The notes under the pieces are model-generated. The model was not told the DNA's origin. It worked only from the letters and a program-made list of their open reading frames with translations, and did no database searches. A stretch of DNA of 64,000 nt, taken from assembly GCA_030428255.1 (NCBI GenBank), contig JAUIBT010000005.1, forward strand, positions 308 through 64,307, read 5' to 3'. Positions 1 through 64,000 of the stretch are shown one piece after another. The DNA is from Alphaproteobacteria bacterium (lineage in GTDB: Bacteria > Pseudomonadota > Alphaproteobacteria > UBA7985 > JAUIBT01). The position numbers were made by a program, and so were the translations under genes. Each line of letters opens with the position of its first letter. The stretch's first letter is position 1.

Positions 1-820
1 CAAAGCTCACACCCCACAAAATCTGCGAATATTGCAAGGGTGCGATTTGCGACGGCGGTAGGCTGCGCAAAGTGATGATCAGCGTCAATTGCACCGTGGT
101 GATGACCAGCCCCGAGGCCAGCAGCAGGCCAATGACGCGGCCGCTGGCCAACTGGCTCATGTCAGGCGGGGATATTGCCATGATGATCAGCGGAACGACA
201 ATCGAGCCAGGAAACTGCCAGATCGCCAGGCAGGGTCGCCGCTCGGTCTGGCTGACGATGCGCAAGATCACCAGCGACACACTGCCGGTCATCGCGCCAC
301 ACAGGGCATAGAGGTGGCCCCAATCCAAGGCTGCGCGCCCTGGTTGAAAAGCGATCACCACGCCCAAGAAACCGACGCCGACCGCCGACCAGCGCCGCCA
401 CCCGATCTTTTCCTTAAAGACCAGAACCGACAGGCCGGTCAAAAACAGCGGCATGGTAAAAATAAAAACGTAGGCGTCGGCCAGCGGCAGGCGTTGAAAA
501 GCATTAAAGGCGAAGAGGGCGGTCAGGCCGCCCAGTGCAGTTCGCAAGATCACAAGCCCCGGCCGCTGGGGCCAAAAGGTAATGTGCTCGCCGCGCACCT
601 TAAAAAACAGCAGCAGCAAGGGCAGGGCGACCAGCGAGGAGCCCAGAATGATCAACGGCGGTGCAATTTGCTGGCTGGCCAAGCGCACGATGGCGTCGTT
701 CGAGGAGAAGAGCAGATAGGTGAGCAGCGCAAAGCTCATGCCCACTGCATAGTCACCGGCAGGCGCGCGTGGTTTGCTGCGCGGGCCTTTGGATGGCAAG
801 AAGGCAGGACGGGACAGCAT
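1..820 (-). CDS. EamA/DMT-family transporter (drug/metabolite exporter), 5' part; C-terminus lies beyond window start
   Basis: Reverse-strand translation from ATG at 820 gives MLSRPAFLPSKG...SFALLTYLLFSSNDAIVRLASQQIAPPLIILGSSLVALPLLLLFF...LFAFNAFQRLPLADAYVFIFTMPLFLTGLSVLVFKEKIGWRRWSAVGVGFLGVVIAFQPG. This is multi-TM with a duplicated EamA-like topology. It is not in the ORF track because it runs off the window edge. The plus-strand ORF 89..826 is its antisense shadow. Confidence 0.7.
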   Translation of the reverse strand, partial: MLSRPAFLPSKGPRSKPRAPAGDYAVGMSFALLTYLLFSSNDAIVRLASQQIAPPLIILGSSLVALPLLLLFFKVRGEHITFWPQRPGLVILRTALGGLTALFAFNAFQRLPLADAYVFIFTMPLFLTGLSVLVFKEKIGWRRWSAVGVGFLGVVIAFQPGRAALDWGHLYALCGAMTGSVSLVILRIVSQTERRPCLAIWQFPGSIVVPLIIMAISPPDMSQLASGRVIGLLLASGLVITTVQLTLIITLRSLPPSQIAPLQYSQILWGVSF

Positions 821-1154
821 AGCTAGGGGCTCCAGGGTGGGCCAGCCGCTGGTCGCAAGGCTGGGCTGACGGCGGGCGTGCCGCAGGGTTTGTCGTTGCT
901 CACGGCGCGCAGGGAATTCGCTTTGTTGCACTATTTGCCTTTGCGATTGGACGCGAACGCTCGGGATTTGATCAAGCGCTACGCCTCTGGCTTGGATCTG
1001 TCCATTGCAGTTTTGCGAGTGGAACCCTGCTTTCATGGCATGGCTGCTCGCGGTGGCGCGTCGAGATCGGGCTGGCAACCGCACAGCGCCTCACAAACCA
1101 GTGAAAATTAAGCAAACGCGCAATTACTTTGCATTCGGCTCTGGACTTGTGAGA

Positions 1155-1181
1155 TTGGTATGACCAAATTGGTCCTACCAA
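1155..1181. promoter_or_regulatory. 27-bp near-perfect palindrome TTGGTAtGACCAA-a-TTGGTCcTACCAA in the eamA/rpoH divergent promoter region
   Basis: Read directly from the sequence: 13-bp arms with one mismatch each; the inner GACCAAaTTGGTC is perfect. It lies about 75 nt upstream of the rpoH ATG in a locally AT-richer stretch. Confidence 0.5.
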
Positions 1182-1256
1182 TCGTAGACATTCATTTTCA
1201 CTCTGCGTTGCTGATGCGCAATCCGCGTTCAGCCGCTCTCAAGCCCTAGGACGACC

Positions 1257-2135
1257 ATGAGCCATTTCGACGACCCGCAGACGCGCGAAGCCAACTTGGC
1301 CTTTATTCGCCGTTCCATGAACGCCCCCCTTCTTAGCAAAGACGAAGAGCAGCGGCTCACGAGAGCCTGGCGCGACGACAGCGACGAGGAAAGCTTGCAT
1401 GCGCTGATCGAAGCCTATAGCCGCTTGGTCATCGCCACCGCCGCACGCTTTCGCCACTACGGACTGCCCTCAGGCGACTTGATCCAAGAGGGGGTCTTGG
1501 GGCTGATGCAAGCCGCCAATCGCTTTGAACCAGAGCGCGACCTGCGCTTTGCCACCTACGCCTCTTGGTGGGTGCGTTCGGCCATGCAGGACTTCGTACT
1601 GCGCAATTGGTCTATTGTGCGGACGGGCACCACCGCAGCCCAAAAATCCTTGTTTTTCAACATGCGTCGCCTGCGCCGCCAGATCGAGGACAACGACGGC
1701 GAGGTCTTTGGCCAAAGCGGGCGCGAGATGGTCGCGGCTCAATTGGGCGTGCGCTTGACCGACGTGGAGGAGATGGAAGGGCGCCTGTTTGGCGGCGATT
1801 CCTCCCTAAACGCAACCCTGGGCGAAGATGCCGAGACCGCTTGGATCGACATGCTGGCCGATGAGCGCCCGACCCCGGAGGACAGTTTTCAAGTTCAGCA
1901 CGATCAAGATCGCCGTCGCGACTGGATCGAGCAGGCGCTGGGTTGCCTCAATGACCGAGAGCGGATCATCATCGAAGAGCGCCGCCTGCAAGAAGATGGT
2001 GTCACGCTGGAGAGTCTCGGCGAACGTTTTGGCGTCTCCAAGGAGCGGGTGCGCCAGCTTGAGTCGCGGGCGATGAAAAAGATGCACCACTGGATCAGTG
2101 CTCAGGTCAGCCAACCCGAGGACTTGCATTTTTAA
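1257..2135 (+). CDS. rpoH: RNA polymerase sigma-32 factor (heat-shock sigma) RpoH
   Basis: 292 aa. Sigma-70 regions 2-4 are present (QEGVLGLMQAANRFEPERDLRFATYASWWVRSAMQDFVL), as is the RpoH box (QKSLFFNMRRLRRQ). The C-terminal HTH is LESLGERFGVSKERVRQLESRAMKKM. Confidence 0.9.
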   Translation: MSHFDDPQTREANLAFIRRSMNAPLLSKDEEQRLTRAWRDDSDEESLHALIEAYSRLVIATAARFRHYGLPSGDLIQEGVLGLMQAANRFEPERDLRFATYASWWVRSAMQDFVLRNWSIVRTGTTAAQKSLFFNMRRLRRQIEDNDGEVFGQSGREMVAAQLGVRLTDVEEMEGRLFGGDSSLNATLGEDAETAWIDMLADERPTPEDSFQVQHDQDRRRDWIEQALGCLNDRERIIIEERRLQEDGVTLESLGERFGVSKERVRQLESRAMKKMHHWISAQVSQPEDLHF

Positions 2136-2243
2136 AGGCTTGCTGTTGCCAAGGCCATTCGGCCCGTGTTGGGCGCTTGGCTGGCGGCAGCCTAGGACAA
2201 GATCTGCGCGGCCCATCCTCGCAGATATCTTGGCGGAGACTGA

Positions 2244-2277
2244 CCCGCCTTCTGATTGCAGGAGGCGGGTTTTTTTT
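2244..2277 (+). terminator. Rho-independent terminator (CCCGCCT-loop-AGGCGGG followed by T8)
   Basis: 7-bp GC stem followed by tttttttt, downstream of rpoH. Confidence 0.6.
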
Positions 2278-2441
2278 GCCGCCAGCAAACCGCGAGATAA
2301 TTCCATGCTTGCCAGCAAGCGGTTACATAAAAAACAATGTACTAGAGGCACAAGATCGGGCACTTGGCCGGATCCCAGCGCGCCTCGCTGCCTAGGAAGG
2401 CAAACGCGGGGGCGCGCGCATTGCGGTCCTAAAGGCCAAGC

Positions 2442-3611
2442 CTAGTTGCTGGTTTGCGCTGGCTCGGCGCTCGCGGCAGGATCTTGGGCCAAGCTGGTCT
2501 GCGGGGCAACTCCGTCGGTCGCGCCGTTTGCTGCTGCGTCGTCCTCAGCGGCGGGCGCTTCCACCAGCTCGCGCTTGCACAAGCGGCAATCACTGTCGCG
2601 CTGGACCAAGAGTTGCTCCAACTCCAACGTGCGCTCGCGGGTGAACATGAGCTGACAGGTGGCGCGATGGCTCTTGAGGACCGGTGGCGCGTCGGCCAGA
2701 GCAAAGTCATCGCAGGTGCCTTGGGCATAGCTTCGCCAAGCCGACTGGCTGCGCTCCAAATCGCGGACATTCGAACGAGCGAGCTGGCGGTGGCGCTCAA
2801 GTGCTTCGCTCATGGCCGCTTGCCAAGACCGCAGGGCGGCTTGCACGCAGACAATCTCGTTTTCGCGATCTTGCTCGGCTTCATAAATGCAGTCGATATA
2901 GGCATCTTTGCTCGGTGCTTGACCCAAACGCCGCCCGGTCGAAGTCTCGCGGATGGGCAAATCATAGTCGTCACGCGCGATCTTGGTGAGCTCACTTTCG
3001 GAAAAGCCTTGCCCCAAGCCTGCGGTCAGGCCGGCTGCCAAGGGGGCAAGCGCCAAGCGCGCGTTGCTGCCAACCGCAGCCGGGTCGGTGTTCAGGCCAA
3101 GAGGGCCGACCTTGCTGCATTCGTGCAAGGGGCTCTGTCCGTCGGCCATGGGCGCTGTAAAGGAAGCGGCCACCCAGCCTTCAAAGCCGCAGTACTGGAC
3201 GCGCGTCCAACGGCCAAAAGCGTCAAGCGGACGCAAGCCAACGGCGTCGCCGGGCAGGATGGTCAGGCGAAGATATTCGGTGCCAGGGCCTTCGCGCAGG
3301 CTGAGCGCGCCCCCTGGTCCCAAGCGGATCACGCGCAAATAGCCTTGTCCAGACAGGGGGCCGGCGTCGGGATCGGCGGCCAAGTTGCTGCTGCGCCGTG
3401 TTGACTTTTTGGTGGTGCTGGTGGTGGTGGTGGGCGGCGGCGCGATCAGGTCAACCGCACCGGTGCGCGGAAACACGGTTCCGTTCTGCGCCAACCCCGG
3501 CGCGCTGCTGGCGGCTACAATCGTTGCCACGGCAGCCGCAAAAGCCAAGCGGATGCCTGAAAATACCTGTTGGTGAGCCCCCGATAGGCCAAGTCCCGAG
3601 CGAGCCTGCAT
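2442..3611 (-). CDS. Secreted protein with bacterial SH3 (SH3b) domain and C-terminal DUF1311/LprI-like lysozyme-inhibitor-type domain
   Basis: 389 aa. N-terminal signal peptide. Thr-rich linker (PPPTTTTSTTKKST). SH3b-like block (YLRVIRLGPGGALSLREGPGTEYLRLTILPGDAVGLRPLDAFGRWTRVQYCGFEGWVAASF). Cys-containing DUF1311-like C-terminus (CIYEAEQDRENEIVCVQAALRSWQ...SQSAWRSYAQGTCDD). Perfect AGGAGG RBS 5 nt before the ATG. Confidence 0.6.
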   Translation of the reverse strand: MQARSGLGLSGAHQQVFSGIRLAFAAAVATIVAASSAPGLAQNGTVFPRTGAVDLIAPPPTTTTSTTKKSTRRSSNLAADPDAGPLSGQGYLRVIRLGPGGALSLREGPGTEYLRLTILPGDAVGLRPLDAFGRWTRVQYCGFEGWVAASFTAPMADGQSPLHECSKVGPLGLNTDPAAVGSNARLALAPLAAGLTAGLGQGFSESELTKIARDDYDLPIRETSTGRRLGQAPSKDAYIDCIYEAEQDRENEIVCVQAALRSWQAAMSEALERHRQLARSNVRDLERSQSAWRSYAQGTCDDFALADAPPVLKSHRATCQLMFTRERTLELEQLLVQRDSDCRLCKRELVEAPAAEDDAAANGATDGVAPQTSLAQDPAASAEPAQTSN

Positions 3612-3852
3612 GCTGCGGCCTCCTGTCGTTTGATTGTCGCGAGCCCCGGTTGAAGCCGGGTCAATTCTTTGTGGCTACTCTCGTCGCTAGCCGAGCCGAG
3701 CCCTAAATATGGCCGACCCCGCAATCTTGTGTCCTTGTGCGGATCTCATAGACCGAGGGTCCCTTGGGTTTAGAGGATTCGCACCCCAAATCCAAGCCTG
3801 CAAACCAGACTGCCTAAACCCGCAGTTTCAGACGGCTGCGTGCCCTGCCGTT

Positions 3853-4602
3853 TTAGTACCGCCGCGCGGCGCTGCGGCCCTGCGGTTTGGCGAACAGCGC
3901 CACCCAATAGGTCAGATGCGGATCTTCGCGCAAGCTTACTTGCGAGCGGACATAGGCGACCCCTAACTCTTCGGGGTGGTCCGACAGCAGGGCGGCGCGA
4001 TGGGGCGGCGAGTTAAGCCAGTCCTGAACCACCTCAGCGGGACTCAGTTGCCCGGCGGCCAGGTTCTCAGCCACGTACATCCAGTGATAGCCGCGCTCCT
4101 CAACCCGCGCATCGGGCCCGCGGCCTTGTGGGTCTTTGTGATCCAGATGATGGCGCTGCGCCAACTGGCGCGCATAGGCTGCGGCGGTTTGGGTCAAGAT
4201 TTCATCGTCCAACAGCTCGCGCTTGCCGTGGCGGCGGCGCGTCTTGTTGATCTCGGCAATCAACGCGGCCTGTTTGAGGATCTCGTCGCGCGTAAAGTCG
4301 ATGGTCTGCGGGGCTTTGCGCGCAAACAGACGCGAGGTCAACGGCGGTGGAGACTGCATGGCGCCCGGTGTGAATGCCGGCGGGGCGTAAGCCGGGGCCG
4401 TGCCAGCGCTGTGCTGCGCTGTGATGCTGGCGCTCTTGGTGGTCGGCTGGTGCTTGGCCTCGCTGGCGGGCAGGCGGAACAAGGGAGGTGCGTTCAACAC
4501 CCGCCGCGCAGGATCGGGAATGGGGCGCACACAACCGCCCAAGACCAGCGCAGAGGCGAGAAAGCAAAGGGCCATCAAGCGGCCAAACGGCAACAGCGTC
4601 AT
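3853..4602 (-). CDS. CAP/SCP/PR-1 domain lipoprotein (YkwD-like)
   Basis: 249 aa. Signal peptide with lipobox LVLGGC. CAP-domain motifs in the C-terminal half (GHHLDHKDPQGRGPDARVEERGYHWMYVAENLAAG...DWLNSPPHRAALLSD). Confidence 0.65.
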   Translation of the reverse strand: MTLLPFGRLMALCFLASALVLGGCVRPIPDPARRVLNAPPLFRLPASEAKHQPTTKSASITAQHSAGTAPAYAPPAFTPGAMQSPPPLTSRLFARKAPQTIDFTRDEILKQAALIAEINKTRRRHGKRELLDDEILTQTAAAYARQLAQRHHLDHKDPQGRGPDARVEERGYHWMYVAENLAAGQLSPAEVVQDWLNSPPHRAALLSDHPEELGVAYVRSQVSLREDPHLTYWVALFAKPQGRSAARRY

Positions 4603-5006
4603 AAAATGTCTCGAAATCCAACAGCTTTAAATATTGTTCCCCCGTCTATAACGGCCATGCATGGCGAGGCCGTGGCGTCAATTGGGTCACAAATGCGACA
4701 AAAGCCCGGACAATTCACAGGGACTATTCACAGGTGGGGGCATTTCTGCCAGTTCGGGCTTTTCTTGATGCTCGTTTCGCGATAGTCACGCTGTTAAAGA
4801 CGATGAATGCGCCACTTTGAAACCCATAAGGAGGCAAGCAAGCACGGCAGACGCGCCAACGCCAAGCCAGCTTTGCAACAGACCTCCGCCAAGGGCAGTC
4901 GCACCGGTCCGCCGGTTTGTCGTCGCTCGTAATGACCATCAGAGCAGTCGGGCTACTTGTTAGCCGTTCAGACCCGCTCGTGCATGCCAACTAGGACTCG
5001 TTATTC

Positions 5007-5246
5007 ATGATGAAGTTTGCCTCACTGCTTTGCGCTTTCGCCGCTGTTTTGGCCCTGTCGGGCTGTTTGAAAAGCTTGGAAAGCGCTGGCTCTGCGTCTG
5101 CTACTCCGGCAAGCCAGGCTCCGGCAACCAATTCGCAAGGCTACGCCACCAACCAAGGCCAGCCAAAAATCGTCAATGGCTATGACTGTAGCGTTGTTCC
5201 GCGCAGCAAGTCTGAGATCGCTGAATACCGCGAGAAGTGTCTCTAA
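5007..5246 (+). CDS. Small hypothetical lipoprotein (79 aa)
   Basis: Signal peptide with lipobox ALSGC, a low-complexity S/A/T/Q linker and a C-terminal Cys pair. No recognisable domain. Confidence 0.45.
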   Translation: MMKFASLLCAFAAVLALSGCLKSLESAGSASATPASQAPATNSQGYATNQGQPKIVNGYDCSVVPRSKSEIAEYREKCL

Positions 5247-5394
5247 GCAAAGCTAAGTCAGGCCAGGCCTGCGCGCTCTGGCTTCCAGAGACCCCGCACT
5301 CGCGAACCGCTGCGCAAGCAGTACCGGTGTGAGCGCCGAGGTCGCGCCCGGCGCGGCCTAATCCGGCTTTGCGTGATCCCGCTTCACAGAAGAC

Positions 5395-5430
5395 AAAAAG
5401 CCCCGCAGACCTGGGTCGGTGGGGCTTTTG
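5395..5430. terminator. Bidirectional Rho-independent terminator (A-run, GCCCCGCAGACC/GGTCGGTGGGGC imperfect stem, T-run)
   Basis: aaaaagCCCCGCAGACCtggGTCGGTGGGGCtttt lies between the convergent lipoprotein gene and the L,D-transpeptidase gene. Confidence 0.5.
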
Positions 5431-5564
5431 CTAGTGGTATTTGCGCTGCGCCGCAGCGGTGCCCGCCCATTCGCCAGGCCGTTGAAAACCAAGTCGAATC
5501 TTTGCGCAGCACCGCATGGAGCGATGCGGCCTAGGCTGGTGGCGTCAGTGCGGTGCGCGTTTGG

Positions 5565-7106
5565 TTATGGGCTCAGTTCCTCGGCCACGCCTTCGTCGGT
5601 GATAGCGGCCTGGGCTGGCACAAAAGGATGCTCAGGCGGCGCGCCGAAGTCGATGCGTTCGCTCAATTCCTTATCCAAGCCGTAAACGTCCATGCCATAA
5701 AAGACCTTGCCCCCTGTACCGACCCATGCGGTGTAGTAGTTCATGGTCACGGGCATGGGGCGGCGCAAGGTCTGGACCGTGGTACGCCCAGAGGTCATGT
5801 GCGCCTTGACCTGCTCGGGGCTCCAGCCTTCGTCCTTCAACAGCCAGTGGGCAAGCTTGTCAGCCTCACCAACCCGGACACAGCCCGAGCTCAAAGCGCG
5901 ATTGCGGCGGCGGAATTTACTGCGATCGGGCGAGTCGTGCAGATAGATGTCATAGGGGTTGGTTAGCGAGAATCGCACCCCACCCAGTGCGGCGTCTGGG
6001 CCTGGCGGCTGGCGGAAATGATAGGCGTTGTTGACCGGGTCCACCTTGGACCAATCAACGCTCATAACGTCCACGACGCGATTGCCGCGATAGGCGTGCA
6101 GGTTCATCTTTTCGAACAGCTCAGGGCGTTTTTGCAAGATGGGGATGATGTCCTCTGCCTCAATTGTCGGTGGCACACCCCAGTCAGGCGAGAACTTCAG
6201 GTTGACGATCCGGTCCTCGGTCAGGATCGGTGTCTTGCGTGCTTCTTTGCCGACCACGACCGGCATGTGCAGCTCGGGATGGCCCATGCGGCGCGCTTCC
6301 AGGTGGAAGGTGGGCAAGTTGACCATGACATCCAGCTCATGCGTGCTGGGCTGCAAGCGCCGCCAGCGCTCCATGTTGATGGCCACCAAGGTGCGGCGGT
6401 TGTCCAAGCGGCGCAAGGTATCAAGCTCTTTTCTGAGCCCTTGATACTGTGGGTTGCGCGGCACCAACGAGGTGATGTAGCCCCCCAAATCCGGTGAGCG
6501 CATGGCGATATCGAACAGGTGCATGCCATCGCTACGCGGCAGTTGCGGATCGCGACCTTCGCTGAGATCGCGCAAGTAGCGCAGCAATCCGTCGGTCAAG
6601 ATAACGTCGCTTTGCGCGATGGTGGCGCGCTCGCGGCCGGGGCGGTCTTGGATGTTTTGCGGTAGCTGGGTATAGCCGACGGGCAGATAGTCGGTGGCAA
6701 GCAGACCCTCTTTGTCGGCGTTGACCAAGTAATAGAAAACCGTTTGCCCGCGCGGCGTCCATTGCTGCCCATCATACCACAGCGGCAAGTAGCCCGATTG
6801 GGCATAGATGGCCCCCACGCTGGGCACTTGCTCGGGGCGTATATGGGGTGGTTGCAGGAAGGTTTGGATCTGCGCATCCATGGGCAGCGGCGGCAGGCTG
6901 GGGTCGGCCTGAGGCTCGGTGAGCGGCTGGTCTTGCGGCGCAGAGTCGGCAAGGCAACCGGTGAGCCCCAACAGCGCGCCACCACCGGCAGCACCCGCCA
7001 ACAAGCGTCGGCGCGTGACGGCGTGTCTGTTTGGCGCGCTGGATTGGTCAGTTCGCAAGGAGGCGTGGGCCAAAAGAGGAGAGGATGTCTTGGCGGTGTT
7101 TGTCAT
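5565..7106 (-). CDS. L,D-transpeptidase, YcbB/LdtD-like (peptidoglycan 3-3 cross-linking), Tat-signal lipoprotein
   Basis: 513 aa. Twin-arginine motif plus lipobox (TRRRLLAGAAGGGALLGLTGC). C-terminal YkuD catalytic motif HDSPDRSKFRRRNRALSSGCVRV. Confidence 0.8.
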   Translation of the reverse strand: MTNTAKTSSPLLAHASLRTDQSSAPNRHAVTRRRLLAGAAGGGALLGLTGCLADSAPQDQPLTEPQADPSLPPLPMDAQIQTFLQPPHIRPEQVPSVGAIYAQSGYLPLWYDGQQWTPRGQTVFYYLVNADKEGLLATDYLPVGYTQLPQNIQDRPGRERATIAQSDVILTDGLLRYLRDLSEGRDPQLPRSDGMHLFDIAMRSPDLGGYITSLVPRNPQYQGLRKELDTLRRLDNRRTLVAINMERWRRLQPSTHELDVMVNLPTFHLEARRMGHPELHMPVVVGKEARKTPILTEDRIVNLKFSPDWGVPPTIEAEDIIPILQKRPELFEKMNLHAYRGNRVVDVMSVDWSKVDPVNNAYHFRQPPGPDAALGGVRFSLTNPYDIYLHDSPDRSKFRRRNRALSSGCVRVGEADKLAHWLLKDEGWSPEQVKAHMTSGRTTVQTLRRPMPVTMNYYTAWVGTGGKVFYGMDVYGLDKELSERIDFGAPPEHPFVPAQAAITDEGVAEELSP

Positions 7107-7464
7107 GAAACCTGAAAGGAGCCTTGGTCAAACCGTTAGAAGGCAGTCCCGAGCGCTGGCCGCGCGAACCGGGATGCAAGGAAGCTGTGAGGCGGGCGCG
7201 CAGCCCACACAAGCGCGAAGCGAGAAGCCTTGGCTCCAAGACAATCTTGTCTCCAAGACAATCTGATCCAAAGAAACCTGCTGGCATCTGCACTCTGGCG
7301 CAGACTAAAGCACGACAATCTTGACCAAATCTTGAGAAAATTATCGTGACCTGGTCTTATCCCAAGACTTGTGCGCAAAGGGGCCTGCTCACACGTGCTA
7401 TGCGTCCCTAGATAGCCAAGCTGTGCCACGCTTTAAAGGGTTTCTCGTGACCTACCCCTTCACA

Positions 7465-8553
7465 ATGTCTCGTGCCGGTTGTCAAAACGCGTCCTTCGCG
7501 GCGCTGGTTGCGGGCCTCGCGATGGTGCTGGGGCTCAGCGGCTGTTTTGGCTTCTATGGCCAGGCGGTGCGTGGACAGAGCGAGATCTTTGTCAAACAGC
7601 GCTCCTTGGCCGCCGTGGTTGCGGACCCCAAAACGCCGCCCGAGACCAAGACCAAACTGCGCCAGGTCCATCGCATTCGCCAGTTCGCAGACCGGCGTTT
7701 GGCGCTGCAAGTCGGCGATAACTATGGCTCTTACGTGGATTTGGAGCGCGACTCGGTGGTCTGGAACGTCATGGCTGCGCCCGAGTTCTCCTTGCGGCCA
7801 AAGACTTGGTGCTACCCGGTGGCGGGCTGTGTGGGTTATCGCGGTTTCTTTTCCAAACTAGACGCTGATCGCTTGGTGGCCGAGCTGCAGGCCCAGGGCT
7901 TTGATGTCTACTCGGGCGGGGTCGATGCCTATTCAACGCTGGGCTTCCTGCGCGACCCGGTGCTCAACACCTTTTTGGACAAGAGCGAGCTGGACTTGGC
8001 CGCGCTGTTGTTCCACGAGCTGGCCCACGCCCGCTTTTACCTCAAAGGCGATACGGCGTTTAACGAGAGCTTTGCCACCACAGTCGAATACGCCGGTCTC
8101 AAGCTTTGGCTGCAAGAGAAGGGCGACAACACCACCTTTGATCGCTACCTGGCCTATGAGGCGGCGCTGGAGCAATTCCGTGCGCTGGTGGGCGAAACCC
8201 GCGCTGAGCTGGCCGCGCTCTACCGCCAGCCCTTAAGCCCTACCGTGATGCGCGCGCGCAAGGCCGAGATCATCACCGAGCTGCGCAACCGCTATCAGCG
8301 CCGCAAGCCTGGGCTGAACGGCGTGTCCTTCGACAAGTGGTTCTTTGCCGATATCAACAATGCCAAGCTGAATTCGGTGGCGACCTATGAGGATTTGGTG
8401 CCTGGCTTTACGGTGATCCTCGAGCGCTGCCAGCAGGACTTTCCCTGCTTTTACGCAGCGGTCGAGCGCTTGGCCAAGCGACCCAAAGCCGAGCGCGACG
8501 CTCTGTTGCGCAATCTGGGCCAGGGGCATCAGGGCCAGGGGAAACAGGGGTAG
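7465..8553 (+). CDS. Predicted zinc aminopeptidase (HExxH, PF10023-like) lipoprotein
   Basis: Start chosen at MSRAGCQNASFAALVAGLAMVLGLSGC (lipobox). HELAHA motif present. The ORF track extends the ORF upstream to 7369. Confidence 0.65.
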   Translation: MSRAGCQNASFAALVAGLAMVLGLSGCFGFYGQAVRGQSEIFVKQRSLAAVVADPKTPPETKTKLRQVHRIRQFADRRLALQVGDNYGSYVDLERDSVVWNVMAAPEFSLRPKTWCYPVAGCVGYRGFFSKLDADRLVAELQAQGFDVYSGGVDAYSTLGFLRDPVLNTFLDKSELDLAALLFHELAHARFYLKGDTAFNESFATTVEYAGLKLWLQEKGDNTTFDRYLAYEAALEQFRALVGETRAELAALYRQPLSPTVMRARKAEIITELRNRYQRRKPGLNGVSFDKWFFADINNAKLNSVATYEDLVPGFTVILERCQQDFPCFYAAVERLAKRPKAERDALLRNLGQGHQGQGKQG

Positions 8554-8559
8554 GTCGCC

Positions 8560-8640
8560 AGCCAGGGGTTTGGCGGCCTGGGGTTTGGCGGCCTGGGGTT
8601 TGGTGGCCTGGGGTTTGGTGGCCTGGGGTTTGGTGGCCTA
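8560..8640. repeat. Tandem array of 15-bp unit GGCCTGGGGTTTGG(C/T), about 5.4 copies
   Basis: Read directly. The array fills the whole intergenic gap between the convergent aminopeptidase gene (stop 8553) and the M23 peptidase gene (stop 8643). Confidence 0.85.
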
Positions 8641-8642
8641 AG

Positions 8643-9476
8643 TTATTGGGGCATAGGGCCAGCCACCAAGGCTGGATCAACCCGCACGCCGTTATAGGTG
8701 ACGCGCCAATCCAGATGCGCGCCGGTCGAGCGCCCCGTCGAGCCCACCGTGCCTATAACGAAGCCCTGGGGCACATAATCTCCTTCCTGAACGTGGAAGG
8801 CCTGCATGTGCAAAAAGGCCGAGTTCAACCCATAGCCGTGATCCAAAATCAACGTGCCACCGGAATAGTAATTGTCGGCGTGGATCAGCCGCACCACGCC
8901 ATCGGCGGGCGCGCGGATCGCAGTGCCCTTGGGTTGGACGATATCGACGCCATAGTGCGGGGTCTTGGGTTTGCCGTTCAGCACCCGGTGCGAGCCATAG
9001 ACCCCCGACAGCCGTCCAGTCAGCGGCCAGACAAAGCCCGTATCGAACAAGGGATAGGGGGTCATCACGGCGCGAGCGGCTTTGATTTCGGCCACTTCAC
9101 GATCAATGCGCGCTTGCAGGGCTGCATCACGCGGCGGCGTGACTTTGCCCGGTGGCAGGCCGTCGATCCGCTCGACCTTGTATTGGCGCTGTTTGACGGC
9201 CAAGGTTTGGCGCTGTTTTTGACCATTCGCCAAGGTCTCGACCAGCGGCACTGAGGCAGGCGCATCAAAGGGCAGCGCGATGATCACCCGGCCATCGGGC
9301 AGCACCGGCACGGCCTTGCCGGACACTGTGACGCTGGCGCTGGGCTGGCTTTGGGCCCAAAGCAACGCGCCCTGCTGAGCCGCCTCGGGCTTCAGGACGG
9401 TGAGCGCCTGGGCGGGCAAGCTGCCAACAGCCAAAATGAAAGTCAAAAAGAGGCCCGAAGGGCGAAAACAGCGCAT
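8643..9476 (-). CDS. M23 family metallopeptidase (peptidoglycan endopeptidase), secreted
   Basis: Start chosen at MRCFRPSGLFLTFILAVGSLPAQA (signal peptide). M23 motifs HYGVDIV...GSTGRSTGAHLDWRV. The ORF track extends the ORF upstream to 9719. Confidence 0.75.
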   Translation of the reverse strand: MRCFRPSGLFLTFILAVGSLPAQALTVLKPEAAQQGALLWAQSQPSASVTVSGKAVPVLPDGRVIIALPFDAPASVPLVETLANGQKQRQTLAVKQRQYKVERIDGLPPGKVTPPRDAALQARIDREVAEIKAARAVMTPYPLFDTGFVWPLTGRLSGVYGSHRVLNGKPKTPHYGVDIVQPKGTAIRAPADGVVRLIHADNYYSGGTLILDHGYGLNSAFLHMQAFHVQEGDYVPQGFVIGTVGSTGRSTGAHLDWRVTYNGVRVDPALVAGPMPQ

Positions 9477-9513
9477 AGCAAGGCTCGCTTGAACGCCCGG
9501 CCCGGCAAGCGCC

Positions 9514-11130
9514 CTAGAGCAGCCAGCCTTGGCCGTCGTCTTTCTTGGGCGGTTTCTTTGCGGGTTCTGGCGCTTTTGCAGATGAGGTGAGCTCAGGCTT
9601 AACAGAAGCCTGTGGCTGTCCTGAGGCAGCGCTTGGCCCGGATTGGGATTGGCCTGCGGCAGGCTCCAACGCTTGCACCTGGCCCGCGCCGTCGGCAAAG
9701 ACCAAGCGCAAAATCTCACCGGGAACCAGACTGGCGGCCTGGGTCAACAGGCTGCCATCGCCGCGCTCGACCCGTGCATAGCCGCGCTCGAGCGCCCGCT
9801 TATCAACACCTTGGTAAGAGGCCATAAGCGCGGAGACTTGGGCCAGCGCTTGGCCGTCGCGCTCTAGGCGGCGCTGGAGGGCCTGGGACAGGCGGCGCGG
9901 TGCTTGCAGGCCCTGCCAGTCGCGCGCGGCCCCGCGCAGCAAGCCCGTGGCGGCCAAACGCAAGCGCTCGACCCTTTGGCCAAGCTGGTCGCCGGCAGTC
10001 CGCAGCGCCTCGCGCGGGTGCACCAACTTCAGTGCTAAGCGCTCGACGGCCTGTGCCCGGCCCTGGATCTGGCCGTCGAGGCCGCGGTCCAGCCCTTGGC
10101 TGGCGGCGTCCAGGCGCTGATAGGCCATGTCCAGCATGTGACCGGGCTTGCCCAGCCCGCGCACCAGTCCTGCCAACAGCTCGCTGCGGCGGCCGGTCAG
10201 GCTCAGGGTGCCGCGTTGCAGGCGCAGGCCCAGATCTTCGATGCCCAATGCCAGCTCGCTGCGCACGGGTACGGCGCGCTCGGCGGCTCCGGTCGGTGTC
10301 GGCGCGCGCAGATCGGCGACAAAATCGGCCAAGGTGGTGTCGGTCTCGTGTCCCACCGCTGAGATAATGGGAATCTGGCTGGCTGCGATGGCGCGCACCA
10401 CCACTTCCTCGTTGAAGGCCCAAAGATCTTCCAGGCTACCGCCGCCACGCCCGACGATCAGTATCTCGGGCCGCAAATCGTCCGGCAGGGCGTTGAAGCC
10501 CGCAATCGCCGCTGCGATTTGCTCCGCCGCGCCCTGGCCCTGCACCTTGACCGGCCACAGCCGCACCGGACGCGGAAAGCGCTCGGCAATGCGGTGCAGG
10601 ATATCGCGGATCACCGCCCCCGTTGGCGACGTGACCACGCCAATCGCGCGCGGCAAGAAGGGCAGGGGACGCTTGCGGGCCTGGTCGAACAAGCCCTCGA
10701 CGGCCAGCTTCTTCTTGCGCTCTTCTAGCAGCTTGAGCAGCGCACCTTCGCCCGCAGGCTCCATCGACTCCAGTACGAGCTGGTACTTGGAGGAGCCGGG
10801 GTAGGTGGTCAAGCGACCCTGAGCGATGATCTCAAGCCCTTCTTCGGCGCGGGTGCCAAGGCGAGCGACTTGGCCCTTCCAGCAGACTACATCAAGCACC
10901 GCTTTTTCATCCTTCAAGGTGAAATAGAGGTGGCCCGAGCGCGCGTAGGTCGGGCGCGAAATCTCACCGCGCACCCGCACGAAGTCAAAGCTGGTCTCGA
11001 CCGTGCGTTTGATCGCCTGCGACAGCTCGCTGACGGTATATTCGCTGGCGTTGGGCGCGCCGGTCGCGTCGCTGTTGGCGTGGTTGCTGGGAGGCTCGCC
11101 GCCGGAAAAATTGAAACCTGGGTTTGTCAT
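9514..11130 (-). CDS. xseA: Exodeoxyribonuclease VII large subunit
   Basis: 538 aa. OB-fold N-terminus (YTVSELSQAIKRTVE...VRVRGEISRPTYARSGHLYFTLKD) and catalytic core (ILIVGRGGGSLEDLWAFNEE...SAVGHETDTTLADFVADLRAPTPTGAAE). Confidence 0.85.
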   Translation of the reverse strand: MTNPGFNFSGGEPPSNHANSDATGAPNASEYTVSELSQAIKRTVETSFDFVRVRGEISRPTYARSGHLYFTLKDEKAVLDVVCWKGQVARLGTRAEEGLEIIAQGRLTTYPGSSKYQLVLESMEPAGEGALLKLLEERKKKLAVEGLFDQARKRPLPFLPRAIGVVTSPTGAVIRDILHRIAERFPRPVRLWPVKVQGQGAAEQIAAAIAGFNALPDDLRPEILIVGRGGGSLEDLWAFNEEVVVRAIAASQIPIISAVGHETDTTLADFVADLRAPTPTGAAERAVPVRSELALGIEDLGLRLQRGTLSLTGRRSELLAGLVRGLGKPGHMLDMAYQRLDAASQGLDRGLDGQIQGRAQAVERLALKLVHPREALRTAGDQLGQRVERLRLAATGLLRGAARDWQGLQAPRRLSQALQRRLERDGQALAQVSALMASYQGVDKRALERGYARVERGDGSLLTQAASLVPGEILRLVFADGAGQVQALEPAAGQSQSGPSAASGQPQASVKPELTSSAKAPEPAKKPPKKDDGQGWLL

Positions 11131-11367
11131 GGCTTGGGTTTAGCGCAAGGCAGCGCGCGACAAAAGCCCTCAAGCGCCGTGCTCGCGCTCGAACAGGCCG
11201 CAAAAGCGCAGTTGTGGCAAAGCGGTCCCTTTTCTTGGCGTCCGCGACTTGCTAACCAGGGCCTCACAAGCCGGACCAGACCTCATGGAACCGGCCCCCC
11301 CTGACCTGGACGCCGCTTGGCCGCTCGCGCGCGAAAGCTGCATCCCTTCGGAGTCATTGCAGTTGCT

Positions 11368-12672
11368 ATGAACGTCCTTCTGATCGGCTCTGGTGGCCGT
11401 GAGCACGCGCTGGCGTGGAAAATTGCCCAATCCCCCAACTGTACGCGCCTCTATTGCGCGCCCGGCAATCCCGGTATGCTGAACATGCCAGAGCGTATGG
11501 GCCGCGCTGGTGCGGTCAGTCAGGGCTTTGCCCCTGTATCGCAGATCGCGCTCAACGATCAGGCTGCTATCGTTGATTTTTGCGGCGAGCAAGCCATCGA
11601 CCTGGTGGTGGTTGGCCCTGAACAACCGCTGGTCGAGGGGCTGGCCAACCTGTTGCGGGCGCACGGTATTCCGGTGTTTGGCCACGAGCAAGCCGCCGCC
11701 GAGCTTGAGGGCTCCAAAGCCTTCGCCAAAGCGATCATGGCCGACGCGCAAGTGCCGACCGCAGCGTATGGGGCCTTCGATGACGCCGAGGCCGCCAAGG
11801 CCTTTATCCGCCAACACGGCGCGCCCATCGTGGTCAAGGCCGACGGCCTGGCAGCGGGCAAGGGCGTGGTGGTGGCTGAGACGCTGGATCAAGCGCTGGC
11901 GGCGGTGGATCGCTTGCACAAGCCTGGTGAACAGCTGGTGGTCGAAGCTTTTTTGAGCGGCGAAGAAGCCTCCTATTTCGTGCTGGTCGATGGCGAATCG
12001 GTGATGGCCTTTGGCTCGGCGCAAGACCACAAGCGGGTCGGCGACGGCGACACCGGTGAGAATACCGGCGGCATGGGGGCCTATACCCCGGCACCCATCG
12101 TGACCCAAGAGCGCGAGCGCTTGATACTGGAGACCATCGCCAAGCCCATCGCCCGCACCATGGCCGCGCGCGGCTGTCCGCTGACCGGCGTGCTATTCAT
12201 CGGCCTGATGATCGACGAGACCAAACCCAGCGCCGACCAGATCCAGGTGCTGGAGTTCAACGTGCGCTTCGGCGATCCGGAGTGCCAGGTTTTGATGCTG
12301 CGCTTAGAGAGTGATATTTTGCCGGTATTGCAGGCGGTCGCCGAAGGCCGCTTGGCCGAGGCTGAGACCCCGCGTTGGAGCGCCGACAGCGCGATCACGG
12401 TGATCATGGCCAACCAAGGCTACCCGGGCTCGTATGAGAAAGGCTCTGAAATCAGAGGCCTGGAGGACTGCCCGGCTTTGGTTTTCCACGCAGGCACGGT
12501 TGAAAGCGAGGCGGGCGCAATCCAGGCGGTCGGCGGCCGCGTACTGGCCGTTAGCGCACGCGCGCCAAGCTTGGCCGAGGCCCAAGCTCAGGCCTATACA
12601 GGCTGCAAAGCGATTGATTGGCCCCAGGGCTTTTACCGCCGTGACATTGGCTGGCGGGCGCTCACGTCCTGA
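11368..12672 (+). CDS. purD: Phosphoribosylamine--glycine ligase
   Basis: MNVLLIGSGGREHALAWK... ATP-grasp motifs. The ORF track starts 17 codons upstream. Confidence 0.9.
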   Translation: MNVLLIGSGGREHALAWKIAQSPNCTRLYCAPGNPGMLNMPERMGRAGAVSQGFAPVSQIALNDQAAIVDFCGEQAIDLVVVGPEQPLVEGLANLLRAHGIPVFGHEQAAAELEGSKAFAKAIMADAQVPTAAYGAFDDAEAAKAFIRQHGAPIVVKADGLAAGKGVVVAETLDQALAAVDRLHKPGEQLVVEAFLSGEEASYFVLVDGESVMAFGSAQDHKRVGDGDTGENTGGMGAYTPAPIVTQERERLILETIAKPIARTMAARGCPLTGVLFIGLMIDETKPSADQIQVLEFNVRFGDPECQVLMLRLESDILPVLQAVAEGRLAEAETPRWSADSAITVIMANQGYPGSYEKGSEIRGLEDCPALVFHAGTVESEAGAIQAVGGRVLAVSARAPSLAEAQAQAYTGCKAIDWPQGFYRRDIGWRALTS

Positions 12673-12764
12673 TCGCTCTGCCTGAAAACCTGCCTGAATA
12701 AGACGACCGTCCAGACCAAGGGGGCGGCTCCCTTCCTTCATTTGAGATATAAGAAGAGAAACTC

Positions 12765-14300
12765 ATGATCCCTCGTCGCGCTCTGCTATCTGTTTCCGAT
12801 AAGACCGGCCTTGTGCCCTTTGCCCGCGTGCTGGCTGCCCAGGGCGTCGAGCTGCTGTCCACCGGCGGCACTGCGGCCCTGCTGCGCGCTGACGGCCTAG
12901 CTGTGACCGAGGTCGCCGAGCACACCGGCCAAGCCGAGATCCTGGAAGGCCGCGTTAAGACCCTGCATCCCAAGATCCACGGCGGCCTGTTGGGCGATCG
13001 CCGCAAGCCCGAGCACGTCGCCACCATGGAGGCCGAGGGCATCGCGCCCATCGACCTGCTGGTGGTCAACCTCTATCCCTTTCGCCAGACCCTGGCCAGT
13101 GGCGCGGACTTTGATACTTGCGTTGAAAACATCGACATCGGCGGCCCGGCCATGCTGCGCGCGGCAGCCAAGAACCACGCCAGCGTTGCGGTGGTGGTCG
13201 ATCCTGCGGACTATGACCGCCTGCAAGAAGCGCTGGACACGGGCACGGGCCTTGGTGCCAGCTTGCGGCGCAGCTTGGCGCGCAAAGCCTTTGCTCATAC
13301 GGCAGCCTATGATTCGGACATCGCCCGCTGGTTGGCCGACAGCGATCAGCTGGACTTCCCCGAAGAATTCAGCTTGGCGGGCAAGCGTATCGCCACTTTG
13401 CGCTATGGCGAAAACCCCCACCAGGGCGCAGCCTGGTACGCCAGCGGTAGCCAGCCCGAGGGCCTGGCCAACGCGACCTTGGTGCAGGGCAAGCCTCTGT
13501 CTTATAACAACATCAACGACGCCGACGCGGCTTTGAACCTGGTTCAGGAATTCACGGAGCCCGCAGTCGCCATCATCAAGCACGCCAACCCTTGCGGCGT
13601 AGCGGTGGGAGCCAGCCTGACCGAGGCCTACCTGCGCGCCTATGCCTGCGACACCACCTCGGCCTTTGGCGGGATCGTGGCGGTCAACCGCCAGTTGGAC
13701 GGGCCGACCGCCGAGCTGATCACCCAGATCTTTACCGAGGTCGTGGTCGCACCCAGCGTCAGCGATGAGGCCAAAGACGTTTTTACAGCCAAGAAAAACC
13801 TGCGCTTGCTGATCACCGGCGAGCAGAGCCCCTTCAGCCAATCGAACTTGGTGGTTAAGACCCTGCGCGGCGGCTTCTTGCTGCAAAATCGCGATCAGAC
13901 CTGGGCCGATCCCGAGGCGATTCGCTGCGTGACCCAGCGCCAGGCCAGCGCCAGCGAGGCGGCCGATTTGGAGTTCGCCTTCAAGGTCGCCAAGCACGTC
14001 AAATCCAATGCGATTGTGCTGGTCAAGGATGGTCGCACCGTGGGTATCGGCGCGGGCCAAATGAGCCGGGTCGATGCAGCGCGCATTGCGACCTGGAAAG
14101 CGGGCGACCAGGCCCAAGGCTGCGTGTTGGCCTCAGACGCTTTCTTCCCCTTTGCCGACGGCATTCAGATGGCGATTGACGCGGGCGCGAAGGCGGTGAT
14201 CCAGCCGGGCGGCTCGATGCGCGATGATGAGGTGATCAAGGCCGCTGACGATGCAGGCCTGGCCATGCTGTTTACCGGCATGCGCCATTTTAACCACTAG
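12765..14300 (+). CDS. purH: Bifunctional AICAR transformylase / IMP cyclohydrolase
   Basis: 511 aa. MGS-like N-terminus ([33 protein letters not shown]...[12 protein letters not shown]) and AICARFT C-terminus. Confidence 0.9.
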
Positions 14301-14405
14301 GTTTTGCACCCGCCAGCAGGGCCAAAAGGGCGCACTTTGTGCGTAAGCTGACGGCGGACAAATGGCGTTATGGGTCCGTCCCCCAGCGGACTTTTGGCAA
14401 AACAA

Positions 14406-14440
14406 AAGGCCCTCAGCACACGCCGGGGGCCTTTTTGTTT
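14406..14440 (+). terminator. Rho-independent terminator (AAGGCCC-loop-GGGCCTT followed by TTTTTGTTT)
   Basis: Hairpin plus T-run about 105 nt after the purH stop. Confidence 0.5.
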
Positions 14441-14788
14441 GTTCGTTTGGTCGAGCCTTGGTCTTTCAAGGTGCATGCTCAGTGCCTAAATCCAGCCGCC
14501 TGCAGCACGCATCTAGCCTTGCTCATCACTGCCTAGCGGGATTTCTTCTCCAGCGGCGGCAGGGGTGATGCATAGGACATCCGCTTTTCGCGTTCCTTGA
14601 TTGGGTCGCTCCGCTTATTGGCGGAGCTCATGGCTTTCCATACCACAAGATAGCGCACTTTGTGCTCCTTTCGTTACTTTCGTCGTAATATACGCACGAT
14701 TTGCGCTTTAGCAAGAAAAATTTGCGTGACCTAAGCGAGCTGGCTAAGCTGGCGCTTCAACGTGACCGCGAAAAGCCGCTCTAGCCGT

Positions 14789-15148
14789 ATGAAAAAATCC
14801 AAAAAACTTGTTATGAGTGCTGATGCCTTCAAGGCGTGGCGGCGTAAGCTCGGGCTGTCGCAAAAGGAGGCGGCGAAGGCCCTGGGCCTCAAGCTGCGTA
14901 TCATCCAGTACTATGAGAAGGGGCAGCGCGACGGCAAAGCCATCGTTATTCCCCGCAGCGTGCGCCTGGCCTGCCAGGCCCTGATGACCGGCATTCTTGA
15001 CTACGACGGCCAAACCATCAGCGTCTTGCCCGAGGGCAAGACCTTGGCCTCGGCGCTGGGCAAGGAAAAAGATCGGGGCGAGGAGCGCGCGGACGATGAT
15101 GACAGCGACGCTGTTCGCGACGAGGCGGACGCCGCTGAACTGGCCTAG
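14789..15148 (+). CDS. XRE-family helix-turn-helix protein with acidic C-terminal tail
   Basis: HTH segment LGLSQKEAAKALGLKLRIIQYYEKGQR. The start is uncertain (GTG 14762, ATG 14789 or ATG 14813) and no clear SD precedes any of them. Confidence 0.55.
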   Translation: MKKSKKLVMSADAFKAWRRKLGLSQKEAAKALGLKLRIIQYYEKGQRDGKAIVIPRSVRLACQALMTGILDYDGQTISVLPEGKTLASALGKEKDRGEERADDDDSDAVRDEADAAELA

Positions 15149-15206
15149 AGGTCCGGGCGGCCAGCTCGCGAAGGCGCGCAGATCGCAGGGTTTAGCACCG
15201 GACCCA

Positions 15207-16181
15207 CTAGAATCCGACCCAAACGCCCAGATGATAGTTATGAACCTCGAACTCGAACTTTCCGTCAGGCTCGGAGTGGTATTGCTTGTCCGCCGCTGCG
15301 GTGAGCTTCAAGCCAGGGGCAAGCTCATACTGCAAGCCGCCACGCAGAATATTGAACCAGTAGTTCGCGCCCGTCGTCGGTCGATAGAAAAGCTTGGCAT
15401 AGGTCCCAACCAGGTCCAGGTGGCCAAAACTTTGCCGAAACCCTATGGTACCCTGGTGGGCGCCGCCAACGGAGCCCAAGGCTTCCTCTGACACCGCTTC
15501 GCTTGTCACGTAGTTTGCGAACAGGCTGCCGGTCTCATCGAGCCACTCCAGCGATACCGCCGCGAAGTCGTCGCCCAGGCTGACGCCCAGGCCCAGATCT
15601 TCGTAGAGCCAGCCTGCGTCTTCAATCCACACCTGACCGCTAAGCAACCATCGCCCGTCGTCGTCGCTCAAAACGGCGGCGCTCCAGTCGTCAAACTCCA
15701 GCCCCATAGACAGGCGCTGGTCCTCGATGATAAAGAAGTCCTCCAGCGGGTGGCTTTGCCAGTGATCCGATAATTCGTACAGCGACTGCGGCAGGATTTG
15801 CGCCCCGCGATTGTCGCCCACACGCCCGGCTTCGACGAAGAACCCGCCTGCTTCGATGCCCAGCTTCATCTCCTCCAAAAAGGTCCAGCGTACCGGCTGG
15901 CCGTTGGTAAAGCCGATGCCGGTCAGCAGCCCTTCAGCATAAACGCGACGGTCCTGGTCAAAGTGGTGTTCAGCCTCGAATCCCAAACGCGCGGCGGTTG
16001 CAACAAAAACTTCGGTCGGGCGCGGGATACAGCCGCCGCCGCCCGGGGGGCAGGTCTGGGCGTCCGATTCACGATAGAAGGTCTCGACCCCGCCTTTCAG
16101 GCGCAGCTGCGCAGCAGCGCTCCCTGCCAGAAGGCCGGATACAACCGCGGTGATGGTCAAGATCTGGGCGAACTGCCTCAT
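15207..16181 (-). CDS. Outer-membrane beta-barrel protein (hypothetical), secreted
   Basis: Start chosen at MRQFAQILTITAVVSGLLAGSAAA (signal peptide). Alternating amphipathic strands. C-terminal ...LGVWVGF with terminal Phe, typical of OMP barrels. Confidence 0.5.
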   Translation of the reverse strand: MRQFAQILTITAVVSGLLAGSAAAQLRLKGGVETFYRESDAQTCPPGGGGCIPRPTEVFVATAARLGFEAEHHFDQDRRVYAEGLLTGIGFTNGQPVRWTFLEEMKLGIEAGGFFVEAGRVGDNRGAQILPQSLYELSDHWQSHPLEDFFIIEDQRLSMGLEFDDWSAAVLSDDDGRWLLSGQVWIEDAGWLYEDLGLGVSLGDDFAAVSLEWLDETGSLFANYVTSEAVSEEALGSVGGAHQGTIGFRQSFGHLDLVGTYAKLFYRPTTGANYWFNILRGGLQYELAPGLKLTAAADKQYHSEPDGKFEFEVHNYHLGVWVGF

Positions 16182-16395
16182 TTTTGCCGCTTCCTTGTCA
16201 ATATCTCTTTTCTCGTTACGCGATTGAGCCGCGTTGCCCCACCCGCTATCCACATCTTTTCGTTGAGTTGTTGCGGATTGGTTTCTCTCGAAACGGGTCG
16301 GTTTCTAGCCTGGGGTTGTATGCGCAGCGTCGCGCTCAGCCAAACCGGCCTGGGTCTGGCTTTTTGCATTCCGCGACCAGATCGCAATTTCTGTT

Positions 16396-16415
16396 TACTG
16401 ACTGAACAGTCAGTA
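16396..16415. promoter_or_regulatory. Candidate TetR operator: 20-bp palindrome TACTGACTG-aa-CAGTCAGTA
   Basis: Perfect 9-bp inverted arms read directly. Located 14 bp upstream of the tetR start, in the divergent region with the OMP gene. Confidence 0.55.
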
Positions 16416-16428
16416 CTAGTTTTAAGGC

Positions 16429-17154
16429 ATGACCAAAACCGAGACCTCCAAGCCCCAAAACGCCGCGCGCAGCAAATCGCGACGCAGACCAGAAGAGCGG
16501 CCAGACGAGATTCTGGACGCGGCCCTAGAGCTGTTCTTAGCGCAGGGTTTTCATCGCACCACGGTCGAGCAAATCGCCCGTGCAGCGCAGCTCTCCAAAG
16601 GCGCGGTTTATCTCTATTTCCCTGCCAAGCCCGACCTGCTGGTGGCGCTGGTTCGTCGGGGCGTTGGCGGCATGGCTGATCACGCTGCCGCTTTGTTGCG
16701 CAGCCATCAAGGCGACCCGCGCCAAGCGCTGCGCAAGCTCTTCGCCCAAATCGGGCAGCGTGCCCAGCAGAACCCGAACTTTGCCAAAGTCCCGCGACTG
16801 ATCTTGCACGAGGTTCCCACCTCGCCCGAACTGGCGGAGATCTATCGAACGGAGGTTCTGGACAAGGTTTTGCCAGCGCTCGTTGACCTGTTGGCCCGCG
16901 GTGTTGCGGCTGGCCACATCCGCCGCTTGGACCCTGAAATGACAGCGCGTTGCGTCGTTGGGCCCATGCTGGCGCACCTGCTTTTGTCGGAAATCTTCGG
17001 GCTTCAGCCCGCCGCTGGCCTTCAGTGGCAGAGCCTGCTTGAGACCCAACTGAGCCTGCTTGATGCAGGACTTGCGCGCACTGCCGACGCCGCCGCTCGC
17101 CATACGAACCCCGTAAATGATCCCGAGTTAAGCCATGTTCCAGACCTTCTTTGA
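16429..17154 (+). CDS. TetR/AcrR family transcriptional regulator
   Basis: N-terminal HTH (ILDAALELFLAQGFHRTTVEQIARAAQLSKGAVYLYF). Confidence 0.8.
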   Translation: MTKTETSKPQNAARSKSRRRPEERPDEILDAALELFLAQGFHRTTVEQIARAAQLSKGAVYLYFPAKPDLLVALVRRGVGGMADHAAALLRSHQGDPRQALRKLFAQIGQRAQQNPNFAKVPRLILHEVPTSPELAEIYRTEVLDKVLPALVDLLARGVAAGHIRRLDPEMTARCVVGPMLAHLLLSEIFGLQPAAGLQWQSLLETQLSLLDAGLARTADAAARHTNPVNDPELSHVPDLL

Positions 17155-18118
17155 TGCCGTCCTTGGCCTGGCCGTGAGCCTGTTTCCGGCTCTAGGGCCG
17201 GATTTGCCGCCGGTCTATGCCGGGTATATCGAGGGCGACTATCGCTATATCGCGCCTGCTGCGGCGGGCCGCATCCTGGAGCTTGCGGTTGAAGAGGGCC
17301 AGGTGGTGGCCGCCGGAGCGCTGCTGTTTCGCCTGGACGATGCGCCCCACCGCGCAGCTTTGAAGGCCGCCGAAGCACGGGTGGCTATGGCGCAGGCAAC
17401 CCTGGACAATCTGAGGACCGGCAGCCGCGACGAGGAAATTGCCGTGTTGCGGGCCAGCCTGACCCAGGCCGATGCAGATCGCAAGCTGGCGCTGGCCAAT
17501 CTGGAGGCCAGTCGCTCGCTGGTCGCCTCTGGTGCTTTGGCCACGACCCGCCTAACCACTGATCAGAGCCACTATGAGGCCGCTACGGCACGTGTGGCTC
17601 AGTTGCAGGCCCAGTTGCAGGTCGCCGAATTGCCCGCCCGCCCTGCGCAACAAGAGGCCGCTGAAGCGGCGCTGCATGCCGCCGAGGCTGAGCGGGAAGC
17701 GGCCAGCGTTGCTTTGGCGGATCGCTTGGTCGTGGCCCCTGTCGCGGGCCGTATCGAAGCCACCTGGTTTGAAGAGGGTGAGGTGGCCAGCCCCGCCGCG
17801 CCGGTGGTCTCGCTGTTACCGCAAGCACCTTTGAGCGCGATCTTCTTTCTGCCGGAACCCGAGCGCGCTGGTCTAAGGCTGGGCGCGCGCTTTCGCGTGA
17901 CCTGCGACGGCTGCCCGGACCAGCTTTCGGCCCGCGTGACGCGCATCGACAGCCAGCCTCAGTTTACCCCGCCAATCATCTATAGCCGGCAAGAGCGCCA
18001 ACGTTTGGTTTTCCGCATCCAAGCCGAGCTGGACGCTGGCGCGGTGCTGTCGGTCGGCCAGCCCATCAGCCTGGAGCCCTGGCAGGACGCCAGCTCAGAG
18101 CAGGGCGACAAGCCGTGA
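17135..18118 (+). CDS. HlyD-family periplasmic adaptor (membrane fusion protein)
   Basis: N-terminal TM, long Ala-rich coiled coil and a beta-barrel C-terminus. Overlaps the tetR end, consistent with an operon. Confidence 0.8.
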   Translation: MFQTFFDAVLGLAVSLFPALGPDLPPVYAGYIEGDYRYIAPAAAGRILELAVEEGQVVAAGALLFRLDDAPHRAALKAAEARVAMAQATLDNLRTGSRDEEIAVLRASLTQADADRKLALANLEASRSLVASGALATTRLTTDQSHYEAATARVAQLQAQLQVAELPARPAQQEAAEAALHAAEAEREAASVALADRLVVAPVAGRIEATWFEEGEVASPAAPVVSLLPQAPLSAIFFLPEPERAGLRLGARFRVTCDGCPDQLSARVTRIDSQPQFTPPIIYSRQERQRLVFRIQAELDAGAVLSVGQPISLEPWQDASSEQGDKP

Positions 18119-19104
18119 GCGCCGCCCCGAACCCTAGCCAGTCCCCCAGCCCCGGCCCTGACCACGGCGCAGACTGGGCGATCTCCGTCACCGGCCTGAC
18201 CAAGGTCTTCCAGGGCCGCAGGGTGGTGGATGATTTTGACATGCAGGTGCCGCGTGGCTCGATTTATGGCTTTATCGGCCCCAACGGCTCGGGCAAGACC
18301 ACCACCATCCGCATGATGTGCGGGCTTTTAACCCCCGATGGTGGGGAGGGCGCTTGCTTGGGCTTCGACATCCAGCGCCAGCAAGCGCAGATCAAGTCAC
18401 GGGTCGGCTATATGACCCAGCGGTTCTCGCTCTACGAGGACCTGACCATTCGCGAAAACCTGGACTTCTTCGCACGCATGTACGGCGTGCCCCAGCGCCA
18501 CCAGCGGGTGCGCGAGGCCTTGGATGAGCTGGGGCTGACCGGGCGGGCGGGCCAACTGGCGGGCACGCTGTCGGGGGGCTGGAAACAGCGGCTGGCACTG
18601 GCGGCTTGCTTGATCCACGACCCGCAACTGCTGCTGCTGGACGAACCGACCGCCGGGGTCGATCCCAAAGCACGGCGCGACTTCTGGGCTGAAATCCGGG
18701 TGCTGGCGCGGCGCGGGGTGACCGTGCTGGTCTCTACCCACTACATGGACGAGGCGGTGCAGTGCGATTATATCGCCTATATCGCCTATGGCAGAAAGCT
18801 GATCGCGGGCCGCTCAGCCGATATCCCGCACATGATCGGCCTGACGACCTGGCGTGTGACCGGCGGCGACCTGAGCGCCCTCGAAGCCGACCTGGCCCAG
18901 CAGCCCGCCGCTGAGCAAGTCGCACGCTTTGGTGCGGTGCTGCACGTCTCGGGCCGCGACGGCCCGGCGCTGGAGGCTCTGGCCGCCGCACGACAGGGCC
19001 ACAACGGCCAACGCTGGAGCCTGAAGGAGACCGAATTGGAGGAATCCTTTATCTATCTCATGGCCAGCGGCACGGACAATTTCCAACCCAGCGGGGCCGT
19101 TTGA
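18115..19104 (+). CDS. ABC transporter ATP-binding protein (ABC-2 type exporter)
   Basis: Walker A GPNGSGKTT, ABC signature LSGGWKQRLALA, Walker B LLLLDEPTAGVD. Confidence 0.85.
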   Translation: MSAAPNPSQSPSPGPDHGADWAISVTGLTKVFQGRRVVDDFDMQVPRGSIYGFIGPNGSGKTTTIRMMCGLLTPDGGEGACLGFDIQRQQAQIKSRVGYMTQRFSLYEDLTIRENLDFFARMYGVPQRHQRVREALDELGLTGRAGQLAGTLSGGWKQRLALAACLIHDPQLLLLDEPTAGVDPKARRDFWAEIRVLARRGVTVLVSTHYMDEAVQCDYIAYIAYGRKLIAGRSADIPHMIGLTTWRVTGGDLSALEADLAQQPAAEQVARFGAVLHVSGRDGPALEALAAARQGHNGQRWSLKETELEESFIYLMASGTDNFQPSGAV

Positions 19105-20249
19105 TGCTGGGCTTTTCCCTGTCGCGTTTCTTGGCCGTGCTGGTCAAAGAATTCATCCAAATGCGCCGCGATCGCGTGACTTTTGCCATGATGATCGGCG
19201 TGCCCATCATGCAGCTGATGATCTTTGGCTACGCGATCAACGCCGACCCGCGCCACCTGCCGACCTATGTCGAGGTGCAAGAGCAAAGCCCGATGGCGCG
19301 CGCGATCGTTCACGCCATGCGTGCCTCAAGCTATTTCGATTTCAAGGGCGAGGTGCGGGGCCCTGAGGCCGGGGATCGCCTGCTGCGCGATGGGCGCGCC
19401 AGCTTCGTGTTGGTGATTCCACAAAACTTCCAACGCGACCTGCTGCGGGGCCAGAGCCCCCAGCTCTTGCTGGCCGCCGACGCCTCGGATCCGGCAGCGG
19501 CAGGTGGGGCCACCAACGCCATCGCGCGCATTGCTGAGCAAGCCGTCGCCTCTGTCCTGCGCGGGCCCTTGTCGTCCACCGCACCCCAACTGACCGCTAA
19601 GCCTGCGGCCTTTGAGGTGGTAGTCCACCGCCAGTTCAACCCCGAGGGTCTGACCGCGCTCAATGTGGTGCCTGGGCTGTTGGGCGTGATCTTGTCGATG
19701 ACCATGGTGCTGATTACCTCGGTCGCTATCGTGCGCGAGGCCGAACGCGGCACCATGGAGGCGCTGATCGCCACACCCGTGCGCCCGGCTGAGGTCATGT
19801 TGGGCAAGATCATCCCCTATGTCCTGGTGGGCTATGTGCAAACCGGGGTCTTCTTGATCGCCTCGCGCGCGCTGTTTCAGGTGCCGTTTCTGGGCAGCCC
19901 GCTGGCCTTCTTTTTGGGCTTTAACCTTTATATCGTGGTCAATCTGGCGCTGGGCTTTTTGATCTCAACCTTTGCCAAGAGCCAGATGCAGGCCATGCAG
20001 GTTTCGTTCTTTTTGCTGTTGCCGACGATTTTGCTGTCGGGTTTCATGTTCCCCTTTGCGGCCATGCCCGCTTGGGCTCAGACCATCGGCACGGCCATTC
20101 CCGCGACCCACTTCTTGCGCCTGGTGCGCAAGGTCATGCTGAAGGGCGCGGGCCTGGGTGACATCAGCGGCGATTTGGCAGCGATCTGCGTGATCATGCT
20201 GGTGATTGTTGTGGTGGCCTTGCGTCGCTATCGCCAGACCTTGGATTGA
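19101..20249 (+). CDS. ABC-2 family transporter permease
   Basis: 382 aa with 6 TM helices. TTG at 19101 or ATG at 19104 overlaps the upstream stop. Confidence 0.8.
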   Translation: MMLGFSLSRFLAVLVKEFIQMRRDRVTFAMMIGVPIMQLMIFGYAINADPRHLPTYVEVQEQSPMARAIVHAMRASSYFDFKGEVRGPEAGDRLLRDGRASFVLVIPQNFQRDLLRGQSPQLLLAADASDPAAAGGATNAIARIAEQAVASVLRGPLSSTAPQLTAKPAAFEVVVHRQFNPEGLTALNVVPGLLGVILSMTMVLITSVAIVREAERGTMEALIATPVRPAEVMLGKIIPYVLVGYVQTGVFLIASRALFQVPFLGSPLAFFLGFNLYIVVNLALGFLISTFAKSQMQAMQVSFFLLLPTILLSGFMFPFAAMPAWAQTIGTAIPATHFLRLVRKVMLKGAGLGDISGDLAAICVIMLVIVVVALRRYRQTLD

Positions 20250-20339
20250 CCCAAGTCCGCGCATCGCGCCCCGCGAAATCAGATCGAAGTCGAGCGCGCG
20301 TCTGGTCAAACCAACAGTGTGACACGCGTGCTCGCGGGG

Positions 20340-21314
20340 TTACGCCGCCCGACTGCCGCGCGCATGGAAGATAAAGCCGAGCAGGTTCAACAACAGTTGC
20401 GCCGCCAGTATCTGGGTGGACTCGCTGGGGTCATAAGCCGGCGCTACCTCGACGAGATCAATGCCGACGATATCGCCGCGCTGGGCCAGACCCTGGAGGA
20501 TTTCCAGCACATCGTAGTACAGAAAGCCGCCGTGGCTGGGCGTACCGGTGCCCGCCGCGATCGAGGGGCAAAAGGCGTCAATGTCGATGGTCAGGTAATA
20601 GCGCCGACCTGCGGGAATGCGCTCCAGCACGCCTTGGGTGCCCAGCTTGCGCACCTGGCGCACCGACAGAATGTCCGAACCCTGGGCTCGGGCGTAGTCG
20701 TAGCCTTCTTTGGCGGTCGAGGAGACGTTGCGAATGCCCAGTTGGGTCATGCCGCAAACGTAGTCTTTTTCGATGGCGCGGCGCATGGGGTTGCCGTGGC
20801 CTTGGGTGACGCCGTGGCGCTCGTCCACGAAGTCCAGGTGCGCGTCGATCTGCACCACATGGATGGGGCCCTTGTCGGCGCAGTCTTGATCAAAGGCGCG
20901 CACGCAGGGAATGTTGACCGAATGGTCGCCACCGATCACCAGCGGCAGAGCGCCAGCCTGCAAGATGGCCCGCACGCCCGCCTCGATATTGGCGTGGCTC
21001 TTGTCGGTCAGGGTGTGAACGATGTCGGCGTCGCCGATATCCTGGATGCGCACGCCGTCCAGATAGGTCGCATCGTCCTCGTGGTCATAAGCGCCCGAGT
21101 GGCCGAAGGAGAACAACGTCGAGGCCTCGCGCACCGCGCGGGGGCCAAAGCGCGCGCCCGCCCGCCATTGGGTGCCAAAGTCAAAGGGCGCACCCAGCAC
21201 CGCCACGTCAGCGTCGATGGCGTTCCAGTCGGGTTGATAGGGCGATTTGGCAAAGGTTGAAATGCCAACGAAGGGCAGATTGAGCCGTCCGCTTTGATAG
21301 CCGTGGTTTGCCAT
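20340..21314 (-). CDS. Agmatinase/ureohydrolase (arginase family)
   Basis: Arginase-family Mn-binding motifs (GGDHSV, DAHLD, SIDIDAFCP-type TIDIDAF). Confidence 0.8.
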   Translation of the reverse strand: MANHGYQSGRLNLPFVGISTFAKSPYQPDWNAIDADVAVLGAPFDFGTQWRAGARFGPRAVREASTLFSFGHSGAYDHEDDATYLDGVRIQDIGDADIVHTLTDKSHANIEAGVRAILQAGALPLVIGGDHSVNIPCVRAFDQDCADKGPIHVVQIDAHLDFVDERHGVTQGHGNPMRRAIEKDYVCGMTQLGIRNVSSTAKEGYDYARAQGSDILSVRQVRKLGTQGVLERIPAGRRYYLTIDIDAFCPSIAAGTGTPSHGGFLYYDVLEILQGLAQRGDIVGIDLVEVAPAYDPSESTQILAAQLLLNLLGFIFHARGSRAA

Positions 21315-21391
21315 AGGTCAATCCAGTCGCAAGAAATGGGTGCAGATATCCAGACACAGCGCTGTAAGGAGCTGGTCGGGCGGTGATTGGG

Positions 21392-22525
21392 TTAGAAATT
21401 CACCCGGACCGTGGACTTGATCGAGATCTCGTGATCGTTGCGACCGCCGTTGCCAAGGTCCATGGTAAAATCGCTGTTGACCGTGCCAATGTCCGGATCC
21501 AGGTAGGCGACGCCCGTGGCCAGCGTCAAGCCGTCCGCCAGATCATAGGAGGCACCGCCGTGATAAGCACCGATGGATTGCAAGCGGCCAAAGGGGCTCA
21601 AGCTGGCCATTTTGAGATTTTGCAACTCATAGCCGCCTGCGATCATCAGCGGACCTACGCGATAGGCCAGACCGGTAGACAGGTAGTCGCGCGCCTGCGT
21701 GACAATGGTTCCGGCAGGCAAGCCGAAATTTGGCGACAGATCACGGTCATGGCTTGTGTCGGCGTAAGACGCTCCAAACTGCCAGGGGCCGTAGTCCAGC
21801 CGCGCGGACAGGGCAAAGCCTTGTTCGGCAAAACTGGTGCCCACATGGATGTCCAGGGTGGCAAAATCGAGCGTGTAGGCCGCGCCCGCAGACCAAAGGC
21901 CGTCGTCGTCCACAGCGCCTGCAAAGTCCAGGCCGAAGACCGAGTTGCCGTAAAATGCGACCTCGCCCTCGTGTTCGACGAAGGAGTCGATCTCCATGGC
22001 CCCATGCGCCAACACCGGAACCTGCAATTGCTGTTCGGCCATGCCCGCTGAGCCCGTGTCGCCCAGAGCGATATAGCCCAAAGCCGAATCAAAATAGAGA
22101 TAGCCGTCGTTAAAGGTCACAAGGTCTTGGTCCAGCGCGTCCTCGTCCTCAATCAAGCTTTTGGTCAGCGGCAGACCTGCTAGCAGGCCCAGTGGATCAA
22201 AGCCGCGCCCGGTGGTGCCGTTGGTGGCGTCCTTGTCGTCGTCGGACTGCTCCAGGTCCAATTCAAAGTGAATGCCCAAATCTATGCCGGATTTCGACTG
22301 CCAGCCCGCGTTGACCTCCAGGCGACCGTCGATGACAAAATCCAGGTTGGAGACATCGGAATCAGCATCGACACGGTCAAAGTTATAGGCTTCTGCTTCC
22401 AAAAAGCCGCCGATTGTCAGGTATTGCGCGGCGGCCGGAGCGCCCCAAAGCAGAGCTGTCAGGGGCGTGGCCAGCAGGCCAAGCAGCAAATAAGTCCGTG
22501 TGGTCGGGGCTCCAAATCTGAGCAT
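21392..22525 (-). CDS. Outer-membrane porin (Rhodobacter-type general porin family)
   Basis: 377 aa. Signal peptide (LLGLLATPLTALLWGAPAAAQ). Highly acidic, Gly/Asp-rich beta-strand pattern. C-terminal ...STVRVNF. Confidence 0.75.
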   Translation of the reverse strand: MLRFGAPTTRTYLLLGLLATPLTALLWGAPAAAQYLTIGGFLEAEAYNFDRVDADSDVSNLDFVIDGRLEVNAGWQSKSGIDLGIHFELDLEQSDDDKDATNGTTGRGFDPLGLLAGLPLTKSLIEDEDALDQDLVTFNDGYLYFDSALGYIALGDTGSAGMAEQQLQVPVLAHGAMEIDSFVEHEGEVAFYGNSVFGLDFAGAVDDDGLWSAGAAYTLDFATLDIHVGTSFAEQGFALSARLDYGPWQFGASYADTSHDRDLSPNFGLPAGTIVTQARDYLSTGLAYRVGPLMIAGGYELQNLKMASLSPFGRLQSIGAYHGGASYDLADGLTLATGVAYLDPDIGTVNSDFTMDLGNGGRNDHEISIKSTVRVNF

Positions 22526-22849
22526 AGTCGTCTCGAATCACTTAAAACATAGAGGCCAAACAGGCCCAAATAAAAAGCAGTGGCCTGGGCCGTCGCGCTG
22601 GGCCAATGCCAGTGTTCGCGCGGGCGCAGTCCTTGAAAATACCAGCAGAGTGCCACAACCAGAAGTTGAATGCAAGCAAAAGCGAAAGCGGTCGATTTCG
22701 CTGGGCCTCCGCAATAAGGAATTTTCCAAGGCGCACGCTGGCGAGGCTAGGCAGCTCCGCGTCGCTCGGTTAAGCATGTGGGCCCAATTCGAAGACCCCG
22801 TCTCGAAGCTGCGTGCCGGATCGCTGTGCGCAAACAAGAAAGCCTTTGC

Positions 22850-24115
22850 ATGTCATCTCCCCAGCCCCGCGCCACCCAAGCAGACAACCAACCGGTTGAA
22901 AGCGGCGGCTACAGCCAGCTCTTCTTGTTTGTCGCGGTCTTCTTGCCCTTCTCGCTGGCTTATTTCTTTTCCTATCTGGTGCGCAACGTCAACGCCACGC
23001 TCAGCGCCACGCTGACCGACGCCTTCCAGTTGGGCAAGGCCGAGCTGGGCACCATGACAGCGGCCTACTTCTTTTCCTTTACTTTGGCGCAGGTGCCTTT
23101 GGGCCTGGCCATGGACCGCTTTGGCCCGCGCCTTGTGCAGTCGCTCCTTTACGCTGTGGCGGCGGCGGGCTGTGTCTGCTTTGCGCTGGCCGACGGCTTT
23201 GTCATGCTGACGCTGGGACGCTTCTTGATCGGTCTGGGCGTGGCAGGCGGCTTGATGTGCGGCCTCAAAGCCATGTCGCTCTGGTTTGCGCGCGAACGGC
23301 TGTATTTCCTCAACAATCTCATGCTGGCTTTTGGCGGCTTGGGCTCCATGGCGGCCACGGTCCCGATCCAGTGGCTGGATGCGCATTTGCCCTGGCCGAT
23401 GATCTTCTGGGGGCTGGCTGCTGTGGCTCTGCTGGTGCCCGCCAGCCTGCTGCTGGTGACGCCGGAAAAGCCGCGCCGAGTTGGCAAAGCGCCGGGGCTC
23501 AGCGGGCTTTGGGCCATCGCCTGCCAGCCAGCCTTTTATCACCTGGTGCCCGGTATGTGCTTTGGCATGGGCGCGGGCATGGCCATTCAGTCGCTGTGGA
23601 TGGGGCCTTGGATCGATGATATTTTGCAAGTCTCAGCAGCGACCAAAAGCTGGTTCTTGCTGGCCATCAACGGCTTTTTTGTCCTCACCGCACTGGCGCT
23701 GGGCTGGATTACGGCCAGGCTGGCGCGGTTGGGCCTGCGCACCGAGGCCGTGATGATCGGCGGATTGGTGCTGGGCGGGGCCTCCTTGCTGCTGCTCACC
23801 GTTCTGCCGCCTTGGATCGCGCTGGGCATGTTTGCATTGACCATCACCATGCAGAACGCCTGTTTCTTGATCTATGCCTATATGACCCACCGCCTGGGCC
23901 CAGAGATGGCCGGGCGTTCGAATGCGCTGATCAACACCCTGCTGTTTGCGGGGGTTTGGGCCATCTTGAGCCTGCTGGGTGTGGTGATCGACGCGGTCAC
24001 CGCGTCTGGCGGCAGCCTGGCACAGGGCTATGCGCTGGGGTTCTGGATGCTGTCGGGCGGCTGCGGCCTGTCGATTGCCTGGGCGCTTTGGGGGCTCAAG
24101 CGCGGCCTCGTCTAG
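22850..24115 (+). CDS. MFS transporter
   Basis: 12 predicted TM helices. MFS motif region GLAMDRFGPR. Confidence 0.75.
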   Translation: MSSPQPRATQADNQPVESGGYSQLFLFVAVFLPFSLAYFFSYLVRNVNATLSATLTDAFQLGKAELGTMTAAYFFSFTLAQVPLGLAMDRFGPRLVQSLLYAVAAAGCVCFALADGFVMLTLGRFLIGLGVAGGLMCGLKAMSLWFARERLYFLNNLMLAFGGLGSMAATVPIQWLDAHLPWPMIFWGLAAVALLVPASLLLVTPEKPRRVGKAPGLSGLWAIACQPAFYHLVPGMCFGMGAGMAIQSLWMGPWIDDILQVSAATKSWFLLAINGFFVLTALALGWITARLARLGLRTEAVMIGGLVLGGASLLLLTVLPPWIALGMFALTITMQNACFLIYAYMTHRLGPEMAGRSNALINTLLFAGVWAILSLLGVVIDAVTASGGSLAQGYALGFWMLSGGCGLSIAWALWGLKRGLV

Positions 24116-24321
24116 GCCTGGCCGAGGGGTCTTCTGGGCTTGGGTAGCGTCCGCGCACCACAGATCTCTGTTGCAACATGCATTTTACGCTTTGGTGATT
24201 CCACTCAGCTCGCAGCCCTGGCGCGTGCGCTGTTGGCTTGTGCCCGGACATGGCGCACAGCCAGGCCCGCATCCGCCAAGACCTTACATGAAAAAAGAGC
24301 CCGCCTGCCAAAGGAGACCCC

Positions 24322-26298
24322 ATGCCACGCTCATCCAATTCGAACCCCCTTGCTGTGCCCCGCTGGGCGCTGCTTGCTGGCGGTCTTGTTCTCTCCGGCG
24401 CCATCTTGCCCGGTCTTGCGGTTGCGCAGGACGACAGCACCCAAAGCGCCACACCAGAAGCGGCGATGAGCGCTGAAGCGCTGAAGAGCGAGCTGTTGAT
24501 CTCGCTCGCTCAGCCCTTGCCGATCACCATCATTGGCCCGCTCATGGCTCCGGATATCCAAGTGGAAACGAGCGGCGAGACCAGCCAGGTCACGCTGCCC
24601 GGTGCGCGCGTCATGGGCATCATCCCCTTGGGCGATGTCACCTTTGGCCTGAAGGACTTGGGAAACAAGCGCTTTGAGCTGACCGACTTTCGCTTGCCCT
24701 CGCTCATCGAGCTGGGCGGCGGCATGCAGCTCAGCATAGGCGAGACCAGCATGAGCGGTGTGTGGTCCTTCGAAACAAGGTCCTACGAAAGCATGCGCCT
24801 TAGCTTGGACAAGGTGGCGATCAGCGCCGCTGGTGGCAGCGTTGAGATGGCGCGGCTAGGTCGTCTGGAGCTGGCGATTGACCAACAGGGCAAGCAAAAC
24901 ATTGATGCCAGTTTGCTAAGCATTCGCGGGCAGAATTTGACGGCAGATGTCCCAGATCTTGGCCCGCTAATCGCCGGGGAGATTTCGGCGCGCGTGCTGG
25001 TGAAGACCGGCCAGCCCCTGGATTTGCAATCGCTGATCACGCGCTCGATGCAATCGGCCTTTTTCGCGCCCGACCAAAGCAAGCTGATGGGCTTGATGAG
25101 CTTCTTGCAAGAGCGCCGCTATGACCTGTTGCAGATCGAGGTCAGCTTGCACGACCTTGACGCCTCCTTTGAAGATGCGCCTTTGCGCGCCGGGCTTGCC
25201 AGCCTGCGCATTGATGGCTCGGACCTAACGCTGGGTGAGCTGGGCCGCCTGTCTGTCACCACCTCGGCGCAGGATCTCAGCTTTAAGCCCGACGATGATG
25301 TGACCATCGCCTTAGGACAAGGTGACAGCTCGATTGCGCTGTCGGGTCTGTCGGTCGCCAAGATCCTGCAAGCGGTGCAGCAGATCGAGGCGGCAAGCCG
25401 CGGCCAGACGGTTGAGGCCAGCGTCGCCGATCTCTATGACGCCTTCCTAGGCTTTGACGATCTCAGCCTCAGCTTGGACATGAACGATTTTTCTGCCGTC
25501 AATCCCGAGGATGACGATCTGGAATCCTTTGGATTCCGCAGCTTGTCTCTGGCCGAGCGCTTTGCGGGCTTCAAAGAGCGTCGCGGCGAAATCAGCCTGA
25601 ATTGGTACTTGGACGGCTTTGACGTCAAACTGCCCGTGCTCAAGCCCGTCTTTCGCTATGAATACAACGCCGACAGCGGTGAATATGAGCGTAGCGACGA
25701 ACCCGTGCCGCCCAGCGAGCGCGAAAAGGCCGAGCGCGCCTTGCAAAACCGTATGGTCGATCTGCTGGCGCCGGACAGCATGACCGTCAACCTGGGAGCC
25801 TCCAACTTGGGCGATGCGCTGGCCTACGACATCATGAAGGGCCTCAAGGTCGATGAAAACTTAGAGATCACTTGGGTGGCCTTGCTGGCCGTCTTGCCGA
25901 CTTTGGAAATCAAAGTGCGCGGCGACATGGGCTATCGCACCCAGAGTGCCGCCATGGCGTTCAACAGCGATTTGACCTTTGTGCCCATGCGGGCTTTGTC
26001 CTTCAACGCCTACAGCGGTCAGCAGACCACACGCTTTGATGGTTGGTCGGCCTTCACCAGTGAAGCGCGGGCGCTGATCGCTGAGGTCGAAGACGAGGCC
26101 CTGTTGGCCTTTGACCCCTATGTGGCTGTCATGCAGGCCTTTGGCCGCGCTGAGGGTGAGGATAGCTTGGTCTGGGATATCACCATGGACGGCGAGAAGG
26201 ATTACATGCTGATCAATGACCGCCGCTTCTATATCCCCAACATCTCCGCCTTGATCGGACTGCCGACCTTCATGGACATGATGGACGACATGTTCTGA
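24322..26298 (+). CDS. Large secreted hypothetical protein (658 aa), alphaproteobacterial DUF-type
   Basis: AAGGAG RBS and a signal peptide (WALLAGGLVLSGAILPGLAVAQ). Acidic protein with no catalytic motif recognised. A partial paralog sits at 63495-64000. Confidence 0.6.
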   Translation: MPRSSNSNPLAVPRWALLAGGLVLSGAILPGLAVAQDDSTQSATPEAAMSAEALKSELLISLAQPLPITIIGPLMAPDIQVETSGETSQVTLPGARVMGIIPLGDVTFGLKDLGNKRFELTDFRLPSLIELGGGMQLSIGETSMSGVWSFETRSYESMRLSLDKVAISAAGGSVEMARLGRLELAIDQQGKQNIDASLLSIRGQNLTADVPDLGPLIAGEISARVLVKTGQPLDLQSLITRSMQSAFFAPDQSKLMGLMSFLQERRYDLLQIEVSLHDLDASFEDAPLRAGLASLRIDGSDLTLGELGRLSVTTSAQDLSFKPDDDVTIALGQGDSSIALSGLSVAKILQAVQQIEAASRGQTVEASVADLYDAFLGFDDLSLSLDMNDFSAVNPEDDDLESFGFRSLSLAERFAGFKERRGEISLNWYLDGFDVKLPVLKPVFRYEYNADSGEYERSDEPVPPSEREKAERALQNRMVDLLAPDSMTVNLGASNLGDALAYDIMKGLKVDENLEITWVALLAVLPTLEIKVRGDMGYRTQSAAMAFNSDLTFVPMRALSFNAYSGQQTTRFDGWSAFTSEARALIAEVEDEALLAFDPYVAVMQAFGRAEGEDSLVWDITMDGEKDYMLINDRRFYIPNISALIGLPTFMDMMDDMF

Positions 26299-26322
26299 TT
26301 GCCATTCTGAATCGCGGAAAAA

Positions 26323-26362
26323 CAAACCCCTTGAGAGCCCGCTCGCTCCCAGGGGGTTTTGT
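26323..26362. terminator. Bidirectional terminator hairpin (AACCCC...GGGGGTTTTGTG) between convergent genes
   Basis: A-run, compound GC hairpin and T-run, between the secreted-protein gene and hslU. Confidence 0.45.
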
Positions 26363-26419
26363 GTAGGCGGGTTTTGTGTTGGCTGGGTTCAGATTTGTGG
26401 TGAGTGTGACCTGGAACCT

Positions 26420-27748
26420 CTAAAGAATAAAGCGGCTGAGGTCGGCGCTTTGGGCCAGGGGAGCAACCCGCTCGGCCACCATATCGGCGGTGATCTCCAC
26501 GCTTTGCCCGCCCATATCCGAGGCCTGGAAGGAGATATCGTCGAGCAAGCGTTCCAGCACTGTGTGCAGGCGGCGCGCGCCGATGTTCTCGACCGACTGG
26601 TTGATCTCGGCCGACAGCTTGGCCAGCGCGTCGATCGCCTCTTCGGTGAAGCTCAGCGTTACGCGTTCGGTGCCCAGCAGCGCCGTGTACTGCTTGATCA
26701 AGGAGTTCTCAGGCTCGCGCAAAATGCGACCGAAGTCGGCTTGATTCAGGGCCTGCAATTCAACGCGGATCGGCAGGCGGCCTTGCAGCTCGGGCAGCAG
26801 GTCGGCGGGCTTGGCGACGTGAAAGGCACCTGAGGCAATAAACAAGATGTAGTCGGTCTTAACCGGCCCGTATTTGGTGGCCACTGTGGTGCCCTCGATC
26901 ATTGGCAGCAGGTCACGTTGCACGCCCTCGCGCGAGACATCGCCGCCACGCCGCTCGGTCGAGCCCGCCACCTTGTCGATCTCGTCGATAAAGACGATGC
27001 CGTGCTGTTCGACGGCGTTCAGCGCCTCCAGTTTGATTTCGTCCTCGTCGATCATCGCGCCGGACTCCTCTTGGATCAGCGCTTCATAGGCGTCGGCCAC
27101 CTTCAGCTTGCGCCGTCGGGTCGGCTTGTGGCCCATCTTGCCCAGCATTTCGCCCAGGTTGATGGCCGAAAACGACGCCCCCGGCATGCCGGGCATTTCG
27201 AACATGGGCATGCCTGCGTTGCCGCTGTCGGCCAGCTCCAACTCGATCTCGGTCTGATCCATCGACCCTTCGCGCAGGCGCTTGCGGAACTTCTGGCGGG
27301 TCTCTTCGCTGGCGGTATTGCCCACAAGCGCATCCAGCACGCGATCCTCGGCCTTGATCGCGGCCTTGGCACGCACGGACTTGACCTTTTCTTCGCGCAG
27401 CATGGAGAAGGCGACCTCGACCAGATCGCGGATCATGCTTTCAACATCGCGGCCGACATAGCCGACCTCGGTGAACTTGGTGGCCTCGACCTTCAAGAAG
27501 GGGGCCTTGGCCAGTTTGGCCAAGCGGCGGGCGATCTCGGTTTTGCCGACGCCGGTTGGGCCAATCATCAGAATATTCTTGGGCAGGATTTCGTCGCGCA
27601 TCTCGGGGCTGAGCTGCTGGCGCCGCCAGCGATTGCGCAGGGCGATGGCCACCGCGCGTTTGGCGTCGTTCTGGCCGACGATAAAGCGGTCAAGTTCGGA
27701 GACGATTTCACGCGGAGAGTAGGCCGCTGCGGTCATAAGGCTGCTCAT
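26420..27748 (-). CDS. hslU: ATP-dependent protease ATPase subunit HslU
   Basis: Walker [18 protein letters not shown]-domain and sensor motifs. Confidence 0.9.
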
Positions 27749-28302
27749 GATAGGCTATCAACCACCAGATTGTTGTTGGTATAGACACAGATGTCGGCTG
27801 CGATAGCCATGGCTTTGCGCGCGATGGCTTCGGCCTCCATCGGCTGATCGGCCAAGGCACGTGCGGCGGCCAGGGCGTAGTTGCCGCCCGAGCCGATGGC
27901 GGCAATGCCGTCCTCGGGCTCCAGCACGTCGCCGTTGCCGGTGATGACCAGGCTAACGTCGCGATCCACGACGATCATCATGGCTTGCAGTTGACGCAGG
28001 TATTTATCCATGCGCCAGTCCTTCGCTAGCTCGACCGCAGCACGGGTCAGTTGGCCGGGGTAGGCCTCCAGTTTGGCCTCCAGGCGCTCGAACAGGGTAA
28101 AGGCATCGGCGGTCGCCCCTGCAAAGCCCGCGATCACCTCTTGGGATTTGCCCAAACGGCGCACCTTGCGCGCGCTGGCCTTGATTACAGTATCGCCTAG
28201 CGAGACCTGGCCGTCGCCCGCAATCACAACCTTTCCGTCCTTGCGGACCGATAAAATGGTGGTGGCGTGCATCGAGCGCGGGGGCGAAGAGCTGTTGGTC
28301 AT
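27745..28302 (-). CDS. hslV: ATP-dependent protease subunit HslV
   Basis: Start chosen at [23 protein letters not shown]: a short propeptide followed by the catalytic [24 protein letters not shown]. The ORF track extends the ORF to 28587. Overlaps the hslU start. Confidence 0.85.
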
Positions 28303-28741
28303 GCGCGAAAGGGCCTCATGTTTCGGGGGGCTGCTGCGGCGCGAGGGCCGCGCGAACCTGATAGATAGGCCCAGTGTGCCGCGATATAAAGACCCTGGCG
28401 TTATCGCGATGCTTTGCAGGAGTCTGCGCCGCTCACTGGCCCTCACATCTCGGTTTAAATGTGACGGATGTTGAAACAAAAATTGCGCGCGTATGGCACA
28501 CAATTCACGCTTAAGGTGCTTGTTGTTGCCCGATGACACTGGCACAAATCGCGGCAGACAGCAGTGCTTAGGCCTTGAGCTGACCACCTAAAGCTCCTAG
28601 ATAGGGCGTAGCGCAGAAGGCCGGGACATCGGCTCACCGCCGCCGTTTGCCGCAAGAGCAAGCGCGAAACAATCAAAGTCTCGCCCCTGTCCGCCATCGC
28701 GTAGGGCACGCAAACGTCGAAACACACTGGAGGTATCAATC

Positions 28742-29359
28742 ATGAATGCATTGGCACGAGTTCAAGCTTTGGGTCAGACACCGCACATTGAGCGTCTGAG
28801 CGCGTTGGACGCCAATGATCTGCATGATATCTGCAATGCCGCTGATGAAGCGATCCGCGAAGGCGGTGGATTTGGCTGGGTTGAACCGCCGATCCGCAAC
28901 GTGATGGAGCAATATTGGCAAGGCCTGTGCCTGGTTCCGGGCATCGATGTCTGGTTGGCGCGCCTGGATGGCGTACTGGTCGGCTCGATCCAGCTCAAGC
29001 ACATGCCGGCCAACAACCAGGCCCAGCGGCACATTGGCCAAATCACCACGTCTTTCGTTGCGCCTTGGGCCCGCGGCCATGGTTTGGCCCGCGGCTTGCT
29101 GATCACCGCCCTGCAATCAGCGCAGCAAGAAGGCCTAAAAGAGGTTATGCTCGACGTGCGCGAGACCCAAAAGGCCGCGATCCACGTCTATGAATCGCTG
29201 GGCTTTACCTGCTGGGGCACCCACCCACGCTATGCGCTGGTGAACGGCAGCTATGTCGCGGGCCGTTTCTATTCGCTCGAGCTTGAGGCGCACGACTTCT
29301 TGGCGATGGAGGCCCTTCCCGGTGCCCAAGCGCGCCAAGCGAGCCTGGTTGCCGAATAA
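28742..29359 (+). CDS. GNAT family N-acetyltransferase
   Basis: Acetyl-CoA binding motif region (GLARGLLITALQSAQQEGLKEVMLDVRETQKAAIHVYESLGF). Confidence 0.75.
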   Translation: MNALARVQALGQTPHIERLSALDANDLHDICNAADEAIREGGGFGWVEPPIRNVMEQYWQGLCLVPGIDVWLARLDGVLVGSIQLKHMPANNQAQRHIGQITTSFVAPWARGHGLARGLLITALQSAQQEGLKEVMLDVRETQKAAIHVYESLGFTCWGTHPRYALVNGSYVAGRFYSLELEAHDFLAMEALPGAQARQASLVAE

Positions 29360-29798
29360 GCCCAAAACCAAAGGCCAGAGACAACAGAGATCAGAGCGCA
29401 CCAAGCCCTCGTCTTGCGGCGTCTACTGCTGTCACACCCCCTCCAAGATCGTGAAACGCAGGCGCCGCAAGCACGTCAGGCTCCAGTGCGGCTTGACCAA
29501 GGGCCTGGCCTGACGCCCGGCCCAAGTTTGCCATGCGACGCGGCGGCCTGCTCGCAATCCTTGGTGGCAGAACCCCTAGCTCGAGCTCTTGCTGGCCTTG
29601 CAATACCCTAGACAAAGGCGGAACATTCGCGTCTAAATTGGGAACTGGCAGAATATTTTTGCATCGAAATCAGGTGTTTGTCACGGTTTAGCGATCCGGT
29701 GGTGATCGGCCCATAGGCGTCGATCAAGCGGCTGATCCAAGCCCTTCCATTGGCACCAGCGCCCCGCCGTTTGCCGACATTGAGGTTGAGAGCCGTTC

Positions 29799-30155
29799 AT
29801 GGCCTACGATAGCAACAACATATTTGCCAAAATTCTTCGCGGCGAGATTCCCTGCAAAAAGGTTGCTGAGAGCGCTCATAGCTTGGCATTTGAAGATATC
29901 GACCCCAAGGCGCCGGTGCATGTGCTGGTCATCCCAAAAGGGGCCTACGTTTCACAACACGACTTTGCCGAACATGCCTCGGCTGAAGAGATACAAGATT
30001 TTTGGCGCTGCGTGCGCCAGGTGGCCGAACAGGCCGGGGTGGCCGAGTCCGGTTATCGCACAATTTCCAATCACGGCGCGGACGCGCTGCAAGAGGTTCC
30101 ACACTATCATTTGCACGTTCTGGGTGGGCGTCCACTCAAGGTAATGATTCGTTAG
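29799..30155 (+). CDS. HIT (histidine triad) family protein
   Basis: 118 aa. C-terminal HxHxH triad (VPHYHLHVLGG). Confidence 0.85.
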   Translation: MAYDSNNIFAKILRGEIPCKKVAESAHSLAFEDIDPKAPVHVLVIPKGAYVSQHDFAEHASAEEIQDFWRCVRQVAEQAGVAESGYRTISNHGADALQEVPHYHLHVLGGRPLKVMIR

Positions 30156-30308
30156 AGTCGCTTTGCGATCCGCGGAAAGTCGGCGTTTGAGACGTTGAAT
30201 TTTGGCGGAAATCGGGCATTCACACAGGTGAATGGCCAAAAATGGGCAGAAATTCTTGGCATTTCAGGGGAAAGCCGGTAATGAGCTGGGTCTGGGGACA
30301 AAGAACGA

Positions 30309-31415
30309 ATGAGTAAGGCGCGAGAGCTGATGCGCGACCATCGCTACGATCAACACTGGTATGCTGAGCCATCCGGGGACCAATACGTGTCCCACGCGGG
30401 GATGCAGGCGCAGGAATACTACGATCTATCGTATGATCCATATAGCTATAATTCTGCGGATTGGCACGGCTTTAGCTTGGCTGAAATCCTGAGCTATTAC
30501 CGTAGTTTGTATGAGCGCTCGATCTTCCAAGTGGCCGAGGAACTGCGGATCCGCGCGGCCTATTTGCAGGCGCTCGAAGAGGGCAGCTACCATTCTCTGC
30601 CCGGCGTGACCTACGCCAGCGGCTTTGTGCGCACCTACGCGACCTATCTGGGTTTGCCTGCGGATGAAATGGTCGAACGCTTTAAATTCGAAGCGCGCGG
30701 CAAATTCGAGCAACAACAGCCGCTGAAACCCAACCCGATCACCGCTGCAATTGCGCAGCAAAGCCAAGCGCAAGCCAGCAGCAAGGCCCCGCAAGGCATC
30801 GCCTTGGTCGCCTGCCTCTTGATGATCATGGGCGGTTTTGGCACTTGGTGGCTCATGAGCTCCAGCGGCCCAAACATCACCATGCAACCGAACGGCACTG
30901 CTGTTCTGATCGACCCGCAATCGGGTGAGCGCCGCGCGCTGCCCGCAGTGGGCTCAAGCGTGAACGACCGCTCTTTGCCCTTCGTCCAGGCGGACAGCAA
31001 CTTCGAGGCCGATAGCCCGACCGAGCTTCTGGCCGTGCTACAGTCGATCGACAACGACACCCGCTTTGACGTGGACAGCACGCCGTTGGATGCCGCCAGC
31101 CAGGATTCTTTGGATGGCCTGGGCATTGTCTCTGCGGCCCCTGCGGCCACTGCCGATGTGCTGATCAAGGCAAAGCGCTTGACTTGGGTCCAGGTGCGCG
31201 ATCTGCGCGGCAACACCATCGCCTCAGAAGTGCTGCAAGAGGGTCAAGAATTCCAGGTGCCCCAGCAGCCCAACCTCCAGCTTATCTCAGCTGAGCGCGA
31301 GTTTCTGGATATCTATGTTGACGGTGCTTTGGTGCCCAACTTGCGGGCCTTGGATTCCAGTGGCCGTGCCTTCTCCCTGGATCCGCGCGATCTGAAAGAA
31401 GACGTGCTGAGCTAG
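30309..31415 (+). CDS. RodZ-like cytoskeleton protein (cytoplasmic HTH, single TM, periplasmic DUF4115)
   Basis: N-terminal HTH (SIFQVAEELRIRAAYLQALEEGSYHSLPGVTYASGFVRTYATYLGL). TM IALVACLLMIMGGFGTWWLM. C-terminal DUF4115-like region (RLTWVQVRDLRGNTIASEVLQEGQEF). Adjacent to hisS, as rodZ is in E. coli (there ispG lies between them). Confidence 0.65.
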   Translation: MSKARELMRDHRYDQHWYAEPSGDQYVSHAGMQAQEYYDLSYDPYSYNSADWHGFSLAEILSYYRSLYERSIFQVAEELRIRAAYLQALEEGSYHSLPGVTYASGFVRTYATYLGLPADEMVERFKFEARGKFEQQQPLKPNPITAAIAQQSQAQASSKAPQGIALVACLLMIMGGFGTWWLMSSSGPNITMQPNGTAVLIDPQSGERRALPAVGSSVNDRSLPFVQADSNFEADSPTELLAVLQSIDNDTRFDVDSTPLDAASQDSLDGLGIVSAAPAATADVLIKAKRLTWVQVRDLRGNTIASEVLQEGQEFQVPQQPNLQLISAEREFLDIYVDGALVPNLRALDSSGRAFSLDPRDLKEDVLS

Positions 31416-31604
31416 CGCGATCTGCTGCGCACAAATTAAACAAGCCCTGACTGGGCAGCCCTTAGTATCAAGATCGGCGCGCGTCCCAAGGCGAATTCTA
31501 GGGACAGCGCGCTTTTTCATTTCAAAAGCCCTGAAACCTCGGCAGGAGCGCGCAGCGCGTATCCGCCGCGTGAATAGGGCTTTGCGTGCGGCGCTGGCGT
31601 TGCT

Positions 31605-32903
31605 ATGTCTGCCCCCAGTCTACCACCAACCGACAAAGGCCTCGGCGTGAGCAAATTTCAGCCCCAACGTGGCACCCGCGACCTGCTGCCCGATGAGCAG
31701 CGCAAGCATCAGTACATCATCGACGCCGCTCGCAGCATCACGCGCCGCTTTGGCTTTGAGCAAATCGAGACGCCAATCTTCGAATCGACCGAGGTCTTTG
31801 CGCGTGGTCTGGGCGAGGCGACCGATGTGGTCTCAAAGGAAATGTACACCTTCCCGTCGCGCGATGGCAGCACCAGCTTGACCCTGAGGCCTGAGAATAC
31901 CGCTGGTGTCGTGCGCGCCTTCGTCTCCAACGGCTTGGCCAACCAAACCCCGGTCAAGCACTACTATGCGGGCCCTATGTTCCGCTATGAGCGCCCGCAG
32001 AAGGGCCGCTATCGTCAGTTCCACCAAATCGGTGTCGAGCTGATCGGCCAGAGCCAGCCGCAAGCGGACATCGAGACCATCGCTGCCGGTCACATGGTGC
32101 TGGCCGAGCTGGGCTTGCTCGACAAGGTAACGCTTGAGATCAACACCCTAGGCGATACGGACTCGCGCCAAGCCTACCGCGATGCGCTGGTGGCCTACTT
32201 CAGCGATTTCAAAGACCAACTGTCGGCGGAAAGCCAAGAGCGCCTGACCAAAAACCCGCTGCGCATTCTGGATTCCAAGTCTGAGAGCGATCAAGCGCTG
32301 GTCGCCGATGCGCCCAAGTTTGAGAGCCATTTGAACGCGCTGAGCCAGGATTTCTACGCAGAAGTCAAAGCTGGGCTCGAAGCGCTGGGCATCGCCTATC
32401 GCCACAATCCTTTGCTGGTGCGCGGCCTGGACTACTACTGCCACACCGCCTTTGAGTTCACCACGACCCATCTGGGCGCGCAATCGGGCGTGCTGGGCGG
32501 TGGGCGCTATGACGGCCTGGTTGAGATGCTGGGCGGCGCACCGACCCCGGGCGTTGGCTGGGCTGGTGGTATCGAACGTATAGCCCTGTTGCTGGACCAA
32601 GAGCCTGAGCAACCCGAGAGCGTTGCGGTTGTGCCCTTGGGCGCGGACTGCCAGACCCCTGCTCTTGTACTGGCTCACGAGCTGCGCCGGGCCGGGCTGG
32701 CGGTGGATCAATCCTACTCCGGTAACCTGAAAAAGCGCCTGACGCGGGCCAACAAAGCGGGCGCGCGCTATGCCGTGCTGCTGGGCAGTGACGAGCTGGC
32801 CCAGGGCCAGGTGACGCTGCGCGATATGCAGGACGGCGGCCAAGAAGCCGTGGACCGCAACGCCATCGCCGCGCGCCTTACGAGCATGGTGTCGGGCCTA
32901 TGA
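31605..32903 (+). CDS. hisS: Histidine--tRNA ligase
   Basis: Class II aaRS motifs (RDLLPDEQ..., [31 protein letters not shown]) and a C-terminal anticodon-binding domain. Confidence 0.9.
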
Positions 32904-33985
32904 GCAGCTTGATCGCAAAACTCGAAACCGTACTGGACCGCTTTGAGGAGCTGCAATCCCTGCTGTCTGACCACCCCAACCCCGGAAGCGACGACTACAC
33001 GGCGCTGAGCCGCGAGTACGCGGAGCTGAACCAGGTTGAACCGCAGCTGCGCGAGCTGATGACTCTGCATACAGACATCCAGGACATGCAGGCCATCTTG
33101 GATGATCCCGCCAGCGATACCGACATGAAGGAGCTGGCGAGCGAGGAACTGCCCGAGCTGCAGGCGCGCTATCCCGAACTGGAAAAGGCGGTGCAAATCG
33201 CGCTGCTGCCCAAAGACGAGGCCGACGCACGCAACGCGATTTTAGAAGTGCGCGCAGGCACCGGCGGCGACGAAGCTGGGCTGTTCGCGGCCGACCTGCT
33301 GCGCATGTACGAACGCTATGCGGCCACCCAAGGCTGGCGGGTGGAAACGCTCAGCATGTCGGATACCGGCATCGGCGGCGTCAAAGAAGCCAGCGTGATG
33401 ATCACCGGCCAGAACGTGTTTCAGCGGCTGAAGTTCGAATCCGGCGTTCACCGCGTCCAACGTGTGCCCGAGACCGAGAGCGGCGGGCGGGTCCACACCT
33501 CGGCAGCGACGGTGGCGGTGCTGCCCGAGGCCGAGGAGATCGACGTGTCGGTCAACCCCGCTGATCTGCGCATTGATACCTTCCGTGCATCCGGCGCGGG
33601 CGGTCAGCACGTCAACACCACCGATTCCGCGGTGCGCATCACCCACTTGCCGACCGGCATCGTGGTTAGTCAGCAGGACGAAAAATCGCAGCACAAGAAC
33701 CGCGCCAAGGCGATGAAAGTGCTGCTGTCCCGCCTGTACGAAGTGCAGCGTGAGGAGGCCGACCGCGAGCGGGCCGACAGCCGCCGCCTGCAAGTGGGCA
33801 GCGGCGACCGCTCTGAGCGCATTCGCACCTATAATTTCCCCCAAGGCCGGGTCACCGATCACCGCATTAACCTGACGCTCTATAAGCTGGATCAAGTATT
33901 GCAAGGCGAGGCGCTGGACGACCTGGTGGACGCGCTTATCACAGAGGATCAGGCCGAAAAATTGGCGGCCATGGCGGCGTCTTGA
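32900..33985 (+). CDS. prfA: Peptide chain release factor 1
   Basis: GGQ motif ([44 protein letters not shown]). RF1-type recognition region. Start overlaps the hisS stop. Confidence 0.9.
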
Positions 33986-34860
33986 GCCGGGCCCTGCGAG
34001 CCATCCTTGAGGCCAGCGGCGCAGGCCACGGCGACAGGCCGGACCTGGGCCACGGCCTGGATTCAAGGGCACGCACTGGCTTTGCCCTGAGCCTATTGGG
34101 CCTGGATCGTCTGGCTTTGCTGCGCGAGCCGGGGCTTTGCGTGAGCGAAGAGCAAGCCCAGAATTTGGAGGCGGCCTTTGCCAAGTTGGCGCAAGGCATG
34201 AGCCCAGCGCGCATCTTGGGGCGGCGCGAATTCTGGTCGCTGGATTTTGAGATCACACCCGATACGCTAGAGCCCCGCCCAGAGACCGAGATTTTGGTCG
34301 AACAGGCCGTGGCGCTTCTGGCGGACCGTCCCGGCGCTAGGCTGGCCGATTTGGGCACCGGTAGCGGCTGCATCTTGTTGTCGATCTTAAGCGAGTGCCC
34401 GCAGGCAACGGGACTGGGGCTCGACCTGGCCCCCGGCGCGGTGGAGACGGCACTGCGTAATGCCAGGCGACTGGGGTTGGCGGATCGCGCCAGCTTTCTG
34501 GTCAGCGATTGGTTCACCGCCCTTGACCAGCAAAACGGGCGCCCTCGGTTTGATCTTCTGGCCTCCAACCCGCCCTACATCGCTTCGGCGGTGGTCGATG
34601 GCTTGCCGAAGATTGTGCGCGATCAAGACCCGCGCTTGGCTCTGGAGGGCGGCAGGGATGGTCTGGCGGCCTATCGGATTTTGGCAACGCAGGGCCAGGA
34701 CTATCTGGTGCCCGGTGGGGCCATGGTGATGGAGATTGGCTTTGACCAAGAAGCCAGCGTTGCGGCGCTGTTCGCGCAAGCAGGCTGGCGGCCAGGCGTC
34801 TGCACGCGTGATCTTGCCGGCATGCCAAGAACTTGGGTCATGCATGCAGGCGGTGTTTGA
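33982..34860 (+). CDS. prmC: Release factor glutamine N5-methyltransferase PrmC (HemK)
   Basis: SAM motif DLGTGSGCI and NPPY motif ([10 protein letters not shown]). Start overlaps the prfA stop. Confidence 0.85.
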
Positions 34861-35115
34861 CTTATGCCAGCAAAGTCACTAGCATCGTTGGCACGTTCCG
34901 GTAACCGGCTTACCGCAACGAGAGAGCGCAGTTGCTAAAAGACTAGCGAGAGCAGCGGGACCGCCTTTGGCGCAAACGCCACTCGTCGGGGCTTCTAGGT
35001 TGGACACCGTCTAAGCTGGACAAGAAGCGAAGGCAGCGCATCTTTACCCAAACCTTGCGATTATAAGATTTTTACGCCCAGCCCTGCTGAGCGCGTTCCC
35101 CACAAAGGGTACTTC

Positions 35116-36003
35116 ATGAGACCAGGCATGAACGGGCGCCGACCGCGCAACCGCAACAACCGTAAATCCCACGTTCCCAATCGGAACCAAGTCTATGAGT
35201 CCTCCGGTCCTGAGAACAAGGTCCGCGGCACGGCTCAGCAGATTTTTGAGAAATATCAGACTCTTGCTCGTGATGCTTTGTCGTCTGGCAACTTGGTGCA
35301 GGCCGAAGCGTTTTTTCAGCACGGCGAGCACTACTTGCGTTTGCACAATATCGCGGTGGAGGCCGCCGCTGAGGCGCAAGAACGCCGCCAGCAGCAGCAA
35401 GGTGAGCGACGCGACACGCGCGGTGAGCGACCAGAACGACCAGAGCACGGCGAACGCCCAGAGCGTGGCGAACGCCCAGAGCGTGGCGAGCGCCCAGAGC
35501 GCGGTGAGCGACCAGAGCGCGGTGAGCGACCAGAGCGCGGCCAAGACAAGCGGCGCGACCGGCGCGACCGCCGGGATCGGCCGGGCGACGACGCAACAGA
35601 CCGCAGCGCAGCCAACCTAGAGGCCAACGACGCAAACGACACCAACCCTGGCGCGAACAAGAGCCCTGCACCCAGTGGTTCGTCGCTTGATCCTTCTGAG
35701 ATGGACCAGCCCGATCTGGGTCAATTGCCCGCTTTCTTGAGCGACAAGCTGCCAGTGCCAGGCGCCAGCAGTGCGGCGGCAGACAGCAGCGGCGATGGCA
35801 CACCCGAGGCGGAAGCCAAGCCCGCTCCCAAACGACGCGGTCGCCCGCCCAAGGCCAAAGTGGCCGAAGACAGCGATTGCGCGCCTGAGGCGGACGCCAA
35901 GCCCGCTCCCAAACGACGTGGCCGTCCGCCCAAGGCCAAAGTGGCCGAAGACAGCGATAGCGCGCCTGCGGGCAACGACGGCGACTTTAGCGACGCAGCC
36001 TGA
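35116..36003 (+). CDS. DUF4167 domain protein with internal GERPER repeats and two AT-hook modules
   Basis: N-terminus MRPGMNGRRPRNRNNRKSHVPNRNQVYESSGPENKVRGTAQQIFEKYQTLARDA matches the conserved alphaproteobacterial DUF4167 N-terminus. Followed by a low-complexity basic/acidic tail. Confidence 0.7.
   Translation: MRPGMNGRRPRNRNNRKSHVPNRNQVYESSGPENKVRGTAQQIFEKYQTLARDALSSGNLVQAEAFFQHGEHYLRLHNIAVEAAAEAQERRQQQQGERRDTRGERPERPEHGERPERGERPERGERPERGERPERGERPERGQDKRRDRRDRRDRPGDDATDRSAANLEANDANDTNPGANKSPAPSGSSLDPSEMDQPDLGQLPAFLSDKLPVPGASSAAADSSGDGTPEAEAKPAPKRRGRPPKAKVAEDSDCAPEADAKPAPKRRGRPPKAKVAEDSDSAPAGNDGDFSDAA
35422..35540 (+). repeat. In-frame 18-bp tandem repeat (GGYGARCGMCCAGAGCGY) encoding GERPER x6 (first copy separated by a PEH insert)
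   Basis: Read directly: GERPERPEHGERPERGERPERGERPERGERPERGERPERG within the DUF4167 gene. Confidence 0.7.
35803..35964 (+). repeat. In-frame 81-bp tandem duplication encoding PEA(E/D)AKPAPKRRGRPPKAKVAEDSD(C/S)A (AT-hook RGRP motif) x2
   Basis: Two 81-bp units differing at about 6 nt, inside the DUF4167 gene. KRRGRPPKAK is an AT-hook-like minor-groove DNA-binding motif. Confidence 0.75.
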
Positions 36004-36115
36004 CGCCGATCCAGTGGAGGGTGATCCATGGGCAAGGCTGTGGTCATCCAACACGGCCAGTTAAGCCGCAAGCGATCACCCGGGGCGAGACGGGTTGCCA
36101 GCCCAAGATCGCAGG

Positions 36116-36209
36116 GCTAGCGCAAAGCCCGAGCAATCGCCCTCGATTGTGCCAAAGGTTCGCAAGGTGCACTTGCGTTAAAATCAAAGCGTTACAACGC
36201 GTTGACTGC
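36116..36209 (+). repeat. Conserved intergenic element, copy A: 41-bp core CTAGCGCAAAGCCCGAGCAATCGCCCTCGATTGTGCCAAAG, variable 22 bp, then AAAATCAAA..GTTA.A.CGCGTTGA.TG
   Basis: The 41-mer (with an internal CAATCG-ccct-CGATTG hairpin) recurs at 60947 with one mismatch, and the downstream block is about 75% conserved. Lies between the DUF4167 gene and holA. Confidence 0.6.
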
Positions 36210-36372
36210 AGGTGCTTCAGCATGACACTGCTCCTCCAAAACAAGTATTATGCTTGTTTGGTTCCAGACGCGCTGCGATCGCTGACGCCCGGCCCGCACC
36301 AGGACCCGCCCCAGGACCACACCGGGTCCCTCTCCGCTTCCCTCGCGTAGCAAATTCGGCTAGGCAGAGGGC

Positions 36373-37431
36373 ATGAAAGCCTCGCCCCACGATCTTGTCC
36401 CTGGCTCCAAGGCCCTGACCCAAGCGCGCTGCGTGCTGCTGTTCGGCAGCAACCCTAGCCTGGGCGAGGCGCTGAAGGACGGCCTGTTGTCCGACTTTGC
36501 AGCCGAAGAGGAGACGCGGGTCTTTGCCGCCGCCGACCTGCGCAAGCAGCCGGGCGCATTCTTGGATGGCCTGGCAGACATGGGCCTGTTCGCCAGCCGT
36601 CAAGCCAGCTTGGTCAAAGAGGCCAGCGACGCCCTGACCAAGACCATCGAACAGGCCGCCGAGGCACTGGCAGGGCGCGACGACCGTCTGTTGGTTCTGC
36701 AAGCGGGTGGCTTGGGTGCAGCCTCCAAGCTGCGCAAGGCCGCCGAGGCCTCGCGCCACATGCTGGCCGTCGCCTGCTATGAGGAGAGCCCCGAGTCGAT
36801 TGTGGCCTTCATCAAGCAAGAGGCCGGTCAGCGCTATAACCGTCAGCTCAGCGACGCTGCGGCCCAGAGCCTGCGCGCGCTGGTTGGCGATGACCGCCTG
36901 CTGATCCGCTCTGCCTTGGCTTCTTGCGATCTTTACGCGCTGGACGAGCCCGACTTGACCCCCGAATTGATCGAGGCCTGCTTGGTCTCGACCGCAGCCT
37001 CCAGCTTGGACCAGGCCCTGCAAGCCACCTTTGACGGCCGCCCGGACACTCTGGCCGCTGCCCTGGGGCGCTTCGAAGGCGACGCCAGCGGCCTGTTGAT
37101 CGCCTGCCAGCGCCACGCACTGCGCTTGGCTCAGGTGCGCGCGGGCCTGGATGGCGGCGGCGCACTGGATGGCCTGATGGCGCGGCTGCGTCCGCCGGTG
37201 TTCTGGAAACAAAAGGCCAGCTTTTCCGCCCAGGTGCGTGCCTACCCGGCCAGCGTGCTGAGCGCCGTCTCCTCGGCGCTGCTCGAGGCCAGCTATAAGG
37301 CACGTGCGCACCACGAGAGCGGGGCGGCCTTCATCGCACAATCGCTGATGTCGGTGGCCCAACGCTTGGCGCGGGTGCGAGCTCAGTTGAAGAGCCAGTC
37401 CCAAGCCCGCCGCCACCCGCCCAGCCGCTAG
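36373..37431 (+). CDS. holA: DNA polymerase III subunit delta
   Basis: 352 aa. LLFGSNPSL..., then a C-terminal region with RLRPPVFWKQKASFSAQVRAYPASVLSAVSSALLEASYKAR, typical of HolA. The longer antisense ORF 36217..37536 is a low-complexity A/G/R shadow. Confidence 0.7.
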   Translation: MKASPHDLVPGSKALTQARCVLLFGSNPSLGEALKDGLLSDFAAEEETRVFAAADLRKQPGAFLDGLADMGLFASRQASLVKEASDALTKTIEQAAEALAGRDDRLLVLQAGGLGAASKLRKAAEASRHMLAVACYEESPESIVAFIKQEAGQRYNRQLSDAAAQSLRALVGDDRLLIRSALASCDLYALDEPDLTPELIEACLVSTAASSLDQALQATFDGRPDTLAAALGRFEGDASGLLIACQRHALRLAQVRAGLDGGGALDGLMARLRPPVFWKQKASFSAQVRAYPASVLSAVSSALLEASYKARAHHESGAAFIAQSLMSVAQRLARVRAQLKSQSQARRHPPSR

Positions 37432-37435
37432 CGCC

Positions 37436-38560
37436 ATGCCACAGACCCCCACCATCGAAGCCAGTATCAAGGCCGAGGCCCGCGCGCTGGGCTTTGACGC
37501 TGTGGCCATCACCCCCGCCGCTCTGCCCGACATCACCCAGGCTCGCTATCGCGCCGCGCTGGATCAGGGCTGGCACGCGGGCATGGATTGGCTGGCCGAG
37601 CGCGCCCAGCAGCGCCGCCACCCGCAAGGTCTGTGGCCGCAGGCGCGTTCGGTCATCGTGCTGGCCGCAAACTACGGTCCCGACCACGACCCGCTGGAGG
37701 GACTGGCCGACCCCGGCCGCGCAGTGATTTCGGTCTATGCTCAGAACCACGACTACCACGACCTGGTCAAGAAGCGGCTGAAGGCGTTGGGCCGCTGGAT
37801 GCAGTCCCGCTATGGCGGTGAGCTGAAGGTCTTTGTCGATACCGCGCCCGTGCTGGAAAAGCCGCTGGCTGCGCAGGCTGGGATTGGCTGGCAGGGCAAG
37901 CATTCAAACCTGGTCAGCCGCGACTTTGGCTCTTGGCTGTTTTTGGGCGAAATCTTCACCACGCTGGAGCTGGCCGCCGATGCGCCCGAGGTCGATCACT
38001 GTGGCTCCTGCACGCGCTGCATCACCGCCTGTCCGACCGGCGCGATTGTCGAGCCCTACCGCTTGGACGCGCGGCGTTGCCTGGCTTATCTCAACAACGA
38101 GCATCACGGTCCGATTCCGCGCGCCTACCGGGCGGCCATGGGCAACCGGGTCTATGGCTGCGACGACTGCCTGGCGGTCTGTCCTTGGAACAAGTACGCC
38201 CAGGCCAGCAAGGAAGCCGCCTTTCAGCTCCGCCCCAGCCTGGAAGGCGCGCGGCTGGAGGATTTTTTGAGCCTGGATGATGGCGCCTTTCGTGCGCTGT
38301 TTTCCAAGTCGCCGATCAAGCGACTGGGCCGCGACCGCTTCTTGCGCAACCTGGTCATTGCTTGCGGAAACTCGGGGCTAGCGCACTATGTACCCGCTCT
38401 GACCGCGTTGCTTGGCGATGACGCGCCGGTGGTGCGGGGGGCAGCGGTCTGGGCCCTGGCCGCGCTGCTGGAGCCCGCCGCCTGGCGAGCGCTCAAGGCC
38501 GCCCACCTGCCCGGCGAGAGCGACCCGGATGTGCGCACGGAGTGGGAGGTTGGCGCTTAG
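37436..38560 (+). CDS. queG: Epoxyqueuosine reductase
   Basis: Two 4Fe-4S ferredoxin motifs (CGSCTRCITACPTGA, CDDCLAVCPWN). Cobalamin-binding N-terminus. C-terminal HEAT-like repeats. Confidence 0.85.
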   Translation: MPQTPTIEASIKAEARALGFDAVAITPAALPDITQARYRAALDQGWHAGMDWLAERAQQRRHPQGLWPQARSVIVLAANYGPDHDPLEGLADPGRAVISVYAQNHDYHDLVKKRLKALGRWMQSRYGGELKVFVDTAPVLEKPLAAQAGIGWQGKHSNLVSRDFGSWLFLGEIFTTLELAADAPEVDHCGSCTRCITACPTGAIVEPYRLDARRCLAYLNNEHHGPIPRAYRAAMGNRVYGCDDCLAVCPWNKYAQASKEAAFQLRPSLEGARLEDFLSLDDGAFRALFSKSPIKRLGRDRFLRNLVIACGNSGLAHYVPALTALLGDDAPVVRGAAVWALAALLEPAAWRALKAAHLPGESDPDVRTEWEVGA

Positions 38561-38588
38561 CAGCGAACCGATACTCACCCAATACTGA

Positions 38589-40097
38589 TTAATTCTGATC
38601 TTGAGGGTCGGTCGGAGGTTTGGGAAATCGACTGACGATCTTGTCCCAAATCGGGGTCTTTCTTGCACCTGACTCCTTGTTGCCAGCATAGGGCATTTTG
38701 TCGGCAGGGTTAAAGGCTATTTGCTCCAAGACCATAGCAGCAATTTCTCCCCTATAGTCTTCAGCTTGCTTGCTGAAGCCCTCAATCGAGACTGCCATAG
38801 AGTACTTGTATGAATAGTGTTCGCGCAATCGAAAGAGCGACGCGTGTCGCCTAGAGGCGAATGACACAAACCAAATTGCTGGCAGCAAAATAACATAGCG
38901 CCCAAAGACTTGCCCAAGATATTGCCAACTCGTGGGCTCTCCTAGTGGTTTGGGATCGTATACCAGATTTGTCAAATTCGGCCATATCTGCTGCAAGATC
39001 GGTAGAGCGACTGGCAGCGCAACGTGCAGCAGCAGCGGCACTGCCGAAACAAACAAGATCCCAATGCCGAAATAAAAGACCCACCGCGCCCTGTCTAGCT
39101 GCCGATCCAGATCATTTCGCGCGTCCCCGAAGCTGCTCGCCAACCCAGCTGCAGTAGCACCCGTCAGCATTGATTCGCTTTTCGAAATTAATTCGGCAAC
39201 TTGCACTTTGTTAGATTCAAATACTTTAAACAACGCTTTTTGTTGTTCGAGACCATCTTTGAGATTTACCATTCTTTCATCTAATGCTTTATCAAATTCG
39301 CGAAATTGATTTCTATACGCACTTACTTCTTTTTCCAATGACGAAGCATTTTCATATATTTCGTTAATTTGATTTCTTTTTGTTGCGGATGATTCCAAAT
39401 TGTCGTCAATTTCGTTATTTATTTCGATGGATTTAGACAATAATGATTCGATGTTTATTTTTGCAGAATCAAAATTTCTTAATATTTCTTTCAATTTGAT
39501 ATAATTAGTGTTTGCGTTATCTTTTATTTTATTTATTTTTGTAAGTTTATTTTCTTGCTCTTCTAGGATGTTTGATAGTATTTCAGAAATTGCTCCAAAT
39601 TTAATTTTGTTAATATTTGGTAACACTATAGTTGATACTGTATAAAAGTGCTCCAATAATTTTTCAGTACCATCTACAAGATTCTTAAATAGAGAAGAAA
39701 AATCATGCGCTTGTGAGTTGTTTGCTAATATGTGGAAATTTTCGTAACTAAATGATTGAATACCGCCATTGTTGTTAATAAATGTTTCAAATTTGGTTTT
39801 AATATCTTGTAAACGTGCATCAACCTCGTTGATTGCCGCATCCAAATCTTGGTATCGCAATTTCGGGGTCATGATTGCCCTCTTAGAGTCAGCCATACTT
39901 TTGGCCAAATCGGCAACGGTCAACAGCCGAGTCAGGCAATCCGCATAATTGAGGTCCCTGCCGGGTACCTCTTTGCTGATATCAAAAATCGGCTCCCCAC
40001 TTTTGGTCAACTTACGAAAGTCGCTTTTAAGCGCCTTTGCCTTGGCAGCGAGGGATTGCAGCTTGTCGATGATCTGCTGGAGGGCTTCTTGTCTCAT
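38589..40097 (-). CDS. Low-GC orphan gene: 502-aa coiled-coil protein with C-terminal two-transmembrane module (likely horizontally acquired; function unknown)
   Basis: Reverse-strand ORF. Its codon usage is unlike its neighbours (AAT/AAA/ATT/TTT-rich, central part about 30% GC). Residues 1-330 are predicted coiled coil (K/E/N/I/L-rich heptads). Then two hydrophobic helices (WVFYFGIGILFVSAVPLLLHVALPVALPIL, YVILLPAIWFVSFA) and an 80-aa charged tail. No known catalytic motif recognised. Confidence 0.6.
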   Translation of the reverse strand: MRQEALQQIIDKLQSLAAKAKALKSDFRKLTKSGEPIFDISKEVPGRDLNYADCLTRLLTVADLAKSMADSKRAIMTPKLRYQDLDAAINEVDARLQDIKTKFETFINNNGGIQSFSYENFHILANNSQAHDFSSLFKNLVDGTEKLLEHFYTVSTIVLPNINKIKFGAISEILSNILEEQENKLTKINKIKDNANTNYIKLKEILRNFDSAKINIESLLSKSIEINNEIDDNLESSATKRNQINEIYENASSLEKEVSAYRNQFREFDKALDERMVNLKDGLEQQKALFKVFESNKVQVAELISKSESMLTGATAAGLASSFGDARNDLDRQLDRARWVFYFGIGILFVSAVPLLLHVALPVALPILQQIWPNLTNLVYDPKPLGEPTSWQYLGQVFGRYVILLPAIWFVSFASRRHASLFRLREHYSYKYSMAVSIEGFSKQAEDYRGEIAAMVLEQIAFNPADKMPYAGNKESGARKTPIWDKIVSRFPKPPTDPQDQN

Positions 40098-40149
40098 GCC
40101 GTCAACTCAGTTGTAGAGGTCGAGCAGAGATCCTATGGTCTCGCTGCGA

Positions 40150-40166
40150 TTTATACAGTATAAATT
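40150..40166. promoter_or_regulatory. 17-bp perfect palindrome ATTTATAC-A-GTATAAAT (also a -10-like TATAAAT) 53 nt upstream of the island gene
   Basis: Read directly. Followed by a second inverted repeat CAATAT-tctc-ATATTG at 40171-40186. Confidence 0.4.
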
Positions 40167-40354
40167 ACGCAATATTCTCATATTGCGAGTCTGTCGTAAC
40201 TCTCCCATCATCAGCCCGCCTGCGCTGAGGCCTGAAACTGCATCCCTGAAAACGCACCCCTGAAAACACATCAGAGACATGAGCCGCCCGCTTGGGCTGG
40301 CAAAGGGGGGCGGGTGGCCAAGTTGGTCTGCCAAGTTGGTCGGCCCGTTTGGCC

Positions 40355-41689
40355 CTAACCCTTGGGCAAGGACTGCTTGATCGCCAGCTCCAGCTTGCTC
40401 ACCACTTCGGGGATTTGCGCGTCGGTCATAATGAAGGGCGGGGCCAACAGGACGTGATCACCAACGCGCCCGTCACGGGTGCCGGACATGGGATAGCAGA
40501 TCAGGCCGGCCTCCTGGGCGGCTTTCTTGATCTTAGCGGCCACGGCCAACCCCGGATCAAAGGGCGTCTTGGTCTCACGATCGGCCACCAACTCGACGCC
40601 TCGGAACAAGCCGCGCCCCCTGATATCGCCGATATTGGGGTGCTGGCCCAGAGCCTGACGCAGCGCCGCGTCCAACTTATCACCCAGCGCCGAGACGCCC
40701 GCCACCAGCCCGCGATCCAGCAGCGCGCGCACCACTGCCAGGCCCGCCGCGGTTGCCACCGGATGGCCCAGGTAGGTGTGGCCGTGCTGGAAAAAGCCCG
40801 TTCCGGTCTCGATGGTCTCATAGATGGCCTTGCTGCACAGCATGGCACCAATCGGCTGATAGCCCGCGCCTAAGCCCTTGGCGATACAGATGATATCGGG
40901 CTCTACGCCGTCGGCCTCGCAAGCGAACAGGTGGCCGGTGCGACCCATGCCGCACATAACCTCGTCCAATATCAGCAGTACGCCGTAGCGATCACAGATC
41001 TCGCGCACACGCTGGAAATAGCCCGGCGCGGCAGGCACCGCGCCCAGCGTCGCGCCGACCACAGGTTCGGCGATAAAGGCCATAACACTGTCGGCACCCA
41101 GGCGCAGAATTTCGTCCTCCAGCTCCTGAGCCACCCGCAGGCCGTAGTCCTCCAGGCTCTCATCATCGGGCTTTTCGGCGTAGGCGTAGCAAGGCGCGAT
41201 GTGGCTGACCTCAATCAGCAGCGGCGCGAATTGGGCGCGACGCCAAGCATTGCCGCCAGCCGACAGCGCGCCCAGTGTGTTACCGTGATAGGACTGACGG
41301 CGCGCGATCAGGTGGCGACGCTGGGGCTCGCCGCGCTCGACGTGGTACTGGCGCGCCAGCTTGATCGCAGCCTCTGTGGCTTCAGAGCCGCCCGAGACGA
41401 AATAGACCCGGTCGATGTCCCCCGGCGCGTTGGCGACCAACAAGTCGGCCAGCGCCTCGGCAGGCTCTGAGGTGAAAAAGCTGGTATGGGCGAATGCCAG
41501 TTGCGCCACCTGCTCTTGGATGGCGCGCACCACCTCGGCGTCAGAGTGCCCGAGGCAGGAGACCGCCGCGCCTCCCGAGCCATCGAAGTAGCGCTTGCCC
41601 TTGGCATCGATCAGATAGCAACCATCGCCCGCGACCGCCGTTGGCAGGGCTGATTTGGTATGACGGGGGAATACGTGAGAGCGGCTCAT
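40355..41689 (-). CDS. Class-III (aspartate aminotransferase family) PLP-dependent aminotransferase
   Basis: Class-III fold motifs (YFVSGGSEATEAAIKLAR, LLILDEVMCGMGRTGHLFA) and the Schiff-base Lys region ICIAKGLGAG. Start ATG overlaps the upstream gene stop by 1 nt (TGATG). Confidence 0.8.
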   Translation of the reverse strand: MSRSHVFPRHTKSALPTAVAGDGCYLIDAKGKRYFDGSGGAAVSCLGHSDAEVVRAIQEQVAQLAFAHTSFFTSEPAEALADLLVANAPGDIDRVYFVSGGSEATEAAIKLARQYHVERGEPQRRHLIARRQSYHGNTLGALSAGGNAWRRAQFAPLLIEVSHIAPCYAYAEKPDDESLEDYGLRVAQELEDEILRLGADSVMAFIAEPVVGATLGAVPAAPGYFQRVREICDRYGVLLILDEVMCGMGRTGHLFACEADGVEPDIICIAKGLGAGYQPIGAMLCSKAIYETIETGTGFFQHGHTYLGHPVATAAGLAVVRALLDRGLVAGVSALGDKLDAALRQALGQHPNIGDIRGRGLFRGVELVADRETKTPFDPGLAVAAKIKKAAQEAGLICYPMSGTRDGRVGDHVLLAPPFIMTDAQIPEVVSKLELAIKQSLPKG

Positions 41690-42540
41690 CACTGGGTGTC
41701 CTTAATAGAAGGCGAAGGGGAGGCGGGCCACAGGCCCTTGGCGCTGGCGCGTGCAATCAAGGCGCGCAGCGAGGCGGCATTGTCGGGGAGCAGGCGGCCA
41801 TCACGGTCGTGTATGTTGTTCTCAAAACCGATGCGCGCGCCGCCGCCCATGGCCCAAGCGGCCAAGAGGCAGTCGATTTCCTGTGGGCCAAAGGCGCACA
41901 CGCTCCAGGACCAGCGCCAAGCGGGCGGCTGGTCATCGGATGGCTGGTCATTGAGAGTGGGAGCCCGGCAGGCGATGGCTGACAAGAGGGAGGAGAGCTC
42001 TTGCGGTTGGCCAAAGCGCGCCGGGCTATAGCCCCCCAGAACAAAGATGACCTCGCGTTGCAGCGGGCCAAGCAGACCTTGTTGGTCCCAAGCTTCAAGC
42101 TGAGGCAGGCAGTCTGGGGTATGGAGAATGTGTTGAACGCGGGTTCCAACCTCGCGGCACAAGGCATAGACGCGCGCGGCCAAATCGGGTTCGCGCGCCA
42201 TTTCACGCACCGAAATGCTGGCCGCCGCTGGCCGCAGGTCTTCTAAACAGGCGAGTTGTTGAGCGACGCTGAAAACGCCCGCGCTTTCGGTGGTGATTTG
42301 GATCGCCAGACCCGGCACGGCCTCCGCGATGGCGGCTATGGCCTCGCGATAGCGTCCGGCATCCAGGCTGTGGCGTTGCTCCTTATCGCGCACATGCAGG
42401 TGCAAGCTGTCGCCGCCAGCGGCAAAACACCTGCGCGCCGTTTCGGCCAACTCTTGGGGAGAGATCGGCAGGAGTGGATGGTCGGCCTTGGTGCGGCGCG
42501 CACCGTTGGGCGCCACCATCAGCGGCGGGCGGGCGATCAT
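41689..42540 (-). CDS. 3-keto-5-aminohexanoate cleavage enzyme family (BKACE/DUF849) protein
   Basis: N-terminus MIARPPLMVAPNGARRTKADHPLLPISPQELAETARRCFAAGGDSLHLHVRD matches the BKACE TIM-barrel family signature. ATGA overlap with the upstream gene. Confidence 0.75.
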   Translation of the reverse strand: MIARPPLMVAPNGARRTKADHPLLPISPQELAETARRCFAAGGDSLHLHVRDKEQRHSLDAGRYREAIAAIAEAVPGLAIQITTESAGVFSVAQQLACLEDLRPAAASISVREMAREPDLAARVYALCREVGTRVQHILHTPDCLPQLEAWDQQGLLGPLQREVIFVLGGYSPARFGQPQELSSLLSAIACRAPTLNDQPSDDQPPAWRWSWSVCAFGPQEIDCLLAAWAMGGGARIGFENNIHDRDGRLLPDNAASLRALIARASAKGLWPASPSPSIKDTQ

Positions 42541-44966
42541 GACAGCGCCCCTTTCATTCGCAGGCCTTGGGGGTCAAAGGCCGGTGCGGTTTGCACCCGC
42601 GCGGTAAAGCGCTGCCCGGTCACTTCCACCTCGACCTGGCTTGGCCAAGGCGTATCGCCATTCGGGCGCTTTAGGTGCGCCAGGGCCAGCGGCTTGCCGA
42701 GGCGATAGCCAAAGCTGGCTGAGCTGGTGGTGCCCAGGATGCGCCCGGCGCTGCGCACCGGCTCGTGGCCCAAAGGGCAGGCCTTAGGGTCGTCGAACAC
42801 CAGGCTCACCAGGCTGCGATGGCTGGTCTTGCGGCGTTCGGCCAGGGCAGCGGCTCCCAAGTAGTCCTTGGTCTTAGAGGCCAAGCCCGCCAAACCGGTC
42901 TCAACCGGGCTGATATCGCTGTCCAGCTCGTGACCCATGGCGGCAAAGCCCTTCTCAATGCGCATCGAGGTCTGGGCATAGAGGCCAGCAGGCTCAGCGC
43001 CCGCAGCAATCAAAGCGGCATAGATCGGCGCGGCATTCTCCCACTTACAGGTGAGTTCGAACCCGGCCTCACCGACGTAGGACAGACGCACGGCGCGCAC
43101 ATGTTTGCCCGCGATATGCGCCGGACCGACCTTGAAATAGCCCAGCTCGCACAGCTCGGGCGCGCCGCAGTCGCGCAAGATCTGCGCCGCTTGCGGCCCC
43201 ATGAGGCCCAGCACCGCGTAGTCCTCTGTGCTATCGGTCAGGCGAACATCGTAGCCCTCGCCGTGGCGGCGCAGCCAGGCCAGATCGCGCTTGATGGCCG
43301 CCGTGCCGACGAACAGGCGATAGTGATCGTCCGCGATGCGCTGGGCCGTGATGTCGCTGGCGTAGGTGCCTTGCTCGGTCAATAGTGCGGTATAGATGGC
43401 TGAACCCGCGGGCTTATCCATGTTGGCCGCACAGACCCATTGCAAGAAGGTCAGAGCCTCGGGCCCCTGCACCTCAATCTTGCCAAAGCACGAGGCGTCA
43501 AAGATGGCGGCGCGCTGGTGGGCGGCCTCGACCTCGCGGCCCACTTGCTCGAACCAATCGGGGCGGCCAAAGCGCAGGTGCGGTGCGCCCTCATCGCCCA
43601 CGCTGGTCTTGTTGAAATACAGCGGCCGCTCCCAGCCATAGAATTGACCAAAGGCCGCGCCGGCGGCCTCATAGGCGTCGTGCAGCGCCAGCTTGCGCAG
43701 GCCGCGCGCGCTCTTGAGCTGGCGGCCTGGGTAGGTGATTTCGTAATGCGTACCAAGGATTTCTGGCGCCCGGGCCATCAGGTGCTCGACCGAATTGAAG
43801 ACCGGTGCAAAGCGCTGCGCGTCGGCCTCGCTCAGATCGTAGGCGCTGCGGCCATGGACAATGCAGTGTGCCAGGTTCATGCCCGCGCCCCCGCCCGAGG
43901 CCAGCCCGACCGAATTCATGCCACAGCCCAAAAACAAGCCGCGCGTCTCGGCGGTCTCGCCCAGCATGAACATGCCGTCGGGGGTGAAGCTTTCCGGACC
44001 ATTGAGCAGCATTTTAACCTCCGCTTCGGCCAGGCCTGGCAGGCGGTGCAGTGCGCCTTCCATCATGGGCTCGAAGTGGTCCCAGTCCTCGGGCAGCAGG
44101 CCGAATTGGAAATCCGAGCCCAAGACGCCGGGCGCAATCGGCTTGCCCATGGGCTCGAAACAGCCGACCAGCAGGCCGCCGCTGTCGTCGCGAATATAGA
44201 GATGGCTGTCGTGATCGCTGAGCGAGGGCAGGTTGCCGTTGATGCCCGCAATGGGCTTGGTCAATAGGTAGAAGTGCTCGCAGGCCAGCAAGGGCACCTC
44301 CGCGCCCGCCATGGCCCCCGCCTCGCGCGACCAGAGGCCGGTGCAGAGCGCGATGGCGTCGCAACGGATGGTGCCGCGCGCAGTCTCGACCCCGCGCACG
44401 CGCCCGCCCTCGGTCAGAATGCCGGTGACGCCGGTATCTTCGAAGATGCGCGTACCGCGCGTCTTGGCGGCCTTGACCAGCGCCGCGCAAACATCGCTAG
44501 GCGAGACGCGGCCATCGTCGGGCGACCATACCGCGCCGATCACATCGTCAGCGTTCATCAGCGGCCAGCGCTCCTTGGCCTCACCCGCGCTGATGGCCTC
44601 AGCGCGCACGCCATAGGCTTTGGCCAGCGCTTCCTGGCGCAGAATATGGTCCAGGCGGCCAGGATTGGTGGCGATGGACAGCGAGCCCTTCTGAATCCAG
44701 CCCACGGCTTGGCCGGTTTCCTGTTCCAGGCGGCTGTAGAGATCGACCGAATACTGGATCATGCGGGTTAGGTTCTGCGAGCTGCGCAGCGCGCGCACTT
44801 GCGCCGCCGAGTGCCAGGTGGTGCCAGAGGTCAGCTTGTTGCGCTCCAGCAGTATGGCGTCACTTACGCCCATCGCGGCCAAGTGATAGAGCGTTGAACA
44901 CCCCATAATTCCGCCGCCGATAACGACAACGGAAGCCTGTGAGGGAAGGTCAGACGATGCGGACAT
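42537..44966 (-). CDS. FAD-dependent oxidoreductase fused to GcvT-like folate-binding domain (dimethylglycine/sarcosine dehydrogenase family)
   Basis: 809 aa. N-terminal DAO dinucleotide fold (VVVIGGGIMGCSTLYHLA). C-terminal aminomethyltransferase fold (GYFKVGPAHIAGKHVRAVRLSYVGEAGFEL). Confidence 0.8.
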   Translation of the reverse strand: MSASSDLPSQASVVVIGGGIMGCSTLYHLAAMGVSDAILLERNKLTSGTTWHSAAQVRALRSSQNLTRMIQYSVDLYSRLEQETGQAVGWIQKGSLSIATNPGRLDHILRQEALAKAYGVRAEAISAGEAKERWPLMNADDVIGAVWSPDDGRVSPSDVCAALVKAAKTRGTRIFEDTGVTGILTEGGRVRGVETARGTIRCDAIALCTGLWSREAGAMAGAEVPLLACEHFYLLTKPIAGINGNLPSLSDHDSHLYIRDDSGGLLVGCFEPMGKPIAPGVLGSDFQFGLLPEDWDHFEPMMEGALHRLPGLAEAEVKMLLNGPESFTPDGMFMLGETAETRGLFLGCGMNSVGLASGGGAGMNLAHCIVHGRSAYDLSEADAQRFAPVFNSVEHLMARAPEILGTHYEITYPGRQLKSARGLRKLALHDAYEAAGAAFGQFYGWERPLYFNKTSVGDEGAPHLRFGRPDWFEQVGREVEAAHQRAAIFDASCFGKIEVQGPEALTFLQWVCAANMDKPAGSAIYTALLTEQGTYASDITAQRIADDHYRLFVGTAAIKRDLAWLRRHGEGYDVRLTDSTEDYAVLGLMGPQAAQILRDCGAPELCELGYFKVGPAHIAGKHVRAVRLSYVGEAGFELTCKWENAAPIYAALIAAGAEPAGLYAQTSMRIEKGFAAMGHELDSDISPVETGLAGLASKTKDYLGAAALAERRKTSHRSLVSLVFDDPKACPLGHEPVRSAGRILGTTSSASFGYRLGKPLALAHLKRPNGDTPWPSQVEVEVTGQRFTARVQTAPAFDPQGLRMKGALS

Positions 44967-45109
44967 AGGGGCTGTTACCCAGTGGTGATAGCGCCGAAAA
45001 GGCGGTAGGTGTGACGAAAAATCATGAATGAAAAACAGGATTAGTCAATCAATCAAAAACATAACGATTGTTATTGACGCAGATCCCAACATCCAGCTAG
45101 CCTGACCGC

Positions 45110-45994
45110 ATGGATCCGACGCTGAAGACCAAGACAATTGAAGCCCTGAAACGGGAAGCGGCCACCATGCCGCCACGCCTTAAGTTGGTGGCCAAGTATA
45201 TCGTTGATCATCCGTTGGATTTCGGGCTGGATTCGATCCGCGAAACCGCCCGAAAGTGCGGGGTCTCCACCTATTCGCTCGTGCGATTGGCCGAGCAGCT
45301 CGGCTTTTCCGGCTATGAAGAGCTGCGCGAGCCCTTCCGCCATGCCCTGGTCTCCTCGACCCAGCTTTCCGAGCGTCCGGCTTGGATCGACTCGGTCCGC
45401 CATTCGGGCGAGTTGGGACCAATCCAGGCCGAAGCATCGCTGAATGCCATGGGAATCGTGCAGCGCAGCTTGGAGCGCTTGGCGCCCGAGGATTTGGAGC
45501 GCGCCGTCGCGCTCATGCTGGGCGCACGCAAGGTCTATTTGACAGCCGTGCGCTCGACTTATGCGCTGGCCTATTACTTCCACTATGTCGGCCGCATGGC
45601 GCTGCCCAGTCTGGAGCTGATCCCGCGCCACATGAATTCGGCCATCGATGATTTATCAGACGCCGACGAGCAAGATGTGCTGATGGCGCTGACCTTTACC
45701 CCCTATTCTCGCGAGGTTATCGAGGCTTGTAAGTTCGCAGCCCGGCGCGGAACCAAGATTGTCTTGGTCTCAGACTTTGATGTCATTTCCAGCGAATTTG
45801 AGCCCGAGGTCGCGCTGATTGCGTCGGTCATCTCGACCCACCATTTTGGGGCTTATACAGGCGTCATGGCGGTTCTGGAGGTCTTGCTCGCGGGCCTCGT
45901 TCGCCGTGGCGGTACAGCCGCCAGCAAGCGCATCCAGCGCTATGAAACCTTGCGCCAACAAAATAATGCCTACTGGGTTCGGAAAAAAACATAA
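45110..45994 (+). CDS. RpiR/MurR family transcriptional regulator (HTH_6 + SIS domain)
   Basis: N-terminal HTH (LDSIRETARKCGVSTYSLVRLAEQLGFSGYEEL). C-terminal SIS domain (KVYLTAVRSTYALAYYFHY...KIVLVSD). Divergent from the catabolic operon. Confidence 0.8.
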   Translation: MDPTLKTKTIEALKREAATMPPRLKLVAKYIVDHPLDFGLDSIRETARKCGVSTYSLVRLAEQLGFSGYEELREPFRHALVSSTQLSERPAWIDSVRHSGELGPIQAEASLNAMGIVQRSLERLAPEDLERAVALMLGARKVYLTAVRSTYALAYYFHYVGRMALPSLELIPRHMNSAIDDLSDADEQDVLMALTFTPYSREVIEACKFAARRGTKIVLVSDFDVISSEFEPEVALIASVISTHHFGAYTGVMAVLEVLLAGLVRRGGTAASKRIQRYETLRQQNNAYWVRKKT

Positions 45995-46090
45995 GTTTTT
46001 TGGTGACAGGAAAAAAAACTTTAGCGACCTTAGTCGCGTGTATTGCGAGCGCCTCCGCGCTCGAGGCACCCATAACCAAGGGAGAAGCAT

Positions 46091-47062
46091 GTGAAACTTA
46101 CAACATCTCTAATCGGCCTGGCGGCCGCTTCCGCCGTCAGCCTGGGCTCAGCAGCCTTTGCAGCCGACCAATTCGTGACCATTGGTACCGGCGGCGTGAC
46201 CGGCGTTTACTACCCAACCGGCGGCGCGATCTGCCGTCTTATGAACAAGGGCCGCAAAGAGCACGGCATTCGCTGCTCGGTCGAGTCCACGGGTGGCTCA
46301 GTCTACAACACCCGCACAATTCGCGCTGGCGAGCTGGACTTCGGCGTGGTTCAGTCTGACGTACAAGCTGCAGCTCTGGCTGGTACCGGCAAGTTTGCGG
46401 ACGACGGCGCGTATGGCGAGCTGCGTGCCATCTTCTCAGTTCACCCTGAGCCGCTGCACGTCATGGTGCGCGCTGATGCGGGCATCTCGTCCGTGGCAGA
46501 CTTCAAAGGCAAGCGCGTGAACATCGGCAACCCCGGTTCTGGTACCCGCGTCTTGGCTGAAGTGCTGATGGCTGCCGCGGGCGTTGCGCCCGGTGACTTC
46601 GCCTTGGCCGCCGAGCTGAAGTCGTCTGAGCAGTCCGCTGCTTTGTGCGACGGCAAGCTGGATGCTGCCATCTGGGCGGCGGGTCTGCCCAACGGCTCAT
46701 CTATGGAAGCCACCTCAACGTGTGACATCCAACTGTTGGATTTGACCACCTCTGGCACCGACGCCGTTCTGGCCAGCAACCCTGCTTACGCAGCGGCGAC
46801 CATCCCTGGTGGCATGTACCCTGGCAACGACAACGACGTAGCAAGCTGGGGCCCCAAGGCAACGTTCGTCACCTCGGCCAACACCGATGATGAGGTCGTC
46901 TACCAGCTCGTGAAGGCTGTGTTCGACAACTTCGATGACTTCAAGAAGCTGCACCCTGCCTTCTCACGTTTGGTTGAGACCGAGATGATCAAAGACGGTC
47001 TGTCTGCACCACTGCATGACGGTGCGGTTCGTTACTACAAAGAACGCGGCTGGATTATGTAA
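46091..47062 (+). CDS. TAXI-family TRAP transporter solute-binding protein
   Basis: GTG start after a perfect AAGGAG RBS. Signal peptide. TAXI motif FVTIGTGGVTGVYYPTGGAIC. Confidence 0.8.
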   Translation: MKLTTSLIGLAAASAVSLGSAAFAADQFVTIGTGGVTGVYYPTGGAICRLMNKGRKEHGIRCSVESTGGSVYNTRTIRAGELDFGVVQSDVQAAALAGTGKFADDGAYGELRAIFSVHPEPLHVMVRADAGISSVADFKGKRVNIGNPGSGTRVLAEVLMAAAGVAPGDFALAAELKSSEQSAALCDGKLDAAIWAAGLPNGSSMEATSTCDIQLLDLTTSGTDAVLASNPAYAAATIPGGMYPGNDNDVASWGPKATFVTSANTDDEVVYQLVKAVFDNFDDFKKLHPAFSRLVETEMIKDGLSAPLHDGAVRYYKERGWIM

Positions 47063-47073
47063 TCCACGCAACC

Positions 47074-47111
47074 AAAATGGCCGCTTCCTAATCAGGGGGC
47101 GGCCATTTTTG
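47074..47111. terminator. Rho-independent (bidirectional-type) terminator: AAAATGGCCGC-loop-GCGGCCATTTTT between SBP and permease genes
   Basis: 8-bp GC stem flanked by an A-run and a T-run, 12 nt after the SBP stop codon. An intra-operon attenuator of this kind is typical of SBP-dependent transporter operons. Confidence 0.55.
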
Positions 47112-47353
47112 ATTCCGGGGCAGATAAGCTAGCCTAGGCGCTTTGCGGTGGCCAAGTCAGGGTCTTGAGACGAAGGCAGTACATCACCAAAGCCAAAGAT
47201 GCCCTTGCTTTAAGCCTTGTTGTGCTTTGAGCCGTGTCTGGCTTTGAGCATTGCTCGCCGTGAGACATTCGGTCTATGATCGAAGGCAAGCTGCGCATCA
47301 CATGCAAGGCGGTCGCGCAGCCCGGGTCTAGCGACAGGGTTCAGCAAAGGTCC

Positions 47354-47434
47354 CACGGAACCACTGGGCGCACGGAAAACTGGGCGCACGGAAAACTGGG
47401 CTCACGGAAAACTGGGCCCACGGAAAACTGGGTT
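47354..47434. repeat. Tandem array of 16-bp unit CACGGAAAACTGGGCN, 5 copies (first copy 17 bp)
   Basis: Read directly. Located 60 nt upstream of the TRAP permease start and 250 nt downstream of the terminator. Confidence 0.85.
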
Positions 47435-47494
47435 CAGGGCAAAGCCCGCAGAAATAACAACAATAATATTCATACGACACGCAGGAGAGGCAGC

Positions 47495-50113
47495 ATGAGC
47501 GAGACACCCAAGTCTTTGGTGGACAATCCCGAAGACCTTATCGCCGAGGCCGATACCGGTGCTCGCGCCCCCACTGGCGCGCTGCCCTTTGCCGTCCTGT
47601 GGGTCGTCCCCTTGGTCTGGTCTTTGTTTCAGCTCTGGATTGCCTCGCCCCTGCCCTTCGAGTGGGGCATTGCGGTTTGGAACGACACCCAAACCCGCGC
47701 CATTCACCTGGCCTTTGCCGTCTTCCTGGCCTTTACCGCCTACCCAACGCTGAAATCCAGCCCGCGCAATTATATCCCGCTGCAAGACTGGGCCTTGGCG
47801 CTGATCGGCGCGGGCGCGGCGGCCTATATCTGGCTGTTCTATGCGGGCGTTGCGGCGCGATCTGGTGCGCCCAACACGGTTGACGTTGCCGTAGCGGCGG
47901 TCGGCATCGTGCTGCTGCTGGAGGCCGCGCGTCGCTCGCTGGGCTTCCCGTTGATGGCGGTCGCGCTGGTCTTCTTGGCCTACGTTTTCTTCGGCGCTTG
48001 GGCGGGCCTGCCGGATATGATCCGCTGGAAAGGCGCTTCACTCGAAAAAGCCATGAGCCATATGTGGTTGACCACCGAGGGCGTGTTTGGCGTCGCCCTG
48101 GGGGTCTCGTCTGGCTTCGTCTTCTTGTTCGTGCTGTTCGGCGCGCTGCTCAATCAGGCGGGCGCGGGCAACTATTTCGTGCAAATCGCCTTCTCCTTAC
48201 TGGGGCACATGCGCGGCGGACCAGCCAAGGCGGCGGTGGTCTCTTCTGCCATGACCGGCCTGATTTCGGGCTCGTCGATCGCCAACGTGGTCACCACCGG
48301 CACCTTCACCATTCCCTTGATGAAACGGGTCGGCTTTAGCCCTGAAAAGGCGGGCGCGGTCGAGGTTTCCTCGTCTGTTAACGGCGTCTTGACCCCGCCG
48401 GTCATGGGCGCGGTGGCCTTTTTGATGACCGAATACGTCGGCATCTCCTATGTCGAGGTGGTCAAGACCGCCATCGTTCCGGCGCTGATCTCCTATCTGG
48501 CGCTGATCTATATCGTCCACCTTGAGGCGCTGAAGCACGACATGCGCGGTCTGGACAAGCCCGAGCCTATGGCGCCGGCCAAAGTGCGCTTGATTCGTAC
48601 AGGTATCACCATTTGCTCGCTAATCATCCTGTCCTATGGGGTCTATTGGCTGATTCAAGGCTTCAAGGTTTGGTTTGGTGACACTTCGGGTTGGCCGATT
48701 ATGGCTCTGCTGTTTGGCGGTTACACGTTCTTGGTCTTTTTGTCCGCTCGCAAGCCCGACCTAGAGCTGGACGACCCCAATCAACCCGTGGTCAAGCTGC
48801 CACGCTTCGGCGATGTTGCGGGCACCGGTCTGCACTATGTCGTGCCGATTATCGTGCTGATCTGGTTCTTGATTATCGAGTGGAAGTCGCCTGCCTTCTC
48901 GGCCTTCTGGGCGACCTGTTTTTTGATCATCGTGCTGTTGACGCAAAAGCCACTCAAGGCCCTGTTCCGTGGACAAGCCATCGGCTTCATCAAGGCCTGC
49001 GGCGATGGCATTAAGGACCTGGCCGACGGCCTGATCATCGGTGCGCGCAACATGATTGGCCTGGCCGCCGCCATGGGCGTTGCGGGTATCATCGTTGGCG
49101 CTGTGACCCTGACCGGCATTGGCCAGGTCATGGCCGAGTTCGTCGAGTTCTTGTCGGGCGGCAACCTGTTGGCCATGCTGTTCTTTGTCGCCGTGATCTC
49201 GATCATTTTGGGCATGGGCCTGCCGACCACCGCCAACTATATCGTGGTGTCTTCTTTGATGGCGGGCGTGGTGGTCGAGCTGGGGGCGCAAGCGGGCCTG
49301 ATCGTGCCCTTGGTGGCGGTGCACATGTTCGTCTTCTACTACGGCATCATGGCCGATGTGACGCCGCCGGTGGGGCTGGCCTCCTTTGCTGCGGCGGCCA
49401 TATCGGGCGCCGATCCGCTCAAGACCGGCTTTACGGCCTTCTTTTACTCCTTGCGCACAGCGCTGTTGCCCTTCTTGTTTATCTTCAACACCGACCTGTT
49501 GCTGATCGACGTGGGGCCGGTCAAAGCCATCTTTGTTTTCTTTGTCGCGCTGGCGGCCATGCTGGTGTTTGCAGCGGGCACCATGGGCTATTTCTTCACC
49601 CGCAATCGCTGGTGGGAGAGCCTGGCGTTGGTGTTGGTGGCCTTGCTGTTGTTCCGCCCAGGCTTTGCGCTTGACTATATCCAGCCGCCCTTTGTGACCG
49701 CCAAACCCGCGCAGGTCTTCGCCCTGGCTGAGGCCGCCCCCAGCGGCGAGAGCTTGCGCCTGAAATTCGAGGGCGAGAACATCGACGGCGACTTTATCTC
49801 CTCAACCTTCGTGCTGCCGCTGGGCGACAAAGGGGCGCCGGGCTTCGATCGCCTTGTCAGCGGTGCCGGTTTGGAGTTGCTGGAGGCGGACGGCAAGATC
49901 GTTGTCGACTCGCTGAGCTTCGGCGGCCCCGCCGAACAAGCCGGGGTCGATTTCGACTGGCAGTTGGTGGCAATCGAAAAGCCCGCCGACCGCCTGCCCA
50001 AAGAGCTGATGTACATCCCTGCTTTGGCGCTGTTGGCGCTGATCATCTTTTTGCAACGGCGGCGCATGCCCTCCCAGCCCAGCCGCCCCGTTCGACAGGA
50101 GGCCGTTCAATGA
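47495..50113 (+). CDS. TAXI-type TRAP transporter fused permease (DctQ-DctM fusion, 4TM+12TM) with C-terminal DUF3394-like extension
   Basis: Start chosen at MSETPKSL after an AGGAGA RBS (the ORF track extends upstream through the tandem repeat). About 18 TM helices. Confidence 0.8.
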   Translation: MSETPKSLVDNPEDLIAEADTGARAPTGALPFAVLWVVPLVWSLFQLWIASPLPFEWGIAVWNDTQTRAIHLAFAVFLAFTAYPTLKSSPRNYIPLQDWALALIGAGAAAYIWLFYAGVAARSGAPNTVDVAVAAVGIVLLLEAARRSLGFPLMAVALVFLAYVFFGAWAGLPDMIRWKGASLEKAMSHMWLTTEGVFGVALGVSSGFVFLFVLFGALLNQAGAGNYFVQIAFSLLGHMRGGPAKAAVVSSAMTGLISGSSIANVVTTGTFTIPLMKRVGFSPEKAGAVEVSSSVNGVLTPPVMGAVAFLMTEYVGISYVEVVKTAIVPALISYLALIYIVHLEALKHDMRGLDKPEPMAPAKVRLIRTGITICSLIILSYGVYWLIQGFKVWFGDTSGWPIMALLFGGYTFLVFLSARKPDLELDDPNQPVVKLPRFGDVAGTGLHYVVPIIVLIWFLIIEWKSPAFSAFWATCFLIIVLLTQKPLKALFRGQAIGFIKACGDGIKDLADGLIIGARNMIGLAAAMGVAGIIVGAVTLTGIGQVMAEFVEFLSGGNLLAMLFFVAVISIILGMGLPTTANYIVVSSLMAGVVVELGAQAGLIVPLVAVHMFVFYYGIMADVTPPVGLASFAAAAISGADPLKTGFTAFFYSLRTALLPFLFIFNTDLLLIDVGPVKAIFVFFVALAAMLVFAAGTMGYFFTRNRWWESLALVLVALLLFRPGFALDYIQPPFVTAKPAQVFALAEAAPSGESLRLKFEGENIDGDFISSTFVLPLGDKGAPGFDRLVSGAGLELLEADGKIVVDSLSFGGPAEQAGVDFDWQLVAIEKPADRLPKELMYIPALALLALIIFLQRRRMPSQPSRPVRQEAVQ

Positions 50114-50550
50114 GCCAAACCCAGAGCCAGCCCGTTCTTGTTGCGATTGACTTGGCCCACCCCGAGCACAGCGCGGCCTTGTTGACCCGCGCCGCTCAAC
50201 TGGCCAAGCTGGACGCTGCGCCCTTGGCGGTCATGTCGGTTGTGCCCGATTTTGGCATGAGCATCGTCGGCAGCTATTTTAAGGATGGCTCGCAGGCCGA
50301 GGCCCTGGACCACGCCCGCCAGACGCTGCACAGCCTGGTCGAGGCCGCGCTTGGCAGCGACAGCGGCGTACAGCACATCATCGCGCAGGGCAGCGCCTAC
50401 GAGCAAATTTTGGCCACGGCCGACACACTGGGTGCGGGCTTGATCGTCATGGGCGCCCACAAGCCCGAGTTCCAAGACTTCTTGCTGGGCCCCAACACGT
50501 CGCGGGTGGTGCGCCACGCCAAGGCCTCGGTGCTGGTGTTGCGAGACTGA
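50110..50550 (+). CDS. Universal stress protein (UspA family)
   Basis: 146 aa. Usp motifs (VLVAIDLAHPEHS..., GLIVMGAHKPEFQDFLLGPNTSRVVRHAKASVLVLR). ATGA overlap with the permease stop. Confidence 0.8.
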   Translation: MSQTQSQPVLVAIDLAHPEHSAALLTRAAQLAKLDAAPLAVMSVVPDFGMSIVGSYFKDGSQAEALDHARQTLHSLVEAALGSDSGVQHIIAQGSAYEQILATADTLGAGLIVMGAHKPEFQDFLLGPNTSRVVRHAKASVLVLRD

Positions 50551-50621
50551 TCGCGCGCGAAGGCCGGGTTTTGGCGGTCCTAAGTACCCTGCACTGCCTT
50601 CTCAATTCAGCCAAACACAAT

Positions 50622-50656
50622 CCCCCGCCCGGTGTGCCCGAGCGGGGGTTTTGTTT
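50622..50656. terminator. Bidirectional Rho-independent terminator (CCCCCGC-loop-GCGGGGG followed by TTTTGTTTTG)
   Basis: Lies between convergent uspA and clpB. Confidence 0.55.
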
Positions 50657-50717
50657 TGTAGCCGCGGTTTTGAGAGGCCAGGGCTGGCCAAGCGCTGGTC
50701 GCGCAGTCGGAGCCAAG

Positions 50718-53318
<2,601 letters not shown>

Positions 53319-53430
53319 ATGGGCGTCTCCACACGCTCAGATCCCCCGCTTGGCAGCGAAATCAGAGCCATTAAGAACCCCTTAGCCCGATACGGCGCTA
53401 AGGATCACGCGATCTTGCGTGACACCTGCG

Positions 53431-53459
53431 ATGTAGGAAGCCCGAAGGAACCAGACAAG
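53431..53459 (-). promoter_or_regulatory. Candidate sigma-32 (RpoH) promoter of clpB: CTTG-N18-CCTACAT
   Basis: Minus strand reads tCTTGtctggttccttcgggcttCCTACATcg about 113 nt upstream of the ATG. This matches the alphaproteobacterial sigma-32 consensus CTTG-N17-CYTATNT except for one -10 position and one extra spacer nt. A GGAG RBS sits 8 nt before the ATG. Confidence 0.4.
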
Positions 53460-53681
53460 AACATCGCGAATAGAAGCGACAAAAAAACTGCACTATGGCG
53501 GGCAGTCTTGCCGGTTTGCCATGCGGTCCCGCTGCTGATCGGCAGGACTTGTGCCAGGCCATAATGTGTTAGGGGCCACAATGTGTGAGGGGCCAAAGGC
53601 CAGGCGGCAAAGCATCAAAGTGACCCCGAGGCAGGGGACGAGAGCAATGCGCAGTAGCCGTACAGCGCCCGTGAAGACGCG

Positions 53682-54437
53682 CTAGTCCGCGCCGCGGTCG
53701 TCCAAATAGGCGTCTAAAACCCGATTTACAGGACCAAAATCCTTAATCTTGCCGTGGTCGATCCACATGACCTTGTTGCACCAGTCGCGAATAAGCTCGC
53801 CGGAATGCGAAGCCAAAAAGATGATCTTGGTCTTGTCGGCAAGATCGCGCAAACGCCGGTCCGCCTTCTTGTAAAAGGCGGCGTCGCCAGCACCAATAAC
53901 CTCATCCATAATGAGAATTTCTGGCGCGTGGATGGTGGCCAGAGCGAAGCCCAGGCGGGTGCGCATACCAGTCGAATAGGTGCGCACAGCGTGATCGAGA
54001 AAGTCGCCCAGCTCGGTAAAGTCGCGAACGTCTTGCTCGATGCCGGCCTTTTCGGTCTTTTGAACCTGAGCCATGTCCAGCGCGAAGTGGATATTCTCTA
54101 CACCGGTTTCTTCCGGCTCAATGCCAAGGCTGGGGTTTAAGAGCGCTTCGACGCTGCCTTCGACGGTCAGCTCCCCCTCAGAGGGGAAATAGATGCCCGA
54201 CAAAATCTTCAGCAGAGTCGATTTGCCCGCCCCATTGCGGCCGACGATGCCGATACGATCGCCCTCGTGGGCTTCAAAGGAAATGCCCTTGAGCGAGTGA
54301 ATGTGATTGACCCGCTTTTCCTCGTGGCGGTGCAGCAGCCCCAGGCTCAAGGTCTTGAGCAGCTCCTTGCGCAGTGAGCGGGTGCTCAAGATCAAGGGGT
54401 AGCGTAGGTGCAGGTCTTTAACGATGACTTGGGTCAC
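53682..54437 (-). CDS. ABC transporter ATP-binding protein, polysaccharide/capsule export type (KpsT/Wzt-like)
   Basis: Walker A GRNGAGKST. Signature YSTGMRTRLGFA. Walker B ILIMDEVIGAGD. Confidence 0.75.
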   Translation of the reverse strand: MTQVIVKDLHLRYPLILSTRSLRKELLKTLSLGLLHRHEEKRVNHIHSLKGISFEAHEGDRIGIVGRNGAGKSTLLKILSGIYFPSEGELTVEGSVEALLNPSLGIEPEETGVENIHFALDMAQVQKTEKAGIEQDVRDFTELGDFLDHAVRTYSTGMRTRLGFALATIHAPEILIMDEVIGAGDAAFYKKADRRLRDLADKTKIIFLASHSGELIRDWCNKVMWIDHGKIKDFGPVNRVLDAYLDDRGAD

Positions 54438-54447
54438 GCGCTCGGTC

Positions 54448-55236
54448 CTATAAATAGTAGACGAGGCTTCGCCGCGAGCGGCGCAGTACCTCGATGGCCA
54501 TCAGCAGCAGCACAGCGCCCACGACCACCACGAAGGCCAGCGAGCCCCAAGGAATCGCGTTCTTCATGATGGGCGCGCGCACGATCTCGATGGCGTGGTA
54601 GAAGGGATTGACGGCAACGATCGCCGCACGACCCTTCAGAAGATCGGCGTTCCATAGGATGGGCGTCGAAAGGAATACGATCAAAAGCCCAGCATTGATC
54701 AGCGGCCCCAAATCACGAAAGCGCACGGCGACGACGCCGATCAGCATGGACAGGCCAAAGTTAAACAGAGTCAAAGCCATTACCGACAGCGGCAAAATCA
54801 GACTGGCCCAGCCGAAACCGAAACCGAAAATCAGCGCCACAAACAAAGCCACCAGCATTTGCAAGCCATAGACCGAGGCCTTGGAGACAATATTTGCGAT
54901 GAAATACATGCCAAAGGGATAGGTCTTGTTGAGGACGTATTCCTTGTTGGTCAGCATGATGTCGGGTGCCGAGGCGATGGCGTTTGAAATGTACATCCAA
55001 TTGACATAGCCCAGCGCGATGTAGGGCATGTAGTCGGCCAATTTGATGCTAAAGACCATGGAGTAGACCAGCGACAACATGCCGATGAAGATGATGGTCG
55101 ATAGCATTTGCCACAGCAGGCCAATCGAAGATCGGCGGTTCAGCGAGGCCAGGTTACGGCGACTGAGGGCCCACCAACCCGAGACGTTCTTAAAGCCGAA
55201 CCAAAGCTCCTTGCGGATGATATCGATGAAACTCAT
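54448..55236 (-). CDS. ABC-2 type polysaccharide export permease (KpsM-like)
   Basis: Start chosen at MSFIDIIRKELWFGFKNV, the typical KpsM N-terminus. 6 TM helices. The ORF track extends the ORF to 55344. Confidence 0.7.
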   Translation of the reverse strand: MSFIDIIRKELWFGFKNVSGWWALSRRNLASLNRRSSIGLLWQMLSTIIFIGMLSLVYSMVFSIKLADYMPYIALGYVNWMYISNAIASAPDIMLTNKEYVLNKTYPFGMYFIANIVSKASVYGLQMLVALFVALIFGFGFGWASLILPLSVMALTLFNFGLSMLIGVVAVRFRDLGPLINAGLLIVFLSTPILWNADLLKGRAAIVAVNPFYHAIEIVRAPIMKNAIPWGSLAFVVVVGAVLLLMAIEVLRRSRRSLVYYL

Positions 55237-55458
55237 GAGACGTGTGAGGGCCTTTTGGGGCAGGAGAGGGGGCTCAAGGGCGCTTGAAACTGGACCGCCT
55301 GTCGGTCTGCTCCTTGGCGCAGCCTTGGCTAGCGATTGCCCCACCTTAGGCGGCGGGATCGCGGCTATGCTTAATCCTGTGGTGGTGAGAAATCAATGGT
55401 CTTAGCGGCAAACTGTGGAGCAGCGCTGTGCGGCGGATCGCGCCTCTTAGCGCGAGGC

Positions 55459-56190
55459 TTAAGGTCCGCCCTCCGCCAAAGACCAGTAGTCCAGCAGCGC
55501 TTTGGGAACCCGCGCGCGCCCTGCCGCGTCCAGCGCGGCGCTGCGGATTGCATCGCTTATGTCATAGCTTAGATGGCGCAGCGCCTGCGGGTCTTGCGGC
55601 GCGCGCGAGAGATCCAAGATTGCGACCGAGGCCAGAAAGCGCTCAGGCCCGGTTCCGCGCGGCATGCCACAGCTTCCGGGGTTGATGAAGCGGGTTTGGG
55701 CGAAGCTGCGATCCATGGCGCGGTGGCTGTGGCCGCACACCACCAGGTCCGGGGCAGGGCTTGGCAAGGCTGCGGCCGCCTCTGCCAGCGGGCTGTCGGG
55801 GTAGAGATAGCCGTTGATGGGATCGAGCGGGCTGCCGTGCAGCAGTTCCAAGCGTCGCCCGTCGCGCTCGATTGACAGGCGTTGCGGCCATCGGGCAAGG
55901 GCGGCGGCCTGCTTGGGTGTCAAGGCGGCGCGCAGAGCAGGCAGGCCATAAAGCGGGCTTTGCTTGGCTTGCAGGCTGGGGTCTTGTTCCAGCAACATGG
56001 CCTCGTGGTTGCCAAGAATGCAGGGGCAGTCCAGGGCGATCAGCGCATCCAGCACGGCCAATCCAGGCAGATAGCCGACGGCATCTCCCAGAAAAAACAG
56101 CTCTTGCGCGCCCGCTGCTTCCAGCAGCCCAAGGCCCTGTTCAAAGGCCTCCAGATTGCCGTGAGCGTCCGATATAAAGCCAAGCTTCAC
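55459..56190 (-). CDS. Metallophosphoesterase (calcineurin-like phosphoesterase, YfcE-like)
   Basis: Motifs ISDAHGN, GDAVGY, GNHE, VCGHSH. Confidence 0.75.
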   Translation of the reverse strand: MKLGFISDAHGNLEAFEQGLGLLEAAGAQELFFLGDAVGYLPGLAVLDALIALDCPCILGNHEAMLLEQDPSLQAKQSPLYGLPALRAALTPKQAAALARWPQRLSIERDGRRLELLHGSPLDPINGYLYPDSPLAEAAAALPSPAPDLVVCGHSHRAMDRSFAQTRFINPGSCGMPRGTGPERFLASVAILDLSRAPQDPQALRHLSYDISDAIRSAALDAAGRARVPKALLDYWSLAEGGP

Positions 56191-56226
56191 GGCTGGGCTC
56201 CTATCTTCGCGGCGCGCGAGCAGGCA

Positions 56227-56538
56227 TCATTCCGGCGCCAAAGTCACCTTGAGGCCGTCCAGGGCGGCATCAAACTTGAGCTGGCATGACAAGCGAGAAT
56301 TTTCCTGCGGATCAATCGCCAGATCCAGCATGTCTTCTTCTTCTTCCTCTTGGCCGGGCAGCTTGCCGAACCATTCTGGGTCCACGTAGACATGGCAGGT
56401 GGCGCAGGCACAAGAGCCACCGCAAGCGGCCTCGATCGGCAGGCCCGCGTCGCGGATGATTTCCATCACGCGCCAGCCTTCTTTAGCTTCCAAAGTGTGC
56501 TCGACGCCGTTGCGGTCGGTGACAAAGATTTGCGCCAT
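56227..56538 (-). CDS. 2Fe-2S ferredoxin (adrenodoxin/putidaredoxin type)
   Basis: Start chosen at MAQIFVTDRNG. Cys ligands CGGSCACATCHV...C and an acidic loop. Confidence 0.75.
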   Translation of the reverse strand: MAQIFVTDRNGVEHTLEAKEGWRVMEIIRDAGLPIEAACGGSCACATCHVYVDPEWFGKLPGQEEEEEDMLDLAIDPQENSRLSCQLKFDAALDGLKVTLAPE

Positions 56539-56841
56539 ATCAGCGGGGCCTTTCCTTACAATCGGTGGGGCAGATAGCTCCGGCCTACCTAGAGGCAAGG
56601 CGGGCGTCCTGCAAGCCTTTAATGATTAACACGTGAAGCAAGTTCTGGCTAGCCAGAGTCGTGCTCGAAGCGCCTGCCACATGTGCAGACTTCGCGCTGG
56701 CTTCACACTGGCAAGCCACGGGGTTCAAATTCTGAGCCTCCAGGTTCGACTTGGGCCTGATCGTGGCCCGCAACGACGTTGGCGCCGGGGCTGCCGGGGT
56801 AGAATGGGCCTGGTTCGGCAGGCAAGCGGGTGCAAGTTGGG

Positions 56842-57906
56842 CTAGACATCCATGGCCGACTCGCGGGCTTGACCCCGCTCGCTGGTCTCTTTCAACAGGC
56901 CGCCCAGCCCCAAGCTGGTCACGAAATCGCGGGTCAAAGGCGCGTCGGCCACCGCGCGTTGTAAGACAATATCGGTGCCGTTGTCTTGGGGCGAGCGGGC
57001 GCATCCGGGCAGAACGATGATGCTTTGGTCGCCGCCATCGGCCAGGCGGCGGCGCGCCAGCACCAGCAGATTGCCGGGGTCCACAGGCATGCCGAAATGC
57101 TCGATTTGGCCGCCCGCAGCCTCGATGCAGGCGGGCAGCAGGTCGCCACGGTCGCAGACCGCTGATGCCCCCATCAACAGCAACAAGGGCGCACGGCAGG
57201 CGGCCAAGGCTTGCAGCACCCATGCCTCCAGGTGGTCAATTCGTTGGCAGTCCAGCGCCTGGCAGTCGAGCCGGGCCAAGCGTTGGCGCATGACGGCCTC
57301 GGTCTTGGTCAGGACGCTGGCTTTGGTCTGGGGCAAGCGGGTTTGGATCAGCGTCACCGGACGCGGGACCAAAGGAGCAACGCGCAGTAAGGGGGCGGCC
57401 AGATTCAAGAGGTCTTCACCGGCCTCAACCTGGTTTTGCGGCACTACGAAGGGCACCACTTTCAGGCTAGCGACAAGTGTTTCGGCATCCACCAGACGTT
57501 CGGGCGGCAAGGTGGCCAGGCCCAGAGCCTCGCTGATGCGGTTGAAGGCCAGCAAGGGCGCGGCCTGGATCAACAACAGCCCCCGGTCGCGTGCATAGAT
57601 ATTGACCCGCCCACCGGGAGCCAAGCGCGCCTCCAAGCTGGCGTGATCCAAAGCGCGACCCAGGCGCTGGGCGGCCTCGGCTTCGGGCAAATCCCCGGCC
57701 TCGGGGCGAATGACCGCCAGGCTGGTGATGCCGCGCTGAGCCAGCAGGCGGCAATCCTGGTCCTGCAACAGGTGGCCCTTGGGCCAATGCTGCGCGCGCG
57801 TGTCCGCTTCGGCTGGCACCCTGAGCGCATGGGCCAGATAGCAGCCCGCCGCTGCTTGCGGCGGCAGTCGGTGATAGCGTTTTCCGCTGTCCTGCTTGGC
57901 GCTCAA
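56842..57906 (-). CDS. Molybdopterin-binding (MoCF-biosynthesis domain) protein, function unclear
   Basis: C-terminal half resembles the MoaB/MogA/CinA MoCF domain (LLLLMGASAVCDRGDLLPACIEAAGGQIEHFGMPVDPGNLLVLAR). N-terminal half is uncharacterised. Confidence 0.45.
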   Translation of the reverse strand: MSAKQDSGKRYHRLPPQAAAGCYLAHALRVPAEADTRAQHWPKGHLLQDQDCRLLAQRGITSLAVIRPEAGDLPEAEAAQRLGRALDHASLEARLAPGGRVNIYARDRGLLLIQAAPLLAFNRISEALGLATLPPERLVDAETLVASLKVVPFVVPQNQVEAGEDLLNLAAPLLRVAPLVPRPVTLIQTRLPQTKASVLTKTEAVMRQRLARLDCQALDCQRIDHLEAWVLQALAACRAPLLLLMGASAVCDRGDLLPACIEAAGGQIEHFGMPVDPGNLLVLARRRLADGGDQSIIVLPGCARSPQDNGTDIVLQRAVADAPLTRDFVTSLGLGGLLKETSERGQARESAMDV

Positions 57907-57915
57907 AGCCGAGGC

Positions 57916-58785
57916 CTAGTAGCGATTGAGGCGGCGCATCAAGCTGGAGGTGTCCCAGCGATTGCCGCCCATCTGTTGCACTTCGGCATAGAACTGATCG
58001 ACCAGGGCCGTGACCGGCAGCAGCGCACCGTTGGCCTTGGCCTCCTCCAAGACAATGCCCAGGTCTTTGCGCATCCAATCGACCGCAAAGCCAAATTCGA
58101 ACTCGTCGGCGCACATGGTGGTGCCGCGATTTTCCATCTGCCAGGAGCCCGCCGCGCCCTTGGTGATGACATCCAGAACGGCGCTCATGTCCAAGCCTGC
58201 TTTCTGGCCAAAATTCATGGCTTCCGACAGGCCTTGCACCAGGCCCGCAATCGCGATTTGGTTGACCATCTTGGTTAGTTGGCCCGAGCCAATCGGCCCC
58301 AACAGGCGACAGGAGCGGGCGAAGGCGTCTATCAGTGGCTCGGCGCGGTCAAAGTCAGCTTGATCGCCGCCGCACATGACCGTCAGCACGCCGTTTTCCG
58401 CGCCCGCTTGGCCGCCCGACACAGGGGCATCAATAAAGCCCAGGCCCTGGTCTTTGGCGACGGCGTAAAGCTCGCGCGCTACGTTGGCCGACGCGGTGGT
58501 GTGATCGACGAACAGCGCGCCCGCCTTCATGCCGGCAAAGGCTCCGTCTTCGCCCAGCACCACTTGGCGCAAATCATCGTCGTTGCCAACGCAGCAGAAG
58601 ATAACATCCGCACCCTCAGCGGCCTCTTTGGGGCTGGCATGAGCGGTGCCAGCGTGCTGTTGGGTCCAGGCCTGGCGCTTGGCCTCGCTGCGATTATAGA
58701 CCCTCACACTGTGGCCTTTGGCGGCCAGGTGTCCGGCCATGGGGAAGCCCATGACTCCCAGTCCGAGGAATGCGACGTTTGCCAT
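57916..58785 (-). CDS. NAD(P)-dependent 3-hydroxyisobutyrate dehydrogenase family oxidoreductase
   Basis: Rossmann GXGXXG (VAFLGLGVMGFPMAGHL) and the 6PGDH-NAD-binding/HIBADH signature region. Confidence 0.8.
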   Translation of the reverse strand: MANVAFLGLGVMGFPMAGHLAAKGHSVRVYNRSEAKRQAWTQQHAGTAHASPKEAAEGADVIFCCVGNDDDLRQVVLGEDGAFAGMKAGALFVDHTTASANVARELYAVAKDQGLGFIDAPVSGGQAGAENGVLTVMCGGDQADFDRAEPLIDAFARSCRLLGPIGSGQLTKMVNQIAIAGLVQGLSEAMNFGQKAGLDMSAVLDVITKGAAGSWQMENRGTTMCADEFEFGFAVDWMRKDLGIVLEEAKANGALLPVTALVDQFYAEVQQMGGNRWDTSSLMRRLNRY

Positions 58786-58963
58786 GATGCTATGCCTCCT
58801 TGCGCGGTGCTCAATGCGAATCCTGAAGCCAGCACTAGGGCATAGTTTGGCTTCTGTCTCAAGTTACTGTCATGCCGCCAGATGGCAAAGGTGCCGCTTC
58901 GAGCCCCCAAAGTGTTGCAATTGCGCACAAATGTTGCGCTGAAAGTTTATGCACCTTGACATG

Positions 58964-58983
58964 AAGTTAGTCAGTGCTAACTT
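58964..58983. promoter_or_regulatory. Candidate MntR/DtxR-family operator: AAGTTA-gtcagtgc-TAACTT inverted repeat overlapping a TTGACA -35-like hexamer
   Basis: Perfect 6-bp arms (TTAG...CTAA half-sites resemble DtxR-family boxes), immediately upstream of the metal-binding protein gene. A DtxR/MntR regulator gene ends the operon. An adjacent GCAATTGC palindrome lies at 58925. Confidence 0.4.
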
Positions 58984-58990
58984 TCTTTTC

Positions 58991-60151
58991 ATGATGCGAA
59001 CCTTGACACCCATGCTAAGAAAATTCTGCCTGGCCAAACATCCGGGCAGCCGCAGCAAAGCCGCATCGGTTTTGGGTGCAGCTTTGGCCTGTCTGGCGGT
59101 TGGCCTGCCCCTCGGCCAGGCGTCGGCAGCGCCGCAGGTGGTGACCACCATCGCGCAGATCGGGCAGCCGCTGAGCGTGATTGCGGGTGACTGCTTGCAG
59201 GTGCGCAGTTTGCTTGGCCCTGGTAGCGACCCCCACCTCTATCGCCCGACGCGCTCGGACATGACGGCTTTGTTGACCGCTGATATCCTGGTCCACAACG
59301 GCGCCCATCTGGAGGCGCAGTTCGCCAAGCCGCTGGACCAGTTTGCTAAACGTAAGCCGGTGTTTGAATTGGCGCTGGCGGTGCCCAACGCGGGCTTGAT
59401 GCGCGACAGTGAGCAGGTCACCGACCCGCACTTTTGGATGAACCCTGCGCTGTGGGCGCGCCTGCTGAGCCGCTTGATCGAAGATTTGGTCGGCCATGAA
59501 CAGGCCAGCGCCATGCTGGACCCAGGCTGTGCTGAGCGTTTGCAGGCCGGCGCGCAAGACTATGAAGCCCGACTGCTGGCTCTGGACGCTTGGACCCAGG
59601 CGCTGTTTTCGAACCTGCCCCGCGAGCGGCGCGTGCTGGTCAGCGCGCACGACGCCTTTGGTTATTTTGGCCAACGCTATGATTTTCAAGTCGAGGGCAT
59701 TCAGGGCCTATCCACCGACAGCCAAGCCAGCCTCAAGCGCATGAACGACCTGGCCGAGCTGTTGGTGACGCGCCAGGTGCCGGTGGCTTTTGTCGAAAGC
59801 AGCATCGACCCCAAGAGCATCGAAACGCTGTTGACGCGTGCGGCGGCGCGCGGCGGATCCGTGGCCTTGGGCGACGCGCTCTTTTCCGATGCCATGGGCC
59901 CAGCAGGCAGCCCGGCTGAGACCTACATCGGCATGTTTGCTCATAATGTGCGCGCCATCGTGCGAGGCTTTGGCCTGCAAGAGAACGGCGCGCCTGAAGT
60001 CGGCGAGCAAAAAATTGGCGAGCAAAAAATTGGCGAGCAAGAAATCGGCCAGGGCAGCGCGGCCCAAAAAGCGCTGTACGATTTGGACGTGACCGCGCCC
60101 GACTTTCCGGCGCGGCTTAAGGAGAGACTGCATGTTGATGCGCTCAAGTGA
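58991..60151 (+). CDS. Metal (Mn/Zn) ABC transporter substrate-binding protein (TroA/ZnuA/cluster A-I)
   Basis: Signal peptide (ASVLGAALACLAVGLPLGQASAAP). Metal-site residues (DPHLYRP, DPHFWMNP, SAHDAFGYF). The start is uncertain (58949, 58991 or 59012), and an operator-like inverted repeat lies inside the longest version. Contains an EQKIG x3 repeat. Confidence 0.75.
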   Translation: MMRTLTPMLRKFCLAKHPGSRSKAASVLGAALACLAVGLPLGQASAAPQVVTTIAQIGQPLSVIAGDCLQVRSLLGPGSDPHLYRPTRSDMTALLTADILVHNGAHLEAQFAKPLDQFAKRKPVFELALAVPNAGLMRDSEQVTDPHFWMNPALWARLLSRLIEDLVGHEQASAMLDPGCAERLQAGAQDYEARLLALDAWTQALFSNLPRERRVLVSAHDAFGYFGQRYDFQVEGIQGLSTDSQASLKRMNDLAELLVTRQVPVAFVESSIDPKSIETLLTRAAARGGSVALGDALFSDAMGPAGSPAETYIGMFAHNVRAIVRGFGLQENGAPEVGEQKIGEQKIGEQEIGQGSAAQKALYDLDVTAPDFPARLKERLHVDALK

Positions 60152-60929
60152 CAAAACCCTGCTGACCCAGGACCTGAGCCAAGCGGCGATCGACCTTAGG
60201 GGTCTGAGGGTCTGCTATGGCGAAGACGAAATCCTGCCTGGCATTGATCTGCAAATTCCGCTGGGCTCGCGCTTTGCCATTTTGGGGCCGAACGGAGCTG
60301 GCAAATCGACCTTGCTCAAGGCTATGCTGGGCCTAGTCCCCAGCCAAGCGGGAAAGGTTCGTTTTCCCCAAGCGCCCCAGGGCAGCGCGGACAGCGCCAA
60401 AGCTAACGGCCTGGTGGCCTATGTGCCCCAGCGCGCCAGCGTGGATTGGCACTTTCCAGCCACCGCGCTGGATGTGGTGACCATGGGCCGCTTTGGCGCG
60501 CGGCGCTGGTACCAGCGTTTGTCGGCGCAGGACAAAGCCCGTGCGGCGGCAGCTCTGGAAGCCGTCGGCCTAACGGCCTTTGCCAAGCACGCCTTGGGCT
60601 CTTTGTCTGGCGGCCAGGCGCAGCGAGTCTTTCTGGCGCGCGCCATTGCCCAGGATGCTCAGATCTTCCTGCTCGACGAGCCGCTGACCGGCATTGATGC
60701 GCCGTCGCAACAGATCATTATCGACCAGCTCCACAGCCTCAATGCCCAGGGCAAGACCGTGGTTGCGGTGCATCACGATTTGCGCACCGCCGGTGAGATC
60801 TTCAGCCACGGGGCTTTGCTCAATCGCGGTCTGGTGGCCAGCGGTTTGATCAGCGATGTCGCCCATCCTCAGGCCCTGGCGCGCGCTTATGGCCTGCCCA
60901 TGGAGGCGCTGGTTCGCCCAGCGGCTTAG
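60132..60929 (+). CDS. Metal ABC transporter ATP-binding protein (ZnuC/TroB-like)
   Basis: Walker A GPNGAGKST. Signature LSGGQAQRVFLARA. Walker B IFLLDEPLTGID. Confidence 0.85.
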   Translation: MLMRSSDKTLLTQDLSQAAIDLRGLRVCYGEDEILPGIDLQIPLGSRFAILGPNGAGKSTLLKAMLGLVPSQAGKVRFPQAPQGSADSAKANGLVAYVPQRASVDWHFPATALDVVTMGRFGARRWYQRLSAQDKARAAAALEAVGLTAFAKHALGSLSGGQAQRVFLARAIAQDAQIFLLDEPLTGIDAPSQQIIIDQLHSLNAQGKTVVAVHHDLRTAGEIFSHGALLNRGLVASGLISDVAHPQALARAYGLPMEALVRPAA

Positions 60930-60946
60930 GCAGCTTGCAGGCCTGC

Positions 60947-61040
60947 CTAGCGCAAAGCCCGAGCAATCGCCCTTGATTGTGCCAAAGTGACTTGGGGTAT
61001 ATTTGCCTCAAAATCAAATAGTTAGAGCGCGTTGATTGAA
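60947..61040 (+). repeat. Conserved intergenic element, copy B (one mismatch to the 41-bp core of copy A)
   Basis: CTAGCGCAAAGCCCGAGCAATCGCCCTTGATTGTGCCAAAG...AAAATCAAATAGTTAGAGCGCGTTGATTG, sitting inside the metal-transporter operon between the ATPase and permease genes. Confidence 0.6.
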
Positions 61041-61092
61041 TGCAAGACAACGAAACCTGCGCTAGAGCGCCTCTAGGCCGCGACGGGATGCT

Positions 61093-61959
61093 ATGACCCT
61101 AATCGATGTCTTCTTGCTGACCGCCCTAGCGGTCTTTGGTGCGGCTTGCGGTCTGTTGGGTGTCTTCTTGACCCTGCGCGGGCGCACGCTGGTGGTGGAT
61201 GCCATGAGCCATGCGGCGCTGCCCGGAATCGCCTTGGTCGGCTTGGCGGCGGGCTTTGGCTTGATCACGCGCAGCGGCTTTGCCCTGGTGTTGGGCGCGC
61301 TGGTGTTTGCGGCACTGGCGGCGGTGTTGGTACTGGTTCTGCGCCGTCATGCCCGCATCAGCGAGGATTCGGCTATGGCCCTGATCCTCTCAAGTTTCTT
61401 TGGCCTCGGCGTGGTGCTGTTCGGCTGGCTGCAACTGCTGGACGCCAGCCAAACGCTGGGCATTACCAGCTTTGCGCTCGGCCAGGTCGCGACCATGAGC
61501 GGCGGCGAGGCTTGGAGTTTGCTCATTGTGGCCCTGCTGGTGCTGGGGGTGGTGATCGCGGCCTATCGCGGGCTCAGCCTGCTGGTGTTTGACGCCGATT
61601 ATGCGGCGGCGACCGGCTGGCCCTTACTCAAATTGGACTTGCTGTTGATGGCATTGGCGACCGTGCTGCTGGCGGTGGGTTTGCGCTCGGTCGGGGCGAT
61701 CATGCTGTTGGGTCTGGTGGCTGGCCCGGCGCTGACCGGTCTGGCGGGCGCGCGGCGTATGCCGCAAGCCTTGGGTCTGGCGGCGGCCGCTGGGGCTCTA
61801 TCCTGCCTGCTGGGCGGCGGCTTGAGCCTGGTCGGCACCCACGTTCCCACTGGCCCGGCGATCATCTTGGTGGCCGCTGCTTTGTTGACACTGGTGCTGG
61901 TTTGGCGCGCATTGCGTCCCCGCACCTTGAGTGTCACGGCAAAGGCTGCGCGGATATGA
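61093..61959 (+). CDS. ABC-3 family metal transporter permease (TroC/ZnuB-like)
   Basis: 288 aa with 8-9 TM helices. DAMSHAALPG motif. Confidence 0.8.
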   Translation: MTLIDVFLLTALAVFGAACGLLGVFLTLRGRTLVVDAMSHAALPGIALVGLAAGFGLITRSGFALVLGALVFAALAAVLVLVLRRHARISEDSAMALILSSFFGLGVVLFGWLQLLDASQTLGITSFALGQVATMSGGEAWSLLIVALLVLGVVIAAYRGLSLLVFDADYAAATGWPLLKLDLLLMALATVLLAVGLRSVGAIMLLGLVAGPALTGLAGARRMPQALGLAAAAGALSCLLGGGLSLVGTHVPTGPAIILVAAALLTLVLVWRALRPRTLSVTAKAARI

Positions 61960-62882
61960 GCTTTTGGCCGATCCAATTTCCCGCTTTATTGGCGGCTCTG
62001 CTGGCGGCTAGCGCCTGTGGCTTGATCGGCAATCTGCTGGTTTTGCGGCGCGAGGCTATGCTGGGCGATGCCATCTCTCACATGGTGCTGCCGGGGCTGG
62101 TGATCGCAGCGTGGTTTGGCGGCCTGCTGTTGGGCGACATGTGGCGACCGCTCAATTTTTTCGGCGCCTGCGTGGCGGCCGTGGCGGGCGTGGCTTTGCT
62201 GCGCTGGCTTGAGCGTCGTCAAGGCTTGGAACCGCGTGCCGCCATGGGCTTTATCTTCACGGCCTTTTTTGCTTTGGGGGTCGTATTGCTGGAAGTGACC
62301 GGGCAAACCAATCAGCACCTGGATGTCGAGCACGCGCTGTTCGGGTCACTGGAAACCTTGATCTGGATCGACCTAATGTCCTGGCGCGACCTGTTGCGTC
62401 CGGCTGCCTATGCCACCATGCCCAGCGCTCTGGTGAGCCTCAGCCTGGCTTTGCTGGTGGCGCTGGTCTATTTTGCGGTCAACTATCGCCGCCTCATGGC
62501 TTGGCTGTTTGATCCAGACTATAGCCAGACCAGCGGCTTGACCCTGCGCGGTATGGAGATGACCAGCGGCCTGCTGGTGGCGTTTGTCGCCATGGCCGCC
62601 TTTGAAGCGGTGGGCGCGGTGCTGGTGGTGGCATTGCTGGTCGCACCCGCCGCAACGGCACATTTATTCGCCCGGCGCTTTTCCAGGCAGTTGCTGGCCT
62701 CGCTGGTTTTGGCCTTGGTGATGGCGCTGCTGGGCTGGTATCTCGCCCAAGCGCCCTTGGCTTTGGGCTGGTTGAGCGACACCTTGCCCGCCTCAGGGGC
62801 TATTGCCTTTGCTGGCGGTCTGGTCTTTACCCTCGTGCTGGCCTTTGGCACACTGAGTCGAAGCCGTGCCACTCGCCCTTAA
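61956..62882 (+). CDS. ABC-3 family metal transporter permease (TroD-like, second permease)
   Basis: Start at MSFWPIQF (ATGA overlap with the upstream stop). DAISHMVLPG motif. Confidence 0.8.
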   Translation: MSFWPIQFPALLAALLAASACGLIGNLLVLRREAMLGDAISHMVLPGLVIAAWFGGLLLGDMWRPLNFFGACVAAVAGVALLRWLERRQGLEPRAAMGFIFTAFFALGVVLLEVTGQTNQHLDVEHALFGSLETLIWIDLMSWRDLLRPAAYATMPSALVSLSLALLVALVYFAVNYRRLMAWLFDPDYSQTSGLTLRGMEMTSGLLVAFVAMAAFEAVGAVLVVALLVAPAATAHLFARRFSRQLLASLVLALVMALLGWYLAQAPLALGWLSDTLPASGAIAFAGGLVFTLVLAFGTLSRSRATRP

Positions 62883-62917
62883 CCCAATCCTGTGACCAAA
62901 TTGCCGCGCCGACCGCT

Positions 62918-63388
62918 ATGCTTCCCGACCCTGCCGATCAAGCCTCCAACGATTCTGACGACCTGAGCGCTCCAGAAGCCCCGGGCGATATCGCTGCGCG
63001 CTTTGATCGGACACGCTCGGACCACAAGACCGAGCTGACCGAAGACTATGTGGAGATGATCGCCCAGTTGATCGAAGAGACGGGTGAAGCGCGAGCCGCC
63101 GACCTTTCGGCGCGTTTCGGGGTCACTCCGGCGACGGTCAATAACACGGTTCAACGCCTTCAACGCGACGGCCTGGTCAATTCCGAGCCTTACCGTTCCA
63201 TATTCCTAACAGACAAGGGACGTGCGCTTGCCGAGGCCTGTGCGCTGCGCCACGATGTGGTGGTTGCCTTCTTGCTGTCGCTGGGCGTGCCGGATGAGGT
63301 GGCGCGCTTGGACGCTGAAGGGATCGAACATCATTGCAGCCAAGCAACCTTAGAGGCCATGCAGCGCTTCTTGTCCGAAAACGTGTAA
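62918..63388 (+). CDS. DtxR/MntR family metal-dependent transcriptional repressor
   Basis: wHTH (LTEDYVEMIAQLIEETGEARAADLSARFGVTPATVNNTVQRLQRDGLV) and metal-binding helix (ACALRHDVVVAFL...EHHCS). Confidence 0.75.
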   Translation: MLPDPADQASNDSDDLSAPEAPGDIAARFDRTRSDHKTELTEDYVEMIAQLIEETGEARAADLSARFGVTPATVNNTVQRLQRDGLVNSEPYRSIFLTDKGRALAEACALRHDVVVAFLLSLGVPDEVARLDAEGIEHHCSQATLEAMQRFLSENV

Positions 63389-63494
63389 TAAGCGCGGTTT
63401 GAAACCAAAGCGAAACACCAACAGCATGCTATTGCCATGATTTCGCACTAGGGCTCAAATCATCGCCGAAATAAGGATAATAAGGAGCTTGCCC

Positions 63495-64000
63495 GTGCGC
63501 GATCATCAATTACCGCTGTCCCCCAAATCTCGATCAATCCGGCCAAGACGGGTGGGCGTGAGCTTTGGCGCGATAGCTGGCCTTTGCCTGGGCGTCTCGG
63601 CGCTGGGTTTGGCCCCAACGTCAGCTTGGGCCTTGACCTCTGAGGAGCTGCGCGAGGAGGTCTTGGCCTCGCTCAAACTACCCTTCGGCTTGTCCATGGT
63701 CGGTGGCGTTGAAGGCGCTGAGGTGCTGGTCACCAAAGAGGCCCCCTTTGAAGTTACGATCCAAGGCGGCAGGATTGGTACAACCAGGCTGCCGACTTTG
63801 ACCTATGACGTGACCGAAGTCAGCGACGACGTGTGGCGCATCGCCAACGCTTCTTTTGACGCGCCGATCGAGATTGACATCGACGGCGTGCCCTTGCGCA
63901 TTCGCGGCAGCAAGTGGGATGGCACCTGGTCGCGCAGCCGCCAGGATTATATCGACGGCAACTTTGTGATCGGCGGCTTTGGACTGCGGGTCGGCTCAGC
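63495..64000 (+). CDS. Secreted hypothetical protein, N-terminal part (runs off window); probable paralog of the 24322-26298 protein
   Basis: GTG start 8 nt after an AAGGAG RBS. Signal peptide (GAIAGLCLGVSALGLAPTSAWA). The N-terminal architecture resembles the 658-aa secreted protein (EELREEVLASLKLPFGL...EVTIQGGRI versus EALKSELLISLAQPLPI...QVTLPGARV). Confidence 0.5.
   Translation, partial: MRDHQLPLSPKSRSIRPRRVGVSFGAIAGLCLGVSALGLAPTSAWALTSEELREEVLASLKLPFGLSMVGGVEGAEVLVTKEAPFEVTIQGGRIGTTRLPTLTYDVTEVSDDVWRIANASFDAPIEIDIDGVPLRIRGSKWDGTWSRSRQDYIDGNFVIGGFGLRVGS

Follow-up and report, generated by a model that had tools for sequence, protein, structure and literature searches.

Two intergenic gaps in the stretch of DNA analysed here (64,000 nucleotides, hereafter the window) contain nearly the same sequence, which raises the question of whether this sequence is a signal belonging to the genes beside it or a repeat that spreads on its own account. 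An earlier note, made from the letters of the window, had pointed to this look-alike pair, and most of the parts that it described were recovered in our analysis. A 41-mer, CTAGCGCAAAGCCCGAGCAATCGCCCT(C/T)GATTGTGCCAAAG, is present on the + strand at 36117-36157 (copy A) and at 60947-60987 (copy B), and the two versions differ at one position only, C versus T. When up to three mismatches were allowed, the 41-mer was matched at these two positions and nowhere else in the window, and not at all in 100 dinucleotide shuffles; with no chance matches expected, the pair is real. It is also the sole long dispersed repeat of the window (repeat family D4). The 41-mer contains, as had been noted, a CAATCG-CCCT-YGATTG hairpin in both copies, and the change from C to T in copy B turns a G-C pair of this hairpin into a G-T pair. 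A variable spacer of 22 nt follows as described, and in copy A the hairpin CGCAAG-gtgca-CTTGCG was confirmed in it at 36161-36177 on the + strand by pairing counts. After the spacer comes the second conserved block, AAAATCAAA..GTTA.A.CGCGTTGA, which was placed on the + strand by pattern match and alignment at 36180-36205 in copy A and at 61010-61035 in copy B (two matches in the window, none expected).

The length of the element had to be revised. The earlier note had given about 95 bp, present twice; the two copies stand, whereas the unit is about 119 bp long in an alignment of eight copies, and the span given before is its 5′ four-fifths. Copy A as a full unit of about 120 bp occupies 36117-36236 on the + strand (alignment; cmsearch 100.3 bits; nhmmer 5.8e-34), and copy B is a full 119-bp unit at 60947-61065 on the same strand (cmsearch 125.5 bits; alignment). 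Seven members measure 119, 119, 119, 119, 118, 114 and 107 bp, and the lengths range from 107 to 120 bp overall. The ends of the unit read 5′-CTA(G/A)(A/C)GC ... GC(K)(Y)TAG-3′, with a sharp 5′ boundary at which similarity halts abruptly. Copy B is bounded by CTAG on both sides, at 60947-60950 and at 61062-61065. Copy A has a 5′ end that is sharp at CTAG and a degenerate 3′ end that reads GCTCCTC versus GCTCTAG elsewhere. A 28-nt core, CGAGCAATCGCCCTCGATTGTGCCAAAG, is unchanged across five copies of two species, bar one C/T position. It lies at 36130-36157 in copy A and at 60960-60987 in copy B, both on the + strand, and copy B has the T at the sole variable position. The core carries the hairpin P1, which in copy A is G-CAATCG / CCCT / CGATTG-T (36133-36150, + strand; pairing across eight copies) and in copy B CAATCG / CCCT / TGATTG with a G-T closing pair (60963-60980, + strand). 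The G+C content of the element is 44-55%, compared to 61% for the window. A coding reading found no start and no open frame conserved in any frame across the copies, and six-frame peptides of the core, concatenated and compared with a protein database, returned nothing at E up to 10.

Eight copies were found beyond A and B, which brings the family to ten members in at least four genomes. Two copies only, with nothing in relatives, would have refuted the idea of the earlier note, and this did not prove to be the case. An exact-core scan with one genome per species gave three matches, all in the MAG JAUIHE01 ("Alphaproteobacteria bacterium Co_bin.199"; copies L1 to L3). Copies C, B′, D, E and F were found by blastn, nhmmer and a covariance model on loci around homologues of the flanking genes. 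Copy C (L012:6836-6954) belongs to the same species as the window and lies about 6.5 kb past the window end, and a strain of 98% DNA identity has B′ (L018:902-1020), which is orthologous to copy B. The MAG JAUIDR01 holds copy D (L007:15234-15340), which is decayed and has a 12-nt deletion in the core, and copy F (L014:14617-14724), a relic. Copy E (about L005:805-923), another relic, is on a Logan contig. A further Logan contig (L020), from a k-mer-based assembly, has as its first base precisely that of the 28-nt core (36130); the assembly appears to have broken there at a repeat.

Searches of wider collections gave no additional members. JGI metagenome contigs scanned with the exact 21-nt core contained no true member; the sole match (L004) was inside a Rieske-protein gene with unrelated flanks and was taken as a chance match. 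There were no matches in the viral contig collection that was scanned, and blastn against 72,556 plasmids, rhizobial megaplasmids included, found no similarity. A weak cmsearch match in the window (56204-56299, 18.8 bits) falls partly within a ferredoxin gene, at its 3′ end, and was treated as spurious. So far, the family is confined to one lineage of uncultured Alphaproteobacteria.

The gene neighbours that had been claimed for both window copies were correct. Upstream of copy A is a DUF4167 gene (35116-36003; Pfam 3.9e-27), for whose product there is no exact-protein match on record, and downstream of it a 352-aa ORF (36373-37431) that is holA-like, its distant homologues being named DNA polymerase III subunit delta. 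Copy B lies inside an operon of a ZnuA-like binding protein (58949-60151), an ABC ATPase (60132-60929) and ABC-3 permeases, the first of which is encoded at 61093-61959; the last gene of the operon encodes a DtxR/MntR-type repressor. The element begins 18 nt past the ATPase stop and ends 27 nt ahead of the permease start. Both window copies are co-oriented with their neighbours. This does not hold for the family, as orientation relative to genes varies. Copy C has two minus-strand genes as neighbours and is antisense to them. L1 comes after a terminator and is directed at the 3′ end of gmk, L2 is antisense in the gap that separates one gene's end from the next gene's start, and L3, which starts on a stop codon, is directed at a convergent gene. 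Thus there are copies antisense to both neighbours (L002 and copy C), copies between convergent genes (L001 and L003) and a copy within an operon. The three copies on the source contig all point in the same direction. All known copies are intergenic, and the genes beside them (gmk, holA, a metal ABC transporter, rsmB and a glyoxalase) have no common function.

The ends of the copies are informative about how they came to their sites. Apart from copy C, the intact copies have CTAG or CTAA at the 5′ end and CTAG or TTAG at the 3′ end. In detail, the end tetranucleotides are CTAG/CTAG in B and F, CTAG/TTAG in L1 and CGAG/CGAG in C, and four copies (L2, L3 and D among them) have CTAA/CTAG, which are imperfect direct repeats. 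A TA within C-TA-R or Y-TA-G is found at both ends in seven of the eight intact copies, and copy C has GA at both. The CGAG at both ends of copy C points to a target duplication and not to a stem, because in a stem two cells would have become G-A and A-G mismatches. A long-range closing stem behind the CTAG ends was therefore rejected: the ends of copy C change in the direct and not in the complementary sense. The direct-repeat argument depends on copy C alone. Its ends, and the one CAAG found where the site of copy D is empty, appear to fit a TSD of 2 or 4 bp, the empty site being that of a relative and not of a near-identical strain.

The inverted repeats at the ends are short. Terminal inverted repeats (TIRs) extend over 7-8 bp only (CTAGMGC/GCKCTAG), the putative target nucleotides included. 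Long TIRs are absent, as positions 8-36 pair no better than shuffles (p 0.08-0.99), and a strongly conserved block is present at one end only.

We then compared filled sites with their empty counterparts, in genomes of only about 80% protein identity. At three orthologous sites, those of copies B, D and F, one genome carries the element and a relative does not, which amounts to insertion polymorphism. At site B, only the window species and the strain with B′ (L018) have the element. In four relatives, namely L013 (JAUIHE01), L014-L016 (JAUIDR01), L017 and L019, the operon is kept and the site is empty, with a short gap. Site D is filled in JAUIDR01 and empty in JAUIHE01; the flanks align, and their lengths match exactly. 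Both versions have GCATAG plus 11 nt, followed in the filled version by CTAA[element]CTAG-GAATGCC versus CAAG-GAATGCC in the empty one. At site F, which is flanked by a conserved terminator and a gene end, the gap measures 331 nt with the element (L014) versus 116 nt in the window species, where the site is empty. Relatives are also without the element upstream of holA, and there the neighbouring genes differ as well.

The conservation of the element is concentrated in the core. Among copies A, B, L1, L2 and L3, core columns 9-41 are identical at 31-33 of 33 positions (94-100%), compared to 54-72% for the other 72 columns of the same five copies (Fisher p 8e-4 to 2e-7). The two species that carry this near-invariant core have holA proteins that are only about 80% identical. 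A different picture is obtained when copies at the same site are compared. In the one orthologous pair, B and B′, 9 of 119 positions differ (7.6%), three of them among the 41 of the core 41-mer, while 36 of 863 third codon positions of the flanking genes differ (4.2%). In copies C, D, E and F the core shows progressive decay. Judged by this pair, individual copies are shown to decay at what appears to be about the neutral rate. The divergence of B from B′ and the decay in C, D, E and F together indicate that a resident copy is not shielded by selection. The core is uniform only among "young"-looking copies, which suggests that it may be needed for making new copies rather than for a job at each locus.

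The predicted fold of the element was also studied. Across eight copies, P1 is paired in 98% of cells. The variable hairpin P2 is paired in 84% of cells on the + strand versus 49% on the − strand, and its sequence differs between copies A and B with pairing kept. The hairpin P3 is weaker: it sits 7-13 nt in from the 3′ end, is unlike P1 in sequence and is paired in 65% of cells; the terminal repeat reaches 82%. The tolerated non-Watson-Crick cells in P1 and P2 are 26 G-T/G-U on the + strand and no A-C. If folding matters, this bias means that it is the + strand that folds, either as RNA or as single-stranded DNA. The proposed structure as a whole is 81% paired, compared to 31-38% when the partners are slid. 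The tests for a selected fold were less favourable. Single-copy fold z-scores against shuffles were −0.6, −1.9, −0.4, +0.9 and −5.1. The covariation score of 0.257 was reached by 17 of 500 shuffles, and seven pairs were changed on both sides (shuffle mean 5.6). The covariation is within the range of related sequences without structure and is weak evidence for a selected RNA fold. RNAalifold retains only P1 plus the invariant outer helix. The Rfam search and covariance check that the earlier note had proposed thus yielded no family and a modest covariation: at the gathering threshold there were no Rfam matches in the whole window, and at E up to 10 around both copies the sole match, of 14 bits and due to chance, was to a plastid intron model.

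Can the element be a part of the regulation of its neighbours? The most direct form of this idea is that a dimeric regulator or an alternative sigma factor binds CAATCG-N4-CGATTG and controls the genes downstream. In its favour, the core has a 6-4-6 inverted repeat of the kind usual in dimeric regulator sites, each window copy has a + strand gene downstream of it, and the last gene in the operon of copy B is that of the DtxR/MntR-type repressor. However, L002 and copy C point away from or against all their neighbours, L001 and L003 lie between convergent gene ends, the neighbouring genes are functionally unrelated, and four relatives have the same operon without the element. Moreover, a 119-bp unit with fixed ends far exceeds the size of an operator, no sigma-70-type hexamers are conserved in it, and the spacing of TGGCAC and TTGCT on the − strand is unfit for sigma-54. 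We therefore regard an operator or promoter as very improbable. A structured RNA kept by the host, either a trans-acting sRNA or a cis mRNA element with the 28-nt core as its functional part (protein-binding or seed), has more in its favour: changes in the almost fully paired P1 keep G-U on the + strand only, P2 differs between A and B and yet pairs, pairing drops when the partners are slid, and the core is 94-100% identical in five copies of two species that are well diverged in holA. Against it stand the empty Rfam result even at E up to 10, the inconsistent z-scores (−5.1 to +0.9), a covariation score that 17 of 500 shuffles matched, and the reduction to P1 and the invariant outer helix by RNAalifold. 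There is furthermore no conserved promoter or terminator across the copies, copy B changes at or above the synonymous rate with three changes in the core, and orthologous loci in relatives are without the element. In our judgement this explanation is improbable. Among the roles offered earlier, the REP-like dispersed intergenic repeat thus survives in kind, while promoter, operator and leader are not supported, given the variable orientation, the relatives without the element and the neutral rate of copy B; the small-RNA family retains weak support, with no Rfam match, fold energies that are inconsistent against shuffles and modest covariation. Other readings (sigma-54, CtrA, EcfG, dif/Xer, attC and CRISPR repeat) were dropped by eye, as spacings and consensus were unfit; for sigma-54 it was the distance from TGGCAC to TTGCT on the − strand, read from the sequence, that was wrong.

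Our preferred reading is that the family consists of non-coding, non-autonomous, MITE-like mobile elements of about 119 bp that are inserted at CTAG-type targets by a transposase acting in trans, and we give it a probability of roughly 0.6. The size of 107-120 bp, the non-coding sequence and the ten copies agree with what is expected of MITEs (under about 300 bp, non-coding, multi-copy). New copies would be inserted by the transposase at CTAG-like (YTAR) targets, and either the central TA or the whole tetranucleotide would be duplicated, as is the case for IS630/Tc1-mariner and IS5-type DDE transposases. The near-invariant subterminal core of 28-33 nt with its hairpin of 6-7 bp would be the cis site of this transposase, which would explain why the core is identical among dispersed copies while the rest drifts. 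The parent IS would then have a left end carrying TA-GCGCAAAGCCCGAGCAATCGCCCTCGATTGTGCC, and effects on adjoining genes would be by-products and not the reason for the existence of the element. In the genome parts examined, no parent IS or transposase gene was found. Against a textbook MITE speak the short TIRs and the one-sided conserved block; such asymmetry would be surprising for a two-ended DDE transposase. TIRs like those of a parent IS are not seen, as just 7-8 terminal nucleotides are inverted. In a rival reading, the repeat would be moved as single-stranded DNA by an IS200/IS605 TnpA or a REP-associated RAYT (HUH/Y1), which would recognise the subterminal hairpin of a single strand and cut at a distant tetranucleotide, with the left CTAR as target and the right CTAG as the cleavage site of the element itself. 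In line with it are the asymmetric conservation, with a lone hairpin core 13-16 nt inside the 5′ boundary and no long TIRs, and strand-specific hairpins whose 26 tolerated G-T/G-U cells are on the + strand, with no A-C. P3 could serve as the second, weaker hairpin near the 3′ end, and the three copies on the source contig lie the same way. A precedent is IS608, whose TnpA recognises imperfect palindromes near the ends and uses guide sequences 5′ of the hairpin foot to cleave away from them (PMC3201880). On the other hand, IS200/IS605 elements leave no target duplication, and copy C has CGAG twice and the empty D site one CAAG; P3 is paired in just 65% of cells and is unlike P1 in sequence; no Y1_Tnp domain was found in the Pfam lists of genes in the fetched loci (about 170 kb only), so that a Y1 transposase gene was not seen there; and three same-strand copies are too few for a replication-strand bias, in a window with flat GC skew. 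Because of the strand asymmetry and the one-sided conservation, an HUH mechanism with single-stranded DNA stays a live rival, to which we would give an outside chance. A small chance goes to a one-ended, hairpin-guided element that would move via a single-stranded + strand intermediate (HUH ssDNA or RNA), or to a structured RNA recruited by the host that would spread by transposition. The one-ended element would need nothing in cis but the invariant 28-nt hairpin core, and if this reading were true and no known transposase family in these genomes matched, the element would be a new mobilisation module for small bacterial repeats.

Small mobile repeats with several of these properties are known, and the MITE-like reading can be compared with them. 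Bacterial MITEs are under 200 bp, non-coding and A+T-richer, with terminal TA and TSDs (PMC2229807). The MITEs of the IS630/Tc1-mariner group, RUP of Streptococcus pneumoniae (107 bp) and Correia/NEMIS of Neisseria (about 105-155 bp), resemble our element in being about 100-150 bp long, non-coding, intergenic and multi-copy; like it, they are A+T-richer than the genome, have hairpins, differ in presence and absence between related genomes and can be co-transcribed in operons (PMC2229807, PMC2170065). The terminal TA in a CTAG context is the preferred target of IS630 (PMC2170065), as described by Tenzen & Ohtsubo (1991) in the form in which they are cited there: IS630 prefers TA within CTAG. 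The differences from RUP and Correia are TIRs of 7-8 bp compared to about 20-26 bp, the one-ended conserved block, the fact that no matching IS was found in the genome parts examined, and no sequence similarity to plasmid or viral collections. IS630/Tc1-mariner elements duplicate TA. For IS5, TSDs are 4 bp and YTAR (PMC5009759), and YTAR tetranucleotides at intact ends, CGAG twice in copy C and one CAAG at the empty D site resemble this signature. However, CGAG and CAAG are not YTAR, the two end tetranucleotides of four copies differ (CTAA and CTAG), and IS5-like TIRs are lacking.

The likeness to REP/BIME-RAYT and IS200/IS605 elements, including PATE, lies in the extragenic dispersal, a short imperfect palindrome with a tetranucleotide 5′ of it, a strand-specific hairpin that tolerates G-T and the lack of long TIRs (PMC2817692, PMC3201880). 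In contrast to REPs, which are 20-40 nt long, often in inverted pairs or clusters and usually in more than 100 copies, our element has a fixed 119 bp and a single core; it is not a palindrome of 20-40 nt in inverted pairs, and no inverted partner was found near it in any of the 10 loci, nor does the window contain a further core when up to three mismatches are allowed. It also differs by the evidence for target duplication, and there was no RAYT or TnpA gene in the fetched loci. The RIME1/RIME2 elements of rhizobia, Bru-RS1/2 of Brucella and RPE of Rickettsia are alike in host class, in size and in being intergenic mosaics of palindromes. RIME and Bru-RS are about 100-150 bp long. Our element is set apart from these three by the absence of blastn similarity to plasmids and of an Rfam family. 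The RPEs of Rickettsia, which have been described (PMC2229807), insert in frame into genes, whereas the copies of our element are all intergenic. Finally, ERIC/IRU of enterobacteria (127 bp) is likewise intergenic and of fixed length, is co-transcribed when in operons and has a fold that may alter mRNA stability (PMC2229807). It is one long imperfect palindrome, unlike our chain of short hairpins with a 7-bp closing repeat, and the sequences are unrelated.

Effects on the neighbouring genes may nevertheless occur at single sites. The only sigma-70-like site upstream of holA, ATGACA-18-TATTAT at 36222-36251, takes its −35 from the last bases of copy A, and we infer that copy A contributes this −35-like ATGACA as a by-product. 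For copy B, an internal promoter or processing site had been suggested in the earlier note; we found no positive evidence for it, and neither a sigma-70-like promoter nor an intrinsic terminator is present within copy B. Given its position in the operon, copy B must be co-transcribed, and it could change mRNA stability or the balance of ATPase and permease. ERIC and NEMIS in operons can alter mRNA stability (PMC2229807), and by analogy an ERIC-type effect would be the likeliest side effect of copy B. Neither the −35 at copy A nor the putative operon effect of copy B is conserved across the copies.

On our preferred reading, the family is DNA of the ordinary selfish kind and not a conserved regulatory switch, and it is a modest addition to the small mobile repeats of bacteria. 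In annotation, both sites deserve a repeat-family label, and neither should be taken for a regulator specific to holA or to the metal ABC transporter. Such repeats also account for contig breaks in short-read assemblies of the lineage, and the insertion polymorphisms of the family could act as strain markers in metagenomes. Copy B demonstrates that an essential-looking operon tolerates a structured insert of 119 bp between its ATPase and permease genes. The very conserved single subterminal core, the very short TIRs and the CTAG-type ends could together point to the enzyme that mobilises the family.

The 3′ end of copy A, the element copy that lies between the DUF4167 gene and holA (window 36117-36236, + strand), overlaps a sigma-70-like site. 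This site, ATGACA-18-TATTAT within window 36222-36265, was the sole match, whereas shuffles gave an expectation of 0.0. Its -35 hexamer is located inside the final bases of copy A, and an AT-rich hairpin, CCAAAACAAG-TATTAT-GCTTGTTTGG, carries the -10 hexamer in its loop. The start of holA follows approximately 120 nt downstream of the site, and the element-derived -35 of this predicted site may contribute to holA expression. Copy B (window 60947-61065, + strand) is found inside an operon encoding a ZnuA-like protein, an ATPase and two permeases. The last gene of this operon (window 62918-63388; L011:11826-12296 in the fetched locus) encodes a DtxR/MntR-family repressor (Fe_dep_repress), which suggests that the operon encodes a manganese or iron transporter and not a zinc transporter.

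In the window, a weak covariance-model match was also obtained at 56204-56299 (18.8 bits, rough E 0.01). It contains the element-like patches GCCAAAGTCACCTTGAGG, GGCATCAAAC and GCATGACAAG, and overlaps a ferredoxin gene at that gene's 3′ end, where the intergenic gap is just 36 nt. This match is probably due to chance, although it could be a very old relic of the element.

Directly 3′ of L1, the element copy on L001 of MAG JAUIHE01, we observed two tandem copies of a 28-bp repeat, GGGTTGCTAGGAAAGGGGCCCTAGGAAC (L001 ~835-888, - strand). The repeat unit opens with GGGTTG-CTAG, a sequence shared with the 5′ junction of L1, and has another CTAG 10 nt further on. This tandem repeat resembles a pair of element junctions from which the element is missing. 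Copy A is preceded, 16 nt upstream, by a related sequence, GGGTTGCCAG (window 36093-36102).

The Logan contig L020 (public assembly, run ERR3428545) begins exactly at window 36130, where the invariant 28-mer of copy A starts. Contig breaks caused by the repeat, as in this contig, could serve for copy counting in short-read assemblies.

The window contains further tandem repeats. A 16-bp unit, ACTGGGCGCACGGAAA, is repeated about five times at 47363-47442. In the DUF4167 gene, tandem repeats are kept in frame (window 35418-35537 and 35792-35953) and comprise an 81-bp duplication (90% identity) and 18-bp repeats, indicating that the C-terminal half is a low-complexity, expanding region. Another array, at window 8546-8665, consists of about six copies of the 15-bp unit GCCTGGGGTTTGG(C/T)G, and the terminus of a second Logan contig, L021, falls within it. 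A similar 15-nt array, GGTGCCGGTTTTGTT / GGTGCTAGTTTTATT / GGTACCAGTTCTATT, is located at ~L014:14486-14535, adjoining relic F, the decayed element copy of MAG JAUIDR01 (L014:14617-14724). These two 15-bp arrays may represent a second repeat family of the lineage.

Follow-up and report, generated by a model that had tools for sequence, protein, structure and literature searches.

Organization of the locus

The window, a 64,000-nt stretch of contig, is chromosomal DNA of a marine roseobacter-group member of the Rhodobacterales, with a G+C content of ~64%. The best genome matches of its aminotransferase were to Leisingera, Phaeobacter, and other Rhodobacterales at ~80% identity, and the presence of holA and queG in the vicinity indicated a chromosomal context. 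Three genes encoding a gcvT-like oxidoreductase, BKACE, and an aminotransferase form an operon with 4-bp overlaps, and the last of them is separated by a spacer from a gene of low G+C content, hereafter called the island gene (Table 1). Within the divergent promoter region of the operon (44967-45109), a single promoter-like site was found on the operon's strand.

Table 1. Features at the locus, in coordinates of the window
Feature	Position	Strand	Remarks
Operon promoter-like site	45048-45021	-	sigma-70-like; within a block conserved among relatives
gcvT-like oxidoreductase gene	42537-44966	-	operon gene
BKACE gene	41689-42540	-	operon gene
Class-III (PRK07483-type) aminotransferase gene	40355-41692	-	third and last operon gene; Pfam Aminotran_3, E 1e-98; NCBIfam NF005685, 763 bits
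Aminotransferase stop codon	40355-40357	-	
Spacer between aminotransferase and island gene	40098-40354		257 bp
2 x 13 bp array	40317-40342		GCCAAGTTGGTC(T/G); TRF score 53; starts 13 bp after the aminotransferase stop
G+C-rich stem-loop	40283-40301	-	GCCaGCCC-AAGC-GGGCGGC; no U-tract; weak operon-terminator candidate
3 x 14 bp array	40231-40272		CCTGAAACTGCATC / CCTGAAAACGCACC / CCTGAAAACACATC; TRF score 53; 79% identity to reference copy
IR2	40168-40187		perfect 8-bp arms CGCAATAT / ATATTGCG, 4-bp spacer
IR1	40149-40165		perfect 17 bp, ATTTATAC-A-GTATAAAT, 8 + 1 + 8
Candidate -10 hexamer TATAAA	40150-40155	-	within TGTATAAAT; 52 bp upstream of ATG; predicted from sequence
Probable leader (5' UTR)	40098-40148	-	~56% G+C; weak Shine-Dalgarno region GAGTTGACGGCATG
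Island gene	38589-40097	-	502 aa; N-terminal helical/coiled-coil part, conserved C-terminal membrane-helix domain
Imperfect IR1 copy TTTTATACAGTATCAAC	39631-39647	-	14/17; inside the island gene; encodes F-Y-T-V-S-T
queG	37436-38560	+	converges on the island gene, 28-bp gap
Other eight arrays (TRF)	7229, 8512, 8561, 26354, 47206, 47354, 53557, 60002		

The GC3 of the island gene was 0.43, versus 0.7-0.8 in its neighbours, and the middle of the gene fell to 26% G+C; many promoter-like A+T-rich sites were present on its antisense strand. The start codon was supported by 23 aligned homologues that begin at the same residue. The protein belongs to a family of ~100 unnamed homologues of ~500 aa and ~40% identity, mostly alphaproteobacterial, and the genes of this family are solitary, often located near integrases or recombinases, and lower in G+C than their hosts. 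Searches of Pfam, NCBIfam, PADLOC, and PDB sequences with the island protein returned coiled-coil noise only, and a match to PHROG 30912 (function unknown) was obtained at E 3e-8. Plasmid and phage records yielded no homologue of the gene, and the only other contigs carrying the exact protein were identical to the window. The AlphaFold model (pLDDT 74) showed helices only, among them a long coiled coil and, at the C terminus, membrane helices, and a fold search with this model gave nothing at E ≤0.001. These features of the predicted product would fit a gene kept silent by its host, and they prove nothing by themselves.

The spacer had been predicted to hold four repeat elements upstream of the island gene, and all four were present, with coordinates that differed by at most 1-2 bases. 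The perfect 17-bp palindrome placed at 40150-40166 was real and lies one base away (IR1), the CAATAT-tctc-ATATTG repeat placed at 40171-40186 was real but longer, with 8-bp arms (IR2), and the three direct repeats of about 14 bp (given as 40230-40270) and the tandem 13-bp repeat past the stop codon were both recovered. The spacer was further said to have far more repeat structure than typical promoters of the window. Its repeat-covered fraction of 40% did rank first among the intergenic regions of the window, with the runner-up at 30%, but eight other arrays of the same kind were found elsewhere in the window. When folded as RNA, the whole spacer was unremarkable (z = -0.5). No Rfam family reached its gathering threshold in the entire window, the single match at E ≤10 under permissive thresholds in the spacer region was a snoRNA model at chance level (15 bits), and ARAGORN found no tRNA anywhere in the window. 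Comparison of the spacer with the compared loci and with the rest of the window gave chance-level short matches only, and comparison with plasmid and phage records gave no match by DNA or protein. An ORF of 75 codons with a TTG start that spans the spacer (40107-40334) was rejected, its translation being of low complexity and the ORF being uncalled in public contigs.

Tandem arrays in the window and in relatives

Arrays found by TRF with a period of 10-20 and a score of at least 50 were treated as one class. Ten such arrays were present in the window, compared to 0.33 per 64 kb in Markov simulations and 0.87 per 64 kb in 80 other Rhodobacterales loci, so that the array density in the window was ~11 times that of the latter. 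Since only ~0.33 would be expected per 64 kb, both spacer arrays were taken to be real duplications. The units of the ten arrays were unrelated to one another. Most of the eight arrays outside the spacer were stronger than the two inside it, which rank weakest of the ten; seven of the eight were located in or beside non-coding DNA, and one inside a gene. Among the nine arrays that were not clearly coding, six lay within ~150 bp downstream of a stop codon. Each unit of the 13-bp array contains a small palindrome, CCAA-N-TTGG, and no further exact copy of the unit was found within the window. The 13-bp array would extend to the stop codon if a possible degenerate copy at 40343-40355 (8/13) is counted as its third. 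The 14-bp unit, which reads as G/U-rich GGTGCGTTTTCAGG on the transcribed minus strand, showed no enrichment elsewhere in the window. Our search of the literature on intergenic tandem arrays in roseobacters found no paper.

Relatives were reached via the aminotransferase protein, which was 95%, 89%, and 88% identical to that of the window. In none of the three was sequence shared with the window past the last aminotransferase codons, and in the 95% relative homology ended at the last three codons. After its stop, the 95% relative carried CCGGCTGAGGTCTGC x3.9 followed by GGCCCTGGGTTTGCGT x7.6. The CCGGCTGAGGTCTGC units contain the aminotransferase's own Gly-stop codons, which indicates local duplication. 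At the same flank, the 89% relative carried GGGCTCCCAAGATACCCG x2.4 and GCTCCTAGAGTAT x2, and the 88% relative carried CCTACCGGACCCA x2.2. Four lineages therefore had four unrelated sets of arrays at one orthologous stop codon, each starting at or near the stop. Contigs break within arrays, and two samples differed by a one-base indel. As a control, we examined the divergent promoter region, which in all four lineages retains a long block of conserved sequence. Since regulatory DNA is conserved at such a distance and the array flank is not, the arrays are read as local duplications in a fast-changing flank.

Short tandem duplications with units of 13-18 bp, which this flank keeps gaining, are most likely the product of replication slippage or of local duplication. 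Like the variable-number tandem repeats made by slippage, the arrays consist of head-to-tail copies of 13-18 bp with 79-100% identity, and their units differ at orthologous sites. Unlike such repeats, they occur in this lineage at ~11 times the density of other Rhodobacterales, and many of them start at or just after stop codons. Judging from their turnover and ubiquity, the arrays appear neutral and would not be needed for control of the island gene; we consider the 2 x 13 and 3 x 14 arrays to be probably unrelated to regulation. Array turnover outpaces 5% protein divergence, and there is a minor possibility that new 13-18 bp arrays are repeatedly created at gene 3' ends by a process distinctive of the lineage, or for a selected function.

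Palindromes in the A+T-rich patch

IR1 and IR2 together make up a 39-bp patch located 52-90 bp upstream of the ATG, and this patch (40149-40187) is the only A+T-rich one, set between flanks of normal G+C. The centres of the two repeats are 20.5 bp apart, a distance of two helical turns, and a GANTC site adjoins IR2 at 40187-40191. The transcribed minus strand of IR1 has the sequence ATTTATAC-T-GTATAAAT, with TGTATAAAT in the right half. When the 257-bp sequence was shuffled 5,000 times with its dinucleotides preserved, two perfect inverted repeats (arms of at least 8 bp, spacer of at most 6) arose in 0.02% of cases (P ~2e-4). The window as a whole showed no general excess of perfect palindromes, with 9 seen versus ~11.5 simulated.

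Recurrence of the palindrome, a point raised in the original prediction and checked within the 64 kb, came down to the marginal 14/17 match inside the island gene. A match of at least 14/17 was reached in 28 of 1,000 simulations of local composition, the residues encoded by the copy are conserved, and the copy is probably due to the coding sequence. The 9-mer ATACTGTAT occurs twice in the 64 kb, in IR1 and at 39635. Neither IR1 and IR2 nor similar palindromes were found in the compared loci, those of the relatives included. The upstream regions of 13 island-gene homologues held 2 palindromes versus 1.28 expected, and given this lack of excess the palindromes are not a trait of the gene family; the pair appears to be a local acquisition. 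Scans of viral contigs for the palindromes hit 55 and 45 contigs, scattered and with one site each in almost every case, which is chance level in a very large A+T-rich collection.

The consensus sequences of CtrA, alphaproteobacterial LexA, enterobacterial LexA/lux-type regulators, sigma-54, EcfG, and IHF gave no match on either strand, those of the first three being TTAA-N7-TTAA, GTTC-N7-GTTC, and CTG-N10-CAG, respectively. The spacing in IR1, CTG-N9-CAG, is shorter by one base than that of LexA/lux sites. A Xer/dif-like site was considered and rejected, as the arms of IR1 are 1 bp apart versus 6-8 bp and have no match to dif. Operators of helix-turn-helix dimers (lambda cI/Cro, TetR-type) span 15-20 bp and are symmetric about a central base. 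IR1, with 17 bp, 8-bp half-sites, one central base, and an overlap with the -10-like TATAAA, and IR2, with 20 bp, resemble them, and both qualify as two-fold symmetric sites of 14-20 bp. The likeness is geometric only; unlike known operators of this type, the spacer site has no adjacent regulator, additional operators, or conservation in homologues. No DNA-binding gene that might encode a cognate regulator lies next to the island gene, and neither the adjacent genes nor the 64 kb yielded a cognate regulator or a recurring site. Going by symmetry, position, and statistics alone, we give slightly less than an even chance to IR1/IR2 being a protein-binding control site, and IR1 may be an operator that overlaps a candidate -10 element.

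Promoter and terminator candidates

A consensus scan of the minus strand of the spacer found no sigma-70-like promoter. The candidate -10 hexamer in IR1 lacks an acceptable -35 partner, and TATAAA is off consensus in its last base. In a subgroup of homologues, an invariant TGTATAGT is located ~30 nt upstream of the ATG; in the proximal upstream region it is the only invariant block besides the ribosome-binding site, and the subgroup occurs in four genomic contexts. TGTATAAAT resembles TGTATAGT, and this likeness suggests a -10 element inside IR1.

The GC hairpin of the original prediction does exist as a stem at 40283-40301, but it folds no better than chance: the stem had -12.4 kcal/mol (z = -1.1), and 27 of 200 shuffles folded equally well. 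Two genuine terminators of the window, by comparison, folded at -23 kcal/mol (z = -3.1) and -26 kcal/mol (z = -6.1). IR2 fits a loose terminator pattern on the minus strand: its stem has 8 pairs, including 3 G-C pairs, and 5 of the 8 bases that follow are U. The centroid of its RNA had -7.8 kcal/mol (z = -0.8). Hits to this pattern numbered 10, versus 11.6 in shuffles. Since IR1 and IR2 are weak as RNA, a role at the DNA level is the likelier one.

A composite reading of the spacer and its rivals

We propose that the spacer combines two parts with no relation to each other: the G+C-rich 3' flank of the operon (part A, 40201-40354) and the A+T-rich patch (part B, 40149-40187). This composite of neutral arrays and a palindromic control module has, in our estimate, an even chance of being correct. 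The spacer is an ordinary region, with a putative control function, beside a fast-changing flank. We infer every step of the mechanism that follows, including the IR1 promoter and protein binding to the palindromes. In part A, the weak G+C stem may help to end operon transcripts, for which the spacer would offer no strong terminator. Expression of the island gene would come from low-level read-through or from a weak promoter in IR1. Part B would be the core control region of the island gene, in which IR1 and IR2 offer two-fold symmetric sites for dimeric DNA-binding proteins. Alternatively, the A+T-rich patch and the A+T-rich gene body may attract an H-NS-type silencer, with the patch as nucleation point. 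Once bound, the protein would keep expression low, either by shutting out RNA polymerase or by stopping operon transcripts from reading through; the weak ribosome-binding site points in the same direction.

A+T-rich DNA full of promoter-like sites is of the kind targeted by H-NS-type silencers. The locus resembles such targets in having a foreign gene of low G+C in a genome of 64% G+C, with an A+T-rich patch upstream and promoter-like sites inside, and the island found at the same flank in the 89% relative encodes an H-NS-family protein. No H-NS-like gene was found in the window. Compared to the high-affinity H-NS motif TCGATAAATT (Lang et al. 2007, PMC2094087), the TATAAATT of IR1 matches 7/8 of the GATAAATT part, a match that is not significant in A+T-rich DNA and that concerns an enterobacterial motif.

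The original prediction had treated the four elements as a single regulatory architecture, and one rival of the composite reading holds just this: the elements would make up one dense cis-regulatory region, with the palindromes as operators and the direct repeats as iteron-like or activator sites. All four elements are non-random, and they share one 257-bp spacer that is the most repeat-dense of the window. However, like arrays with unrelated units occur at seven sites in or adjacent to non-coding DNA and in one gene, arrays, albeit different ones, are also found at this flank in relatives in which another gene comes next, and units of 13-14 bp fall out of helical phase. Plasmid iterons are several direct repeats of ~17-22 bp beside a rep gene, together with a DnaA box and an A+T-rich unwinding element. 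The spacer does have tandem direct repeats upstream of a gene, but its units are of 13 and 14 bp in 2 and 3 copies, neither a Rep domain in the neighbours (aminotransferase, island protein, and queG) nor a DnaA box was found, and the DNA is chromosomal. The proposal of iteron-like sites thus did not hold, and it is very unlikely that the arrays serve as iterons or as sites dedicated to the island gene. We consider the single dense region to be highly improbable: the arrays drop out of it as members of a lineage-wide class in a non-conserved flank, and for the palindromes a site bound by a dimeric repressor is our preferred reading. The repeats were also proposed to be an integration or recombination scar, that is, att remnants or ends of an element dating from the joining of the island gene to this flank. 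The flank does look like a rearrangement hot spot. Past the arrays, the 89% relative has a tRNA-Arg(CCT) and then an A+T-rich island, which is the one encoding the H-NS-family protein, whereas the nap operon is found there in the 88% relative. A relative with a queG of 94% nucleotide identity has kept the last ~28 codons of the island gene, which is interrupted there by an insertion with an IS30-family transposase. The 95% relative, whose contigs end before any island gene, has none within 369 bp after the aminotransferase, so the junction in the window is lineage-specific. Island att sites are marked by bracketing direct repeats, often at a tRNA 3' end and with an integrase nearby, and attC sites by RYYYAAC ... 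GTTRRRY framing an imperfect palindrome. Against a scar, no direct or inverted repeats bracket the island gene, no integrase was found among the neighbouring genes, no attC core GTTRRRY was found in 40090-40360 on either strand, and alignments of tRNA-Arg to the spacer scored below the shuffle mean. A 22-bp repeat that flanks the 3 x 14 array (17/22 matches) was within chance by our own estimate (P ~0.2). Moreover, the 3' end of the island gene adjoins queG in the 94% relative too, so that the gene is older than the divergence of the strains and not a recent arrival. None of the 80 aminotransferase loci from GTDB genomes had queG nearby. The scar proposal is left with the circumstantial support of the hot spot, and we regard it as a long shot.

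Two further rivals concern the palindromes themselves. IR2 with its T-rich tail could be the intrinsic terminator of the operon, with IR1 supplying the U-tract and the -10, so that the pair would be an insulator and not an operator. On the transcribed strand, the scan picked out CGCAATAT-GAGA-ATATTGCG together with TAATTTATAC as resembling a terminator, and no strong canonical terminator of the operon comes before IR2. Compared to the real terminators of the window, however, the IR2 stem with its three G-C pairs is far less stable, and hits to its pattern were no commoner than in shuffles; this explanation is unlikely. The palindromes could also be functionless by-products of error-prone copying, e.g. 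template switching that turns near-palindromes into perfect ones, and the island gene would then owe its expression to read-through or to a promoter that escaped recognition. The lineage clearly tends towards local duplication, and the palindromes are perfect yet unique, unconserved in the gene family, and without a match to known motifs. We nevertheless consider this improbable, in that the window has no general excess of perfect palindromes, and both palindromes coincide exactly with the A+T-rich patch, which is at promoter distance from the ATG, and their centres are two helical turns apart.

Implications

If the palindromes are an operator, as the composite reading would have it, they would show how the host keeps a foreign, probably membrane-active gene off, and they would provide a handle on the inducing signal, and hence on the function, of a family of ~100 members. 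This gain would be modest and local. For the arrays, the finding carries a caution: in this lineage, the presence of tandem repeats near a gene does not count as evidence that the gene is regulated, since such repeats are frequent and evolve fast. Should the arrays have a function, e.g. as landing pads for proteins or as elements of termination or of the 3' end, or should they reflect an unusual defect in replication or repair, they would represent a new feature of genome architecture, of which the two arrays in the spacer would be two instances. The lineage-wide habit of forming arrays is a more curious result than the spacer itself, and it may merit a genome-wide study.

Tandem arrays and other repeats

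Ten tandem arrays with units of 13-17 bp and mutually unrelated sequences were found in the window, including the two in the 257-bp spacer upstream of the island gene, compared with ~0.3 in simulations and ~0.9 per 64 kb at other Rhodobacterales loci. The ten arrays were mostly located in non-coding DNA directly past stop codons. Relatives whose aminotransferases were 88-95% identical each carried their own unrelated arrays, beginning at this gene's stop codon or close to it, and in the two contigs with a 95%-identical gene (L112 and L114) the array unit took in the Gly-stop codons of the aminotransferase itself. Homology between the relatives and the window ended at the last three aminotransferase codons. 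The window's array of GCCTGGGGTTTGGTG was similar in style to one in L114 (GGCCCTGGGTTTGCGT, 7.6 copies, 3284-3407).

Other repeats were also observed in the window. The 283-bp spacer between genes 15207-16253 and 16537-17103 contains a perfect palindrome whose arms are 9 bp long, TACTGACTG-AA-CAGTCAGTA (16396-16415); this palindrome is a candidate operator. Long in-frame tandem repeats were present within an ORF encoding a repetitive protein.

Coordinates of repeats and neighbouring features in the window and in relatives
Feature	Sequence	Position	Detail
Tandem array	Window	7229-7264	
Tandem array	Window	8512-8549	
Tandem array	Window	8561-8639	GCCTGGGGTTTGGTG, 5.3 copies
Tandem array	Window	26354-26389	
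Tandem array	Window	47206-47253	
Tandem array	Window	47354-47432	
Tandem array	Window	53557-53595	
Tandem array	Window	60002-60049	
In-frame tandem repeat	Window	35434-35541	18/36 bp, 6 copies; ORF 35116-36003
In-frame tandem repeat	Window	35792-35968	81 bp, 2.2 copies; ORF 35116-36003
Divergent region	Window	44967-45109	From RpiR-family regulator gene (45110-45994) to operon
Array(s) at or near aminotransferase stop	L112	6328-6499	
Array(s) at or near aminotransferase stop	L114	3169-3407	
Array(s) at or near aminotransferase stop	L115	6376-6439	
Array(s) at or near aminotransferase stop	L116	6417-6445	
tRNA-Arg(CCT)	L115	6624-6700 and downstream	Followed by island of 38-50% G+C with H-NS-family gene
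nap operon	L116	6900-11377	
IS30-family element	L110	825-1918	Inside 3' part of island gene

The aminotransferase/queG neighbourhood

The DNA around the aminotransferase and queG is a rearrangement hot spot, and what occupied it in three relatives (L115, L116, and the queG relative L110) is listed in the table. In L114, a tRNA-like stretch (3455-3530) started like a relative's tRNA-Arg (CCCCCGTAGCTCAG...CCTAAGCG); no tRNA was called in this stretch by ARAGORN, and it may be a decayed tRNA marking an old integration site. Soon past it the contig ended, within A+T-rich DNA. At the other end of the operon, a block (GTCAATAACAATCGTTATGTTTTTGATTGATTGACTAATCTTGTTTTTCATTCATGATTTT) was kept in all relatives within the divergent region. 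The motif TTGA(T/C)T recurs in this block, which also contains a promoter-like site and is probably the operon's true operator/promoter.

The island gene and its upstream DNA

The G+C content of the island gene (38589-40097) was highly uneven: each end had ~50-56%, and the middle (39200-39800) only 26%. This middle codes for an N/K/I/E-rich coiled coil, the part least conserved among homologues, and a mosaic or fast-evolving central segment is suggested. The family shares a strongly conserved C-terminal block, SLFRLREHYxYKYSMAVSVEGF...FNPADK. A 12-kb scan gave eight sigma-70-like promoter matches, four of which were antisense within the A+T-rich middle (39332-39660, plus strand), with a fifth antisense match in the gene at 39920-39949. 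Antisense promoter-like matches inside an A+T-rich gene are typical of foreign A+T-rich DNA requiring silencing.

In a subgroup of homologues (loci L083, L102, L105, and L106; alignment A3), ~100-250 bp of the ~300 bp of upstream DNA examined was conserved, the stretch being shorter in L105 than in the other three. Within it TGTATAGT was invariant, and a GGAG ribosome-binding site was also included. This conservation persisted across four unrelated genomic contexts, and the mobile unit evidently brings its own long leader or promoter along.
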